This document shows positions 1-64,000 of a DNA stretch of 64,000 nucleotides, piece by piece (the first letter of the stretch is position 1; every line of letters starts with the position of its first letter). The stretch is from the NCBI GenBank assembly GCA_963753345.1, contig CAVWBU010000024.1, positions 96,001 to 160,000 of the forward strand, written 5' to 3'. Both the position numbers and the translations under genes were made by a program. The DNA comes from an uncultured Fibrobacterota bacterium. Its GTDB lineage: Bacteria; Fibrobacterota; Chitinivibrionia; Chitinivibrionales; FEN-1185. The notes beneath the pieces are model-generated. The model did not search any database. It saw nothing but the letters and a program-made list of their open reading frames with translations, and was not told the origin of the DNA.

Positions 1-282
1 GGATTTTCAATCGTTGCCAAGGTGGAACCGTACCCGGGCATACCGCCGACCGGCATTCACCTTGCCGATCTTGTCGGCGTCATCAAAAAGGAAAACGTCG
101 CCTTCGTCATTCAGGAACCCTATTTTTCCGACGACGCCCCGCGTTTTCTCAATCGTCAAACAGGCGTCAAGGTGTTCAAATGCGCGCCGTCGTGTTCCGA
201 TGTCACGCCATCGTCCTACTTTGATCATTTCGAAGGAATCACCAATCAATTGACCACCGCAGCCGGAGGAAAACAGCCATGA
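1..282 (+). CDS. Metal (Zn/Mn-type) ABC transporter substrate-binding protein, 3' part (5' end outside window)
   Basis: Frame 1 is open from base 1. EPYPGIPPTGIHLADLV...IQEPYF...YFDHF resembles the C-lobe of ZnuA/TroA (cluster A-I) binding proteins. Overlaps the start of a metal permease. Confidence 0.75.
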   Translation, partial: GFSIVAKVEPYPGIPPTGIHLADLVGVIKKENVAFVIQEPYFSDDAPRFLNRQTGVKVFKCAPSCSDVTPSSYFDHFEGITNQLTTAAGGKQP

Positions 283-1121
283 TGCTTTTTCACTATTCTT
301 TTATGCTCCCCGCGCTTGCGGTCTGCCTTGTTCTTGCCGGGGTCCATACGTATTTCGGGTACCATATTGTCCAGCGCGGCGTGATTTTTGTGGACCTTGC
401 GCTCGCACAGATCGCCGCTCTCGGCGCAAGCGTGGCTATCCTTGTGGGCTGGGGAGAAAATGCGCCGTTCCTTAACTTCTGCGTCAGCCTCGCATTCACG
501 CTGGGAGGAGCCGTGCTGTTTGCGTTCCTACGGAAGGGCCAGGACAAGGCGCCCATGGAAGCGCTTATCGGCATTGCCTATGCCGGCGCAATTGCGATTT
601 CCCTGCTCGTGCTGGAGAAATCCGCCACCGGCACGGAACATATCAAAGAGATGCTGGTGGGCACCATTCTGACGGTTTCATGGCGCGAAGTTCTTCAACT
701 CGGCGCCATCGTTCTCGTGGTGGCAATCATTCATTGGCTGGCAAGAAAAAAACTGTTTATGATTTCCGAAGATCCGGACAAAGCGGCGCAGAACCGTCTG
801 CGTCTCTGGTGGTGGGACATCGTCTTTTACGCGACCTTCGGCGTGGTGGTCACCTCCTCGGTCAAAGTTGCCGGCGTACTTCTGATTTTTTCACTGTTGA
901 TCATTCCCGCGGTGAGCGCGATGATCAGCACCTCGGGAACAATTAAACGGGTGGTGTTCGGCTGGGTTTTCGGCCTGGTCGGCTGCGTTCTCGGGTTGGA
1001 GGCTTCGCTCCGGGGGGATTTCGCGGCCGGCCCGGCGATAATCGCAACTTTGCTGGGGCTTCTGTTGCTATGCGCCGCGGCAGGACCCGCATTGAAGATT
1101 GTTCGGGCGGCAAGGAAATAG
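279..1121 (+). CDS. Metal ABC transporter permease (ZnuB/MntB, ABC-3 family)
   Basis: 280 aa, about 8-9 hydrophobic helices. Contains RGVIFVDLALAQIAALG, VTSSVKVAGVLLIFSLLIIPA and GPAII motifs of ABC-3 permeases. Confidence 0.85.
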   Translation: MMLFHYSFMLPALAVCLVLAGVHTYFGYHIVQRGVIFVDLALAQIAALGASVAILVGWGENAPFLNFCVSLAFTLGGAVLFAFLRKGQDKAPMEALIGIAYAGAIAISLLVLEKSATGTEHIKEMLVGTILTVSWREVLQLGAIVLVVAIIHWLARKKLFMISEDPDKAAQNRLRLWWWDIVFYATFGVVVTSSVKVAGVLLIFSLLIIPAVSAMISTSGTIKRVVFGWVFGLVGCVLGLEASLRGDFAAGPAIIATLLGLLLLCAAAGPALKIVRAARK

Positions 1122-1213
1122 GAATCCGCGGCACTTTTGCGTTCGTCAAGGCCTTCGACCGTTTCGTATCGGATGCATGAATGCCGCAACGATGATTCTG
1201 ATGCATTGCACCG

Positions 1214-2107
1214 TCAATCGATACCGTATTCGCCCTCGTTGATCCGTGCCCCTTCAGAGGCGCCGAAATTGGTGTCCCGGTACGCCACGGATACCGCGGA
1301 TTGATACACGTCAACGATCATGTACCCCGACCCGGGGAATCTGTCGATTGCCACCCAGTTCGGCAGGAGACGGACGTTGGTGAAAAACGGGATATTGTTA
1401 CGGAAGCCTGACCAGCGGGAATGAAGGTGGCCGGAAAAATACGCAAGGACGTTGTGATCGTCAAGGAGCCGGAACAGCTCGATTGAATTGAGAACGGCAT
1501 ACAGCGGCGTCTCGGGATGAAACGGATAATGTGAAAAAACCATGAGCGGCGTTTCCTTCGGGATGAAGGCGAGCATCTTCCTGAGCCACAGCTTCCTGGA
1601 TACCCCCACGGTAACCCACGGTTTCGTGTCGTTCGACAGATCGAGAAATATCAGCCCCACGTTCCTGTGGATCACAAGGTAATTTCCACGGTTCTCTCCG
1701 AACAGCGTGTAGTAGTTGTTCTTTCCCGCTTCGCCCACCGCCGTGATATCGTGGTTGCCGATAACCGGATAATACGGCTTTTCGAGTTTGTCAAAGTGCT
1801 CCTTCACCGATTTCATGATGGTGATGTTGCCGTGGTTCGTAAGGTCGCCTGCCACCACCGCGAATTCCCATTGCGGCACATCGTTCTTCCATTCGTTGAT
1901 GACTTTCGTCAGCATGACGCCGTCTTTTTCATCTCCCCGGTAATGGACGTCGTTGCTGAAAATGAAACGGAACCTGCGCTCGGAGCGCCGTTGGGAGATG
2001 CCCGGCGACGAGCAGCCCGGCAGAAAAGGCAGCGCAAGGGCCGACGCGGCAACCCGCACAAACCGGCGCCGCGGCATGGCGCCGCAGAAAATCTTGTTTT
2101 CGCCCAT
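1214..2107 (-). CDS. Calcineurin-like metallophosphoesterase, probable Tat-exported lipoprotein
   Basis: Motifs DVH, GDLT, GNHD, SHYP and GHLH. N-terminal RRRF twin-arginine, then LPGC lipobox. Start could be 2137, 2107 or slightly downstream. Confidence 0.8.
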   Translation of the reverse strand: MGENKIFCGAMPRRRFVRVAASALALPFLPGCSSPGISQRRSERRFRFIFSNDVHYRGDEKDGVMLTKVINEWKNDVPQWEFAVVAGDLTNHGNITIMKSVKEHFDKLEKPYYPVIGNHDITAVGEAGKNNYYTLFGENRGNYLVIHRNVGLIFLDLSNDTKPWVTVGVSRKLWLRKMLAFIPKETPLMVFSHYPFHPETPLYAVLNSIELFRLLDDHNVLAYFSGHLHSRWSGFRNNIPFFTNVRLLPNWVAIDRFPGSGYMIVDVYQSAVSVAYRDTNFGASEGARINEGEYGID

Positions 2108-2354
2108 GAGATTGCGTTTCCTGTTCTCCCCGCCCACCCATCCAGGATTTCACCCCATGAGAGTATAAGAATTTTTCTGATGTTTTTCAAGCTAAAAATC
2201 CGAAACTTCCATGCTGTGGACTTACCGGTGGTAAATGGTTCGCATCTTGCATATCACTCAAGGCGGTAAACAACGGGCAGTATGAATTGCAGTCCTATCG
2301 GAGCATAGGGGAAGGGGCGGTCCGATGCATCGCATTGACTTCCACTAAAAAACC

Positions 2355-3299
2355 CTACTGCGGCACATGGGCTTTGCGCCAATTGCGGACGTTGGCGAGA
2401 CCGACGACCGCCGCAGGGCTGCCGTTTCTTGATCCCTGCGTGAAAAACCCCTCCGCCTCGTCGATGCGCTGCCGATCAAAGGCGATGCTGCCGGCAAGCA
2501 CGGCCATGTCCGCAAAGTTCGGGAAACGCTTCATGCCGTCACGGCAGGTCTCAAGCGCCACCAGCTGATTGCCGGATTGCTGCTGAAGCAATGCGATGCG
2601 ATAGAGGGTCCATTGTTTAGTTTTGTCAAGATCAAAGGCCATGGTGAGATAAGAAATGGAGCGGGGAATATCGCCCGCCTTTTCGTACAAGTCGGCAAGA
2701 AGCAGATAGACATATAAGGTGTTCTTTCCGTTCGGCGGGAATGATTCGAGCCATTTGATTGCCTCGTCCGCATCCCCCATGTCGCGATACATTTCCCCAA
2801 GAGCGATGTAGGCCTCCTCCACCTGTGGATACAGTCTGATTATGTTTTCAAAGGCTGCCACAGCCTTGGCAATTGCACCTACCCGGCGCAGCGTGGCTGC
2901 CTGGATCAGAAGCGCTTTCTGGTGAGTCGGGTCCAGTTTGAGCGTGCGTTGTATCGATGCAAGGCATCGGCCGAGGTCGTTGAGCTGGTAATAGCACACG
3001 GCAAGGTTGAAATTGGCCTTAAAAAAATTCGGTGCATTCTGGATGCATGCGCGATAGTAAACGACCGCTTCCGCAAGGCTGTCGAGCTGGAAATACGCGT
3101 TGGCCATATTGTAGTAGCACAGGGCTGGCGTCTCGCCTTCGCCGGCGGCCTTGCGAAAAAGCTTTATTGCCTGAAGGAAATTCCCGGCATTGTAGGCCTC
3201 ATCGGCCTGGGAAAGCGAGGTCGTGGCGGCGACAGGCATTGCCGCTGCAATGAGCATCAGGATGAAGAAAATCGTTTTTTTCATGACAGGCAAAGTCAC
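2355..3299 (-). CDS. Periplasmic TPR-repeat protein (TtpD-like, last gene of TonB operon)
   Basis: Signal peptide MKKTIFFILMLIAAAMPVAA and tandem TPR consensus (YYNMANAY, ANFNLAVCY, AYIALGEMY). 4-bp overlap with tonB. Confidence 0.8.
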   Translation of the reverse strand: MTLPVMKKTIFFILMLIAAAMPVAATTSLSQADEAYNAGNFLQAIKLFRKAAGEGETPALCYYNMANAYFQLDSLAEAVVYYRACIQNAPNFFKANFNLAVCYYQLNDLGRCLASIQRTLKLDPTHQKALLIQAATLRRVGAIAKAVAAFENIIRLYPQVEEAYIALGEMYRDMGDADEAIKWLESFPPNGKNTLYVYLLLADLYEKAGDIPRSISYLTMAFDLDKTKQWTLYRIALLQQQSGNQLVALETCRDGMKRFPNFADMAVLAGSIAFDRQRIDEAEGFFTQGSRNGSPAAVVGLANVRNWRKAHVPQ

Positions 3300-3934
3300 T
3301 GATCAAGATTGAAGTGGATTACTTGACGGAACCGCTGGTTGACCGGAATCCCCTTGTTTCGTGCCGGTTTGAAGCGCCATAGCGCCACTCCCCGCTTGAC
3401 TTCTGCGGTGAACAAGGGCGATGACGATTTTGTGACCTGGATATCGGTTATTTTTCCCTCATGGGTTACAACGAATTCCACTTCGACCGTGCCTTTGATC
3501 CCCTGCTCGGCCGCGCGATCGGGATACGGGATGGGCGGCGTGTACTCCGGCGATGCGTCCTGGTCGACTTGGCCCTGCTCAAACACTTCGGCGGAAAGTT
3601 CCTGCTTTTGCAGCGCCACACCCGTTCCACCTTCCCCCGAAGCGTCAACGGTCAGGTCCGGCGCGAAACGCATGTTCATCTGTTTCTCAAGGGACCTTCC
3701 CTGGTTCGTCGGCGTTTGTACTTGGCGGATGCGCTGCTGCACCAGCTTTTTCTCCTCAGGAGGCTTGCGGACGATGTCCAATGCCGAAATCCTGCGCGGC
3801 TGCTGCTTGTCCGACTTGGAACCAAGACCCACTGCGGCATGCAGCAGCGAAACTCCGGTGAACAGAACAAAACTCACCACGACGGCAAGCGCCAGACGCC
3901 CGATCCACAGTGACCAATAGGAAACAATATTCAT
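3296..3934 (-). CDS. tonB: Energy transducer TonB
   Basis: N-terminal TM anchor. C-terminal TonB domain YPDRAAEQGIKGTVEVEFVVTHEGKI...WRFKPA. Confidence 0.9.
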   Translation of the reverse strand: MNIVSYWSLWIGRLALAVVVSFVLFTGVSLLHAAVGLGSKSDKQQPRRISALDIVRKPPEEKKLVQQRIRQVQTPTNQGRSLEKQMNMRFAPDLTVDASGEGGTGVALQKQELSAEVFEQGQVDQDASPEYTPPIPYPDRAAEQGIKGTVEVEFVVTHEGKITDIQVTKSSSPLFTAEVKRGVALWRFKPARNKGIPVNQRFRQVIHFNLDQ

Positions 3935-3940
3935 GTGGCA

Positions 3941-4978
3941 TCAGTCCTTGCTTGCCGCGATTGATATCTTCTGCACACCCGCAAGAGTGCATTGGTCGAT
4001 TACCTCGACCGTCCTGCCGACCGATCCGTCCCGGTCAGACACGATAACCACCGAAATATCGGGCTGTTTGCCGACCTCCTGCTCCACAAGCGTGCGAACG
4101 CGTTCGACCGTGGTCTGGCGGCCGTAAATGTGCACCGTGCCTTCACGGGTGATTCCGATAAGTATCGCCTTCTGCCCGGCAGGACGTGCACTCTGCGCCT
4201 TGGGCTTTGAAACGTCCACGCCGGTTTCCACATACAGGTTAGCAGTGACCACGAAGAAGATCAATAAAATCATGATCGTGTCGACAAACGGCGCAAGGTT
4301 GATTTCAGGGTTCTGGTGTTCCTCCTGGAACGGGTTGTTGATGGGACGCATCGATCCTCCTTTGGAAGGTTCGGCCTTTGCCTCTGGACGGCCGCGCAGA
4401 AGTTTACTTAATAGTATGTCCCGGTCTTCGCGAAGGCCGGCAATAAGCTTTTCTTTTGCGGTATTGAGATAATTCAGGAACAAAAGCGACGACACGGCCA
4501 CTGCCAGACCGGTCAGCGTGGCCTCGAGCGCCATGGAAATACCGTTGGCCATGATTGTCGGATTGCCGAAACCGAACTCGCCGATAATGGCGAACATGCT
4601 GTTCATACCGGTGATGGTACCCAGCAGGCCCAAAAGAGGCGCCATAACGATGCAGGCGGTGATGGTAGAAAAACCGCGGTCGAGCCGGGGCTTTATTTGG
4701 ATCAAGAGCTCGTCGAAGGTGCGTTCAACCTGCTCAGGTTTGATTCCCGGCCTCAGGAGCCGGTTGACAAAAACGTCAAAGGCGGAGTAGCCTGTGCGCG
4801 TCGTCGGTCCCGCCTCTTGCGTCACCAGTATGGCGTGAACCCGTGTGCGCGCCTTGCGCAGCTGTGCAAAGCGGATCAGCTTTCCGAATACGATGTGCCA
4901 GACCACGACCGACACGGCAAAGATCGGAAACAGCACCCATCCGCCTTCATAAAAGAGCTTCAAAAACGGTGTGAACAC
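3941..4978 (-). CDS. ExbB-ExbD fusion protein (MotA/TolQ/ExbB channel fused in frame to ExbD/TolR)
   Basis: Residues 1 to ~190 carry APLLGLLGTITGM and GISMALEATLTGL (ExbB). Residues 210-345 carry EINLAPFVDTIMILLIFFVVT and VIVSDRD (ExbD). There is no stop between them. An internal AAAGGAGG precedes the in-frame ATG at 4351. Confidence 0.85.
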   Translation of the reverse strand: MFTPFLKLFYEGGWVLFPIFAVSVVVWHIVFGKLIRFAQLRKARTRVHAILVTQEAGPTTRTGYSAFDVFVNRLLRPGIKPEQVERTFDELLIQIKPRLDRGFSTITACIVMAPLLGLLGTITGMNSMFAIIGEFGFGNPTIMANGISMALEATLTGLAVAVSSLLFLNYLNTAKEKLIAGLREDRDILLSKLLRGRPEAKAEPSKGGSMRPINNPFQEEHQNPEINLAPFVDTIMILLIFFVVTANLYVETGVDVSKPKAQSARPAGQKAILIGITREGTVHIYGRQTTVERVRTLVEQEVGKQPDISVVIVSDRDGSVGRTVEVIDQCTLAGVQKISIAASKD

Positions 4979-4981
4979 TTC

Positions 4982-6448
4982 TTATTCCTTAGGATAGACG
5001 GCATCGAGTATGGCAATCGTGTCATTCTCCAGGTCCGCCATGAGACGGTCCTTGGCGGAACGAAGCAAGTCATGGATAAAAAGTACAGGAATGGCAATGG
5101 CCAGACCGGTTTTCGCCGTAATAAGAGCCTCGGATATTCCACCTGCAAGAAACTTTGGGTCCCCGGTTCCATAGTGGGTGACCTCAGCGAACAGCGTGAT
5201 CATGCCGCTTATGGTTCCCAAAAGTCCAAGAAGCGGAGCTGCGCCCGCGATGACCGCCAGCGTATTGAGATTGCGGCGCAAGGGAGGGGTCTCTAGCGAC
5301 AGAATTTCGTACACGGCTCGTTCACCTGTCTGCCTGCCTCGGCTTTGTCGTTCAAGGCCGGCCTGAACTATGCGGGCAATTACCCCCTTCTTGCATGATT
5401 GCGCCCAAGCCAAAGCGGCGGCATAGTCTTTCTCATTAAGGAACTTCATTGCGGTGGCATATTGGCGCTTGAGCAGACGACCGCGCCCTGCATATTGAAG
5501 GATTTTGCCGATCGTCAGGTAAAGCACCCAGAAGGGAAGCATGAGCAGGGGAATCATTACCCAGCCGCCCTTGGCGAACGATTCGTACAACGCAAGCCAC
5601 GTAGATTGGCTTTTTCCGGCAATCAGCAAGCGGGCCTGGTCATTCTGCATCACCTCCATGAGCACATTTCCGGAAATGCGGCCGGTCGAAAGCCATTTAG
5701 GGAACTGTTCTGTCAATTTTGCCGCAAGCTGGGGCGCCGCGATCTTTTCCACGGAATACCGTTCAGCGCCCAGCCTGCCTGTTTGGCGCAGATAAAAGCA
5801 CGTTCCCGCGGCCGAGTCGATGCCGTAGCCGAATACGTTGCCGAAACGCGAAATTGTCAGTTGTTTCGGCCCGCCTTCTTCGGGGAGGACCACCGCCCTG
5901 GTGAGCATTATGGAATCGCCGCGGCCGTACCATGCCAGCCGGTAATTGACAAAGTCTCCAAAGGCCGCGGCGAGCGAATGATGTTCGTCTAGGGACGCCC
6001 GGATCTTTTCGAGCTCGGCGCGGCGGATCTCCTTGTCGAGCGGAAAGACCTCAAGGAGGCCGTCCGCTTCTTTCTGAAAAATGTCCTTGATCTGGTTTTG
6101 CAGGTATGTCCACTCATCCTTTTTCGCTTCGAGGTTTTTGACTTCATCCGCGAGCGACTGTTCGCGGCTGAGTTCTTCTTCCTTGATCCGCGCGAGTTCC
6201 GTCTCCATGCGGTCTTGCTGTTCGTGCAGCTTGTCGAACTGGTCCTTGTTTGCCTCTTTCATTTCCACGGCCTGCTGCTTGACCGAGTATTCCTTTGTAA
6301 TGAGCTCCTGCAGGCTGTCGCGCGCCTTGTCGAGGGAGTTCTGGAGTTCCTTGCGTTCCGCTTCCTTCATCGCCTGGATCTTTTCGGCCTTGCCGGCAAA
6401 AGATACCGTGACCGTAAGGAAAAGAATTGCGAAAAGTATCTTTTTCAT
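4982..6448 (-). CDS. Large MotA/TolQ/ExbB-family protein with N-terminal coiled coil (TtpC-like)
   Basis: Signal peptide, long coiled coil and ISRFGNVF segment. C-terminal ExbB motifs AAPLLGLLGTISGMI and GGISEALITAKTGLAIAIP. Confidence 0.85.
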   Translation of the reverse strand: MKKILFAILFLTVTVSFAGKAEKIQAMKEAERKELQNSLDKARDSLQELITKEYSVKQQAVEMKEANKDQFDKLHEQQDRMETELARIKEEELSREQSLADEVKNLEAKKDEWTYLQNQIKDIFQKEADGLLEVFPLDKEIRRAELEKIRASLDEHHSLAAAFGDFVNYRLAWYGRGDSIMLTRAVVLPEEGGPKQLTISRFGNVFGYGIDSAAGTCFYLRQTGRLGAERYSVEKIAAPQLAAKLTEQFPKWLSTGRISGNVLMEVMQNDQARLLIAGKSQSTWLALYESFAKGGWVMIPLLMLPFWVLYLTIGKILQYAGRGRLLKRQYATAMKFLNEKDYAAALAWAQSCKKGVIARIVQAGLERQSRGRQTGERAVYEILSLETPPLRRNLNTLAVIAGAAPLLGLLGTISGMITLFAEVTHYGTGDPKFLAGGISEALITAKTGLAIAIPVLFIHDLLRSAKDRLMADLENDTIAILDAVYPKE

Positions 6449-7288
6449 TTTGCGCCCCCTTGTCCCGCGTCGACGCCAAGAGGGAGATTTACAAACGCTG
6501 GCAGTGATTTTCCTTCCCGGATGTTAACCGCCTGAAGGATCATCATGGCGGTGCCCGGCGAATTCAGGTTCTTCCAGTGAGGAGCGCCGTCGTTTCCCCA
6601 TCCTGTGAAAACGGCGCATTTCTCCCCCTTGGTGTCAACTACCGCCTCGAAGATGGTCCCGATGCGCAAGACGGTAAACCATGCCTGGAATGTCGGGCGT
6701 CGGCGAGCTTTCCTGCGAAACCTGGATGCCGGAGCTGGCTTCGTCGAGCTTGTTAAGGATCTGCACCAGCCGCGTACAGCCTTCGACAATGTCGACCGAT
6801 TTGGTGGCCAGGTCATTGATAAGAAGGGAAAGGCCGGAGAGCGTGGGCGCCATGATAAGCGGCGGAAGCCTCTTTACCGCCGGAGTAACGTTGTTGCAAA
6901 AGGAGATCAGTTTCTGGCGGAACTCGTCCTGCGACAGCTCGATCTCATGGCGTTGCGCAAGCACGCCGCTGATCCGGGCTGCGAGCGCCTCATTGGCTCG
7001 CGACTGGACGGTGGTCTCGGACTTCAAAGTATCAAGCTGACTCTGTGTCTGGGCCAGATGCTGGGAAGTGCGTGCACGGTAAGCATCGAAGTCTTGTTTG
7101 TCCTTTTCCATTTCCTGGCCTACTCGCTCGGCGTCTACCTGCGATTGTATGAGTTCCTTTCGCAGCCGCGCGATTTCATCATCGATCGACGGGGGCGCGA
7201 CCTGGGCCGCGACTGCAAAGGCGCAGAACGCCAATGCCGCCGAGAATTTCACCGAGCGAACCATCTTTTTCATGTGCTTAGTCTCCAT
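6445..7288 (-). CDS. DUF3450/TtpB-like coiled-coil protein, interrupted by an apparent +1 frameshift near 6668
   Basis: ORF 6635-7288 (signal peptide, coiled coil, ...GMVYRL) continues in another frame as RIGTIFEAVVD...QAVNIREGKSLPAFVNLP (ORF 6445-6816). Removing one T from CGTCTTGCGCATC joins them. Position before the ttpC-like gene fits. Confidence 0.7.
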
Positions 7289-7382
7289 TCAGAAAAATCT
7301 TTTTGCAATTCGCACGATTGCCGGAATTGGGATGAAGGGCCTGCGGTTTTTCGCGGGCAGGCCCTTCACCACACGTATAGAA

Positions 7383-9520
7383 TTATGTCTTCAAACGCAG
7401 TCCAACATACAATTGCCTTCCACGCAATGGCCCCCAAATATGCGAGGTATTGAAATTGCCTTGAGCATCCCAATAGTGAGGATCGTCGCGGGCTGACCCT
7501 GTCTGGGTGTAGTTGAGCAGATTCTCGGCTCCCGCATACAGGTCCAGCGCCTTAAGCAGCTTCCAACTCGCTTTCATGTTGACCACGAAAAAACCTGGTG
7601 CCTGAGTGAGTTTGGGATCGCTTGCTACGCCGTTTTCAAAAACATTGTATTGATTTGCATAGCCGTACGGCGTCAGGTCTCGCGGCGCGGTCCAGGCCAC
7701 GTCTCCGGAAAGTGAAGCAGGTCCATAATTCATTTCGACGCGTCCGTTGACTTCGGTTTCCATGGCCGCCACCAGTTCTACTGCTTTGTATTGATCGGGA
7801 ATCTGCTGGTGTTCGACGCCTATGCCTAGCTTAAGCCATGACCATGGAAGAAAAGAGGCTTCGGCATCCACATCCAAAAACGGAAGCTGGATACTATCAT
7901 TTCGCAAGATGGGACGGGGTAAAGTCGAATCGTTGTCAACATATTCCAGATTAGAGACCTCGGTGAAATAACTGCCGACGGTTACGTTCCATTGCGACTT
8001 ATCGAAAGAAAGCGAGCCGCCGACTCCTTCGGCACTCTCCAGCTTATGAACGCCAATGTCGAAGCCGTTATCCAACAGGCCATGATCAAGTTCAAAGAAA
8101 GTGAGGGGCGCGCGCCAGCCCAAACCCGCAGACAGACGTCCCGTAAGGCCTTCGATAAACTCCCAACGCAGGCTCGCCCTCGGCGCGGCTATGAAATTGT
8201 CGATTTTTTCGCCGGGCTTATTGATCCAATTAACCTCAATATCATCCAGGCGCAGCGCCAGGGACAGGTCGCGCTGATGTCCGAAGTTCCACACGTCCTG
8301 CAAGTAACCGCCTCCGAAAGTTGCGTTATAAGAATCCGGAGTAATTCCAAGGACTTGGTAATAGTAGATGGGATTGCGACGCCATTCTTCTCGATGTTTC
8401 CGTCAATGCCCAGCGTAAGGGTGTTGGCCCAGGCGGTTGCCTGCCAGCGTAAGTCCCCCACAAAGTTATTGTCAGAATTGTTGTAATCCGCGCCGCCCTC
8501 ATATTCGGACACCTGCGATTGGCTGGCCATGCCCGCCCGCAACTGCCAAGTGCCCAGGTGCGGCGAATCCCACGTTAGCGTGCCCGCAGCCTTCGTCTCG
8601 AGTTGTTTGGACCCATTCAATAATATCCTGATTGGATTGCCTATAAAGGTATTTCGCACTACATTCCCTCCTACGTAGAGCGGAATCGAATCCGACGGCC
8701 CGACAGCCGCGCCCATGTGATTGGATGTCATCGCCGCGCCGAAAACCTCCGAATAGCTGTGCATGTACCGCAGATTCCACGACCAGTTTTCGCCAATAAG
8801 ACCGTTCAGTCTCAACAAGGCGCTTTCGTCGTTGAGAGACGGAGACTCCGAAACGCCATTGCCGTCGGCATCCCATTGTCCTTCATAAAAGTGATGCGCA
8901 GCAACGAGAATGCCGAGTTTCCCGCTGTCTACCACCGCCGTTCCTGAGAACGAAAGATGATTCCAATCATTATTGCCTATAGCGGCGTCGGCAGTGATGG
9001 AATTACGGATAGGGTCACGAAAACGAACATCCATGGCACCACCCATGGCGCCTGGAGCCAGGAGAGAAGCGCCAGGCCCGCGCGAGATATCAATGTCCGT
9101 GACTCCGGCCGTGGTGAGCGCGTCAACGCCGTAGAAACTCGTTACGGGAGTGTAAATCGGAAGGCCGTCGACAAGAACGGTTGTATGATTTGCGCCCAGG
9201 CCATTGATCTGAATTTGCTTGAAACCGCATGAACTGCATCCCGTCAGGACGCAGACGCCCGGTTCGGACGTCACCGCTTGAGTAAAATCATCCGCATTTT
9301 TGAGAAAGATGGCCTCGGGCGTAACAATGTTGGTTGGCTGGATTGCATTTGACAAAGCGCCCAGGCGGTCCAACCGGGCTTCGTTGAGCCTTTGGGTCGT
9401 GACGGTCATCGTGTCGAGCAAGTGTATTTTTTGCAAAGAGGAATCCACGTTGGTTTGCGCCTGTGCAAAACATGCAAAAGTAAAAAGAACGGTCACCACG
9501 AACAAAAACGATTTACGCAT
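7383..9520 (-). pseudogene. TonB-dependent receptor with several small indels (pseudogene or assembly error)
   Basis: N-part (ORF 8189-9631) has signal peptide MRKSFLFVV, plug IQINGLGANHTTVLVDG with CVLTGCSSCG, and ISRGPGASL. C-part (ORF 7383-8303) ends ENLLNYTQ...WGPLRGRQLYVGLRLKT. Frames switch around 8370-8390, with a compensating pair around 8590-8635. Alternative start at 9601. Confidence 0.75.
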
Positions 9521-9783
9521 GGGATTATTTGAAATAACAATTCCTGAAAACCCGCGTACGTATTGTAGTTGATATATCAATAATTCCAAATTGAATTTCA
9601 TATGCCTCCCGAGTCGCATGGTTAAACACATTGCTTTAAGGAATAAGCGCTGAAAGCCCGGGAGAGTTCGGCCTATTTATTTAGATGCTCCGTCTGAATT
9701 ATATATGCGTTGTGCGTAGATAATTTAGACTTGGAGTATCTTATTTGCCTCCCTGGCTGGTCAGCAAATAAAGGCGAAGTGTT

Positions 9784-10098
9784 TTAAGAAACCGAGATCA
9801 AAGCGGGAGGTGCGCGGCTATCAAAAGAGGACAAAATGCCGGGAATGCAATAGTGGACTACGTGGCGAGGCAATTCGACGATGTAATCGGCGACCGTTGG
9901 AAGAGAAAAAACCACTTCAGCCACAGGGGCGTTGTTCTGCATGGTGCAGAAGACGCAATCATCATGGTCCAGACCGTCACTATGGTGGTGGGCAGGTAGG
10001 GCAATGCCCAAAAAGAAGCAGATATATAGCGAGAAGAAAATCTTTAAAAAAAGATTTTTTTGTATAGCTTGAAAAAGGAAAAGCGGTTTATCGCGCAT
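9784..10098 (-). CDS. DUF2946-like upstream ORF (TM/signal segment, His cluster, CxxC, C-terminal RAPP); candidate ribosome-arrest metal sensor
   Basis: Hydrophobic segment, then AHHHSDGLDHDDCVFC ... SRAPPALISVS*. Lies directly upstream of a TBDR on the same strand. Confidence 0.75.
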   Translation of the reverse strand: MRDKPLFLFQAIQKNLFLKIFFSLYICFFLGIALPAHHHSDGLDHDDCVFCTMQNNAPVAEVVFSLPTVADYIVELPRHVVHYCIPGILSSFDSRAPPALISVS

Positions 10099-10281
10099 AA
10101 TAAGCTATCGAACTACGTATTGGAAACGCGTTTATTGACGATCTTTTTCCGGTTCGTCCCTCCGAATATTTCAAAGAACAAGAAAAGCCAAATCGATCAA
10201 TCAATCGATATTTTCACTTTTCTCCAAAGTGTGTCAAGAACAACAAGAAATCCATCGCTACGAGACCAGGACAGGTATTTA

Positions 10282-12507
10282 TCAAAACTTGGTCGTCAGG
10301 CTCAGCCGAAAGCTGAGCGGCTCTGACGGATGGATTTCAAAGTCGTTGACGCCCGCGGCAGGCTCTCCTTTGAGGCGGGTCGCATAGTAATATTCCATAT
10401 CATTGACTTGCGCGTTAAAGATATTTAATACGTCAAGCGTGAGCCGCACATTGCGATTGAAATCGTAGGCAATTTGGCCGTTAAAGAGCGTAGAAGCCGT
10501 TGACCGCTCGCTGTTGTCCTGAACAAGCGCCCGAGGGCCAAAGTAGCGCATAAAAAGGCTTGCCGAAAACGGACCAAGCCTATGAATAGAAGCGCCGGCC
10601 GACACGGCCGTCTCAATGGCTTCCGGTACATATTGTCCATCCGTATCGGGGTTAATAAAACGGGCCTGAGAATACGCCACGTCGAGGTCAAAGAGCAGCC
10701 AGGGCAACGGCTGCCAGCGTTCGCTCCACTCGACACCCATCCGGCGGGACGGCGCCGAGGGGTCGGTGGTTCCTTCGTCTGCGTCCCATACCAGTTCGGA
10801 GCTGAAATCCTGAAGCCACAGGGCGAGAGAATTTTGCAATCCGGGGATGACATCGTTGCGTCCGCCGATTTCAAATCCTCGCGACCGCACAAGAAGTGTC
10901 ACTTTGTCAACGGAATCGCCGGACTTCTCATTTATGGTTGCGGTGGCGCCGCGGACATCGTTTGAGTGATACCCGTCCCCGTAATTGGCATACAACTCGG
11001 TTTTTGCCCATGGCCCCAAAACAACCGTTACCTTGGGGAGAAGCATGCTCGCTTCCGCACTCCCGGAGTTTACCGTGTAGTCTGAACGCACATCGGCATT
11101 AAGATATACCCCTCTCAGCCCGAGCATAACCTTTATCCAGGGCGTAAGCCGGCTGTCCAGATCAACCCACGGTTCAATTTTTGTTTCCACGACGCTGTCC
11201 ACGCCCCAGGATTCGAGCACACGGCGGTGATCGGTGTGCAGCAGTCCCACCGGATCAATCAGATCGCAACGCGCGTCGAGGCCTGCCCGGAATTTTTCCT
11301 GGAGGCCAAGCAACGAGAATTCCCGCTGCCAATTGTCCGATGTTCCAAAGAACCATCTGTTGTCTTTCTGGTTCATCTGATCCCCGTTCACCGTGTCGTC
11401 AAGAAAGTAGGTGAAATTTGAGAAAAGATTCATGTAGTACTGGACAACGTATGCGTTGGCAGAAAGCACGCCGCCTCCGAGCTGTCCTTTCCAGGAGGTT
11501 GAAAGGCTGTAGCGGTGAGACGTGCCGCCGTCGCTGGAGTCCTCGGTGCCCCAGATGCTGATGAGGCCTTCGGTCACGGCCCGCTGCGGGATATGGTTGG
11601 TGGCATTCCATTCACCGGAATAACCCATTGCCTCTATGTCAAAGGTTCCATCGCCGAGCTGGCGCGACCAGCGCAACATGCCGTTAAACTTGTTGAAGTC
11701 CTGGGGAACAACAAACGGTCCATCCTGGTGCATCGCCTCCAATCCGAGAAGAAGTTTGCCGCCGGCCAGATCGGTGGATGCGGCGGCAAGGGAACGGTAG
11801 TAGCCATAGGAGCCGATCGTTGCAGTCACAAAAGGGTGGGCAAGCTGCTTGTCATAGAAAATGTTGATCGCTCCCGCGGAAGAGAAATCGCCCTCTGCCG
11901 CGTTGTAGGTTCCCTTGAAATAGTCGGCATGATCGATAAGTTCCGGAATAACGAAATTGAGATCGTCGTAGCCCTGACCGTGGCCTTGCGTTGGCAGGTT
12001 GACCGGTACGCCATCGACCGAAGTTGCAAAGTCGGTCCCATGGTCGAGGTTGAAACCGCGCAACAGAAACTGATTTGCCTTGCCTGCGCCGCTGTGCTGG
12101 GTGACGATGAGTCCGGGAACAAGTTCTTCAACTTCGCCGGGCCGAAGGATCGGACGGTCTTCCAGAAGCTGACTGGTGTAGGACCCGCTGCTGGCGGCTT
12201 CGGTGGTTCCTGTTTTGTTCTGATAATGCCCGAGCACATTTATCGGTGCGAGTTCCGTTATTCCTGTCTTCGTTTTCGCGGCCTTGGCCGTCTGGGCGTT
12301 GGAATCGGTTGCCGCCTTGGCGCTGTCATTGGAAACCGCAACTGCCGAATCGCTTTCCACCGGAACCGGTATCTCGTCGGGATGAGGAACCTCGGCATGG
12401 GATAAGCCTGCAAGAAACAGTACCGCGAGGATAAAACGATGAGCCTGCGAGAATAGAAATCCGGGGCGACCATCCGCTAAACGCACTAAACAAGCTCTCT
12501 TTGTCAT
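10282..12507 (-). CDS. TonB-dependent receptor (probable Ni/Co or other metal uptake)
   Basis: Plug motif TQHSGAGKANQFLLRGFNLDHGTDF, amphipathic beta-strands, and NIFN...PLSFRLSLTTKF with terminal Phe. RBS GAAAGGGG before ATG 12507. Divergent from nikM. Confidence 0.85.
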   Translation of the reverse strand: MTKRACLVRLADGRPGFLFSQAHRFILAVLFLAGLSHAEVPHPDEIPVPVESDSAVAVSNDSAKAATDSNAQTAKAAKTKTGITELAPINVLGHYQNKTGTTEAASSGSYTSQLLEDRPILRPGEVEELVPGLIVTQHSGAGKANQFLLRGFNLDHGTDFATSVDGVPVNLPTQGHGQGYDDLNFVIPELIDHADYFKGTYNAAEGDFSSAGAINIFYDKQLAHPFVTATIGSYGYYRSLAAASTDLAGGKLLLGLEAMHQDGPFVVPQDFNKFNGMLRWSRQLGDGTFDIEAMGYSGEWNATNHIPQRAVTEGLISIWGTEDSSDGGTSHRYSLSTSWKGQLGGGVLSANAYVVQYYMNLFSNFTYFLDDTVNGDQMNQKDNRWFFGTSDNWQREFSLLGLQEKFRAGLDARCDLIDPVGLLHTDHRRVLESWGVDSVVETKIEPWVDLDSRLTPWIKVMLGLRGVYLNADVRSDYTVNSGSAEASMLLPKVTVVLGPWAKTELYANYGDGYHSNDVRGATATINEKSGDSVDKVTLLVRSRGFEIGGRNDVIPGLQNSLALWLQDFSSELVWDADEGTTDPSAPSRRMGVEWSERWQPLPWLLFDLDVAYSQARFINPDTDGQYVPEAIETAVSAGASIHRLGPFSASLFMRYFGPRALVQDNSERSTASTLFNGQIAYDFNRNVRLTLDVLNIFNAQVNDMEYYYATRLKGEPAAGVNDFEIHPSEPLSFRLSLTTKF

Positions 12508-12623
12508 CGACGCCCCTTTCTGTGAGCTACTGCACATTGGATAGTTTAGCCGTAGGCCGCAGTTGTCTTTCGTAACCATGATTCTCTATGCTGATCAAAC
12601 ATAACTGCTAACGCCTTACCGTG

Positions 12624-12682
12624 GTAGCATGAATATACCTTTTGTGCTACGAATGATAGCATAAAAATGTTTTTCATGCCAC
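12624..12682. promoter_or_regulatory. Two tandem NikR-like (ribbon-helix-helix) operator palindromes
   Basis: GTAGCAT-N13-GTGCTAC (12624-12650) and ATAGCAT-N13-ATGCCAC (12656-12682) have identical spacing. They sit in the AT-rich divergent region between the TBDR and nikM. Confidence 0.6.
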
Positions 12683-12719
12683 TATATCCATCCACTATTT
12701 TTCTGGTCAAGGAGTCCTC

Positions 12720-13409
12720 ATGCACATTCCCGACGGCTATCTCGGCCCCATCACCTGCGGCATCGGCTACGCCGCCATGGCGCCGATATGGGTCCTTGCC
12801 TCGCGCCGCGTGAAAAAGACGCTGGCGGCCAAGCAAGTCCCGCTGCTCGCCATCGGCGCCGCGTTCTCGTTTGTCATCATGATGTTCAACATCCCGATTC
12901 CGGGTGGCACAACCGGGCACGCCGTGGGCGCCGTACTTGTGGCCATACTGCTCGGCCCGTGGGCGGCCTGCATTGCCGTGAGCGTGGCGCTCGTGATACA
13001 GGCCCTCCTCTTCGGCGACGGGGGCATCACCGCCCTGGGCGCAAACTGCTTCAACATGGCGTTTGTTCTGCCGTTCGCGGGGTATTTGGTCTACAGATTG
13101 ATAAGTGGTAACAGCCCGGTTAAATCGGTTCGAAGGGTTGTTGCGGCGGGGATTGCCGGATACGCTGGACTTGTTATCGCCTCCCTGTGCGCGGGCGTCG
13201 AATTCGGCTTGCAGCCGCTGCTTCATCATACAGCTTCCGGCCAAGCGCTGTATTGTCCCTACGGACTGAAAGTCGCGATCACTTCCATGGTGGGCGGGCA
13301 CGCGCTCGTATTCGGTTGGGTAGAGCTTGCGGTAACGGCGCTGGTTGTCAAATTCCTTCAAGCGCAGGATCCTTCGCTGCTCGGGCGGGAAACCACGGCG
13401 CCATCATGA
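12720..13409 (+). CDS. cbiM: ECF Ni/Co transporter S component NikM/CbiM
   Basis: Diagnostic N-terminus MHIPDGYL, plus PIPGGTTGHAVG and QALLFGDGGITALGAN. RBS AAGGAG. Confidence 0.92.
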   Translation: MHIPDGYLGPITCGIGYAAMAPIWVLASRRVKKTLAAKQVPLLAIGAAFSFVIMMFNIPIPGGTTGHAVGAVLVAILLGPWAACIAVSVALVIQALLFGDGGITALGANCFNMAFVLPFAGYLVYRLISGNSPVKSVRRVVAAGIAGYAGLVIASLCAGVEFGLQPLLHHTASGQALYCPYGLKVAITSMVGGHALVFGWVELAVTALVVKFLQAQDPSLLGRETTAPS

Positions 13410-13747
13410 AGACAACGACAAAACTGTGGATCGGACTCGGCGTTCTCGCCGTCCTTTCCCCAATAGGCCTTTACTTGCCGGAAAAATTCAAGGCGGGATC
13501 GGCATGGGGAGAGTGGGGCGCGAAGGAAATGCAGGGACTGGTCGGATACATCCCCAGTGGACTGGGGAAACTCGGCAAGCTGTGGAATGCCCCCTTGCCC
13601 GATTATGCCTTTAAAGGGTGGGAGAACCTCGGCTTGAGGCATTTGAGCCTTGCATATATCGTCTCGGCGGTTGTCGGCATCGGATTGTGTGTCGGCCTTG
13701 CATTTCTGCTCGGGAAACTGCTTTCCAAAAAGGAAAACGGGCGATGA
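13406..13747 (+). CDS. NikN/CbiN-like (PDGLE-type) small membrane component
   Basis: ATGA overlap with cbiM. Two TM helices flank GSAWGEWG...WNAPLPDYAF. Confidence 0.8.
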   Translation: MKTTTKLWIGLGVLAVLSPIGLYLPEKFKAGSAWGEWGAKEMQGLVGYIPSGLGKLGKLWNAPLPDYAFKGWENLGLRHLSLAYIVSAVVGIGLCVGLAFLLGKLLSKKENGR

Positions 13748-14592
13748 GCGGAAAGAAGACCGGCGGATTTCTGGAGCGAACCATTCTGGGCGCGGTTTCC
13801 GTGCTCAAGGAGACCGTGTCGGCGGAGGGCGTTGCCGGCCGCAAAGGATTTCTTCAGGACCGCGATCCCCGCTTTAAGCTCCTCGGCACGATCCTGTTGC
13901 TGGCAACGGTCCTGATGTCGAAAAGCGTCGCCGAACTGTCGGCAGTCTATTGTGCCGTGCTCATTCTGACCGGGGTTTCATCAATAGGACTCCTGCTGTT
14001 TCTCGAGCGCACGCTCCTGTTTGTCCCGATATTCTCACTCTTTATCGTAGTGCCGGCGATCTTTGATGTCGTGACGCCCGGCGAGCCGCTCGCCTCTTTC
14101 AGGTTGTTGGGATGGAACCTTGCGATCACGAGACAAGGGGTTGACTCCGCAATCATTTTCTTTATGCGGGTGCTCGATTCGGTTTCCATCGCGGTGTTGC
14201 TCGTGCTCACCACACGTCAGCACGTTCTTCTCAAAACACTGCGCATATTCCGCGTGCCGCAGGTGTTCGTCATGACCATGAGCATGAGCTTCCGATACAT
14301 CTTTCTGCTTCTCGATATCATCCAGAGAATGTTCATTGCGATCAAGAGCCGCGTCGGGTTTGTATCGTCATCCAAAGAAGGCCGCAGGGTGGTTACCTCC
14401 ACCATGGCGGGTCTGTGGCTACGCTCGTACCGGTTGCAGTCGCAGGTGTACGATGCCATGGTATCGAGGGGATACTCGGGCGAGGCGTATGTCCTTGACG
14501 AATTCAAAGCAACAGCCGGAGATTTTGCCTTTTCCGCTTTGGCGCTCTGCGCGCTGATAGGAACACTATGGCTCAACAGATATTTTCGCTGA
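13744..14592 (+). CDS. cbiQ: ECF transporter T component CbiQ/NikQ
   Basis: DPRFKL, FRYIFLL, AIKSR and AMVSRGY motifs. ATGA overlap with the previous gene. Confidence 0.9.
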   Translation: MSGKKTGGFLERTILGAVSVLKETVSAEGVAGRKGFLQDRDPRFKLLGTILLLATVLMSKSVAELSAVYCAVLILTGVSSIGLLLFLERTLLFVPIFSLFIVVPAIFDVVTPGEPLASFRLLGWNLAITRQGVDSAIIFFMRVLDSVSIAVLLVLTTRQHVLLKTLRIFRVPQVFVMTMSMSFRYIFLLLDIIQRMFIAIKSRVGFVSSSKEGRRVVTSTMAGLWLRSYRLQSQVYDAMVSRGYSGEAYVLDEFKATAGDFAFSALALCALIGTLWLNRYFR

Positions 14593-15422
14593 CAGGCGTC
14601 GGGTATTCGTACCCGGGAAGCATTCCGGCCCTCAGGGACATATCCCTCTCCGTCAACGCAGGTGACCGCGTTGCGATCATCGGCGCAAACGGCACGGGAA
14701 AGTCAACCCTCCTCACCCTGCTGGACGCATTGATTTTTGCAGGCAAAGGGACCGTGTTTGCCTTCGGCAGGGAGCTTTCCGAAAAATCAATGCGCGACGC
14801 CGCGGCACAGCGCAACTTCCGGCGGCGCGTCGGGTTCGTGTTTCAGAACCCCGAGGTCCAGCTCTTCTGCCCCACGGTGCGGGAAGATATTGTATTCGGG
14901 CCTCTACAGCTTGGCGTCGATCACGATGAAATCCGCCGCAGGCTCGATGCAATCGCCGGAATCATGAGGATCACCCACCTTCTTGACCGTTCGCCGCACC
15001 AGCTTTCCATCGGCGAAAAGAAAAAGGCGGCCATTGCTTCGGTGCTGGTCATGGAGCCCGAGGTGCTGCTTCTCGACGAGCCCACGGCCGGGCTCGATCC
15101 CCAGACCATGCGCGACATCATCGACGTGCTCCAGCAGGCGCATGCGGCCGGAAAAACAATCGTTATGGCGACGCACGACCTGCACATCGTGGAAGAGATC
15201 GCCGACGTGGTCCACGTGTTCGGCGCGGAAAAAACCGTTATACGCAGCGGCACGGCAGAGGAAATCCTGACCGATGCCGAATTTTTGCAGGCAAACAACC
15301 TCGTGCACGTGCATGTGCACCGCCACCTTGGCATCACGCACTCACATCCTCACGATCACGCGCATGATAGTGAACATGCGCATCCTCATGCTGACAAACG
15401 CGACATCAGCGGCTTCAGGTAG
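14568..15422 (+). CDS. cbiO: ECF transporter ATPase CbiO/NikO with His-rich C-terminal tail
   Basis: Walker A GANGTGKST, FQNPEVQLF, LSIGEKKK and LLLDEPTAGLD. Tail HVHVHRHLGITHSHPHDHAHDSEHAHPH. Confidence 0.9.
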   Translation: MAQQIFSLTGVGYSYPGSIPALRDISLSVNAGDRVAIIGANGTGKSTLLTLLDALIFAGKGTVFAFGRELSEKSMRDAAAQRNFRRRVGFVFQNPEVQLFCPTVREDIVFGPLQLGVDHDEIRRRLDAIAGIMRITHLLDRSPHQLSIGEKKKAAIASVLVMEPEVLLLDEPTAGLDPQTMRDIIDVLQQAHAAGKTIVMATHDLHIVEEIADVVHVFGAEKTVIRSGTAEEILTDAEFLQANNLVHVHVHRHLGITHSHPHDHAHDSEHAHPHADKRDISGFR

Positions 15423-15465
15423 GAAGCAAGGCTTTGCGGTCTCGAGCGCGCGGCGGGGCAGGCGG

Positions 15466-15498
15466 AAAAAGAAACCGCCCCGGGTTTCCCCGGGGCGG
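15466..15498 (-). terminator. Rho-independent terminator
   Basis: CCGCCCCGGG-tttc-CCCGGGGCGG hairpin with an adjacent A-run on + (U-tract on -), downstream of the 15539-15967 gene. Confidence 0.75.
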
Positions 15499-15538
15499 CC
15501 ATGACACAAACCCCATAGTCGAACAAAAGCGACGGCAA

Positions 15539-15967
15539 TTACTTTGCAGGTTCAGCGGCAGGAGCGGCTGCAGGAGCGGCTTCCGTCTTTTCTGCTTTCT
15601 TCGCTTTTTCGGCTTTGGGTGCTGCAGCGGCTGCAACAGCTATCTTTTCGGCGACTTTCTTTCCGTCAACCATCTTGCAGGTAACCGTCACTTTTGAGTC
15701 TGCTTTGATGTCGCCAAGGGTAATTGTTTCTTTTCCGCTTGTGATCTTGGCATCGGTGGCAACGGACAGGGTGTCGTCTTTCTTTCCAACTTTTACAATG
15801 ATTGTGTTCGCGACTGCGTCGGCGGATACAAACATTCCCTTGATCGCGGCGGGTGCTGCCTCTTTCTTCGCACCTTTGGCCGGCGCGGCCTTAGGAGCAG
15901 CGGCTTCCTGAGCAAGCACAAGGCTTGTGCAGGCGAGGGCGAGGACAAGAATCTTGGTGAGCTTCAT
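15539..15967 (-). CDS. Small secreted Ala/Lys-rich protein with OB-fold-like (DUF5666-like) core
   Basis: Signal peptide MKLTKILVLALACTSLVLA. Core beta region ADAVANTIIVK...LGDIKADSKVTV...AEKI. RBS AAAGGAG. Confidence 0.75.
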   Translation of the reverse strand: MKLTKILVLALACTSLVLAQEAAAPKAAPAKGAKKEAAPAAIKGMFVSADAVANTIIVKVGKKDDTLSVATDAKITSGKETITLGDIKADSKVTVTCKMVDGKKVAEKIAVAAAAAPKAEKAKKAEKTEAAPAAAPAAEPAK

Positions 15968-16059
15968 ACGGCACTCCTTTATGTGATGGTGAAAGGTTGA
16001 TTGATATGGGGTTTGATTGTTTAAGACATTCCTAGTTTCAGAGACAACGCAGATACTGA

Positions 16060-16076
16060 CGCAAACCACTTGCCAA
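16060..16076 (-). promoter_or_regulatory. Sigma54 (-24/-12) promoter for the 15539-15967 gene
   Basis: Minus strand TTGGCAAGTGGTTTGCG is GG-N10-GC. A sigma54 activator gene is adjacent. Confidence 0.7.
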
Positions 16077-16183
16077 AATAGGCCGCTTCTGTTGGAAACC
16101 GGCCAGCTTGTTATGATTCAAAACATTACGACCATTTTGAGATTCAGATTAAGGAAAGGGGCAACAGCCAGGTTAAGCGCATA

Positions 16184-16223
16184 ACATACGATTTGGTGTG
16201 TTTACATACACGAAATTGTATGT
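16184..16223. promoter_or_regulatory. Tandem enhancer (UAS) palindromes for a sigma54 activator
   Basis: ACATACG-atttgg-TGTGTTT is followed immediately by the perfect ACATACA-cgaaat-TGTATGT, 110-150 bp upstream of the -24/-12 element. Confidence 0.6.
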
Positions 16224-16294
16224 CGGGGTATAGGACTTGGGGATGCCGGTTGCACGAAAAACAAGGCAGGAAGCAGCGGGGATTCCGGAAAGGG

Positions 16295-17656
16295 TCAGCC
16301 TGTGAACTGCTGCCCCTCCTTGAGCCCGAATTTCTCCGCGCGGTACTGGAAGGTGCGGTAGGTCATTCCGAGAAGCTTCGCTGCATCAGCCATCACCCCG
16401 CCCGACTGCTTGAGCGCCTGGGCCAGCATGTTCTTTTCCCACTCCTCAAACACGATTCCCTCTCTCGGAAGGTCCAGGGCGGTGGAAATCGCGGAAACGG
16501 ACCTGGCTACGCGCAGTTCGACCGGCAGGTCGTCCACCGTGATCCGGTCGCTGCTTGACAAAACAGTAATCCGCTCCATCACCGCCTCGAGCTCGCGCAC
16601 GTTCCCCGGCCACGAATATTCCCGGAGGAGTTTCATCGCCGCATCGTCCACCGTCTTCGGCCTGCCCGAGCGGCTGAGGAAGAACCGGAGAAGGGCCTCG
16701 AGGTCTTCGCCCCGTTCGCGCAGCGGCGGGATGGAAATCGGGATGATGTTGAGCCGGTAATAGAGGTCGTCGCGGAATGTTCCCTGCTTTATCGCCTCTT
16801 CGAGGTTTTTGTTGGTGGCGGCGATGATGCGGAGGTCGACCGGGATGCTCTTCGTGCCGCCCACGCGCCTGATTTCCTTTTCCTGGAACACGCGCAGGAG
16901 TTTCGCCTGCGTCGACAGCGACATGTCGCCGACTTCGTCGAGGAACAGGGTGCTGCCCGAAGCGGATTCTATGAGCCCCACATGCAAGTTCTGCGCACCG
17001 GTAAACGAGCCTCTTTCGTGGCCGAACAGCTCGGATTCGAGCAGGGTCTCGGTGAACGCCGCACAGTTGATGCTCTGCATGGGCTTGCGGCCGCGGCCGC
17101 TCTGGTAATGGATGAGCCGCGCGATCCGTTCCTTGCCCGTGCCGGACTCGCCGCGGATCAGCACCGTGGAGTCGCTCTGCGCGACTTTCTTGACAATATC
17201 CAGTACGTTCCTCATCACCTCCGACACCGCCACCAGACCTTCCGTCTGCTGTTTCGTAAGTTCGTCGCGCAGTTTCTGACTTTCGAGGCGGGCGGTGTAG
17301 GTTTCCGCGGCAAGGTCCACCACCTCCCGCAGGACCTGGCTCTGCAGCGGCTTGCTGAGATAATGGTATGCGCCCAGCTGTTTGGCCTTTTGTTTTATTT
17401 CGGGAGATCCGTGGGCGGTTATCATGACGACCTTTGGAGGCAGAGGAAGCCTGGCGACTTCCTCGACCAGCACAAAACCGCTCTTCCCTTCCATCTTGAG
17501 GTCGGTAAGAATGACATCGGGCCCAAATTCCGAAAGCTGCACGAGCGCACTGTCCACATTGTGCGCCTCCACGACCAGATGTCCCGCCGACCGCAGGATA
17601 CTTGCCATGATGTTCCGCTGCGCGGCCTCGTCGTCAACGATGAGTACTCGTGCCAT
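16295..17656 (-). CDS. Sigma54-dependent response regulator (NtrC/ZraR/AtoC family)
   Basis: Receiver (LIVDDE, LTDLKM), AAA+ domain (GESGTGKE, ESELFGHERGSFTGA, LFLDEVG, WPGNVRELE) and a Fis-type HTH. Confidence 0.93.
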   Translation of the reverse strand: MARVLIVDDEAAQRNIMASILRSAGHLVVEAHNVDSALVQLSEFGPDVILTDLKMEGKSGFVLVEEVARLPLPPKVVMITAHGSPEIKQKAKQLGAYHYLSKPLQSQVLREVVDLAAETYTARLESQKLRDELTKQQTEGLVAVSEVMRNVLDIVKKVAQSDSTVLIRGESGTGKERIARLIHYQSGRGRKPMQSINCAAFTETLLESELFGHERGSFTGAQNLHVGLIESASGSTLFLDEVGDMSLSTQAKLLRVFQEKEIRRVGGTKSIPVDLRIIAATNKNLEEAIKQGTFRDDLYYRLNIIPISIPPLRERGEDLEALLRFFLSRSGRPKTVDDAAMKLLREYSWPGNVRELEAVMERITVLSSSDRITVDDLPVELRVARSVSAISTALDLPREGIVFEEWEKNMLAQALKQSGGVMADAAKLLGMTYRTFQYRAEKFGLKEGQQFTG

Positions 17657-17667
17657 GCTGTGATCCT

Positions 17668-19122
17668 CTACGATGCCTCGGCGGCCTCGGCCGGGACGGC
17701 ATCTTCTACTTTGTCAATCGGCAGCACGATGTCGAACTGCGCGCCGCCGCCCGAATGGTTGCTGGCGTGTATCGTGCCGCCGTGTTCCTCGACAATTCTG
17801 CGAGCGAGTGCGAGCCCGAGCCCTGTTCCGCCCGGCCGCTTGCTGAAGTACGGTTCGAAAATGCGTTCGAGGTTTTCCGGTGCGATCCCCTGCCCGTTGT
17901 CGACGACTCTTATGAGCATGCTGCGGTTTGGGGTGGGCTCCGCGACAAGCGATATCGTGCCTCCCTCGGGAACCGCCTCGATGGCATTGAGGAGCAGGTT
18001 GAGGAACACGAGCCGCATCTGTTCGATATCGGCATTGATGGTCTGCGATGTGTCGCCGGAATATTCCATGGAAACGCGCTTCGCGAGAAGCTGCTGCTTG
18101 ATAAGCATCTGCAGCTGATCGAACAGTTCGGACAAGGGGAATTCGGTCTTCTTGAGCCGCGAAGGTCTGCCGATGGTGAGGAACTCGCTTACCATCTTGT
18201 TAAGCTGCTGAACCTCCGCCTTGAGCGCCGTTATCAGCTCCAGGTAGGACCCCCGCCGGCCTTCTTCCTCCGGAAGGTATTCGTCGCTGAGATGATCGGC
18301 CGTGAGATTGATAAGATTGAGGGGGTTCCGTATTTCGTGGGCGAGGTTTGAGGCCATTTCGGCAAGGATCGCATGACGCTCAAGATCGCGCAGCTTATCC
18401 TCCAGAAGCTTCTGCATGCTCAGCTTCTGCGTCATGGCGTTGAAGGATTTGGTGAGGCGCCCGATCTCATCGCGCCCCTTGTGCGGGAGCCGCACCGACA
18501 GGTCGCCCGACGCCACGTGCTCTGCCGCGCTGGAAAGCTGCCGCAGGGGCTTGCTGAGGCGATACAGTACGAAGAACGAAACAAAGAACATGATGAACAG
18601 CGCTATCGATGCTATGATGAGGGTCCGTATGTTCAGTTGACGGGCAAGAATCCCGAAATCGTTGACGACGATGGACGTCTCGAGCATGCCGATCACCTTG
18701 TTGTCGCGGATGATGGGGACCTGGACGAAATCGTAGCGCACCGGCGTTCCGCCGGAATCCTCGGCGCCGTATTGCGCACGTACGATAATTTCCTTGCCGG
18801 ATAGAAGACTGCTCTGCTGCCCCACTTTCTTCGGGTTGGTGCTCGCCACGATCTTTTGCGTGCTTCCCACTACCGAAACTTCACGGACGCGACTGTCGCT
18901 TTTCATCTCTTCGATGAACCGCTCCAGCGCCTCAAAGTCGCGGCCCTTTCTGGTGGCAAGTTTCTGCGTCGAATAGTGCACCGTATGGACTATGTCCTGA
19001 ATGTCGCTTTCGAACTGCCGGATGATGTGGCGCTCGAACTGTATTGTAAAGAACAGCATGAGCGCAACGACAATGACGAAAAACGGCGCAAAGACAAGAA
19101 AAAGCTTGGTTTGAAAACTCAT
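17668..19122 (-). CDS. Membrane sensor histidine kinase (periplasmic domain, HAMP, HisKA, HATPase)
   Basis: Two TM helices, HAMP DEIGRLTKSFNAM, H-box AHEIRNPL, N-box NLLLNAIEA, and G-boxes DNGQGI and GTGLGL. Confidence 0.93.
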   Translation of the reverse strand: MSFQTKLFLVFAPFFVIVVALMLFFTIQFERHIIRQFESDIQDIVHTVHYSTQKLATRKGRDFEALERFIEEMKSDSRVREVSVVGSTQKIVASTNPKKVGQQSSLLSGKEIIVRAQYGAEDSGGTPVRYDFVQVPIIRDNKVIGMLETSIVVNDFGILARQLNIRTLIIASIALFIMFFVSFFVLYRLSKPLRQLSSAAEHVASGDLSVRLPHKGRDEIGRLTKSFNAMTQKLSMQKLLEDKLRDLERHAILAEMASNLAHEIRNPLNLINLTADHLSDEYLPEEEGRRGSYLELITALKAEVQQLNKMVSEFLTIGRPSRLKKTEFPLSELFDQLQMLIKQQLLAKRVSMEYSGDTSQTINADIEQMRLVFLNLLLNAIEAVPEGGTISLVAEPTPNRSMLIRVVDNGQGIAPENLERIFEPYFSKRPGGTGLGLALARRIVEEHGGTIHASNHSGGGAQFDIVLPIDKVEDAVPAEAAEAS

Positions 19123-19309
19123 AGTGATGAACTGTTGGTTTGTGGCGGTTCCGAACCTTCAGTAAAATAGTACCTCATAGCGTGCCGGTAGCAACAATTT
19201 GTATGGCCGACAATCCCCTATCTGCGGCCTCCGTTTTTCCACCGGCAGCATTCGGCTCCTTTTCGCCGAATTCTGTGCCCGTATTCGAATTATGTATTTT
19301 GAGTGAGAC

Positions 19310-20836
19310 ATGAAAAACATGCATGATGCCGAAGCGCTTGTCAGAGTGACCATCTTCGACGGCGCAAAGAAGACAGTGCTTGCCCGCAAGGGCGGCTCAC
19401 TTCTTGACATATTGCGGAAAGCCGGCGCATCGTTCTTTACCGTATGCGGGGGAAAAGGCATTTGCAGAAAATGCGCCGTAACCGTACGAGGCACAGGACG
19501 GAGATTGGCCTGCCGCCACACAGTCACGCGCGACCTGGAAGTCGTCGTGCCGCCGCGCGCCAAGGCGCTCATCCTCGAATCGGGGAAAGACCTGCAGGCG
19601 GTACGCCGCAAGCGGCCAAGGCCGTACAATTCACGCTCGCGTCCGAAAAGATCGTATGGCCTTGCCATCGACATCGGCACGACGACGGTGGTGGTTTATC
19701 TCGAGGACCTGGCGGCAGGAATATCAGCCGGTGTTGAATCGTTTGTCAATCCACAAAGCGCATACGGCCATGATGTGATTAGCAGGATTCATCACTGCAT
19801 GGAACGCAGAGGCGGGCTTAGGGAGCTTCGTGATTGCCTTATCGCAGGAATAAATGAATCCATCGGCGCGCTGTGCCGCAGAGCGGGCGTGCAATGCAAA
19901 GACATCCGCCGGGCGGCAGTTGCGGGCAATCCCACAATGCTCCACCTTTTTTTGGGGATAAACCCGGTTTCCATCGCACATGCGCCTTACCAACCGGTCT
20001 TCACGGCTTCACAAAAAATAACCGGCAGGCTGAGCGGCCTTCAGATGAACGAAACCGGCGTCGTTTGCATCCTTCCGGGCGTATCGGGGTACGTGGGTGC
20101 CGACATAACGGCAGGCGTCGCATCCACGCCGATACTTGACAGCAGGGAGTATTCGCTGTACCTTGACATAGGAACAAACGGCGAAATCGCCGTTGGCAAT
20201 AAAAACAGACTCTGGTGCTGCGCCGCCGCGGCGGGTCCGGCATTCGAAGGCGCGTCGCTTGCATGCGGCATGGGGGGAATCGAAGGGGCATTGTGCTCAT
20301 TTCATAACGGGAAGTACGACACCATCGGCGATGCGCCGCTCGCGGGGATATGCGGGTCCGGCATCGTCGACATCGCCGCGGTATTGCTTGACAAAGGAAT
20401 AATTGACGCGAGCGGATACATGAAAGCGCGGTTCGTCGTCGAAAGAGGCGCCCGGACGGCCACGGGACGCTCCATCGCGGTTACGCCGGCCGACATCAGG
20501 GAGATCCAGCTTGCCAAAGCGGCAATTCAGGCCGGCATAAGAATCCTGCTCAAAACCGCGGGCCTCCGCATTGAAGACGTGGAACATCTGTATCTGGCCG
20601 GCGCGTTCGGCTCCTTCATGAACGTGAAAAACGCAGCGGCAATCGGCTTGATTCCAGGGGAACTAAAAGGCAGGGTGATTTCACTGGGCAACGCTGCCGG
20701 CACCGGCGCGCGCAATGCCGTACAGTCAAGCAGCTTCAGGGTGCGCGTTGAGAGAATCGCGGCCATGGCACGGTATATCGAGTTGTCGGGCCGGAAGGAT
20801 TTCAACGAGGAATTCGTTGCTACCATGGGATTCTGA
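19310..20836 (+). CDS. ASKHA-domain ATPase with N-terminal 2Fe-2S domain (RACo/AcsV-like reductive activator of corrinoid proteins)
   Basis: CGGKGICRKC...LAC Fe-S motif. Also AIDIGTTT, YGHDVISRI, GYVGADI, LDIGTNGE, AAGPAFEG, GICGSG, DIREIQLAKAAI and LAGAFG. Confidence 0.88.
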   Translation: MKNMHDAEALVRVTIFDGAKKTVLARKGGSLLDILRKAGASFFTVCGGKGICRKCAVTVRGTGRRLACRHTVTRDLEVVVPPRAKALILESGKDLQAVRRKRPRPYNSRSRPKRSYGLAIDIGTTTVVVYLEDLAAGISAGVESFVNPQSAYGHDVISRIHHCMERRGGLRELRDCLIAGINESIGALCRRAGVQCKDIRRAAVAGNPTMLHLFLGINPVSIAHAPYQPVFTASQKITGRLSGLQMNETGVVCILPGVSGYVGADITAGVASTPILDSREYSLYLDIGTNGEIAVGNKNRLWCCAAAAGPAFEGASLACGMGGIEGALCSFHNGKYDTIGDAPLAGICGSGIVDIAAVLLDKGIIDASGYMKARFVVERGARTATGRSIAVTPADIREIQLAKAAIQAGIRILLKTAGLRIEDVEHLYLAGAFGSFMNVKNAAAIGLIPGELKGRVISLGNAAGTGARNAVQSSSFRVRVERIAAMARYIELSGRKDFNEEFVATMGF

Positions 20837-20967
20837 GCGCGAGTCCCCGGGAGTAATGACCGCCCCGCGGCACGCCCCGAGAAAATTCACCAATCTGCAA
20901 TCAGCGGCAACGTATTTTTTATAGAGAAATCCGGGTCTCAACGGAAAACAAAGAGGGATTTGACAAC

Positions 20968-21933
20968 ATGCGCATCCTATCGGGGATCCAGCCTTCGGGA
21001 ACGCTTCACATCGGCAACTTTCTCGGCATGATCCAGCCCATGGTGCAATCGCAGGAAGAAAATGAGCTGTTTTGCTTTCTTGCCAACCTGCACAGTCTCA
21101 CGTCGGTGTTTGATCCGAAACAGCTTCAGACATACACCAACGAAGCGATTATCGACCTGCTCGCGCTCGGTATTAGTCCCGACAAGTCGGTATTCTGGGT
21201 CCAGTCCGATGTTCCCGAGGTGACCGAACTCACCTGGTATCTTAACAACGTGACGCCCATGGGGCTCCTTGAACGCTGCCATTCCTACAAAGACAAGGTT
21301 GCGAAAGGCCTTCCTGCCAGCAACGGTCTGTTCTCGTATCCGGTGCTCATGGCCGCCGACATCCTCATGTATCAGACGAATGTCGTTCCCGTCGGAAAAG
21401 ACCAGAAACAGCACGTTGAAGTTGCCCGCGATATTGCCATAAAATTCAACCAGACCTACGGCAACGTGTTCACGGTGCCGGAGCCGAGGATCCGCGAAGA
21501 GGTGGCCGTGATCCCCGGCATCGACGGCCAGAAAATGTCGAAGTCCTACGGCAACACCATCGACATCTTTGCTCCGGAAAATCAACTCAAGAAGAGGATC
21601 ATGAGCATTGTCACCGACCCCACGCCGCTCGAACAGCCCAAGGATCCGGACAGGAGCGTGGTGTTCGCCGTGTACAAGCTCTTTGCAGGACGGGAAAAAA
21701 CATCGGCAATGGAACAGCGGCTTCGAAACGGCGGGTACGGATACGGGGACGCCAAAAAGGAATTATTCTCAGTCCTCTGGGAATATTTTCTGCCCTTCAG
21801 GCAAAAACGCGAACAGCTGGCCGCCAATCGCGACTATGTTGACGAGGTGCGAAAGACCGGTGCCCGCAAGGCCCGCGCCGCCGGAACACCGACGCTCGAT
21901 GCGGTGAGAAAACTGGTGGGAACGGCGCAATAG
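20968..21933 (+). CDS. trpS: Tryptophan--tRNA ligase
   Basis: SGIQPSGTLHIGN, YPVLMAADIL, VPVGKDQKQH and KMSKS. Confidence 0.97.
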   Translation: MRILSGIQPSGTLHIGNFLGMIQPMVQSQEENELFCFLANLHSLTSVFDPKQLQTYTNEAIIDLLALGISPDKSVFWVQSDVPEVTELTWYLNNVTPMGLLERCHSYKDKVAKGLPASNGLFSYPVLMAADILMYQTNVVPVGKDQKQHVEVARDIAIKFNQTYGNVFTVPEPRIREEVAVIPGIDGQKMSKSYGNTIDIFAPENQLKKRIMSIVTDPTPLEQPKDPDRSVVFAVYKLFAGREKTSAMEQRLRNGGYGYGDAKKELFSVLWEYFLPFRQKREQLAANRDYVDEVRKTGARKARAAGTPTLDAVRKLVGTAQ

Positions 21934-21996
21934 CAGGGTCGGCAGGAAACCTGCCGGAACGGACATTCGTGCCTTCGGGTTTCCTCGAGCCAGGCA

Positions 21997-23292
21997 TCAC
22001 ATCATTCTTCCAACCTTGAGCGCCGTTTCCTGCACGCCGAAATTCATTTCCGGCTGAATAAATTCCATTCCCTTGCGGACCAGCGGCACATAGACCAGCA
22101 TGCTTGACTTGAGAGATAGGGATAAGTCCTTCAGCATGGGAAGAACCCGCTTTTTTGCCTGGCTTATGTCGCCGAGAATAACAGGCACCGCGTCAAACGC
22201 CTCCATTGCGTCAAGGGTGACGGGGTAGAATGAAGATTTCTGCGAAACGTCCTGGGACTGTTGCGGTTCCTTCTGGTTCGTGGTGAGCAGCTTGGAAAGA
22301 AGGAGAAACAGCTGCGGATTCGCCTTGAACGCGGGTACCCAGAAGAAAAATTTCTGCTGTTCCATGGGTGGCAGCACGGCGCGCGGTGCATTGACAAAAC
22401 GAATGAAATCCGCAACCGACTCAAGCCGCACCGGGGCTGCCGAAACGTCAAACCGCCAGAATGGAATCCAGAGATCGGCTTTGGAACCGCCGTTCCACAC
22501 GACATAGTCCGCCCGTTCGAGCCCGTTCCTGGTTGCGCTCCATGCGCGGCCGCAGGTGGCGCATACGACAACAAGACTGTCATGTTCGGCGCTGCAATCC
22601 CCTCCGCATTCGGGGCACAGGGTGGAGATGAATGCCGGACCGGCCGGCCGCGAATCAGCCTCCGTATTTATTGGATCGCTCATCGTCCCCACTTCCGCTC
22701 CGGAAATCCCGTCAAACAAAACATTGTTTCTCAGGAAGTACGGTGCATACAGCAGATTCACCGCCTCACCGACAAGCGCGGTCTTCAAGACGGGAAAAGC
22801 GCGGTCCTGCACTCCCGGAGAGAGGAATCCCGAAACAGCCTCGGACTGCATGGAGACGAAAAGATGCGTTTCAACAGAACGAGAAGGAATGAGTCTGTTC
22901 TTGAGAGAATCGAACCCGTAATCAAGCCGGACAAAAACCCCTGGGGTTGACGGCTCAACGAACCTCATTTTCACGGTCTGCGACCGTATGCCGAGCGTCT
23001 GGGGAAGAAGAGAATTGTTCGCGGCGATAAGACTGTGGTCAATGATTCTGTGGGAAGTGCCGCCGAGAGAAAGCGAATATTCGGTCCCCTTGAACCACCA
23101 GTAGGGCATGTAGAAAAAATCGTGCGCTTCCGGAAGACTGCTGGCAAGATACAGCGAACCATGGTCCTGGAAAGCAATGAACAGCTTGACGCGGCAATAA
23201 GGACACGTAAAGAGCCTGTCGGTTTCGGACAGGCTCACCGCCGCGCCGCACTGCGGGCACTGATGCTCCAGGATGCTGTTAGAGGCGTTCAC
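21997..23292 (-). CDS. Zinc-ribbon protein (YdjG-like), two CxxC..CxxC ribbons
   Basis: CPQCG...CPYC at the N-terminus, CPECG...CATCG mid-protein, and YMPYWWF / WIPFWRF motifs. Probable GTG start at 23292 overlapping the SPFH stop. Confidence 0.65.
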   Translation of the reverse strand: MNASNSILEHQCPQCGAAVSLSETDRLFTCPYCRVKLFIAFQDHGSLYLASSLPEAHDFFYMPYWWFKGTEYSLSLGGTSHRIIDHSLIAANNSLLPQTLGIRSQTVKMRFVEPSTPGVFVRLDYGFDSLKNRLIPSRSVETHLFVSMQSEAVSGFLSPGVQDRAFPVLKTALVGEAVNLLYAPYFLRNNVLFDGISGAEVGTMSDPINTEADSRPAGPAFISTLCPECGGDCSAEHDSLVVVCATCGRAWSATRNGLERADYVVWNGGSKADLWIPFWRFDVSAAPVRLESVADFIRFVNAPRAVLPPMEQQKFFFWVPAFKANPQLFLLLSKLLTTNQKEPQQSQDVSQKSSFYPVTLDAMEAFDAVPVILGDISQAKKRVLPMLKDLSLSLKSSMLVYVPLVRKGMEFIQPEMNFGVQETALKVGRMM

Positions 23293-24394
23293 CGCACTTG
23301 TTGCAGAATATTGCGTTGAAAAGGTTGTCAAACCCGCAGTGGTTGCAATGTTTGCTCGGGGCCTGCGGAGTAACCTGCTGGCCGCATTGCGGGCAGAACT
23401 TGGCAAACGGGGCCAGGTTCTTGCCGCACTTGACACACTGGGAAAATACCAGAAGCTGGTGGCCGCAATAAAGGCAGAACTGGGCTTCGGCCGGGATCTG
23501 CTGCCCGCAATCCGGGCACTTCTGGGTCGCCTGCGCCGCCGCCGGGTCTTGCGGGGAGAGCTGTCTGGACAACATGGCGGGCATCATGAGCCCGAATCCC
23601 ATTCCCATGCCGTTGCCGCTGCCGGGATTCTGAGAGGCTTTCTCGATTGCCATTGCGGATTTCATTTTCATGAGGTCATTGAGATTGCTAAAAAGTCCGA
23701 GCTTGCTCCTGTCATCAATCGCCTGCTGAACTTCCAACGGCGGCGTGATTGCATTGATGAAAAGATTTGGAAGCTCAAGACCGAAATGGGCAAAATCCTC
23801 CTGTAATTGTTTCTTGAGCCCTTCCGCAACCTCATCGTACTTGCCGGGCAGGTTGAACATGGTGTCAAGATGTTCCCCGAGATAGTCATTGAACCTCGAC
23901 ACAATAACGCTGCTCATGTAATCGGAAAGATCATCCGTTGAAAAACTTCCCACGGTTCCGGTAAGCGAATTGATGAATAGGAGCGGCTGTACGATTCGAA
24001 CATTGAACTGGCCGTGGGCGCGCAGGCGGATGAGCCCCAGCTGCGAGTCCTTGAAGGCGACCGGGTCCTTTGTACCCCACTTCTGGTTTATAAACGTTTT
24101 CATGTTGAGTATGTAAACTTCGGCGCGCAAGGGGCTGGTAAGGCCCCAGGGAATGCTCATGATTTTGTTGAGTATCGGGATATTTGCGGTCTGAAGCGTG
24201 TGCCTTCCGGGTCCGAACACGTGGATGGCTTTACCGTTGTAGAAGAATGCGCCCACCTGACTTTCGCGGATGACCAGTTGCGCGCCATACTTGATCTCTC
24301 CCGACCCGATTTCCGGAATTCGCTGCACGAATCGGTCGCCGGTCTGGTCAAGCCATTCTATGACCTCCAGAAAAATCACGTTATTTGTGCCCAT
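23279..24394 (-). CDS. SPFH-domain protein with C-terminal double zinc ribbons (YdjI-like)
   Basis: GAQLVIRESQVGAF, GPGRHTLQTANIP, KWGTKDP, LRAHGQF and GMGMGFG, then CPDC/CLYC/CVKC/CPQC/CNHC/CNKC. Confidence 0.85.
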   Translation of the reverse strand: MGTNNVIFLEVIEWLDQTGDRFVQRIPEIGSGEIKYGAQLVIRESQVGAFFYNGKAIHVFGPGRHTLQTANIPILNKIMSIPWGLTSPLRAEVYILNMKTFINQKWGTKDPVAFKDSQLGLIRLRAHGQFNVRIVQPLLFINSLTGTVGSFSTDDLSDYMSSVIVSRFNDYLGEHLDTMFNLPGKYDEVAEGLKKQLQEDFAHFGLELPNLFINAITPPLEVQQAIDDRSKLGLFSNLNDLMKMKSAMAIEKASQNPGSGNGMGMGFGLMMPAMLSRQLSPQDPAAAQATQKCPDCGQQIPAEAQFCLYCGHQLLVFSQCVKCGKNLAPFAKFCPQCGQQVTPQAPSKHCNHCGFDNLFNAIFCNKCGERL

Positions 24395-24470
24395 GAGATG
24401 CCCTTTTCTGTAACAGGTTCACCTGCAAGTGCGAAAAATCGACAGAACCACGGCCTCTTGTATATTCACC

Positions 24471-25394
24471 TCAATCCGGTTTATTGATAGCTCGCATCAG
24501 GAATTTGTGATTGAGCCAGACATATAACCGGAAGATAAGGAACAGAAGCAGAAGCACCACTACAACAGCGATCACAATAACTATAATACGGTGTTTTGCG
24601 GGTCCTGTCGACTGTTTTGTTGATTTTCCTGTGGCGGGCGCATTGGCCTGTCCGGTAGAAATCGACGGTGAAGTACCAGCCGACTGGGTTAAAGAACCGG
24701 TGTCCCTGCGCACCGACGCTGCCAGTGTTTCGGCCGCATGCGTTGCTGCAAGAGGTTTCTCGGAAAGCAGCGAGATCTGTTCCACTCCCGGAATGGAGAG
24801 CGTGTCCTCATTAAATTCACCCTCATTCTTCCACTTGTTCGAATACAGGCTTTTCTGTCCGAGTCTCACCAGAAAGGGCGTAGGCGTCTCGTTTGAGAGT
24901 TTATGGAAACAATCCCATATGTCAATTTTTGAAACGACCACGCCCACGCACCTTTTCTTCGAAAGGACAGGCACGGTCCAAACCAGGTAATACCTGCCGT
25001 TGTCCTCGACAACACCCTGATATGGTTTCTTGTTCTTTACCGTGGCGGCATACCATTCCGCATCACCCACCTTGCGGTTTACCGCCTTCTTGGGAACCTC
25101 TCCGCGAATTACTTCGCTTACGATCTTCCCCCGCTGATTGATTTTTGCAAGGTATGAACATGGCTGGTGTTTTTTCAAGAAAGCAACAAACACGCCGCTT
25201 GTGGATTTTGAACGCATGTTTTTATGCGCGGTGCTTGCCGCAAGTTTGCCGAAATCCTTCTTGAGGGAGGCAAAGTATTGGTTGAAAGAATCCTGCAGAG
25301 ACCCGGAAAACGACGGCGTGAAAAAGCACATCAACAGAACGGCACTCAGGATCCTCAGACTCGATTTTTTACGGACGCATTGAACCACAGCCAT
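24471..25394 (-). CDS. Membrane-anchored extracytoplasmic Cache/PDC-like domain protein
   Basis: Signal/TM segment. INQRGKIV...DAEWY...YLVWTVPV...VGVVVSKID resembles a Cache module. Ser/Thr linker, C-terminal TM and short tail. RBS AAGGAG. Confidence 0.55.
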   Translation of the reverse strand: MAVVQCVRKKSSLRILSAVLLMCFFTPSFSGSLQDSFNQYFASLKKDFGKLAASTAHKNMRSKSTSGVFVAFLKKHQPCSYLAKINQRGKIVSEVIRGEVPKKAVNRKVGDAEWYAATVKNKKPYQGVVEDNGRYYLVWTVPVLSKKRCVGVVVSKIDIWDCFHKLSNETPTPFLVRLGQKSLYSNKWKNEGEFNEDTLSIPGVEQISLLSEKPLAATHAAETLAASVRRDTGSLTQSAGTSPSISTGQANAPATGKSTKQSTGPAKHRIIVIVIAVVVVLLLLFLIFRLYVWLNHKFLMRAINKPD

Positions 25395-25565
25395 GCTCTC
25401 CTCCTTGGGGGCTAGAGGAACCATCGCTCAACAAATTATAAATAGTTAATGGAAGGAAATGATGGGAAATAAATTTTATGCAAGAGTAAACAACTGCAGC
25501 CAAGGGCTTTGGTTCATACCCGAAGTGAGCGGTTTCCAATCATTTCTTGGGCTGGTAATTAGTTG

Positions 25566-25592
25566 AAAGCCCTCGAGGGAACCCTCAAGGGC
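25566..25592 (-). terminator. Probable terminator hairpin after the lamin-tail lipoprotein
   Basis: Minus strand GCCCTTGAGG-gttc-CCTCGAGGGC followed by TTT. Confidence 0.5.
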
Positions 25593-25653
25593 AAATGCCG
25601 AACCTGCTGATGAGGCGGTCCTTGACAAGTACACGACGGTTCGATTCCATTTG

Positions 25654-26925
25654 CTACAAGCCTGCGCTTCTCGGGGTTCCGTATTGCAGGGTTGCGGTCG
25701 AAGGAAACAGCTGACTTATAAGTGTCTGGGCCGTCTTCCAATTTCTACCATAATTATTATATGTGGGGTCGGCCGTGAGCGTGTCAAGTACAATGGATTT
25801 CTTACCTGAGCCGAGGTTGGGCCATTCCTGGGTGTTGCTGCCGCCTGCAAAGGCCACCCAGTCCAGAACCGTATCGCCTGCGGCCCTGGAGCGAAGGCTG
25901 AGCCAGTTGCCTGTGGAAGTAAGGTCCAAAGCAGATGAGACGGAACTGTAGGTATCAACCCACGGCAGGCTTCTTCTGCCGACCACAAAAAAACCCTGGG
26001 GCTGGATGGAAACAATCCCGAATGCCCGGCAAGTTCCATCAATCTCAATAATAAGTGAATCATTATAGGTCACATTCAGGGGGTTATAGATTTCTATGTA
26101 TTCAGAATCGTTCGCGTTATACATGATTTCGGAAATAATAAGACGGCCGGTTTCAAAGGCTATTGTCTTGGCACTTCCAACATTTCCAGATACAACCGTC
26201 ACAGCAGGAATTTGGGCCGTTACCGACACAGACGCGCCGGTTGTGACCCGGTAGAAACTGGTTGAAACACTTGTGTCCCGCAACACTGAGAATGTAAGCC
26301 ACATGGCGGAACGATATACAACCCCGCCGGCCGTATCCGTGCCTTCCAGCACAAGCGAATCAGAGGTGCTGTCCGGTATATTGTCGATGCTCAGAAACAT
26401 TTTTGTTGATCTGTCGTCACAGGTGGACATTCCCGCAAACGTGGCACATATCCGGTTTACGTTGGTCGGAATATTCGACAAGTCGATGTATATTGAGCCC
26501 CGAACTGGAACCAACTTGAAATCCATGGTCTTCTTTTCCGTTGGGGAAATATCCACGATCTGGGAAACACTAGTATGGATAATGACGTTGTCCTTAGTCT
26601 TTGTGAAGACTTCAAACATGCGCTTCTTTCCGGCAGGAATATTGTCTACCAATGTGGAGACATATGGATCAGAAGGACTGAATTTTGCTGACTCGAGAAT
26701 TGTGTCCATATCGCTTGCGGTAATTCTAACCACCAGACTGTCCCACGTGGTGGCTTGCGCCTCTTGCGTTTTTGCCAGGACATTCTCGGTTTGTGGTTTC
26801 ACGACCGAAGCCCAGAGCTCGGCACTTCCTGCCTTCCGGCTTGCAAGACCGGAAGGATTGTTGGCGCATGATGTCAGCATGATCGCCAAACTTGCTGCGA
26901 CTGCAACTGCAAACTGTTTCTTCAT
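25654..26925 (-). CDS. Lipoprotein with C-terminal lamin-tail domain (LTD)
   Basis: Lipobox MLTSC. LIISEIMYNANDSEYIEIYNP...GTPR matches the LTD consensus. Confidence 0.75.
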   Translation of the reverse strand: MKKQFAVAVAASLAIMLTSCANNPSGLASRKAGSAELWASVVKPQTENVLAKTQEAQATTWDSLVVRITASDMDTILESAKFSPSDPYVSTLVDNIPAGKKRMFEVFTKTKDNVIIHTSVSQIVDISPTEKKTMDFKLVPVRGSIYIDLSNIPTNVNRICATFAGMSTCDDRSTKMFLSIDNIPDSTSDSLVLEGTDTAGGVVYRSAMWLTFSVLRDTSVSTSFYRVTTGASVSVTAQIPAVTVVSGNVGSAKTIAFETGRLIISEIMYNANDSEYIEIYNPLNVTYNDSLIIEIDGTCRAFGIVSIQPQGFFVVGRRSLPWVDTYSSVSSALDLTSTGNWLSLRSRAAGDTVLDWVAFAGGSNTQEWPNLGSGKKSIVLDTLTADPTYNNYGRNWKTAQTLISQLFPSTATLQYGTPRSAGL

Positions 26926-26986
26926 GTTGCACACTCCCTTTATTTGTGGTAATGGTTTGGGCTGGGAAGGATACGGATGAAGGAAT

Positions 26987-27004
26987 ATGCAGGTCGTGTG
27001 CCAA
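26987..27004 (-). promoter_or_regulatory. Sigma54 (-24/-12) promoter for the LTD lipoprotein
   Basis: Minus strand TTGGCACACGACCTGCAT is GG-N10-GC, about 60 bp upstream of the start. Confidence 0.6.
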
Positions 27005-27470
27005 TTATCCGATAGAACTGTAAGGTATTGTGGTATCGCGGATTACATTCTGCAACATGCAAATGGAAATCTTCAACCTGGTTGCGCTGCTGCAACCCAT
27101 TCTTGGGCAGCGACGCGAAAAGGATATAATTTTGCAATCCGTTCTTGCTGACTGACACTATCCATTTCAACAAAGCAACCGGTGTGCTTGGAGGTGGCAG
27201 ATGGATCAATTGTCGCGGGGGTACAAAAAAACGGGCTGGATAAATATGCAGATTGATCGAGTCAGAGATCTATTCCAATTCTTGAATCCCATAGCGAGCG
27301 CATTCCTCGAAGCTTGCTGCGGGGTTCTTCAATCGTTAAATGTCAAGATTGTTTGACTCGATTTCGGGGAAAGGGGCATTCTGACGCTTCGGCGATACCC
27401 TAAAGAAAAAGATGCGACGATAGAGGTTTTACAACCCCTTCGTCGTCTTGCTGAATCCCGATGGTTGCTT

Positions 27471-28712
27471 CTATTTCGACTTGGCAGGCGTGGTCTGGGC
27501 CGGAAGTTTCTTGGGCTCGGGTTTCACGGGCGCGGCAGGGGATTTCTGCGCAGGAGCCTTCCCGGGTCCGCCGCCGTCCGGACAACCGTCATCGTCCTGA
27601 TAGCCATCTATGTCCTCGGGCGTGTTCGGGCATTTGTCAAGTTTGTCCGGAATTCCGTCGCCATCGTTGTCGTTATCCGGGCAACCGTCCTCATCCTGGA
27701 ACCCGTCAAAATCCTCGGGCTCGTTCGGACACATGTCCTGCGCGTCGAAAATGCCGTCGTTGTCGTTGTCGAAATCAGGACAGCCGTCCTCGTCCTGAAA
27801 TCCATCCTTGTCTTCGGGAACATCGGGGCATTGATCCACGTCGTCGGGAATGCCGTCGCCGTCGGAATCGATGCGCACCTTGTTAAGCGCAACGTCACTC
27901 ATGGGCCCGATGTCCGAACCGCCCTTTCCCAGGCCCGCAAGCGGGAACCCTTTTCCCCCAAAACTTTCGAATGAAAATCCGACTATGCCTATGGAAGGAA
28001 GCCCGGGGTCCTTCGAGACGTTGGTCTCATTGATTACTGCGAACGGACTGCAAGCCAGCCTGTTTGCATAGAAATCGTTGTAGATGATGCGCGACCTTCT
28101 CGAATCTTCGTTGACGTAGATGCCGTATTGCTGATTGTGGAACAGAATGGTGTTCTCGACAAGCACTTCGCTCTTGTTGGCCAGCATGATGCCGCAGTAC
28201 CTGTTTTCACCGATAAAATTGTGGTCGATTGAGGTGCGTTGCCCATTGGTGATCAACTCGCAGAATATGCCCGTCCATTGGTTTGACTGGATGATGTTGT
28301 TCTTGATTTCAGGGAGCGACACAAGGCAGTGGACGCCGGTCCTGTTGTTGCGGATAATGTTGTGTTCGATGGTTGGATTCGTGTTTTTGCAGATAATGCC
28401 GGTGCTGCCGCGTTCGATGGTGAAGTTCCTGATAAGGGAGCGGTTTGCTCCTTCCACCACCGGCCTGCCGCCGCTTCCCTGCAGCACCGTCTTCTCGACG
28501 TCCTCACCCACCAGAGCCACGTTGTCTTTCATCACGATGTGCTCGCGGTAGGTGCCGTTCTGAACATACACCGTGTCGCCGTCTTCCGCTTCGTCAAGTG
28601 CCTTCTGGACCGACCGCGCGTCTCTCGGGACCACGATCTTCTTCGGGGCCGCCCACGAATTGACGGACACAACGACAAGCGCAAGCAGCGCGGCCATCAC
28701 AATCGCCTTCAT
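27471..28712 (-). CDS. Secreted right-handed beta-helix (NosD/pectin-lyase-like) protein with thrombospondin type-3-like Ca-binding repeats
   Basis: Signal peptide, SVQKALDEAEDGDTVYVQNGTYRE, and repeated I.NN.I..N..GI strands. C-terminal DxDGDGIPD..D.CP...ED.DGFQD.DGCPD repeats and a Pro/Lys tail. Confidence 0.8.
   Translation of the reverse strand: MKAIVMAALLALVVVSVNSWAAPKKIVVPRDARSVQKALDEAEDGDTVYVQNGTYREHIVMKDNVALVGEDVEKTVLQGSGGRPVVEGANRSLIRNFTIERGSTGIICKNTNPTIEHNIIRNNRTGVHCLVSLPEIKNNIIQSNQWTGIFCELITNGQRTSIDHNFIGENRYCGIMLANKSEVLVENTILFHNQQYGIYVNEDSRRSRIIYNDFYANRLACSPFAVINETNVSKDPGLPSIGIVGFSFESFGGKGFPLAGLGKGGSDIGPMSDVALNKVRIDSDGDGIPDDVDQCPDVPEDKDGFQDEDGCPDFDNDNDGIFDAQDMCPNEPEDFDGFQDEDGCPDNDNDGDGIPDKLDKCPNTPEDIDGYQDDDGCPDGGGPGKAPAQKSPAAPVKPEPKKLPAQTTPAKSK
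27576..27869 (-). repeat. Three tandem ~99-bp (33-aa) TSP3-like repeat units
   Basis: Units: DSDGDGIPDDVDQCPDVPEDKDGFQDEDGCPDF / DNDNDGIFDAQDMCPNEPEDFDGFQDEDGCPDN / DNDGDGIPDKLDKCPNTPEDIDGYQDDDGCPD. Confidence 0.9.
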
Positions 28713-28811
28713 AACACCCCCTGAACCTTTCTTTCGACACCGTTCTTGTGGTCTTGTATCATAAACTACGTCTTCTCTTGACCCACACACAAGGGCAAGC
28801 ATCTCGCTTCC

Positions 28812-31205
28812 CTACTTCTTGTCTATCTGCTGGAGTTCTTTTTTCTTCTTTTCGATTTCCTCGTTGATCTTATCCTCTTTCTTCTTCTGGTCCTCAATCT
28901 GCCGCACCTGACCGCCCGACTTCAGCAGGCTCGTCGCCTTCGCTATCGCATATTCCGCGTCCGATATCACCTGGTCCTTCCGCATGAAAAACTTCTTGTG
29001 CGACTGCGCCAGCAACGTATAGTTGAAAAAGTCCCGGTTCTCCTTTGCAAACTTGTCGTACTCCGACTTGAACGCTCCGCGCTCCTCGATCGACTTGTCC
29101 GTCGGCTTCCGCAGCGCGTTCTTCTTCACCTTCTCCGCCGTCGGCGCAAACTCGGAAGTCGTCTGACCAAACTTCTGCGTTCGTGCCTGAAGGTCCGCCT
29201 CCGTCACGTACTTCACCGTCTTCGTCATGTCCAGGCATTTCTCCAGCGCATCTATCGCATCCTGATACTTCTTCTGCAGCATCAGCCCGTACCCCTTCAG
29301 CAAATACGCCTCCGGCACCAGCGGCGATTCCGGGTGCGCCGCGATCAGCCGATCCACCGTCTGCAAACACACCGCAGGCTGGTTCACCTTGATCCACGAC
29401 CACGCCGTCCCCAACAGCGCCTCGTCCCCGTAGCTCGACCCCTCCGGCACCCGCTTGTACGCCTCCACCGCGTTCCGCAGCTCCACCTGCTCGTAATACG
29501 CATGTCCAAGCTTCACGTTCGCCGCGTCCTGCAACAGCTGCGTCGCAGGATCCTGCGTCGTGTCCGCTATGATGCTCTTCAGGTTCCCTACCGCCGCCTC
29601 CATCTTCTTGTTCTCGATGTTGATGATCGCCAGCGTGTACTGCCCGTACAAATACGACGGCGACCCCGCCTTGATCCGGCTCAACAGCTGCTCCGCAGCA
29701 TTGTAGTTCTTCCGCAAAAAGTGTATCTCACCAGCCACATAGTCCGCGTCGGGACGTATGTCGCTCTCCCCGTACAAATTCGTTATAAACGCGTGGTTCT
29801 TCAGTGCGTCCTCGTATTTCCCCTCACGGTAGTCGATCGTCTCAAGACCATACAGGTACTTCGACCGCATGTCCGACGTCGTGTATTCCTCCAGCGCGCT
29901 CTTGAACACCGCCCGCGCCGTCTCGTTCATGTACAATCGCTTGTAGCTGTCTCCCATGTAATACGCAGCCTTGTCGTTCAAATAAAAGTTCGGGTACAAC
30001 GACACCACCTTCCCGAACGCAAATGCCGCCTCCCAGTATTTCCCCGCCAGATACAGCCGCATCGCCTCGTTGTACGCGTCCATCGGCGCCAATATCAGCT
30101 GATCGTACAGCCGCTTCGACTCCCGCTGCTCACGCGTCGGACCAAAATCCGTCGACAACCGGTGCATCATCGTCAGCCCCCGCTCGTCCTCCTGGCCCGC
30201 TATCGGCAGCGCGTACCCTATGTGAACATCGTAGTTCAGGTAGTTGATCATCTCCGGCAACGGATATATAAAATTGAAATTGAACCCAACGTACGGTATG
30301 TTGTTGTTCGCCCAACCCGCCTTCAACCACACCTGCGGTATAAACTGCCACTTCACATGCGCGCTCAGCCGAAACGCCTTCTTCAACTCATACGCCTTCG
30401 TCACGTCCGGCGTCGCGTTCGTCCACACCGTGTCCGCCTTCAATATCCCCGCATACAAATCTGACAGCGCGTTGTCCACCACCCCCTCAAAATCAATCAC
30501 CAGCTTGTCGTTCAACCCCGAGTACCTCACCCCGGCGCGAACCCGCGTCACCCCCACCTGATCCAGCGTCGCTCCCGTGTCGTGCCATATCGGTATCGAT
30601 GGCACCACGTCCTGCAAGTTAAGGCTGAAACCAAGGTCCCCGTAACGAAAATGATCCATCGGATTGACGTACACCCCGAGGTCCAATCCCACCGCAAGCT
30701 GCTGGCTCATCCCAAACTTGCTCTCATAACGCAACTTCGCGTTCGCCCCAGCGATAAACCACGGCAATATCCGCCACGAATAATGCCCCACAAACCAGTT
30801 GTCCCCAAAATTCGCCTCGCCAAGGTCACGAATCGTGTTCGTCGCATCATTAAAGTCGATCGTCGTCCGGTCGATCGTCGATCCCGTACCTATCCACGAC
30901 AACCCGATCGTGTGATTCAACCGGATCGGCACCAAAAACGACATCTCCTGGTACCCCAGCGGCGTCGTCGATCCTGCCTCGTCCATCTCCCACCGGTAAA
31001 AACCACCCTCCAACCGATACTGGTTCACTCGGTACAACAACGCCGGGTTCACCAGACCCGACGAAAAATCGCTCAAATCCTCAATGAAATCCGCCTGGAA
31101 AAACGGCGCGTCGTAACCACCCGTCTGACCCTGCGCTCTCCCGCAGTATGTCAGCATCATCCCCACACACACCATCCACAGCATCCTCGTTATCTTCGTT
31201 TCCAC
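28812..31205 (-). CDS. Outer-membrane beta-barrel-like (PorV/UPF0164-like) domain fused to TPR repeats
   Basis: Signal peptide, NPALL, and aromatic amphipathic strands ending HRLSTDFG. Many TPRs follow (AAYYMGDSY, ADYVAGEIHF, ALLGTAWSW, AYLLKGYGL), then a coiled-coil end. Confidence 0.7.
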   Translation of the reverse strand: METKITRMLWMVCVGMMLTYCGRAQGQTGGYDAPFFQADFIEDLSDFSSGLVNPALLYRVNQYRLEGGFYRWEMDEAGSTTPLGYQEMSFLVPIRLNHTIGLSWIGTGSTIDRTTIDFNDATNTIRDLGEANFGDNWFVGHYSWRILPWFIAGANAKLRYESKFGMSQQLAVGLDLGVYVNPMDHFRYGDLGFSLNLQDVVPSIPIWHDTGATLDQVGVTRVRAGVRYSGLNDKLVIDFEGVVDNALSDLYAGILKADTVWTNATPDVTKAYELKKAFRLSAHVKWQFIPQVWLKAGWANNNIPYVGFNFNFIYPLPEMINYLNYDVHIGYALPIAGQEDERGLTMMHRLSTDFGPTREQRESKRLYDQLILAPMDAYNEAMRLYLAGKYWEAAFAFGKVVSLYPNFYLNDKAAYYMGDSYKRLYMNETARAVFKSALEEYTTSDMRSKYLYGLETIDYREGKYEDALKNHAFITNLYGESDIRPDADYVAGEIHFLRKNYNAAEQLLSRIKAGSPSYLYGQYTLAIINIENKKMEAAVGNLKSIIADTTQDPATQLLQDAANVKLGHAYYEQVELRNAVEAYKRVPEGSSYGDEALLGTAWSWIKVNQPAVCLQTVDRLIAAHPESPLVPEAYLLKGYGLMLQKKYQDAIDALEKCLDMTKTVKYVTEADLQARTQKFGQTTSEFAPTAEKVKKNALRKPTDKSIEERGAFKSEYDKFAKENRDFFNYTLLAQSHKKFFMRKDQVISDAEYAIAKATSLLKSGGQVRQIEDQKKKEDKINEEIEKKKKELQQIDKK

Positions 31206-31562
31206 AGCCTACCTCGCATGTCTTTGTTCGGTTGAAACCATGAAACCGGGCGCTTCCCGGCTGACCCGGTATGAATAGTCGTGTCTTGGTTGAAAAAGGT
31301 TCAATCAAACATCAATCCGGATTTCCTGACGCAGCGGAATCTCGTTCGCCGATACCGGCGCCAAGCCGTCATCGGTTCCGTATCGCGGTATCACATGGCG
31401 TCAGGGGGCTGTCGCCATATCAATGCCGACATCGGCAAAAAAGTTTGACGGGTTTTCAGTCGAATGTATATTATTATGCAAAGTCGGCTCCCACGAAAGG
31501 GCTGAACAAATACCACCAAACAAAAATGCGCGACCGCGCTGAAAAAGAAGAGAACCCTTCCT

Positions 31563-33914
31563 ATGGCAAAAAAAACCGCAAGAAAACCGCTCCCCGGCAG
31601 GAAAACGAAAGCATCCTCCTCGGTCGCTGCTGTTGCCCCGGAACAAAAAACAGCGGAAGATGCTCTGCATTTCAGGGTTGAATTTGAAAAACTCATCACC
31701 TCCATTTCCACCAATTTTATCAACCTTGCACCGGAGCAGATCGACAACGGCGTTACCGTGGCGCTCGGGCTGCTGGGAGAATTCACCAAAACCGACAGAA
31801 GTTATGTTCTCTTGTTTGACAAGAGCGGCGAGAACCTGGAGCGCACACATGAATGGTGCGCCATCGGCATTGAATCGCAGAGCGAGCAGTACCGCACCAT
31901 GAGCGCTTCGGCGCTTCCCTGGCTCGTAGGAAAACTCCGGATGCAGCAGACGGCCTACTTTACCGACGTTGACGATTTGCCTTCCGAAGCAAAGGCGGAA
32001 AAAAAGGCATTCAAGGAACAAAAGGTCCGTTCGCTTATCAATGTGCCGGTGGTATACGGAGGTTCGCTCCGTGGCGTCATCGGCCTTGAGTCGGTGCTTT
32101 CGAATAAATCCTGGTCCCGCGACACCGCAACCCTGTTAAAGATGGCGGGGGAAATATTCTCGAGCGCACTCGAACGCAAGCGGGTGGAAGAGGAGCTTGC
32201 CTACGAGCGCGACCTGCTCCACACCCTCATGGATAACCTTCCCGACACCATCTATTTCAAGGACACCGAGAGCCGCTTCACCCGCATCAACAAGGCGCAG
32301 GCAAAGACTCTGGGCATACAGAACCCCGTGGCTGCAATTGGAAAAACGGACTTCGACTTCTTCGTTCACGACCATGCGCGCATCGCCTTTGCCGAAGAGC
32401 AGGAAATCATGAAATCGGGAAAGTCGCTTATTAACAAAATAGAAAAAGTGAGCCGGCCCGACGGCAACTTCACGTGGTTCACCGCCACAAAGGTGCCCAT
32501 ATTCGACAAGAACAACAACATCGTCGGCACCGTGGGCGTCTCACGCGACATCACCACCATGAAGAATTTTGAAGACGAGTTGCAGAAAGCGAAAAACGAA
32601 CTTGAGATCCGCGTCGCGGAGCGCACCGCCGATCTCAAGAAGGCAAACGAACGGCTTGAGACGCGTATCGCGCAGCTTGACTTTCTCAATTCAACGTCGT
32701 TTGAACTTGCGCAGCTTATCCAGATCGACGAGCTTCTTCCGGCCATTCTCAGGACGTTTGCCGCAAGGTTTCCCCATTCGCAGGCCAGCATCTGCAAAGC
32801 GAAGAAAGGCTCGTTCAAGTGCACCCACGCTACGGGCGAGCTTAATACCGACCCCGGCCGTGAGGCCTCGGAGCAGGCGCTCTCCGTTTTCATGCGCACC
32901 GAGCTTCAGCGGACCATTGTCGTTGAAAACTGGATGCAGGACCCGCGCCTTTCGCAGTACAAATGGCCCGAGCTTTCGGAACTGCCCTGCTACACCGCGA
33001 TTCCGCTTCTTGCCGACAACAAATGCCTTGCCGTGGTGCAGATCTTCACCACCCCGGAATACGTGGACGTGTACGAACAGGAACAAACCCTGCTCACGAC
33101 GCTTGCGGCGCACGCTGCGTCCTGCCTGAGCAATGCCCTCCACTATCAGGATCTCGGCGAAAAGGCAAGACTCGACGGAGAGCTCGACGCCGCCAGGAGC
33201 ATCCAGCGCAGGTTCACACCCCAGTACAAGCCGCAGATCCCGCATGTCAATCTCAAGGGCGTCTACTATCCCGCGTACGAGGTGGGCGGCGATTACCTCG
33301 ACTACTTTAAAACAGAGGCGGGAGACTGGGTTGTGGTGATTTCCGACGTGTGCGGGAAAGGCATCCCCGCAGCGCTCCTGATGACCATGCTGCGCTCAAC
33401 CTTTAGAGTGGAGGGGCGCAATGAAACGTCGGCCAAGCGCCTCCTGTGCGCGGTCAACGACTTTATGACCCTCAACCTCGACGACCGCTCGTTCGTCACC
33501 GCGTTGTGCCTTATCATCAAGCATGACGGAACGTCCATGAGCTACGCGCGCGCAGGCCATCCCATGCTGCTCAAGTTGAGCCCGAACAACGAGCCGCCGC
33601 TGCCCATAACCAGCAACGGCCTTGCCCTCGGGCTTGTTTCCGACGGCGCAAAATTCACCGCGATGATGGACGAAGTGACGGTGGACCTCAAGAAGGGCGA
33701 CAGGTTCCTTATCTACACCGACGGCTTGATAGATGCGAACAATCCGGAGCGCAATTCGTACGGCGTCCAGCGCCTCAACGAGGTGCTCGCGCGAGACAAG
33801 GATTCGGATGCCGACTCCATGATCTCATTGCTCATGGACGACATTAAGAAGTTCACGCGCGGTGCGCCGTACCACGACGACCTCACCATTCTGGCGCTCC
33901 AGGTGACGGATTAA
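31563..33914 (+). CDS. SpoIIE/RsbU-type PP2C phosphatase with GAF-PAS-GAF input
   Basis: GAF (THEWCAIG), PAS (PDTIYFKD...VGTVGVSRDIT) and a second GAF. PP2C motifs EVGGDYLD, SDVCGKGIPAA, YTDGL and DDLT. Confidence 0.9.
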   Translation: MAKKTARKPLPGRKTKASSSVAAVAPEQKTAEDALHFRVEFEKLITSISTNFINLAPEQIDNGVTVALGLLGEFTKTDRSYVLLFDKSGENLERTHEWCAIGIESQSEQYRTMSASALPWLVGKLRMQQTAYFTDVDDLPSEAKAEKKAFKEQKVRSLINVPVVYGGSLRGVIGLESVLSNKSWSRDTATLLKMAGEIFSSALERKRVEEELAYERDLLHTLMDNLPDTIYFKDTESRFTRINKAQAKTLGIQNPVAAIGKTDFDFFVHDHARIAFAEEQEIMKSGKSLINKIEKVSRPDGNFTWFTATKVPIFDKNNNIVGTVGVSRDITTMKNFEDELQKAKNELEIRVAERTADLKKANERLETRIAQLDFLNSTSFELAQLIQIDELLPAILRTFAARFPHSQASICKAKKGSFKCTHATGELNTDPGREASEQALSVFMRTELQRTIVVENWMQDPRLSQYKWPELSELPCYTAIPLLADNKCLAVVQIFTTPEYVDVYEQEQTLLTTLAAHAASCLSNALHYQDLGEKARLDGELDAARSIQRRFTPQYKPQIPHVNLKGVYYPAYEVGGDYLDYFKTEAGDWVVVISDVCGKGIPAALLMTMLRSTFRVEGRNETSAKRLLCAVNDFMTLNLDDRSFVTALCLIIKHDGTSMSYARAGHPMLLKLSPNNEPPLPITSNGLALGLVSDGAKFTAMMDEVTVDLKKGDRFLIYTDGLIDANNPERNSYGVQRLNEVLARDKDSDADSMISLLMDDIKKFTRGAPYHDDLTILALQVTD

Positions 33915-34046
33915 AGGCGTCTTTCCCGGTCTTTGGATCAGATGATTGCTGCGGGAGTGATTTCCGAAGGGAATGTCATGACGCCGGAGGCGTCTTTGGA
34001 TCCTGCCGGATAAGCAGGATCGACACTATCGGAATCTCATCTCAGC

Positions 34047-34103
34047 AAGAAAGCACCCCTTCCATCTGCAACGCTCATTGCATTTGTGCAGAGGGAGGGG
34101 TAC
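34047..34103 (-). terminator. Probable terminator between convergent genes
   Basis: CCCCTTCCATCTGCA...TGCAGAGGGAGGGG imperfect hairpin preceded by AAGAAA on +. Confidence 0.45.
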
Positions 34104-34141
34104 TGACAACTCGAAGAGTGAGGGGACAATTTTCGAACGGA

Positions 34142-34336
34142 TTATCTCTTCTTCTGAATGGGCGGTCTGTTCTGAACCGGCGGCTTGGGTTTGCCTGCCT
34201 TCTCCTTGGCTATTTCGGCCATAATTTCCTTTTCCGCCTTCACCCAGTCGTCAAAATGATGGCCCGGCTGGGCTCCGCGATGCAGGAAAAGCTCATAAGC
34301 ACGTTTTTCGATCCTGTTCTTGAGTGCTGCGTCCAT
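34142..34336 (-). CDS. DUF2934 family small protein
   Basis: IEKRAYELFLHRG...DDWVKAEKEI. RBS AAAGGAGG. Confidence 0.8.
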   Translation of the reverse strand: MDAALKNRIEKRAYELFLHRGAQPGHHFDDWVKAEKEIMAEIAKEKAGKPKPPVQNRPPIQKKR

Positions 34337-34709
34337 GAATCCTCCTTTGTTATGGGTTCAAAGTGATAAATTTGCTTCATGTGAGGTGTGCAGTTCAATT
34401 TAACAAGTTAAATAAGTATAATTCTTTCGGAATGAAAGGTCAACAGGTAATCTTTCAAATCCAAATCAAGCTCTATGGCCTGAATAAAATTCCTCAAGAT
34501 TCAGCCGAAGCTAGGGCGGCAACTCCCAAGCCTGCTTATGTATCCTTTTTGTTCGTAGCCTGGCATGTTTTTGCACATCCTCAGGCAGTTGCTTCTCCGA
34601 AAGCACGTCCCCCCAAATATTCCAATAAAGTATTTTAGGAAACGTCCAAAAGCGGCCCCAGACCAAAACGTCTGCCCGCGTCCCAACCACTTACCGGAAG
34701 GATTGCGCA

Positions 34710-36227
34710 ATGGCACAAGAAACAGTTATCACAAGATTCACCCTCAAGGGAAGGGAAATTCTCTCCTCGTACGCCAATTTCACCATGGAAGGGGTGATGA
34801 CCGCCCGTGTTTCGCGGGGAAAAGACGCCTGGACCATCGAAGAGAGGAACGGCATTGCCAAAGGAACCTCGGATGGTGAAAACGAGGCGATTTACATTCC
34901 GAACGACAAGGCGATTGAGTCGATCCGGAAGAACATCGTACCGCTGTTGCCCAAGAAGGTTGTTGTAAAGACGCCGCTCGACATCATCAAGGCATGCGAG
35001 GAATTCGACCTGAAGCTTGTGAAAGGCGCAGGCCCCAATAAGAAGATCTGGGGCGGAAACGCGTGCCTCGCGTCGTCGACGGTGTTTTTTCAGACCCTGC
35101 TCAAGGCATCGGGGTTCAAGGCCTGGCAGGTGCTGGCGCCAAAAGGATTAAAGACATTTTACATGCCCAACATCGCGTTTAATATGGTATGCGGCGGCGA
35201 GCATGTTCCCGGCACAAAGCAGGACATTCAGGAGATGTTCTTCTTCGCCATGAAGGAGAAGTCGATCAAAGATGTATTCGCCACGGGCACAAAGTTCTTC
35301 CGCCAGTTCGAAAAGAACCTCGTGCGGGACGGGTTGCCCACGGGAACGGCAAAGGAGCGGGGGTTTGTCTTTCCTGTCAAAGACAACTTTGAAGGCCTGA
35401 ATCGCATCAAGGAATGCGCGGGCCAGCTCGGGCTTGCCGAAACAGACTGGGCCATAGGCACGGACAACGCATTCTCGGAAATCCAGAAGGGCGAGGAGCT
35501 GCGACAGAAAGGGCTGTACGACATGCGGTTCAGCGGGCTTGGCATCAAGACGCGAGAGGAGCTTATCGAATTCGATTACTCCGTGGTAAAAAGCGCAGAC
35601 AACTTCGTTAATATGGAAGACCCGGGCTCCGAAATCGACATTGCCGCCCACAAGCTCATGAATGAAAAATACGGCGACCGCGTGCAGATCGTGATTGACG
35701 ATGCGGCAGTGACCCAGTTGCGCTTCATTATTCCGTTCCTTGCGGCGAGGGACCGGAAGGACCGGGCGGGAAACTCGGTGCTCATCAAACTGAACCAGGC
35801 CGGGACATTCACCGAAACCTGCCTGGCAACTGAAGTTGTTCTGGGAATCGCAGACCCGAAACGCGTGGAACGTTTTCTTGTCGCGCGCAACGACGTGGAG
35901 GTCGTGCTCGGAGAACTCGCAAAGGTGGGCGTGTCGTCGCTCGATGAGGCCGTTGCAAACATCAAGGGGGGCGGCTTCTCCGCGTTCTTCTCGCACAGGT
36001 CAACGGAGGGGTCGTCGGAATTCCTTCCCTACATGCCCCTGCTGTACGGATCGGTATGCCGGCGGTTGTGGCTCAAGGCCGGGGCGCCCAACGGCGAGCG
36101 TAACCTCCAGAACTACAATCCGCTCATCCGGGCCGAAGAGGAAATGCGGGATGCAGGCATAAAGACGGTGGTGGCGGGTTTCGAAGGTCTGCCCAAGGGA
36201 GTTGTTATTCCCGCGGTGACAGGCTAG
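34710..36227 (+). CDS. Highly divergent enolase (phosphopyruvate hydratase) family protein
   Basis: Enolase landmarks in order: GGNA, GGEH, DIQE, KERG (for GDEGG), TDNAFSE, MEDP, IDD, NSVLIKLNQAGTFTET, SHRS, LKAG and YNPLIRAEE. Confidence 0.8.
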   Translation: MAQETVITRFTLKGREILSSYANFTMEGVMTARVSRGKDAWTIEERNGIAKGTSDGENEAIYIPNDKAIESIRKNIVPLLPKKVVVKTPLDIIKACEEFDLKLVKGAGPNKKIWGGNACLASSTVFFQTLLKASGFKAWQVLAPKGLKTFYMPNIAFNMVCGGEHVPGTKQDIQEMFFFAMKEKSIKDVFATGTKFFRQFEKNLVRDGLPTGTAKERGFVFPVKDNFEGLNRIKECAGQLGLAETDWAIGTDNAFSEIQKGEELRQKGLYDMRFSGLGIKTREELIEFDYSVVKSADNFVNMEDPGSEIDIAAHKLMNEKYGDRVQIVIDDAAVTQLRFIIPFLAARDRKDRAGNSVLIKLNQAGTFTETCLATEVVLGIADPKRVERFLVARNDVEVVLGELAKVGVSSLDEAVANIKGGGFSAFFSHRSTEGSSEFLPYMPLLYGSVCRRLWLKAGAPNGERNLQNYNPLIRAEEEMRDAGIKTVVAGFEGLPKGVVIPAVTG

Positions 36228-36250
36228 GCTCTCCAAAAACCTTTGCGGTA

Positions 36251-36282
36251 GAAGGGAGGGCCGCGGCCCTCCCTTCTTTTTT
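36251..36282 (+). terminator. Rho-independent terminator
   Basis: GAAGGGAGGGC-cgcg-GCCCTCCCTTC followed by TTTTTT. Confidence 0.85.
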
Positions 36283-36366
36283 ATTCATGCAGTAACGTAT
36301 TTTATACGTTAGTTTTTCAAAGGGCGCGTCTGTGGGCGCCGGGAAACTTTACGCAAGGAGAACGGG

Positions 36367-37482
36367 ATGATCAACGTCGGATTCGTAGGATGGCGCGGAA
36401 TGGTCGGGTCGGTGCTCATGGACCGCATGATTGCCGAAGGGGATTTCAAAGGATTCGAGCCGGTGTTTTTCACCACGAGCAACGTGGGCGGCGCCGGGCC
36501 GTCGATAGGTCTTGACATTCCGCCCCTTGCCGACGCTCGGGACCTCGCCGCCCTCTCGGCCATGGACATCATTGTCACCTGTCAAGGCGGCGACTACACC
36601 AACGACGTGTATCCGAAACTGAGGGGACAGGGATTCAAAGGATATTGGATCGATGCGGCGTCGGCCCTTCGCATGAAGGACGACAGCATCATCGTTCTGG
36701 ACCCCGTCAACCTTAAGGTGATCAAAAAGGGACTCCGGGCAGGCATCAGGGACTTTATCGGCGGCAATTGCACCGTGAGCCTCATGCTCATGGCGCTTTC
36801 GGGTCTGTTTAAAGCCAGACTGGTTGAATGGATTTCGACCATGACCTATCAGGCCGCATCCGGCGCCGGCGCAAAGAACATGATCGAGCTCGTGAGGCAG
36901 ATGGCGCACCTTTCGGGCGCGGCGCGGCCGCTGCTTGACAACCCGGCGGCCAGCGCGCTTGAATACGACGCGCTCATTACGGGCGAACTGCGCTCCGGAA
37001 AAATGCCCGTCGAGAATTTCGGCGCGCCGCTTGCGGCAAGCCTTATCCCGTGGATCGACAGGCCCATGGAAAACGGCCAGACCAGAGAGGAATGGAAAGG
37101 GTGCGCCGAGACCAACAAGATCCTCGGCACAAAAAGGACCATTCCGGTCGACGGCATCTGCGCGCGCGTAAGCGCGATGCGCTGCCACAGCCAGGGGCTG
37201 ACCATCAAACTGAAAAAAGACGTTCCGCTTGACGAAGTGGAAGCAATGATCGCATCGGCGCACGAGTGGGTTTCGGTCGTTCCCAACGCCAAGGAAGCGA
37301 CCCTTGCGCAGCTTTCACCGGCCGCGGTATCCGGGAAACTCATTGTTCCCATCGGTCGATTGCGCAAGATGAACATAGGCCCGAAATTCCTGACTGCGTT
37401 TACCGTTGGCGATCAATTGCTGTGGGGCGCGGCGGAGCCTATACGCAGGATCCTCAAAATCGTGCTCAAGCATGTCAAGTAA
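36367..37482 (+). CDS. asd: Aspartate-semialdehyde dehydrogenase (proteobacterial type)
   Basis: [53 protein letters not shown] and [11 protein letters not shown]. Confidence 0.97.
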
Positions 37483-37501
37483 GCTGCACTTGAAATGCGG
37501 A

Positions 37502-37537
37502 GAAAAGGGAGAACGCGGTTCTCCCTTTTTCGTTTTT
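37502..37537 (+). terminator. Rho-independent (possibly bidirectional) terminator
   Basis: AAAAGGGAGAAC-gcg-GTTCTCCCTTTT followed by T-rich sequence. Confidence 0.85.
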
Positions 37538-37691
37538 GTTACGAGGCCACTCCGGTTTGTGTTTAATTCGGTTGATATTTTACCCTTTTGAAGGTATCTT
37601 ACCCATAGACGCATCCTGAACAAGGTCGGCGGATCATACGCGCCGTTCTCCGCGTCCGGTCCTTTCCTAAGGTTAACAGTGAGGAGGCCCC

Positions 37692-38772
37692 ATGAGTTCG
37701 CACACGTCCAGAATCATCCTCTTGTCGGGCATGCTGAGCATCCTGAGCCTTCTGGTCGGCTGCAGCCTTGACCGGTGCCAGATCATCTCGCACCCGTCCA
37801 CGGCAAAGCCGGGTGACACGATTTCCGTTTTGTTCAGCGACATCTATATCGTTATTTCCAACACGCCTACCCTGTCGGGGACGTTCGCCCGCGACAGCCT
37901 GCATGCGGGATACGGCCTGCCCTCCGGATGGTCCGTGCTCTCGTCCGACTATTACATTGCAACCGGCATCCGGATGAGCCAGATGGCCTCGCTCGTGAGC
38001 AACCCCTCCCAGATCATGACGCTGATTCAGGACTCGCTTGCCGTGTACACGGCACGGAAATCGCCCATGACCGCAGACAACGGCTGGAGCGCCTTCTTTA
38101 CAGGGAAGACGTTCGAGGCGCATAACGCCGCGAACACCGACTCGATTCGGGTGGTCGCCAGCACCATCGGCCAATGGACGGCGTACAGCAGCAAAATCAG
38201 CCTTTCCATTCCTTCGGGAACCAAAATGGACACCGGCGTGGCGCTGACGGCTTTACCCATCAGTTCCACGATTCAGGCTGAGATAAAAGCGCTGTATAAA
38301 ACGGATTCCATCTGGGTCAAGGCGATTCCCATCGTTTGTTTTGCCAGCATCATCGCGGGCCAGACCGTCGGCACGGACACGCTTCTTTATTACACCAAGA
38401 CCGACTCCATTTCCACGTCAACCTCCGCCTACAATTTTGACAAAGGCGATATGACCTACGCGCCAATCAACATCAATCCGAACAACGCGGTGCAGCTCCT
38501 GCCCGCTCTGCGTAATGCCCGACCCCTGCTTTCCATTAGCGCGGAACCATGCCGCCACGACGCGCATCGAGGTGGGCGGCCTGGGAGACGGAATCGTTTC
38601 CATCTGCGATATGGCGGGAAAAACGATACGGACATTCGATGCGCCGCACAATGCCGCGATCATCTGGGACCGGACGACGTCCTCCGGCGCGAGGATCGGA
38701 ACCGGCACCTTTGTGGTCCGTTATGAATCCCGAAGCGCCATCGCGGCCCAGACATTGCAAATTGTCAAGTAG
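37692..38772 (+). CDS. Secreted lipoprotein with C-terminal FlgD-Ig/T9SS-CTD-like domain; apparent frameshift near 38540-38550
   Basis: RBS GAGGAGG, lipobox LLVGC and a Ser/Thr-rich body. Domain VSICDMAGKTIRTF...IIWDRTTSSGARIGTGTFVVR lies in the adjacent frame (ORF 38515-38772). Confidence 0.65.
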
Positions 38773-38922
38773 GACTTGGTTGACAAACAAAAGTCGTGAG
38801 GCGCACGAAAAATAGCGGGGGCCTCTTTTTGCGAAGCATCCGCAACCGAACAGGCATGTATGCTAAGGCTGTAGAAACAGGGCGATTAATCGGCCGGCAA
38901 TCACACTCAAAGGAGGTCTTGT

Positions 38923-39129
38923 ATGGCGCTCGATCAAAGAATTCCCGGCAAACCGAGCAGTGTCCAGAAAGCCGGTCCTTCCATGGGTCTTGACAAATTC
39001 AAAGCTGAAATTGAGAAGCGAGCCAAGGAAATCTTTCTCAAGCGCCAGATTTCCAAAGCTTCGGGGGATGCGCTTTCCGATTGGCTTCTTGCGGAAAAAG
39101 AAATAAAGGCGAAATATCATATCGTCTGA
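38923..39129 (+). CDS. DUF2934 family small protein
   Basis: EIEKRAKEIFLKR...GDALSDWLLAEKEI. RBS AAAGGAGG. Confidence 0.75.
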   Translation: MALDQRIPGKPSSVQKAGPSMGLDKFKAEIEKRAKEIFLKRQISKASGDALSDWLLAEKEIKAKYHIV

Positions 39130-39270
39130 AAGCTGCGTGCAACGTTACACGCAGTAACGGCAACCCTGTTCCGCGCAGAATCGCACCCAGGAAAAAGAGC
39201 GGCTTTCCCAGCCGGGTTCAGGATGTTGTACAGGCAGGGCAACACCCGCCAAGATTTTGCGGATAGTCCC

Positions 39271-40983
39271 TTATTGGCGTTTTTCCCTTCCCGAACCCGC
39301 ACCCCTGTTTGGTGATACTTCCTGATGCGCCTGTTGCTGCTGTTGCCACTGAGATTGCGCCTGCGTTCGGACCGTTGATTCAATAGTTTCTCTGCGCTGC
39401 TGCTCCATCCGTGCTTCAGAGTTGAGTTCTTTCACCTGGTTTTGAAATTCCACGGTTGGCCGATACGCCTGGGGAACGGCTGCCTGTTGTCTGCTTGCAG
39501 GTGTTTGGGCCACCGATTGTTTCGGTTCCGGTTGCACGGGTTCCGCACGGGGAGCGGCCAGTGGAGCCGGTTGTGGCATTTTCGGAATTATTATCTCCTG
39601 CGGCGGTTTCCAGGATTGTGCTCTTTGCACATGCTGCTGGGCTTGGTGGGCTCTCATTGCCTGTACCGCCACTTCCCCTTTCAGGGCTGCCTGTTTCGAT
39701 TGATTGGTTTCTTTTTGCGCTTGTACATTGAGACGGGTCGTTTCCGTCTGCGCCGCTTGAGCGACCGCGCGTTGGTTTTTTGCGGCCTGCTCTGCGGCAT
39801 TCCGCTGACCGTTCTGCAGCGTTTCCCACGACTGAGGACTTGTATGCGGGGTAATTATTTTTCCAAAGCCTGATGAAGTCTTTGTAAACCGTTCCTTCAC
39901 CGCCGCCGGGCTTTCCGGTGCCGCCGCCGCAATGGCAGGCTTGTAGATCACCAACTTGTTTCCGCTTACTGCGGTGGCGCGAATCGACTCGCCCGGCCGA
40001 AGATGCTCTTCGGTGAGCGCAACCGGAGCAATGCGCGTCTTGGTTGCCTTCTCCACGGCCGCCACCGGCACCCCGACATTGACAAGATGATTGTTAACAA
40101 TAGAGAGACTCTTCCTTTCCGGCGCAGTCTTCGCGTAGATGCCCTCGGCATGGGACGACGGCACCACTTGGGCGAACAGGTGCCGGTCGTGAAAATGCTC
40201 CATTGGCACGAAGAAAAAATCGCCGAACGACAGTCCGAATTCGAAATCGTCCCCCACCAGGGTTTCTCCAAAGAAGAAACCCCGCCCTGGCACGAACCGT
40301 GAACGCGGCGGAAGCGGCGCCCACCCGCAATAATCGGGACCCGATCTCCAGACGACCCACGCGGGGCCCCATTCATTGTCCGGCAACCAAAGCCAGCCAT
40401 AGGGATCCCGGCGGAACCAGCGGCCATAATGAAATGGCGCCCATCCCCAGGTATAATTTGAAACCCAGGTCCATCCATAGTCTGTCCAAACCCAGCGCCC
40501 GTGATTGCAATAGGGCGCCCAATCTTCATCGATGGCCGTCGCATTGGGCTGCCAGCACCAATTCCCATCGACGTTGATCCAGGTTCCATAGGGGTACAGC
40601 GCCGAGTAGAAAAATGAAATATTCTGCTCATCAGGAGGCGGAGCCATTACCGGTGAAACCGCCGCGGGACCCAGCGGTGCAGCAGTCGATTCGGGATACG
40701 TGCTTGTGGAGTCGGCTTTCAACAGGGAATCGTTGGGCTGATCGTGTTTGAGTGCCTCAATAATCACTTTTGAGGGGACACCAAGGTCTTTGAGCGTCAC
40801 GATATCCGCTGATGTCAAGGCGAAAGGAGTGGCGGAATTTTCAATATATGCCTTTACCACCTCCTCATCGACCCCTGATTTTGCAAGGGCGATAAGATCG
40901 TCAGCAGTTCCTGCCGTCACCTTCGACAGAGCGAACGCCAGCAGTACGAACGGCACAATGCCGACACACCGATGTGAATACAT
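39271..40983 (-). CDS. Secreted DUF6600-like Trp-rich protein with Gln/Ala-rich disordered tail
   Basis: Signal peptide. FYSALYPYGTW...WAPYCNHGRWVWTDYGWTWVS...WGWAPFHYGRW...WGPAWVVW...GWAPLPP. Confidence 0.8.
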   Translation of the reverse strand: MYSHRCVGIVPFVLLAFALSKVTAGTADDLIALAKSGVDEEVVKAYIENSATPFALTSADIVTLKDLGVPSKVIIEALKHDQPNDSLLKADSTSTYPESTAAPLGPAAVSPVMAPPPDEQNISFFYSALYPYGTWINVDGNWCWQPNATAIDEDWAPYCNHGRWVWTDYGWTWVSNYTWGWAPFHYGRWFRRDPYGWLWLPDNEWGPAWVVWRSGPDYCGWAPLPPRSRFVPGRGFFFGETLVGDDFEFGLSFGDFFFVPMEHFHDRHLFAQVVPSSHAEGIYAKTAPERKSLSIVNNHLVNVGVPVAAVEKATKTRIAPVALTEEHLRPGESIRATAVSGNKLVIYKPAIAAAAPESPAAVKERFTKTSSGFGKIITPHTSPQSWETLQNGQRNAAEQAAKNQRAVAQAAQTETTRLNVQAQKETNQSKQAALKGEVAVQAMRAHQAQQHVQRAQSWKPPQEIIIPKMPQPAPLAAPRAEPVQPEPKQSVAQTPASRQQAAVPQAYRPTVEFQNQVKELNSEARMEQQRRETIESTVRTQAQSQWQQQQQAHQEVSPNRGAGSGREKRQ

Positions 40984-41265
40984 AAGATTCTCCTTAACAA
41001 AAGGTAATACGACGCGCTCTCGGTCACGACCTATTTTCCGGCAATTACGTGCAGGGAAACCGGCCCCATTCTTCTTCGTTTATTGAGGAAATCGCACAAG
41101 CCACGATTGCACCTGCAGAGCGGTTTGCGGCCGAACTCCTTTGATACGCATTCGTAATATATATGATTCTGCCGGTTCTATGCCCAATCCGAGGCGCTTT
41201 CCCTTTCCCGCAACGAAAGACGTTATGACTCCGGTTGCGCCACGCAAATCCCGCCGGCCCCCCGC

Positions 41266-41306
41266 AACAAAAAACCCCGTCTCTTTTGAGGCAGGGGCTT
41301 TTTTGC
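41266..41306. terminator. Bidirectional-type terminator downstream of pilin
   Basis: AAAAAACCCCGTCTC-tttt-GAGGCAGGGGCTTTTTT. Confidence 0.7.
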
Positions 41307-41326
41307 TTCAGGCTCTTCAACCGCGG

Positions 41327-41755
41327 CTATCGCCAACTGGGGCAGTATTTCTGCAAAATGGAAGTGCAGTATCTTGAATTTGTTTGATCGATGGTGCCAT
41401 AGTCGGAGGTCGTTGCATCTCCAAATGCGGTCTGCACAGTTGCCCGGGCCGTAAAAGAACTGGCGTTGGGACTAGTCATTGAATAGGTGAACCATCTGCT
41501 TGTGGAGGAAACATCAACATACGCGGAATCTTTCAGGGCCTGCAACGACGTTACGAAGCCGGAACCCTGGGCCTGATATGCCAACTGACCGCTGTAAATA
41601 CCTGACAACTGTGTCGGAAATTCAGACGCTTTGGCCTTCTGGGAGGCATCGATGAACTTTGGAATTGCAACTGCGGCAAGAATGCCGATGATAACAATCA
41701 CCACCATGAGTTCGACAAGCGTGAATCCCTTTGCCTTGAAAAGTAAGTATCTCAT
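41327..41755 (-). CDS. Type IV pilin (PilA/PilE-like)
   Basis: Prepilin cleavage motif KG/FTLVELMVVIVIIGILAAVAIPKF and a C-terminal Cys pair. Confidence 0.9.
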   Translation of the reverse strand: MRYLLFKAKGFTLVELMVVIVIIGILAAVAIPKFIDASQKAKASEFPTQLSGIYSGQLAYQAQGSGFVTSLQALKDSAYVDVSSTSRWFTYSMTSPNASSFTARATVQTAFGDATTSDYGTIDQTNSRYCTSILQKYCPSWR

Positions 41756-41884
41756 ACAAAGCCCTTCAGGGTAGCTTTCCTTTAACCGACTCACTGTCGC
41801 ATCTGCATGGTTAGGGAACCATGCAACATGAGGACCTCCCTTCATGAGCATCACGGCTCCGCTACAGTTCTAGAGTCCACCGTA

Positions 41885-41913
41885 AGTTTATATCGAATCC
41901 CTATTTTTGTCAA
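41885..41913 (-). promoter_or_regulatory. Sigma70-type promoter for the pilin gene
   Basis: Minus strand TTGACA-N17-TAAACT, which implies a 5' UTR of about 120 nt. Confidence 0.65.
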
Positions 41914-42064
41914 GATCATTATTCATGATATAATATAAGCCGGCAGATGTGTGCATCACACTCTGGGCCTTGAACCACACCAATCTGTTTCTCATCAACC
42001 CAGGCACACCTTCATTTTTTTCCATATAGTACATTGATTTACGGGAAGGCAAGATGCTTCGGCC

Positions 42065-42988
42065 CTACCGTTTTTCAATTTCCGACATCACCCGTTTGAA
42101 TGCATCGACCACGGCAGGGTCGAACTGCGTGCCGGAGCACCGCTCAAGCTCCAAAAGCGCTTCTTCGAAGCTTCGGCCCTTACGATAAGGGCGATCGCTC
42201 ACCATGGCATCGAAGGAATCGGCAACGGCCAAAATCCGCGCTCCAAGCGGCATTTCTTCTCCCGCTTTGCCTGACTTTTCGATAAAATGGCGGTGGTGAA
42301 AAAGAACTATTTTGATTGCATCCTTCAGAACGCCGCCTACGGACGCCAGTATCTTGGCGCTCTTTTCCGCATGCTGGCTCATGATGGTTTTTTCTTCGTC
42401 GGTCAAAGCCGCTGCTTTATTGATGATTTCCGACGATATTTCGATTTTGCCGATATCATGCAGAAGGCCTGCCACACGGATATTCTCCACTTCAGAAGCT
42501 GAAAGCTCCATGGCGCGGGCGATTTCCGCCGCGTACTCGGCGACCCGCACCGAATGTCCCTTGGTGTAGCGATCGGACGCATCAAGATATTTGGAAAGAA
42601 TCTCCACAACGCCGATATAGGCCCGTTTGAGGTCCGCGATCTTCTTCTGTTTCTGCTCGTAAAGCGTGCCGACCGTGTAGGCCGCAAGAATGAGAAAGCC
42701 CGCCCAGATCACGATGTTGGTGACCCCCTGCAACATCTGCGATTCTTCAAAATAGCCCCGAGGATTGAAAAAAATGAAAAAGGCGATGAGGGCGATAATA
42801 AAGAAGCTTGTCGAAAGCGCGTGTCGCCGGCCCAGAAAGTACCCGGAAATCAACACCGGCAGATAGTAAACGTTGAGAAACATCAGCTTCTGGTCGACAA
42901 AGTAGTTGATGGCCAGCAGTACCAGGGTAATGATCAGAATGAGGATCGTCTCAAAGTGTTGCAGCACCAAGCGTTTTATTGTGTCCAT
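42065..42988 (-). CDS. Membrane-bound HD-GYP-like phosphodiesterase (GYP motif absent)
   Basis: Four N-terminal TM helices. YTKGHSVRV, LLHDIGK, HH, ARILAVADSFDAM, RPYRK and GTQFDP. Confidence 0.85.
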   Translation of the reverse strand: MDTIKRLVLQHFETILILIITLVLLAINYFVDQKLMFLNVYYLPVLISGYFLGRRHALSTSFFIIALIAFFIFFNPRGYFEESQMLQGVTNIVIWAGFLILAAYTVGTLYEQKQKKIADLKRAYIGVVEILSKYLDASDRYTKGHSVRVAEYAAEIARAMELSASEVENIRVAGLLHDIGKIEISSEIINKAAALTDEEKTIMSQHAEKSAKILASVGGVLKDAIKIVLFHHRHFIEKSGKAGEEMPLGARILAVADSFDAMVSDRPYRKGRSFEEALLELERCSGTQFDPAVVDAFKRVMSEIEKR

Positions 42989-43165
42989 GAAGCGGGCTCC
43001 CGCACACGTTGAAGACGTTGCTGAAATCTTCAGGTTGATCTGAAATGTCCGGCGGCAGACAGGCCGACTTTCGGCGTTCCGTCCTTGTCAGACAATATAG
43101 ATTCGAACACCACCGGCGGCAAACACTCTCCTTGCATGCAAGGATTATTGAAGGTTCCACGCATC

Positions 43166-43909
43166 TCAAATAAATTTTTCGCGCCGCTGCAAGTTTCTTA
43201 TGCCCCACAAAATCGCCAGCACGCCTGCCGCTGCAAGCACGACGCGGTTGGCCCGAACAATTGAATCCCACACCAGTTCCCTGGAACCCTGAGGAACCGC
43301 ATACGGGTTCAAAAAAATATTCCATTGACTTCCGGCCAGAGATCCGCTCAGCAGCCAGGAGCCAAGTCCCGCAAGCACAAGCAGGATTGCCGCGCCGTAG
43401 CCGTTCCGCATGAGCGTGGAAAACAGGAACGCGAGCGAACCCCAGAAGAACACCGGAAAGCACAGATGGAAAGCCATGCCAAGAACCGGCAGGTGCACAT
43501 GCAACACAACGCATGCCCCGCACAGGCACAGAAGCACCGCGGCCGTCACAGCGAAACAGAGCAGCAACCGGAAGAGCCAGACCTTGTAGCGGTAGTCGGG
43601 AATCCCGAAAATCAATTCGAGCATCTGCGCGTCCGCATCATTCTGAACGCCGAACACGGCCGGATAGAATACCAGCAGCAATCCCGGCACCAGCAGCAGA
43701 TTGTACAACATCTCGGGATTGAGCTCCCTTCCCGCCGACAGATTGATCCCGACGACAACAACAAAGAAACCGATTGCGGCAAGCAGAAAATAGAAGAACC
43801 GTTGCACAAAAATGATTTTGAGGTTGTAGCCGGCAAGCCTGCACATGAGCACCGCTCCGGGAAGCAGTCCCCTGCACAGGCGCAGGAACGACTCGGGCAG
43901 TCTAGCCAT
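43166..43909 (-). CDS. ABC-2-type permease-like membrane protein (about 6 TM)
   Basis: Six hydrophobic segments. The NDADAQMLELIFGIP coupling-helix region resembles ABC-2 permeases. Start overlaps the RND-ABC stop. RBS GAGGT. Confidence 0.65.
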   Translation of the reverse strand: MARLPESFLRLCRGLLPGAVLMCRLAGYNLKIIFVQRFFYFLLAAIGFFVVVVGINLSAGRELNPEMLYNLLLVPGLLLVFYPAVFGVQNDADAQMLELIFGIPDYRYKVWLFRLLLCFAVTAAVLLCLCGACVVLHVHLPVLGMAFHLCFPVFFWGSLAFLFSTLMRNGYGAAILLVLAGLGSWLLSGSLAGSQWNIFLNPYAVPQGSRELVWDSIVRANRVVLAAAGVLAILWGIRNLQRREKFI

Positions 43910-46900
43910 CGTCGCGACCTCTTTCATCTGCATTCTTCAGATCCCGCGTAAGGCACAAATACGAATCCTCCAGCGTCGGCTGCGCCGGCTGCGCCTCCGG
44001 ATGCGGCTTTTCGGACGCAATGCACCGCACATGAATCCGGTCGCCGTCGCTTATATGGCGCACCACCGAGGTCCGGCGGGCAAGCGCATCATATTCCTTG
44101 TTGTCAATAGTCGCCTGCCACACGCGTCCGGCCGCGTGCCTGAGCATGCCCGCCGGCTCGCCCGCATAGCGCAATTCCCCCGCAATCAGCACCGCCATGC
44201 GGTTGCACGACGACGAAATGTCCTCGATGATGTGCGTGGAAAAAATCACCACCCGCTGGCGGCTCAACTCCACCAGCAGGTTGCGGAAACGGATTCGCTC
44301 GCTCGGATCGAGTCCGGCCGTCGGCTCATCGACGACAAGGATGCGGGGCAGATGCAGCATGATCTGCGCGATGCCGATGCGCTGCTTCATCCCGCCCGAA
44401 AACGACCCGATCTTCTCGTCGGCATGATCTTCCATATGCACCGCGGTCAGCACCGAAAGGATCCGCTCCCGCCGCGCCGCCGGATCGCGCAGCCCCTTGA
44501 TGATCGCCTGGTAGTCCATGAATTCCCGCGCCGTGAGATTCGGATACGTGCCGAATTCCTGCGGCAGATACCCGATGAGCCCCTGCAGCTCCTCGCGGTG
44601 AAGCGCGGTGTCGAGTCCGTTGATGTACACTTTCCCGTAGGTCTGCTCATAGATTCCCGCCACGATCCGCATCAGGGTGCTCTTGCCCGCGCCGTTGGGG
44701 CCGAGGAGCCCGAACATGCCGTGCTCGATCTGAAGACTGACCCCCTTGAGCGCATGAAAGGTTGACCTGCGGGCGCCCAGAACGGGCACCAACTTCACCA
44801 ATGCGATGAAAACGGCGGCAGGTTTTGCCCACGGTGTTTTCCACGTCCGCGGGTCTGCTCCGGGATTGCTTTCGAGCCAGCGCGACGTGCGGAAAACGGC
44901 AAGTCCCAGATACCACACAATCCCGGTAAGCAGAACGACCGAAACTCGTTTCCACGCGTACTGGAAGAAAACCAAATTCGCAAGCGGCGCACCCCAGAAT
45001 AGAGCTTCGTACACTTTGTCGTGCAGCCCAAAGACTGCCTTGTTTCCCGGCCGCGCAATATTCACGAACAGGCCGTGCCGCTTGAAAAGGAAGAGCGCAT
45101 AGCAGTACGTGACAAGCGCGAACGCACATTGCCAGAATCCGTTGTCCGCATACCAATAGACAAAATAGAGCAAAAATCCCATAAGCGGGATCTGCCAGAA
45201 AAGCGCTCCCCAATCACCTTTCGCAGCACCGTGGGCGATGCCCTGCACGGCGGCGCCCCACTCCCGCGCAAACCGCCCCGGCATATTGTAGATCTTCTGC
45301 ACATTGCGGATTTGTATGGTGGCGGGCCGCTGTTCCTGGCCGGACATGCGGGCCCTGCGCAGGCTCGAAAGCAGAAACCAGGTGGCGGCCGGGACCGCGA
45401 CGGTGAAGATGATGACATCGGCCAGGCGCCAGAGCGGATCGTCAACATAGACAAATACGAGCCACACGCACATGGCAAGGGCGCCGAGCTGGACAATGCG
45501 GATTGTCCACGAAAGCGACCGCAGGTACCCGAGCGCCGACTCCAACCCGGAGTAACAGGTTGGAATAAAGACCAGCGTAAGCAGCGACGCGGAAATGATG
45601 CCGCCGATCACGGTGAGCGCAAAGGGAGCGCCGATGGCGCCGATCTCGCCGCCTTTACCCAATGCAAGCGGCAGCATGCCGACCGCCGTGGTGATCGCGG
45701 TTATGAAAATCGGCCTCATGCGGTCCTGACCTGCGGTCATGAGAGCGCGCGCCGTGGAAAACCCGCGCCGGCGCAGCACGCGCGTAAAATCGATGAGGAT
45801 AATCCCATTGCCCACCACGACGCCGAACAGGATCAGGAAACCCATGAGCGAGTTTGCATTCAGCAAGGAGTGCCCGGTGAGAATCTGAAGCCAGAATGCG
45901 CCGATGGCCGCAAGAGGTATCGAGAACATCATTACCAGCGGGGCCGTAAACGATTCAAAAACCGATGCAAGGATCATGTAAATGAGCAGAAACGCGGCGG
46001 CGATAAGATAGTAAAAGTCGTTGATTCCGCTTTGCCCGTGCACCGGTTCCACGGCGATACCTGCCGGGAACGTCATGGCATCGATGGTGTTGTCAACCTC
46101 CTCGCGGGCGGCCTTGAGCAGCGATTGTGATGACGTAATTTCATCGGCGAAATGATAGGTGATGACGATGCGGTGCTCCTGGTTCGCCCGGTTGATGCTT
46201 GCGGGACCGTTGGCGCGGATAATCTTGCTGATCTCCTGAAGCGGGTAATCGGTTCCATTGGAAGCCGAAACCGGAACGTTGTTCAGTTCATCAAAAGTCT
46301 TGGCGTTGTTCGCGGTGGCGCCGCGGCCCGAAGCATTCCGGTTCTGAACCGACGCACCCTTTGACGTCACCATAATATCGTATTGGTCGGCGCCCTGCTT
46401 GAATTGCAGGCCCGAGGTGAGTTCCTGGGTAAATCCGGACAGTTCCGAAGCAACCGATTGAAGGCCTATGCCGTACTGCCGCATGAGCTGCGTGTCGAAG
46501 AACAAATGGACCTCGCCTTGACGGCCGGGAATATCAAGCTGCACCGACTGGACCGTGGAAACATTGTTGAGCTCGAACCTGATTTCGTCGGCCACGGCTT
46601 CCATCCGGTCGAAGTCATCACCCCGTACCACGACCGTTTCGTCCTGGCTGCCCACGCCCAACACCTGCTGCAGCCGGGCGTTGGCGTTCACCCCGTTGTT
46701 TCCCCGGTAGCGGGAACTCGATGTCGGCTGGGTGAATCCGACGCTTCCCAGCGGAAAGTTATCGAGCCTCTTTTGAATATCGGCCTTGATCTGCGATAAG
46801 GTGCGATGCCCGATATCGGAATAGTTCTTCTTGAGCTTGACCGTAAGCACCGCCTCGTCCTCGTACACCATGCTGAGCAGATTGTCTGTTTCGTCAAGGC

Positions 46901-48653
46901 CCTGCAGGCGTTTCTCAAGTTCGCGCACGGCAAAATCAGTTTTGTCAAGTGTTGCGCCGGTGGGCATGGTGAGGTAGACGCTGAATTGTTCCGTTGCCGC
47001 CTGCTCGACCGAGGCGCTGCCCTGCGAAAGGCAGACGCCGAGAGAGATGAGAAAAACCGCAAGCGCCCCGCAGATCGTGATTCCGGGATGGCGCAAGGCT
47101 GTTTTGAGCAGCACGCGGTAGATGCGGATTGCGGGCGTGCGCGAATCGACCCTCCGGAACGAAAAGGTGCTTTGCGGGGCCTTGCGCAAACGAAGAAGTA
47201 TTGCCATGGGGACCAGGAGAAACGCCGTAATCAACGAAATGACAAGCGTCGCGATCACCGAAATGCCCATATGTTTTCCGATCAGCCTGATCGTAAAATC
47301 GGACGCGAACAGGAATGGAATAAAAATCACAACGGTAGTGAGGGTCGAGGCGAACACCGAGCGCCATACCTCGGTAGTTCCCCGGGTCACCGCCCGTTCG
47401 GGATCGTTTTTGCGCGAGGCCAGCCGATAAATGTTCTCCATCACCACGACGCTGTTATCAACGAGCATGCCCACGGCGAGAGCCATGCCGACCAGGGTGA
47501 GGCTGTTGAGCGTAATGCCGAACACGTAGAAAAGGTTGAAGGCGCCCAGCACCGAGATCGGGATCGCCGCAGCAACAATCAATACCAGCCGGAGATTGCG
47601 CAAAAAGATCCACAGCACACCGACCGCCAGAAGACCGCCGACCAGGACCAGCAATGCAATCTGACGAAGGCTTTCTTCTATGGAATCGGCGGCATTGGAT
47701 TGGATCACGATCTGCACATTCTGCGGCGCCAGAGTTTTGTTCAGTTTCTTGATGACGGCCTGCGTCTGGTGCGAAAGATCGATCTGGTTTACCTGCGCAT
47801 CGCGCACAAGCTGCACGCTCACCGCCTCCTTGCCGTTGACGCGGCTCAGACTCGTGGGCTCCTTGAAACCGTAGAAGACATCGGCGATGTCCTTAAGAAG
47901 AACCTTGCCGTTCTTGTTGCTTACGCTGATGTTCTTCAAATCGTCGATGGTCCGGAATTCGGCATCAACGTCCACAAAGAAACGCTTGCCGCCGTCGTGC
48001 AGCGCACCCACGTATTGACGGGCATTGTTGTTCTGCTTGAGCAGGTTCTGAACGCGGGTCGGCGTTATGTTGTAGGCGCGGCAGATGTCATCGTTCATGA
48101 CTATCTCGACGCTTTTCGAACGCCCGCCGAAAACCTGCGCGCTCGCGACGCCGTCTATGTCCTGGAGCGCGGGCGCTATCTTCTGATCCACGATGTTGCG
48201 AATGCGGTCGGCCCCGCCCTCGCCGAGCACCTGCAAGGTCATGAACTGGTTGGCGGCCTGTTCGGTGTTTACTTTGTCCACTTCCACCGTGAACTGGGTG
48301 GGAAGCTGGCTTACCAGCGCGGTGACCCGCTGCTGCAGTTTGAGAAATTCATACTTGACGTTCACGTCCTTGTCGAAATACACGTAAATGGTGCCCCTGC
48401 GGGGTTCCGAATAAGAAAGCAGATTATCCACGCCTTCCAGCATTGCGGCCGCGCCCTCGAGCGGCATCACGCCGTTGCTTTCCATATACGACGGGTCCAC
48501 ATCGATGCGGCTCGTGATACGGATCAGCAGCATGGGCAGTTCGGTGTTGGGATACAGTTCCAGCGGCAGGTAACGAAACGATACTACTCCAAGCAGGCAG
48601 ATGCCGACAAAAAGCACGCTGATGAGGATTTTACGATTGAGAAGTTGTAGCAT
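43902..48653 (-). CDS. RND permease (AcrB/AcrD/AcrF family) fused to extra TM helices and an ABC ATPase domain (1583 aa)
   Basis: RND: [101 protein letters not shown]. One uninterrupted ORF. Confidence 0.9.
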   Translation of the reverse strand: [1583 protein letters not shown]

Positions 48654-51600
48654 CGTTTCTCTTCACGATTTTTTCCCGCCAGTCCTCGACCATTTCGTAA
48701 ACGCAGGGGATGACCACCAGGGTGAGCAGCGTGGAGGCGGTGAGCCCGCCCATCACCGCGAGCGCCATGGGAGCGCGCAGCGCGGCGCCCGCGCCGAACC
48801 CGAACGCCAGCGGCAGAAGCGCCAGAACCGTGGTGAGGCTGGTGATGACGATGGGCCTTATGCGCCGCTGCCCTGCCAGAAGCAGGGCCTCGTGGCGCGA
48901 AACACCCGACTCCCGCAGTTGCCGCACGGCGTCAAGCAGGACAATGGCATTGCTCACCACGATGCCCGCGAGCATGATGACGCCGATAAGCGCCATGATG
49001 TTGAACGACTTTCCAAGCAGGAAGAAGAGCGGAACCACGCCCACGATCCCAAGCGGAACCGTACACATTATGACAAACGGGTGCAACAGCGATTCCAGTT
49101 GCGCCGCCAGCACCATGTACACAAGCAGGACCGCGAGAGCGAGCGCAAAGGCAAGGTCGCGGAACGATTCGGCGCGTTTCTGTTCGTCGCCCGCAATGTC
49201 AAGCCGGTAGGTGGGCGGGACGGATAGCGATGCGGCATACCGCTTGATTTGTGCAATGACCTGGCTCAACGCGGCGCCGCCGGTGAGCTGGGCCGTGATC
49301 CGCGCCAACCGCACCTGGTCGCGCCGAAGAATCTCTTTCGGCGAAAATCCGCGTTTTATCTGTGCCACGTCCTGCAGCGGCACGGTCGTATTCCCTTCGA
49401 TCAAGGTGAAGTCGGCCAGTTGAGACTGGGTCATTGCGGGGAACAAAATGGTGATGTCTTTGAGTTCACCGCCATGGTCCCACTGGCCGGCGGCCCTCCC
49501 GAGCATTTTATCGTGAAGCTGGGTTGCGATGTCGGCGGCGCTGGCGTTGTAATCGCCTGCGCGCAGGCGATCGACCATAACCTCTATCGACGGCGCGCCC
49601 TGCTCGAAATTGGAACTCACATTAGTCAAGCCCTTGATCTTCCTCAGCGCGACCGTTATCGAATCGGCCAGTTTCTCCAGCACGCCGAGATCGTCGCCCT
49701 TTACTTCAACGACAACGGGAGGCTCGTTGTTTCCCACGACATCCTGCAGCACATTCTGTTCGGGTTTATATTGAATGACAAGCCCCGATCCGCCGATGCC
49801 GGCTTTGGCAAGCATCTCCGCCGCTTTCGCCGCATCAATGGGCTGGTTCTGCTTGAGCACCACGCGAATCTCCGCGGTGTTTTCGTCCTGCGGTTCATTT
49901 TCGACATTCGTGATCGTGGCCGTGGTGACCGGGCCGCTTTCGCTGTACACGGTTTGGACCGCATCGCCCAGCACCGAATTAATAAGTCCCTCGAGCCCGC
50001 GAACGGTCTGCGCCGTCCGCTGCAAGGTTGTTCCCTCGGAAAGATGAACCGCGACCGTGAATTCACGCGTGCTCACGGTCGGGAAAAATTCGGAGCCGAC
50101 AAAGGGAATAAGCACCAGCGAAAACGCCATGAGCAATCCGGTGCCCGCAAGAATCGTTTTCCGTTTTTTCAACGCAGCTTCAAGCAGCCCCCGGTACCAG
50201 GGAAAATGCAGGGATTTCTGCAACGGTTTTTGTCCCAGAAATCTCGATGAGAGCATGGGAATAAGGGTCAACGCGACGGCCAGAGAAGAGAAAAGCGCGA
50301 ATGCAACTGTCAAGGCCTGGTCTTTGAACAATTCCGCCGAAATGCCGTGGAGGTAAATGATCGGCAGGAACACCACCACCGTCGTCAGTGTGGATGCGAG
50401 CACCGCCCCGCCGACCTGTCCCGTGCCTCGGACCGCCGCTTCCCGCAGGGGACTGCCTTCCTCGACATTGCGGATGATGTTTTCCACCACCACCACGGCA
50501 TCATCGACAAGCCGTCCGGCTGCCAGCGCCAGCCCTCCCAGCGTCATGAGGTTAAGCGTCAGATGGTTGAAGTACATGAGGTTGAACGTGGCAACAATAG
50601 AAAAGGGAATCGCCACGCTGATGATCACCGTGGCGCCGAATTGGCGAAGAAAGAACAGGAGCGCCATGATTGCGAGAAAGATTCCGATAAGTGCGGTCTG
50701 CTTCATCTCACCGATGGATTCATCAATAAATTTCCCCTGATTGCTCACGATGGAAAAATCGTAGCCGGGCAACGACAATCGCAGGCGCTTTATGGCGCCG
50801 TAGATTTCCTGCACCGCCTTGACGGTATTGTACTTTGTCTCTTTGTAAACCCGCAGTCCCAGGCAGCGAACGCCGTTGACGCGCACAATGTTCTGGGGGT
50901 CTTTATTTTTCAGCGAAACTTTTGCCACATCCTTCAGCCGGATCGGCGTTTTGTTGCCCGTTGTCGTGTCCTGAGCCCCCTGCGTCGTCGCGCTCTGACC
51001 GAAGCCCACCACAAGATTTTCGAAGTCCGCCAGCGAATTGAATACGCCCACTCCCTTGACCACGTATTTGAGTCCCATCTCCTGGATCGAACCGCCCGAG
51101 AGATTGCGGTTGAAATTCTGTATCTGGGTCGCCAGCGTGGCGGCCGAAAGACCGTAGGCCTGCAGAAGATAGTCGTTTGTTTCGATGGTGACCTGATCCT
51201 GATCCTGGCCGCATATCTCGACATCGGCAATACCGGGCAGCCGCACCAGTTCGTTGCGCACACAGGTTTCGGCTGTTTTGCGCATGGCGTTCATATCGGT
51301 AATTTTCTTATTTGAAAAGCCGAGGATCACCACCGGCTCGTTGTTCGGATCGTACTGCGAAACGCTGATCGTGTCGAGCGAGACGCTTTGCGCGAACGTG
51401 GAAACCGCTTTCTGCAAATCGAGAAACGCCTCGTTCATGTCGGCGTCCCAGGCGTATTCCACGGTGACCTGGCCGCTGCCCACGCGGCAGATCGATGCAA
51501 CGCTCGCGGCGTTGTGCTGCCTGATGGCCTGCGCTTCGAGCTTTTGAACGTACTGTTTTTCGATTTCTTCGGGCGGCTGTTCACCTGCGTTGAAATCGAT

Positions 51601-51741
51601 ATAGAGCCGGGGATTGTTGAGGCTTGGGAACAGTTCCATGCCGAGGCGAGAATACGAGAGAAAACCCAGCAGCAAGACACCGAGCGCCGCCATGAGAATC
51701 GCTACCGGATTCTTTACGGCAAATGCGGCAATTTTATTCAA
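48631..51741 (-). CDS. RND efflux permease (AcrB/AcrD/AcrF family)
   Basis: 1036 aa. GRLVDDAVVVVENI, YMVLAAQLES, RIRPIVITSLTT and LTLVVIP. TTG start. Confidence 0.93.
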   Translation of the reverse strand: MNKIAAFAVKNPVAILMAALGVLLLGFLSYSRLGMELFPSLNNPRLYIDFNAGEQPPEEIEKQYVQKLEAQAIRQHNAASVASICRVGSGQVTVEYAWDADMNEAFLDLQKAVSTFAQSVSLDTISVSQYDPNNEPVVILGFSNKKITDMNAMRKTAETCVRNELVRLPGIADVEICGQDQDQVTIETNDYLLQAYGLSAATLATQIQNFNRNLSGGSIQEMGLKYVVKGVGVFNSLADFENLVVGFGQSATTQGAQDTTTGNKTPIRLKDVAKVSLKNKDPQNIVRVNGVRCLGLRVYKETKYNTVKAVQEIYGAIKRLRLSLPGYDFSIVSNQGKFIDESIGEMKQTALIGIFLAIMALLFFLRQFGATVIISVAIPFSIVATFNLMYFNHLTLNLMTLGGLALAAGRLVDDAVVVVENIIRNVEEGSPLREAAVRGTGQVGGAVLASTLTTVVVFLPIIYLHGISAELFKDQALTVAFALFSSLAVALTLIPMLSSRFLGQKPLQKSLHFPWYRGLLEAALKKRKTILAGTGLLMAFSLVLIPFVGSEFFPTVSTREFTVAVHLSEGTTLQRTAQTVRGLEGLINSVLGDAVQTVYSESGPVTTATITNVENEPQDENTAEIRVVLKQNQPIDAAKAAEMLAKAGIGGSGLVIQYKPEQNVLQDVVGNNEPPVVVEVKGDDLGVLEKLADSITVALRKIKGLTNVSSNFEQGAPSIEVMVDRLRAGDYNASAADIATQLHDKMLGRAAGQWDHGGELKDITILFPAMTQSQLADFTLIEGNTTVPLQDVAQIKRGFSPKEILRRDQVRLARITAQLTGGAALSQVIAQIKRYAASLSVPPTYRLDIAGDEQKRAESFRDLAFALALAVLLVYMVLAAQLESLLHPFVIMCTVPLGIVGVVPLFFLLGKSFNIMALIGVIMLAGIVVSNAIVLLDAVRQLRESGVSRHEALLLAGQRRIRPIVITSLTTVLALLPLAFGFGAGAALRAPMALAVMGGLTASTLLTLVVIPCVYEMVEDWREKIVKRNDATTSQS

Positions 51742-51755
51742 GGTCTCTGTGCGTC

Positions 51756-52817
51756 CTATTCAAGAATTTTTACGTGACTGCCGTCTTGAAGCGTCTCAAA
51801 TCCTTTTGTCACCAACCGTTCTCCAGCCTTGAGACCGCTTGTGACCTCGATTTCATTTTCGCTCTCGATGCCGGTTTTTATCGCGCGCAGTTGCGCGCGG
51901 CCGCGGTCGACGACAAAAACATTTTTGCCTTTTAAATCCGACAGGATGATCTCCTTGGGAACAACCACGGCGCTGTCTTTGCGCGCCACAACGACATCCG
52001 CCATGACAAACATGCCGGGACGGAATTTCTTGTCCGGGTTGTCGATGATAAACACGGCCTGAAAGGTGCGGGACGTCGGATCGACTGCGGGCGAGACTTG
52101 CGTAATGGTGCCGTGGGCAGTGTCGTTGGGTACCGTGTAATTCGTCATCAATATGGATTGCCCGACATGAACGCGGGCCATGTCGTTTGCCGGAAGCTTG
52201 GTCTGGAGACTCAGCCGGTCGTAGTTCATGACCTCCACCATAAGCTGGCCGGTGGCTGTTATGCGCGTGTTCTGCGTGTAATAGGGCAGATTGACGATCA
52301 CGCCCGCAAAAGGAGGTTTGATCCAGAGCTTGGAATCCTTTTCCACGGCGTCGTCGACGTTGAATTTGTCATTTGCAACAGCCAATTCGGCGTTCTGAAG
52401 GTCGGTGGTGGCCGCGCCGCCTTTCTCATACAGGGACCGTTCCTGATCCAGGCTCTGTTTTGCGATACCGAGGGTGAGTTTCTGGGATTCGACCCGGTTG
52501 GTGCTTTCGTAATCAACATCGTGCAGCTTGATGATTACCTCCCCTTCCTTCACCTGATCCCCGAGAGCAAACGGCTTGCGGGTACGGGGATTCACCTGGA
52601 GATTGTAATAGGCGACCATTTCGTTGATAATAGAGACGTCTTTTTCGGGGGTCACCGTGCCGGTTGTCTGCAGAAGTTCGGCGATGGGCCGCAGCTTTAT
52701 TTCCGCAACCGAGACCGGAATGGTAACGGTGTTCTGGTCCTGCGATTGCTGATTACCGCACGCAACCATCAATAACGCCGCGCCTACCGCGGCAACGGTG
52801 GAACGCACACAATGCAT
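51756..52817 (-). CDS. RND periplasmic adaptor (membrane fusion protein), lipoprotein
   Basis: Lipobox LMVAC. GDQVKEGEVI, IKPPFAGVI, ITQVSPAVDPTSRTF, FRPGMFV and EVTSGLKAGE. Confidence 0.92.
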   Translation of the reverse strand: MHCVRSTVAAVGAALLMVACGNQQSQDQNTVTIPVSVAEIKLRPIAELLQTTGTVTPEKDVSIINEMVAYYNLQVNPRTRKPFALGDQVKEGEVIIKLHDVDYESTNRVESQKLTLGIAKQSLDQERSLYEKGGAATTDLQNAELAVANDKFNVDDAVEKDSKLWIKPPFAGVIVNLPYYTQNTRITATGQLMVEVMNYDRLSLQTKLPANDMARVHVGQSILMTNYTVPNDTAHGTITQVSPAVDPTSRTFQAVFIIDNPDKKFRPGMFVMADVVVARKDSAVVVPKEIILSDLKGKNVFVVDRGRAQLRAIKTGIESENEIEVTSGLKAGERLVTKGFETLQDGSHVKILE

Positions 52818-52821
52818 AGGG

Positions 52822-54288
52822 TTATTCCTTTGGATGTAAATCCGGAATTACCGGTTGGTTTGTCCGGAAATCCCACAGGCTCTGGACTTTCATATTCAGA
52901 AGTTCGATCTGGTAATTGACAAGAGCGCTCACCAGGCCGCTTTTCGCCTGCGCAAGCTGGATCTGATACTGGTTCAGGTCCATCGCGCTCAATCCGCCGA
53001 GTTTGTATTTTTCGAGATTGATATCATAGGTGAGCGTGGCGGACGAAAGCGTCCGGCGCGCCAGTTCGATCTGCTCCTGCAGGTTCTGGATCGAACGGTA
53101 TTCCTTGCGGATCGCAAGGATTATCGTGGCTCTCTCATTGTCAAGCAACAGCTCGTCCTGCCGCAGGCCAATTGCCGACGCCTTGACACGCGCACGATTC
53201 GCCCCGAAATCCCATAGGGGAACCTGCAGCGTCAGCGCGGCGTTCATGTTTTTTGCCGGTTCCTTAAAAAGCGTGTTGATGGCCGGGCTGGCCCCCACCA
53301 GGCCGTAGGAAACATTGAGATTGCCGTTGAAAGCGCCGTTGCTGCGGGCCTGGGTAAGGGCGAAACGCGCATTCTCGATCGTGATGGCATCCTGACGCAG
53401 CTCCATACGCTGGCGCAGGCCGCTGGCCACCGCCTTTTGCAGGTCGATGGTCATCACCGAGGTGGTTGTGTCGATCATCAGGCTTATTGCGGTGTCAAGC
53501 GGAAGACCGAGCCGCTGTTTAAGCGCCTCGGCCGCGTTCTGCCAGGTGATCTCCTGGTTCTTCATGGTCGATTCATTTTGCGTCAGCGTGACCGATGCCT
53601 GGTAGAGATCGGATTTGGCCTGTTTCCCGGACGCCACGCCAACCTCGGTAATGTCATAGCCCTGCTGCGCGCTTCGGACAGATTCCTGGGCGATTTGAAA
53701 GTTCATTTGATCCTGGTACAAACCGTAGTAATCGCTCGCGATGCTCGCCTCAATGGCCAGCGCCTGTATCGCGTAGGTGAACTGGTTGGTTTCAAGCGTG
53801 AGCTCCTGCTGGCGCAAATTCATCTTCAACTGGTTGTAAATGAGAAGCGGCTGCGAATAACTGATTGCCGTATGATAATCAAACGAACGGCTCTCGCCGG
53901 CCCTCGAATAACTGGTGTACAGGTCGTTCCAGCCCATGTCGCCCTCCAGCGCCACGGTGCCGCCGGTGAGAAGCACGGGCTGCGAAAGCTGGAGCTGACC
54001 GCTCGACTTGATGTTCCTGGTCGTGTCCCAGGAATTATTGGGACCCAATTGCAAATCGTTGGTATAACTGATGGGAGAAAGGGAAAGGTTAACCGAGAGT
54101 TTCTGCGCCGCAACAGCCGCATCGTATACGGCCTGACTTTGCGCCAGGGTCATGCGCGCCTGCACCATTTCCGGGCTCTGGCGCGTCACCAGCCACACGG
54201 CCTTGTCAAAAGACAACGTGTCGATCACCTGACCGCTGCAAGCGCAGGTGATGAGGAGAATTGCAAAAACCCGGAGGCACGTCTTCAT
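52822..54288 (-). CDS. TolC-family outer membrane factor
   Basis: Signal peptide. LQLSQPVL, YSQPLL, LTLQVPLWDFG and YKLGGLSAMDL. TAATG coupling to the upstream gene. Confidence 0.9.
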   Translation of the reverse strand: MKTCLRVFAILLITCACSGQVIDTLSFDKAVWLVTRQSPEMVQARMTLAQSQAVYDAAVAAQKLSVNLSLSPISYTNDLQLGPNNSWDTTRNIKSSGQLQLSQPVLLTGGTVALEGDMGWNDLYTSYSRAGESRSFDYHTAISYSQPLLIYNQLKMNLRQQELTLETNQFTYAIQALAIEASIASDYYGLYQDQMNFQIAQESVRSAQQGYDITEVGVASGKQAKSDLYQASVTLTQNESTMKNQEITWQNAAEALKQRLGLPLDTAISLMIDTTTSVMTIDLQKAVASGLRQRMELRQDAITIENARFALTQARSNGAFNGNLNVSYGLVGASPAINTLFKEPAKNMNAALTLQVPLWDFGANRARVKASAIGLRQDELLLDNERATIILAIRKEYRSIQNLQEQIELARRTLSSATLTYDINLEKYKLGGLSAMDLNQYQIQLAQAKSGLVSALVNYQIELLNMKVQSLWDFRTNQPVIPDLHPKE

Positions 54289-57200
54289 TATTGTTTCACC
54301 CACTTGATTGCATCCCCTGCAACGATCCCCGCGCTTGCCTGGTTTGTAAGCTCGACCAGTGCCGATCCCGGGGAAAGATGATAGCGGCCGAGGGAATTCC
54401 AGCCGTTCTGGATATCTTTCAAGTCAAGCGCCACGTTCTCCGTGCCGTCATCGTGATGCACGATGTAATGATAGGCCCCTTGCAACGGTTCCCGGTTCTG
54501 ACGCCTGCCGTTTCCCCGCTGAAAACCCATGGTTCCGTAGTAGGCATAAATTTCGTACGTGCCGCTTTCCTTGATCGACGCCCGCCAGGCAATGCGTTTG
54601 TCGCCGCTGCCCGCTTTTATATAATGGATGGAATGCACGTACTTCCCGTAGAATTGAGGACCCGCGGCTTCAGTCCATTCGGCAGGCGGGTCAAAGAAAC
54701 GCACACCGGCGAACCGGTCCTGAGCCTGGCCCGGGGAATTCTTGAACCAGTTGAACAGCCCCCCCGAAGGTTTATTCTCAATGGCAAAGCCGCTGTCCTC
54801 ATCGTCGACAATGGCAACGCCGGATTCCGGCGCAGTGATCCCGGTGATGACCTTTTCACCGTCGAACGCCGCCCGGGTCGCGTCGAATTCCACCTTGTCA
54901 AACGGATGCACCATGGTCGCGGGAATATTTTTTGATATGAGGGTGTTGACGGCGAGCATGCGCGGCGGCTGATCCATCATCATGTCGATTTCCTTGCACT
55001 GGCGCGGCTCAAGCGAAACGATCCGGTCGACGGTCGCATTCCCGCCCCGGAACCCGCCGGAAAACGCGCCCGCGCCTCCCCCGCCGAATCTTCCGCCGCC
55101 GAACGACCCGGTCCGGACGCTCACCTTCACGAATCCCTGCGCGGATTCGGGATTCGCGATCTCAAAACGGACCAGAAACCGGTTGGCCGTCTTGTCGCGC
55201 ACCTCGCTGGCCTGTATGTTGTCAAGCACATAGCCGGGCAACGGATGTTTCTGGTAACATGATTGCAAGGCGGGATGAAAATCGAAATTGAACCGTTGTT
55301 TGATTTCGGCGCAGAATTCTTCAAGGTCAAGAGTTTTGAACCTGTTCTCCCGGACGATCCCCAGCACAAAATCGTCGAAAGCCTGATCACCGATGTTTTT
55401 TTGCAGGACCGTGAAAAGGTAATCCCCCAGCGCCTGGGCGACATCGGGAACGAGCGCACGGTTTTGCGGATCCCTGCGGATCTGATCGAAGCCGCTGTTT
55501 TCCAGGGCGCCGTTCACCCTCTCGTCGGTAGCTGCCCCGCCCGAGAACATGCGCATCATCCCGGCCGCTTCTCCGCTCGCCCGTTTCTTGAAGTACGATT
55601 CAAGCGCCAGCGAAAAGACCGGACATGAGGGTGCACGCACGTTCACCACATAGGAAAAATACTCCGGAAAGACAAACAGGTTGGCATTGGCGGCGCTCAC
55701 CGGCGGCAGCCACTGCAGCAGCTGGGCCGTCGAGGCAGTGCGATCGACGGGCCGGAGCATCAGCCGGCGGCCGGCATTGTCGCGCTGGAACGTGGAGGTG
55801 ACAAAACGCACAGAACATCATGCTCTGCTGTTCCTGCGGGGTCATTACCTCCTGATCGCGTCCGCGGGAGAAGTTGAGATTGCCCAAACGAATCGCCCGA
55901 AAATCCGCATCGCTCAGCGAGAATCCGTTTTCCGGAAGCAGCGCGATTTCCGGTTGCATTGCCTCATGCCCGCTGGTCCAGACACGGGAGAAGTCCGTGA
56001 ATTGCAGGGGAACTTCGGCCATGGTGAACCGGGAATAGGGATAATTGCATTTGAGACGGTTTTCGAAATCCGCCTTGACGCCCCGGACAAGCGACGCAAC
56101 CGTGTCGGTCCGAAGATCCCTGAAATACGGCTTGAAATAGCCGTGATGCGCAAGCGTCAAGAGGCTGTATTCCACGGAATCAACAGCGACCGACTGTTTC
56201 GCATATGCCCCTATGATTACCGAAACGCCGGGCAGGGGCATCGACGGATTGAAAACCCATGCGCCGCCCGCCGCGTGCACGGGTTCCCCCGGACTGATGA
56301 CCGTGAGGGCCGGATCGGCGCTCACCGTGACGCTGAAGTGCGCCAGCGCCGTACCATTCACTTCGGGATGGTCGGAGCAGTATCCCGCGCCGGCCTGAGG
56401 GTAGAACTGCGATTCCGGCGTGAGCAAAACGAAACGTTTGTTGATAAAAGCATATCTCGTCTGTTTTCGGAAGAAGAACACGGCGCCGGCGCTGGCTTTT
56501 TCCTCGGGCGGGACGTCGAGATAGCAAACCGATTCATCAATCGTCCCGGCGTAATCGAAAGCAATCGTGTCAAGCGACCCGGCCGGAAGCGGATTGGCAG
56601 GATTCACCAACACATAGTCGAGCGAACGCCGGAACCGCAGCGGATGACTTCCGCGTATTTCCCGGATCGCAAGTCCCGGATTAAGGCGGAACTGGTATTC
56701 CTCGACCGGCCGGCCGGTCTCATTTTCTACCGCAACACGGGCCGTTGCCCGAATCGTGTTGCCGGCATGCGCAATGCTGAGGGAATCGCGAACCACCGAA
56801 ATGCAGGGAACGCCGAACCGGCGGTTATGCTGCTCGACCATCCGGCCGCGCAGTTCCTGATCGCGCAGGTTCCCCTGCACGTACCATGTGCCGGCGACTG
56901 CGGCAGAGCCGCCGAAAAGAATTACTGCGGCAAGCGTTGCTCCCGAAACGAACGTCGATTGCGGAAGGCGTTTCAGACGCAGCGCCGAAACCAGCACCAA
57001 TGCAATGCCAAGCAGCAGATACACGGCGCGAAGGGCCGCGATCCCGCCTGTCGACCCAAATCCGGTGATGTCGGAAAACATGAGCGGCGTGCGCAACGCG
57101 GCAACATCAAAGAGCGAATAGAGCCGGTCGGGCAAAAAGAAGAAAACCAGCCCGAGGATGCCGAATAGTGCGACCAGCGACAAGGGCTGGCTTCGTATGA

Positions 57201-57711
57201 TTGACATAAGGCAGAATGTGAGCCCGATGCAGAAAACGAGCGTGGGCAGACTGATGAGAAGCCCGTAATAACAATAGGCACTCAAACGCACGGGCACGTC
57301 ACCCGAGAAGAAATTGAAGAGCGCGGCGCACACAAGCGCCACGACGTCAAGGCAGACGAAAACCAGGAGATTGCCGCACGCTTTCCCCAGAACATAGGAC
57401 GTGTTGGTCATCGACCGGATGTACACCACGTCGGTCGTATCCATCGAGCGGTCGCGTTTCATGAAATCGGTTGCCAGAATGATCGCCACCACCGACTGAA
57501 TCAAATTGAGAAGCAGCATGGTTGCATAGGGGATGTTTGCAGGGATCGCGCGAAAGACCCAGGTGGAAAACTGACCGACGCTCAGGATCATCGCGTTCAG
57601 GCCTACCAGGAGCACCACCATTGCACCCGCGAAAATCCGAAAGAACCAGCTCCGCCACAGGGTAAGCGCTTCGTACAGCGCGACGGCCGTCATTTTCCGC
57701 AGAGAATCCAT
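54288..57711 (-). CDS. ABC-2 permease fused to M1-aminopeptidase-like ectodomain and C-terminal golvesin/xanthan-lyase-CBD-like domain; apparent +1 frameshift near 55812
   Basis: N-part (ORF 55600-57711): YEALTLWRS, about 7 TM, DRSMDTTDVVYIRSMTN, then FRLNPGL, FDYAGTIDE, YPYSRFTMAEVP. C-part (ORF 54288-55811) ends YHYIVHHDDG...GWNSLGRY...AGDAIKWVKQ. Removing one T from ATGTTCTGTGCGT joins the frames (about 1140 aa). Confidence 0.7.
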
Positions 57712-57713
57712 GT

Positions 57714-58604
<891 letters not shown>

Positions 58605-58739
58605 GCTTTCCCTTTTGGCAAGCGTTTTGAACGCATCCACCCCACGACGCCTCGTTCTTCGCGCGGCCTTTTTTGCTGCCCAATACCATATATTCGTTAT
58701 GTTGGACTTTGCCAACATGTCGAACGTGACAACTACTCT

Positions 58740-58967
58740 TTGTCCACAATTAGTAACATAGTATTTGCCGTTTGCGGCATCGGAAGACGGCCGCCGGCCG
58801 GAGGGGGAATGCATGGAGGAGGCATGGGCGGCGGCAGAGGGATGCACGGGGGAGGAGGAGGTGGGATGCACGGAGGCGGCGGGCATGAAGCCGCATCCGC
58901 GGGCGATTCCGAAGGGCCGTTCACGGCGTCGTTTTCCATCCTGCTGGCCCGAAACCCTGCTCGCTGA
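58740..58967 (+). pseudogene. Orphan 3' fragment (or small ORF) encoding a Gly/Met/His-rich tract
   Basis: GGGMHGGGMGGGRGMHGGGGGGMHGGGGHE...PFTASFSILLARNPAR*, with no convincing start or RBS. Confidence 0.35.
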
Positions 58968-59011
58968 TTTTCGGGCACTGCAAGACGAGCGCGGGCCCAA
59001 CGATCCGCTGT

Positions 59012-59095
59012 TCACCGCTCAATACGTTTGCTTGACAGAATGTTCATAAATGGAGGATCGAGTTTCATGACGGTGTTGAGCGGATGTTCCGACAT
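59012..59095 (-). pseudogene. 27-codon ORF with strong RBS; possibly the truncated 5' end of a carboxymuconolactone-decarboxylase-like gene
   Basis: AAAGGAG-N8-ATG, then MSEHPLNTVMKLDPPFMNILSSKRIER*. The family resemblance is from memory only. Confidence 0.3.
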
Positions 59096-59164
59096 GAGTA
59101 TAACTCCTTTCCAATTGGTAACAAGGCATAGCACGTGCTGAAAAAAAGGAGAAGAAAACATATG

Positions 59165-59202
59165 AAAAAAGGCGTTTTCAGCCAATTTTAACTGAAAACG
59201 CC
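59165..59202 (-). terminator. Terminator downstream of tmRNA
   Basis: GGCGTTTTCAG-N10-CTGAAAACGCC with an A6 run on + (U-tract on -). Confidence 0.8.
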
Positions 59203-59222
59203 AAATACTGAAAATAAGGGAT

Positions 59223-59575
59223 TGGAGGTGAGGGGAATTGAACCCCTGTCCGAAGAGTGATCAAAGTGGGCCGCTCCATGCTCAGTCTGTCTATTTGTCT
59301 CGTCTTCTGCAGCGCTAACAGACAGGCTCTGCAGAAAACCAGCCCCGGTTTATTTCATCCTGCAGTCGGGACGCCCCGCGGGACTATCGTTCATGCTTTA
59401 TCTGCCGCCCGGCGAACGCTAACCAAACGTCAGATCGGCCGCCTTTAGTTAGGCAGCCATTGCGTAAGAATAATCGTTGGCGATTATTTTTGGTGTCGGA
59501 TGATTAACGAGGCCAACCGACGTCCTCGGCATGCTGCTCAAATCTCTCGCTCCTCGTCGAAACCAGTTCACCCCC
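59223..59575 (-). ncRNA. ssrA: tmRNA (SsrA); tag peptide (A)ANDYSYAMAA*
   Basis: 5' GGGGGTGAACTGGTTTCGAC and 3' GACAGGGGTTCAATTCCCCTCACCTCCA form the tRNA-Ala-like acceptor stem and T arm; CCA is not encoded. Tag ORF 59481-59449 follows AAAATAATC. Confidence 0.95.
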
Positions 59576-59580
59576 TTATA

Positions 59581-59734
59581 ATTTTAGATTGATGAATGTA
59601 GATTGTAGATTGAAAACAATTACCTCCTCAATATAACACATTTCCCTTTAATCAGGGTTCCTAATTATCCATCGATAGGCGTAATTGCATTTGTATTTCA
59701 ATTCTACAATCTAAATTCTACATTCTACAATTCT
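59581..59734. repeat. Inverted pair of heptamer (AWTKTAG) tandem-repeat tracts
   Basis: Left, + strand: attttag attgatg aatgtag attgtag attgaaa. Right, - strand: attgtag aatgtag aatttag attgtag aattgaaa. Confidence 0.7.
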
Positions 59735-60724
59735 TCACGCCGATTCCCTCACGATAAACTTGGTGGGCAGCTCCTTGTGCTTGAGCTCGGACTCCCTGCC
59801 TTCCAGTTTGTCAACTATCATGTTGATGGCATAATCGCCCATTTCGAGCTTGGGCTGGCGCACCGTGGTGAGCATGGGTTCGACAACTTCGGCGGCGGGA
59901 ATATCGTCGAACCCGACGACCGCGAGCTTTCCGGGAACCGGGATCCCCCGCTTTTTCGCCTCCTTTAACACGCCGATTGCCGCCATGTCGCCCGCCGGAA
60001 CGAACACGGCCGTCACGTTGGCCGGTGCAAGTCTCTCAAAGGCCTTGTAGCCGGCCTCAACGGTGTCGTCATCAACCTCGACCACCAGCGCGGGATTGAA
60101 GGCTATGTTGTGTTTGGCAAGGGACTGTTTGTACCCGCTCAGCCTGTCTTCGGCGGGAAGGTTCTGTTTGCGGCAGATCACGCAGGCGATCGCGGTGTGG
60201 CCCTTGCTTATGAGATAATCGGTGGCGTCGGCGGCGCCGCCCTCGTTATTGACATAAACGGAATCGAGGATATCGCACTTTCGCGCGACCACAATGCAGG
60301 GCACGCTTTCGTCGCGGAAGATCTTCATCTCGTCTTCCGACACCGTGGTGCCGATGAGGATGGCGCCGTCGATGCGGCGCTCGCGCGCCAGGCGCTGGAA
60401 GAGCTGCGATTCGTTTTCCTTCTGACCCACGGTGTCAAACAGCGTTACCGTGTAGTCCACGTCGCGGTTGGTGCTTTTGATTCCCTGCAGGATCCTCACC
60501 ACGAACGACGAGGCAAGATTGGGCACAATAACGCCGATCGAATTGGACTTCCTCGTGGCAAGGCCGCGGGCGATCACGTTCGGATAGTAGTTGAGCTCCT
60601 TGGCGATCTTGAGCACCTTTCGCCGCGTCGCCTCGGAAATGTTCGGTTTGTTGTTGATAACCATCGAGACCGTGGCGGATGTCACGCCCGCACGTTCGGC
60701 GATGTCCTTTAGTGTTACCGGCAT
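59735..60724 (-). CDS. LacI/GalR family transcriptional regulator
   Basis: TLKDIAERAGVTSATVSMVIN, LNYYPNVIARGL, VVGFDD, LTTVRQP and IVRES. Confidence 0.95.
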   Translation of the reverse strand: MPVTLKDIAERAGVTSATVSMVINNKPNISEATRRKVLKIAKELNYYPNVIARGLATRKSNSIGVIVPNLASSFVVRILQGIKSTNRDVDYTVTLFDTVGQKENESQLFQRLARERRIDGAILIGTTVSEDEMKIFRDESVPCIVVARKCDILDSVYVNNEGGAADATDYLISKGHTAIACVICRKQNLPAEDRLSGYKQSLAKHNIAFNPALVVEVDDDTVEAGYKAFERLAPANVTAVFVPAGDMAAIGVLKEAKKRGIPVPGKLAVVGFDDIPAAEVVEPMLTTVRQPKLEMGDYAINMIVDKLEGRESELKHKELPTKFIVRESA

Positions 60725-60801
60725 AGGGAAAATCCTTTGTATGGTTTTTCGATCAGTCTGTTACGTCCTCGCCGTATGAACCGTCCGTTCCGAACGGTTG
60801 T

Positions 60802-61785
60802 CTAGAAGTTAAGGGTTGCATGCAGGCCGATTTCTTTATTTTGAGGAACCAGGTCCGGTTCGAGCCTCATCTTGATCCGCGCGTCGTGCAGGTGCGCGTC
60901 CACCGCCGCGTCCATGATACCGTAAAGGTAAAACGCCACGGAGTACCAGATCCACATGTTGCGATTCTTGAACGCGGTGGTTCGCCAGTAGTCCCATTTG
61001 TTGTAGTCGGTGCCATTGAACAGGACGTACGTTATCGAGTCTGCGGGGGAACTGTTTGCGATCTCATAGTTCTGGCAGTCCTTCATGACCGTATGGTAGT
61101 TGATGGCGAGATACGCCATGTAGAACTGAGCCATGAGGATCATGCCCGCTTTTGACAGTTCTCCATTGTATACCTGCCCCAGGCCGAGCCCGGGTATTGC
61201 CGACAGCCACATGGCGGTCGCGGGATCTTTCTTCGAGTCGCTCTTCAGCAGGTTGGTGCATTGAAGCGCGTCAAGCACGTTCCAGTAGTAGATCCCGGCC
61301 ATCAAGGCCACGCTTTGAAAGAAGACGTCCTGCATTTGCAGCTTTTCCATGGCCGCGCTGTCCGCTTTGAGTTTCAGCATTTTGTAGGCAGTTTCCAATG
61401 TCCTCGTTGTATCGGACGACTTCTTTATTTGCCACGATTTCGACGCGGACTGTTCGAGCAGCGCAATGCTGTCGGCGTTGTGCCTGAGCCCATTAGCGTA
61501 GATGTACCGCTGATACGCGAACAACCCAACCCCGACTTCGGTGGCGAAAAACAGCGCGCCTTGCACATAATGCCTCGTGTAAATCTGGCCCGCGCCCGGG
61601 AGCACGAGTGATGCCGCAAGCGCAATGCCCGGGCTGTACGACGGCGCAGGTTTGGGCGGTTCCTTTTTCGCAATTGCGTTTGAGTCGCCTTCACTGCTAC
61701 GATCCGGCGCGCCACCTCCCTGTTGTGAAAACCCGAGAGATGCAAAGCCAACTACATAAACCAGCAAGAAACGGAACCGTTTCAT
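60802..61785 (-). CDS. DUF5683-like membrane/secreted protein (two copies of the domain)
   Basis: Signal peptide MKRFRFLL. SLVLPGAGQIY and SAIPGLGLGQVYN. C-terminal YGIMDAAVDAHL. Confidence 0.75.
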   Translation of the reverse strand: MKRFRFLLVYVVGFASLGFSQQGGGAPDRSSEGDSNAIAKKEPPKPAPSYSPGIALAASLVLPGAGQIYTRHYVQGALFFATEVGVGLFAYQRYIYANGLRHNADSIALLEQSASKSWQIKKSSDTTRTLETAYKMLKLKADSAAMEKLQMQDVFFQSVALMAGIYYWNVLDALQCTNLLKSDSKKDPATAMWLSAIPGLGLGQVYNGELSKAGMILMAQFYMAYLAINYHTVMKDCQNYEIANSSPADSITYVLFNGTDYNKWDYWRTTAFKNRNMWIWYSVAFYLYGIMDAAVDAHLHDARIKMRLEPDLVPQNKEIGLHATLNF

Positions 61786-62126
61786 TTTTTCTTGAATGGA
61801 CGCATCATGCGCCCCATCATGGGAGAGCGGAAATAAGGTGGGCCGATTTAACCCCTTAAGTAATATACATAATTCGTTCTGCCAATACAGATTATTTAAG
61901 CGTTCATTAAATGACCCGGCCAGTCCCCTGCTGATAAAAAGAAGATATGAGAACTCCCTTGGTGATTTATTTATTTTATACCTCAGCATCAGCGCCCGAA
62001 AGCTGTTTCTCACGTTCGTTGCACCGCAGAAGAGTCGGGCTCGAAACAGCAACTTCGCATTCTTGATTATGATTGATCCTGCTTTCATCAAACGACGAAA
62101 ATATTTCATTATTTTCCGGAGGCACC

Positions 62127-64000
62127 ATGGCCGATAATCACCCTGATTCTACACAACGGCTCGGATTTCAGACAGAGGCGAAGCAACTGCTCCACCTCAT
62201 GATCCATTCCCTGTACAGCCACAAGGAAGTATTTCTTCGCGAGCTTGTCTCCAACGCATCGGATGCGCTGGACAAACTGCGCTTCGAATCTCTCACCAAT
62301 TCCTCCCTGCTTGGCGACGACACCGAACTGTGCATACGCGTCAAGGTGAATGAAAAAGCGAAGACCATTACCATTTCGGACAACGGCATCGGCATGACGC
62401 GCGACGAGGTGATCGACAACATCGGCACCATAGCGCGCAGCGGGTCGCGAGCATTTGTGGAAAGCCTTACCGGAGATCAGAAATTGGATTCCAACATGAT
62501 AGGCCAGTTCGGCGTCGGCTTCTACTCCGCATTCATGGTGGCCTCAAAGGTCAAGCTTGTCACAAAGCGCGCGGGCGAAGGCTGCACCGCGGTTGTCTGG
62601 GAATCGGACGGGCAAAGCGATTACACGATCGCCGAAACCGAAAAGGAAACCCGCGGCACCGAGGTGACCGTGTACCTCAACGACGATGATACTTCCTACG
62701 CGGAACCCTACGCCGTGCGTTCGGTCATCAAGAAATTCTCCGATTTCATCGCGTTTCCCATTTACTTTCCAAACGAGAAGGGCCACGACGAGATCATCAA
62801 CCAGACCAAGCCCCTCTGGAAGCGCCCGCCGCTCGAAATCACGAGCGAACAGTACGAGGAATTCTTCAAGCAGCTCGGGGGCTTCGACAGGCCCGTCGCG
62901 ACAATCCACAGCAAAGCCGAAGGCGTCCTCGAGTATTCATTCGTGCTCTTTCTTCCTTCCAAGGCGCCGTTCGACCTGTTTCTCCCCGAACGCACGCACG
63001 GCATAAAACTGTACGTCAAGCGCGTTTTCATCATGGACCACTGCAAGGAGCTGTTCCCCGATTATTTGCGTTTTGTAAAGGGCGTGGTCGACTCCGAAGA
63101 TCTGCCGCTCAACGTTTCGCGCGAGATGCTTCAGCACAACCCTGTTATCGAGAAAATGAAAAGGACCCTGGTTGCCAAGGTGCTCGCCAAACTGTCCGAC
63201 ATGGCCGCAACCGAGCCCTCGCAGTTTGCGGCGTTCTGGGACCAGTTCGGCCCCGTGCTCAAGGAAGGCGTGCACACCGACGACGAGAACAAGGACAAGC
63301 TCGTGGAACTGTTGCGGTTCCAGTCCACCCTGTCCGAAACCAAGGACGACCTTGTGTCGCTCAAACAGTACGCCGGCCGGATGCGCGAGGGCCAGAAGCA
63401 CATTTACTACATCAGCGGCGAGAGCAGGGAGATTGTGGAAAAAAGCCCGCATCTCGAGGTGTTCCGCGACAAGAGCATCGAAGTGCTGTACTTCCTCGAC
63501 CCCATCGACGAGTGGCTGGTGAACGACCTTTACAATTACGACGGCAAACAGCTCAGGTCAGTAGCAAAGGGTGACCTTGACCTCGGCGACCTCGGCACCG
63601 ACGACAAAAAGCAGCAGGAAGGCATGGAATCGAAATACAAGAAACTGACCGAACGGATAAAGAACATCCTTTCCGATACCGTCAAGGAGGTCCGGGTCAC
63701 TGCCCGCCTCAAGGACAGTCCCTGCTGCCTGGTGTCCGACGAGCACGACCTCGGGCCGTTTATGGAAAAAATGATGAAGGCCATGGGGCAGGCCGTTCCC
63801 GAAAGCAAGGCCATCCTGGAAATAAACGGCTCGCACCCCATTGTGGAAAACCTGCGCACGCTCTACGAAAAGGACGCAAAATCGCCGTTGCTTGACGAAT
63901 GGGTAAAAGTCCTCCACGACCAGGCCCTGATCGCGGGCGGAGCGCAGCCGAAAGACGCCACGGCCTACGCAAAACGGGTGAATGAGCTCCTGCTCAATGC
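62127..64000 (+). CDS. htpG: Molecular chaperone HtpG (Hsp90), 3' end outside window
   Basis: [73 protein letters not shown] and [16 protein letters not shown]. Confidence 0.97.

Follow-up and report, generated by a model that had tools for sequence, protein, structure and literature searches.

Here we describe a bacterial gene in which an RND permease, two extra TM helices, a beta strand, a hydrophobic insert and an ABC ATPase are joined in one polypeptide, a confirmed observation; the strand, which sits far ahead of the ATPase core, is supported as the displaced first strand of that ATPase domain (NBD). The open reading frame (43902-48653, minus strand, of the 64,000-nucleotide window, meaning the whole stretch of DNA analysed) encodes a 1583-aa protein, whose parts and neighbours are collected in Table 1. 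The reading that we favour, with a probability of roughly 0.6, is that of a type V ABC exporter permanently joined to a tripartite RND pump, in which the ATPase would work with the neighbouring membrane protein P0002 and be held by a six-helix anchor.

Table 1. Parts of the fusion protein and genes of the surrounding cluster, with positions in the window.
Feature	Position	Strand	Basis
RND permease part, residues 1-1037	45543..48653	-	Pfam ACR_tran 5-1035; hydrophobic segments up to TM12
Two extra predicted TM helices, residues 1047-1099	45357..45515	-	KD segments, AF2 helices, family hydrophobicity peaks
Predicted displaced NBD strand beta-1, IQIRNVQKIY, with A-loop tyrosine, residues 1113-1122	45288..45317	-	Conservation, AF2, superposition, profile
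Insert between beta-1 and beta-2, residues 1123-1298	44760..45287	-	AF2 helices, conserved length
ABC ATPase core with all catalytic motifs, residues 1299-1500	44154..44759	-	Pfam ABC_tran, motifs, VIA-align
C-terminal beta-rich domain, residues 1501-1583	43905..44153	-	AF2 strands at model residues 472-506
P0002, 255-aa membrane protein, predicted type V (ABC-2) permease	43166..43933	-	AF2 and VIA, synteny
Second, unfused RND permease, 1036 aa	48631..51741	-	Pfam ACR_tran, E 1.1e-202
Membrane fusion (periplasmic adaptor) protein	51756..52817	-	Pfam HlyD_D23 and HlyD_3; syntenic in 5/5 loci
Outer membrane efflux protein	52822..54303	-	Pfam OEP, E 3.9e-39; syntenic in 5/5 loci
Upstream half of the cluster: free ABC ATPase paralog, 703-aa ABC-2-like membrane protein, Golvesin_C-domain protein	54288..59015	-	Pfam
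Free ABC ATPase paralog	likely 57714..58619	-	Gene order the same in 5/5 loci

The fusion gene is a real, conserved and common chimera. A database search reported thousands of matches, with more than 100 full-length relatives among the matches listed; in the 120 best, lengths of 1538-1640 aa are found in 115, both Pfam domains are present in all 120, and the C-terminal part is covered over 97-100%. Furthermore, the RND part is complete and in frame in 56 of 80 metagenome loci, and in frame up to the contig end in 22 of the 80. A profile search of genome contigs with our alignment A1 caught generic ABC motifs, with a true family member at one of 80 loci (L017). Three clusters of stand-alone 483-aa forms, which start 12-13 residues before the displaced strand, are left out of the argument as a possible natural split of the gene, the nearest loci retrieved (L105 and L106, 87% identical) being fused in frame.

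Both halves of the protein are readily recognised. Pfam ACR_tran (PF00873) matches nearly its full length (profile positions 6-1018 of 1021) at an E-value of 6.9e-167 and 557.5 bits against a cut-off of 28, while the score on NCBIfam RND_permease_2, 470 bits, lies below the cut-off of 1250. TM12 of the RND part (1002-1037) is followed by hydrophobic segments at 1047-1072 and 1076-1099 (KD); the two extra TM helices that a sequence-only reading of the locus had placed here are thus seen as hydrophobic segments and again as AF2 helices (model residues 10-30 and 34-66, block pLDDT 83-96 over model 11-60), with family-mean hydrophobicity peaks at 1056 and 1077. Pfam ABC_tran (PF00005) covers residues 1302-1446 (E 1.9e-28, 100.2 bits against a gathering cut-off of 25). 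The same reading held all catalytic motifs to be intact, and each could be located: Walker A at 1318-1326, the Q-loop at Q1365, the signature FSGGM at 1418-1422, Walker B with D1442 and E1443, the D-loop at 1446-1449 and the H-loop at H1474, their key residues being invariant in 116 sequences. The fused NBD would presumably hydrolyse ATP. Its model aligns with solved NBDs at VIA-align Z of 26-30; the top structural match, 4yer_B (TM_1403, Z 30.2), spans model residues 70-532 and so includes the C-terminal domain, and the best fold matches are TM_1403, ABCA proteins and NosF, the latter among the top Foldseek rows. On the GldA equivalog model (TIGR03522) the fused NBD reaches 158.3 bits, short of the cut-off of 402.6. 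Its closest paralog in the genome is the free ATPase of the same cluster, with 46% identity over model residues 261-532. A 41-residue stretch of this paralog at about 58502 (minus strand) counts 5 residues at the point of the insert, consistent with the few residues previously remarked upon there.

We assign IQIRNVQKIY to the NBD because family conservation, the AF2 strand, superposition with solved NBDs and the offsets of NCBIfam profile matches agree. I1113 and K1120 are invariant in 116 of 116 aligned family members, and the A-loop Tyr1122 is found in 115. In the AF2 model (pLDDT 87.7), residues 1113-1122 (model 74-83) form a strand with a block pLDDT of 94, and all 50 solved NBDs among the matches listed superpose starting at model residues 67-73, where their own chain starts are numbered -3 to 36, or 72; 1vpl, for example, aligns over 235 of 238 residues (Z 28.4, rmsd 1.6). 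NCBIfam profile matches begin at profile position 14-15 in the fusion versus 1-3 in the free paralog. When the fusion was scanned with a 13-column profile built from beta-1 of the free paralogs, residues 1112-1124 ranked top among its 1571 segments, a modest test in that 61 of 2000 shuffles scored as high. The AlphaFold model, proposed earlier as the check, thus bears out the suggestion that IQIRNVQKIY is the first NBD strand, and we regard it as supported that it supplies the displaced strand and A-loop in the canonical beta-1 position, with pairing read from DSSP and the first-aligned residues; the structures behind all fold evidence are predictions by one method (AF2). As predicted, the protein has the first strand with A-loop aromatic that belongs to the ABC ATPase fold, with 171-185 residues separating that strand from the core. 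Alternatively, IQIRNVQKIY might lie outside the ATPase fold, in which case the hydrophobic stretch would serve as a long linker in the membrane and the NBD would function with no canonical first strand. In sequence searches the NBD does begin to align no earlier than about residue 1293-1302, and the strand is too short to be detected on its own; however, the invariance of I1113 and K1120 with the near-invariant Y1122, the superposition on beta-1 of every listed solved NBD, the top rank against the paralog profile and the lack in the AF2 model of any other strand immediately ahead of beta-2 make this alternative very improbable.

Between Y1122 and H1300 lie 177 residues, and the 10-residue segment with which the NBD resumes starts at 1300 (about 44756 in the window). 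Within the insert, AF2 gives four long helices of 21-30 residues (1148-1168, 1172-1200, 1205-1234 and 1237-1262) and two short amphipathic ones (1127-1141 and 1276-1288); in model numbering, these six helices are, in order along the chain, 88-102, 109-129, 133-161, 166-195, 198-223 and 237-249. Family-mean hydrophobicity peaks in segments starting at 1151, 1172, 1214 and 1237, for six peaks over linker and insert together. For two of the four long insert helices it gets no higher than about 1.5, and the loop of two residues that joins the third helix to the fourth is rather basic. Conservation of the insert, a question raised with the original observation, is evident from the homolog alignment, in which its length stays within 171-185 residues across 116 sequences and W1220 and P1223 are invariant. 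Of the membrane bundle originally described, the roughly 177 residues and four hydrophobic helices stand, backed by AF2 and family hydrophobicity, and its membrane-spanning character is a prediction from that hydrophobicity and from helix length. With an even number of predicted spans on each side of it, the strand would share a side of the membrane with both the NBD core and the RND C-terminus, the latter taken to be cytoplasmic; if the insert does span the membrane, its anchoring of the NBD to the bilayer is all but given. The original interpretation is supported in part, and the mechanical link to the RND trimer that it offered as another role for the bundle may or may not exist. A search of 1.84 billion representatives with the insert alone returned 42 matches, 14 of them full-length proteins (1550-1577 aa) that carry it at about 1092-1297 and the remaining 28 shorter proteins, and none of the 42 placed it in any other architecture. 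The corresponding ESM Atlas search offered no lead, its matches being very small hypothetical clusters at scores of 0.79-0.80.

Downstream, the gene for P0002 overlaps the fusion gene at its end, and the two are translationally coupled. The AF2 model of P0002 (pLDDT 87, pTM 0.83) resembles type V ABC membrane domains in all 50 of the VIA matches listed (Z 13.6-15.7), the best being NosY (Z 15.7, 213 of 250 residues aligned). Foldseek gives weak E-values (0.02-0.3), with TM-scores of about 0.46-0.58 for type V chains among the top rows and 0.24-0.39 for ABCH rows, and no Pfam or NCBIfam family, ABC-2 models included, matches P0002 at E up to 0.01. Because of the gene overlap, the predicted type V fold, the fold matches of the NBD itself and the presence of a P0002 homolog downstream of the fusion in 75 of 80 metagenome loci, P0002 is probably the membrane partner of the fused ATPase. 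A complex prediction for P0002 with the membrane part (alignment A1 residues 1-258) scored 0.00 in a run with controls absent, a value that speaks neither for nor against the pairing. If P0002 is a type V permease, an ordinary NBD-permease pair becomes the more likely core of the machine. We also considered the six extra helices of the fusion as a second P0002-like permease and rejected this, as profile-profile comparison of the fusion and P0002 families gave a probability of 0.15%, that is, no relationship.

The sequence-only reading had overlooked both P0002 and the second, unfused RND gene. The latter lies just upstream of the fusion at 50 of the 56 full-length loci from metagenomes and at all 5 genome loci. 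Neither RND protein approaches the MdtC or MdtB equivalog cut-offs of 1774 and 1584: the fusion scores 289.8 and 272.7, respectively, and the unfused permease 357.4 and 317.2.

In AcrB-type pumps, the proton relay consists of a TM4 Asp-Asp pair, a TM10 Lys and a TM11 Arg, and the relay positions considered here are those aligned with these residues in solved pumps of that type. The TM4 pair of the fused RND reads Asp-Asn, with the Asn shared by 111 of 115 relatives and the TM4 Asp kept; the TM10 Lys position holds Gly in the fusion, with Asn in 109 and Gly in 4 of 115 relatives. The TM11 Arg is kept in 115/115, and a TM10 Asp is present in 114/115. These residues do not make up an AcrB-type relay in the fused RND, and a relay of another type is possible. 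The unfused partner is likewise without the TM10 Lys. A plain loss of proton coupling in the fused RND was set aside as an explanation in view of this shared absence and of the conserved TM10 Asp and TM11 Arg.

The eight-gene cluster is syntenic in all 5 genomes examined, which span two phyla, and the free paralog keeps its place in the order, 13-14 kb from the fusion, in each of them. Members of the family occur in Fibrobacterota-like and Bacteroidota genomes; source names of relatives also include KSB1, Krumholzibacteria and Ignavibacteria-like bacteria, and contigs with the label human gut metagenome contain further members. In databases the family is named as an RND permease only. Our literature search for an RND-ABC split-NBD architecture found no paper, and one for "golvesin" returned Dictyostelium papers only; the architecture has apparently not yet been studied.

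According to our favoured reading, the cytoplasmic C-terminus of the RND permease would be extended by two membrane helices, followed by an ATPase domain of the ABC-2 class, with the displaced strand back in its normal place in the ATPase sheet once the protein is folded. The four insert helices and two linker helices would together form the six-helix anchor, pinning the ATPase to the inner membrane face beside the RND part. The ATPase and the translationally coupled P0002 would constitute an ABC exporter tethered to an RND-adaptor-outer-membrane pump. Substrate would leave the cytoplasm or inner leaflet through the ABC part and be handed on across the outer membrane by the RND part. As ABC ATPases work as NBD dimers and RND pumps are trimeric, we conjecture, and no more than that, that fused and unfused RND subunits form a heterotrimer in a 2:1 ratio, which would bring two ATPase domains together. 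The conserved second RND gene may bear on the mismatch between trimer and dimer, and the free paralog of the cluster could act as the second NBD in place of a second fused copy. Membrane topology, the partnership with P0002, stoichiometry, substrate path and ATP hydrolysis are all features that we infer.

A different possibility is that the ATPase drives or gates the RND pump itself, its covalent links (beta-1 tethered at both ends to membrane helices that would abut TM12 of the RND part) pushing or gating the RND cycle and P0002 being an accessory. In that case ATP would power or gate an RND pump for the first time, with nucleotide binding at the A-loop tyrosine relayed through the six-helix bundle to the RND membrane domain, bypassing the usual coupling helix, and with the AcrB-type relay decayed in the fused subunit. 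The strict conservation of the covalent fusion would suit such a machine, as would the direct flanking of beta-1 and the A-loop, which contacts adenine, by membrane helices, and the Asp-Asn in TM4 together with Asn or Gly at the TM10 Lys position. Against it, a complete predicted type V permease is conserved beside the NBD, just as an ordinary ABC exporter needs; the TM4 Asp, TM10 Asp and TM11 Arg are retained and could serve another proton path; the unfused partner, too, lacks the Lys; and we know of no RND that uses ATP. We therefore consider ATP-driven RND transport unlikely.

Less probable still is that the fused NBD heterodimerises with the free paralog, thereby joining both ABC modules (the 703-aa protein and P0002) and the RND pump in one assembly. 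The paralog's standing as the closest in the genome and its fixed place in the gene order of all five genomes are what such a pairing might predict; yet each ATPase has its own adjacent membrane protein, and both retain complete catalytic motifs, so that neither looks like a degenerate half.

RND pumps, driven by protons, and ABC transporters, driven by ATP, are treated as separate energy classes of efflux, and the fusion joins the two in a single polypeptide. Its ATPase is, as predicted, threaded through the membrane at an NBD site for which CFTR is, to our knowledge, the only other protein with an insertion. The family thus offers a natural test case for how far an ABC domain tolerates topological interruption, for how two-step efflux across the inner and then the outer membrane might be hard-wired, and for whether an RND cycle can couple to ATP.

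Among known systems, NosFY and TM_1403 offer the closest parallel to the ABC part: the fused NBD and its C-terminal domain share the fold of 4yer_B, with NosF among the top Foldseek rows, P0002 has a predicted NosY-like type V membrane fold, and the NBD and permease genes are adjacent. Here, however, the NBD forms one chain with an RND permease, a predicted four-helix membrane insert sets its first strand apart from the core, and P0002 is without a match to ABC-2 sequence models. The ABC ATPase heads of SMC and Rad50 are likewise built from two sequence segments around a long insert, in their case a soluble coiled coil; their split falls between Walker A and the signature motif, whereas in the fusion a predicted membrane bundle splits off the first strand only. 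MacAB-TolC resembles the cluster in that genes for an ABC ATPase, a periplasmic adaptor and an outer-membrane channel occur together, but here the RND permease would meet the adaptor, and the 8 Pfam families found on the fusion include no MacB/FtsX-type membrane or periplasmic domain. As in MdtABC and MuxABC, two adjacent paralogous RND genes stand behind an adaptor gene, and MdtB2C1, described in PMC7015380 as a 2:1 RND heterotrimer, is a precedent for two copies of one subunit; the fusion differs in scoring far below the MdtB and MdtC cut-offs and in its ATPase, which MdtBC-type pumps are not known to carry. For the interruption of the NBD itself, the nearest likeness is CFTR NBD1, which, according to PMC2217481, tolerates an insertion in the same place, after strand 1 and before strand 2, and keeps working even when the chain is cut at that point. 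The CFTR insertion, of about 30 residues, is soluble, mobile and phosphorylated, in contrast to the insert of about 177 residues in the fusion, which is hydrophobic, helical and conserved in length.

Re-reading the open frame, its domains and the free paralog (the unfused ABC ATPase of the same cluster) bears out the coordinates and quoted sequences of the sequence-only reading, which had described an ABC domain split by a membrane insert of about four helices inside an RND fusion. Between Y1122 and H1300 the fusion carries 177 residues, at a point where the free paralog (~58502, minus strand) has five. Judged by its motifs, the fused ATPase is catalytically complete, as had been claimed: Walker A, Q1365, the FSGGM signature, Walker B with E1443, the D-loop and H1474 are all present, and the key residues are invariant across 116 aligned sequences. 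Its best fold matches (TM_1403, ABCA-family proteins and NosF) are of the ABC-2/type V class.

Features of the RND-ABC fusion and its neighbouring genes
Feature	Window position	Fusion residues	Remarks
Fusion ORF	43902-48653		minus strand; 1583 residues
AcrB-type RND domain		5-1035	Pfam E 6.9e-167
Last RND helix		1002-1037
Hydrophobic segments past last RND helix		1047-1072, 1076-1099, 1172-1190, 1235-1257, 1274-1294	hydrophobicity scan
IQIRNVQKIY	45288-45317	1113-1122
ATPase core		10-residue stretch from H1300; Walker A 1318-1326
ABC ATPase domain		1302-1446	Pfam E 1.9e-28
P0002 gene	43166-43933		255 aa; overlaps the fusion gene at its end
Unfused second RND gene	48631-51741		directly upstream of the fusion gene

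The segment IQIRNVQKIY is predicted to be the first strand of the ATPase domain, displaced in sequence and returning in space. When the C-terminal part of the fusion is aligned with 115 full-length relatives (116 rows), no row departs from I1113 or K1120, Y1122 is found in 115 rows and the RFxREW directly after it is nearly invariant; K-I-Y with its aromatic residue has the same look in the fusion family as the A-loop of the paralogs. AlphaFold2 run on this alignment (mean pLDDT 87.7, pTM 0.70) makes residues 1113-1122 a strand (model 74-83, in a ten-residue block of pLDDT 94), with all remaining strands confined to the ATPase and its C-terminal domain. When the model was superposed on solved structures with VIA-align, all 50 rows listed were ABC ATPase chains, with alignments starting at model 67-73 and at or near the first numbered residues of each solved chain; examples are 1vpl (Z 28.4, rmsd 1.6 Å, 235/238 residues aligned, model 72-531 on chain 2-239) and 4yer_B (Z 30.2, rmsd 3.3 Å, 264/277 residues). 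The structure prediction that the sequence-only reading had called for thus places 1113-1122 like beta-1 of solved nucleotide-binding domains, pairing being judged here by strand assignment and aligned ranges in the model rather than by measured contacts. Furthermore, NCBIfam profiles that cover the first strand (GldA, PQQ-linked, lantibiotic-protection) begin to match only at position 14-15 in the fusion but at position 1-3 in the free paralog. When the first strands of six free paralogs were made into a 13-column profile and slid across all 1571 windows of the fusion, the highest score fell at 1112-1124 (20.3, z 4.6); it was reached by 61 of 2000 protein shuffles and is hence modest support alone. 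That the segment lies outside the ATPase fold is unlikely, because conservation, the predicted strand, superposition, profile coverage and the profile scan all agree on its identity as the first strand.

The insert behind this strand is conserved in length, as the homolog alignment shows: 171-185 residues (median 185) separate Y1122 from the alanine of strand 2 in the 116 rows, and W1220 and P1223 within it are invariant. In the AlphaFold2 model, four long helices (1148-1168, 1172-1200, 1205-1234, 1237-1262) are flanked by two short ones (1127-1141 and 1276-1288), and strand 2 follows at 1299. Averaged over the family, hydrophobicity peaks six times, at values of 1.5-2.1, in 19-residue windows starting at 1056, 1077, 1151, 1172, 1214 and 1237. 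The four hydrophobic helices first noted in a stretch of about 180 residues are recovered in the model and in the peaks, while their spanning of the membrane, and the embedding of the insert in it, stand as predictions. The RND C-terminus is cytoplasmic in the established AcrB topology; two spans ahead of the strand and four behind would keep both strand and ATPase core on that side. Searched alone against 1.84 billion representatives, the insert matched 42 proteins, 14 of them full-length (1550-1577 aa, insert at about 1092-1297) and 28 shorter; an Atlas search with the insert gave no lead.

A database search with fusion residues 1040-1583 returned proteins that, among the 120 matches listed, all carry both Pfam domains at 97-100% query coverage; 115 of these are 1538-1640 aa long (46-86% identity), and Chitinivibrionales, Prolixibacteraceae, Bacteroidales, KSB1 and Melioribacteraceae are among the names given for their sources. 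In a set of 80 metagenome loci retrieved with a family member as query, 56 hold the whole RND part in one open frame with that of the ATPase, a further 22 stay in frame as far as the contig end and two have a stop within the RND part. These counts show that the architecture is no artefact of assembly or frameshift. Its distribution is patchy: the fusion is present in 4/5 other genomes of the window's genus, in 0/35 others of the order, and in 1/300 further genomes of an even Bacteroidota sample in which only four candidates were scored per genome. A first profile search of genome contigs had mostly picked up generic ABC genes. Three loci (L173, L175, L182) lie on contigs with the record name "human gut metagenome", so the architecture is not confined to sediments or environmental samples. 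In one same-genus genome (L103, G004:C37, 4138-7379) the RND part matches as two pieces with an open frame of only 1233 aa, which may be a frameshift or assembly break. Three clusters of 483-aa proteins (P0225, P0231, P0233) start 12-13 residues ahead of the displaced strand, without an RND part, and hint that the gene may be naturally split at that very point; the closest loci fetched carry the fused gene and gave these stand-alone forms no confirmation. Family proteins are currently named either "efflux RND transporter permease subunit" only or by both domains. Full-text literature searches returned nothing relevant on an RND-ABC fusion; the fusion and its membrane-split ATPase domain appear undescribed, though all parts are of known kinds.

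P0002, encoded downstream of the fusion and, like the surrounding cluster, absent from the sequence-only reading, matches no Pfam or NCBIfam family; its family has 1612 database matches, and the source-named ones among the 120 listed are "hypothetical protein". Its AlphaFold2 model (pLDDT 87.0, pTM 0.83) has type V ABC membrane domains as top Foldseek rows (PmtD, ABCG2, CcmB, NosY, KpsM; TM-scores mostly 0.46-0.58, E-values 0.02-0.3) and in all 50 VIA-align rows listed, the best being NosY (Z 15.7, rmsd 3.6 Å, 213/250 residues). In 75/80 metagenome loci the fusion is followed directly by a P0002 homolog; four of the other five have no room, and one has room yet no match. A profile comparison of the fusion and P0002 families was negative. 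The following gene (42065-42988, minus strand; 307 aa) shows, in its translation, about four hydrophobic helices near the N-terminus and a region with an HD-type motif; it is not conserved at this position in the Bacteroidales locus, which has a U32 peptidase there instead.

Gene order is identical in the five genomes examined, three of the window's genus and two Bacteroidota: free ABC ATPase, 703-aa ABC-2-like protein, Golvesin_C-domain protein, outer-membrane protein, adaptor, RND, RND-ABC fusion and P0002. The unfused RND lies upstream in 50 of the 56 metagenome loci with a full-length fusion; four of the other six have no room, and two have 777 and 1589 nt yet no match. The second ABC module (54288-59015, minus strand), its order kept in 5/5 genomes, comprises the free ATPase (likely start MHISIE, about 58619), the 703-aa protein (weak ABC2_membrane_2 match) and a 507-aa Golvesin_C protein whose Bacteroidales counterpart has an additional weak Peptidase_M1 match. 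The listed 703-aa and 507-aa ORFs share about 210 nt (55600-55811, minus strand), and the latter probably starts downstream of the GTG listed for it; the homologs of the two in locus L104 are set apart by about 50 nt. Elsewhere, window 28001-32000 has a strong negative GC skew (-0.18, -0.21, against about 0 in the rest of the window) over long ORFs at 28812-31205 (minus strand) and 28998-30464 (plus strand).

We propose that the fused ATPase and P0002 would form an ABC-2-type exporter, which the six extra helices would pin against the RND and which may feed the pump or work beside it. The rival reading, an RND driven or gated by ATP, draws on the covalent link that runs straight from the A-loop strand into membrane helices, and on the departure of the fused subunit from the AcrB-type relay: at the TM4 Asp-Asp position of solved pumps (residues ~399-400; 47450-47480, minus strand) it has Asp-Asn, with Asn in 111/115 relatives, and at the TM10 Lys position (residue ~948; 45800-45830, minus strand) Gly, with Asn in 109/115 and Gly in 4. 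However, the Lys is absent from the unfused partner too, which keeps Asp-Asp and has Ser in its place when aligned to solved AcrB-type pumps; the fused family keeps a TM10 Asp (114/115) and the TM11 Arg (115/115), and the ATPase already has a full permease partner. A new coupling mechanism has a real but minority chance. It is also possible that the fused domain forms a heterodimer with the free paralog, given their 46% identity and constant synteny.

Since RND pumps are trimeric and ABC ATPases work in pairs, the conserved second RND gene suggests that two fused subunits and one unfused subunit would make up the trimer. Such a two-plus-one RND trimer has a precedent in MdtB2C1 (PMC7015380). 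The site of the insertion, between strands 1 and 2, likewise has a precedent in CFTR NBD1, where PMC2217481 describes a regulatory insertion of ~30 residues at which the channel can be cut and still function.
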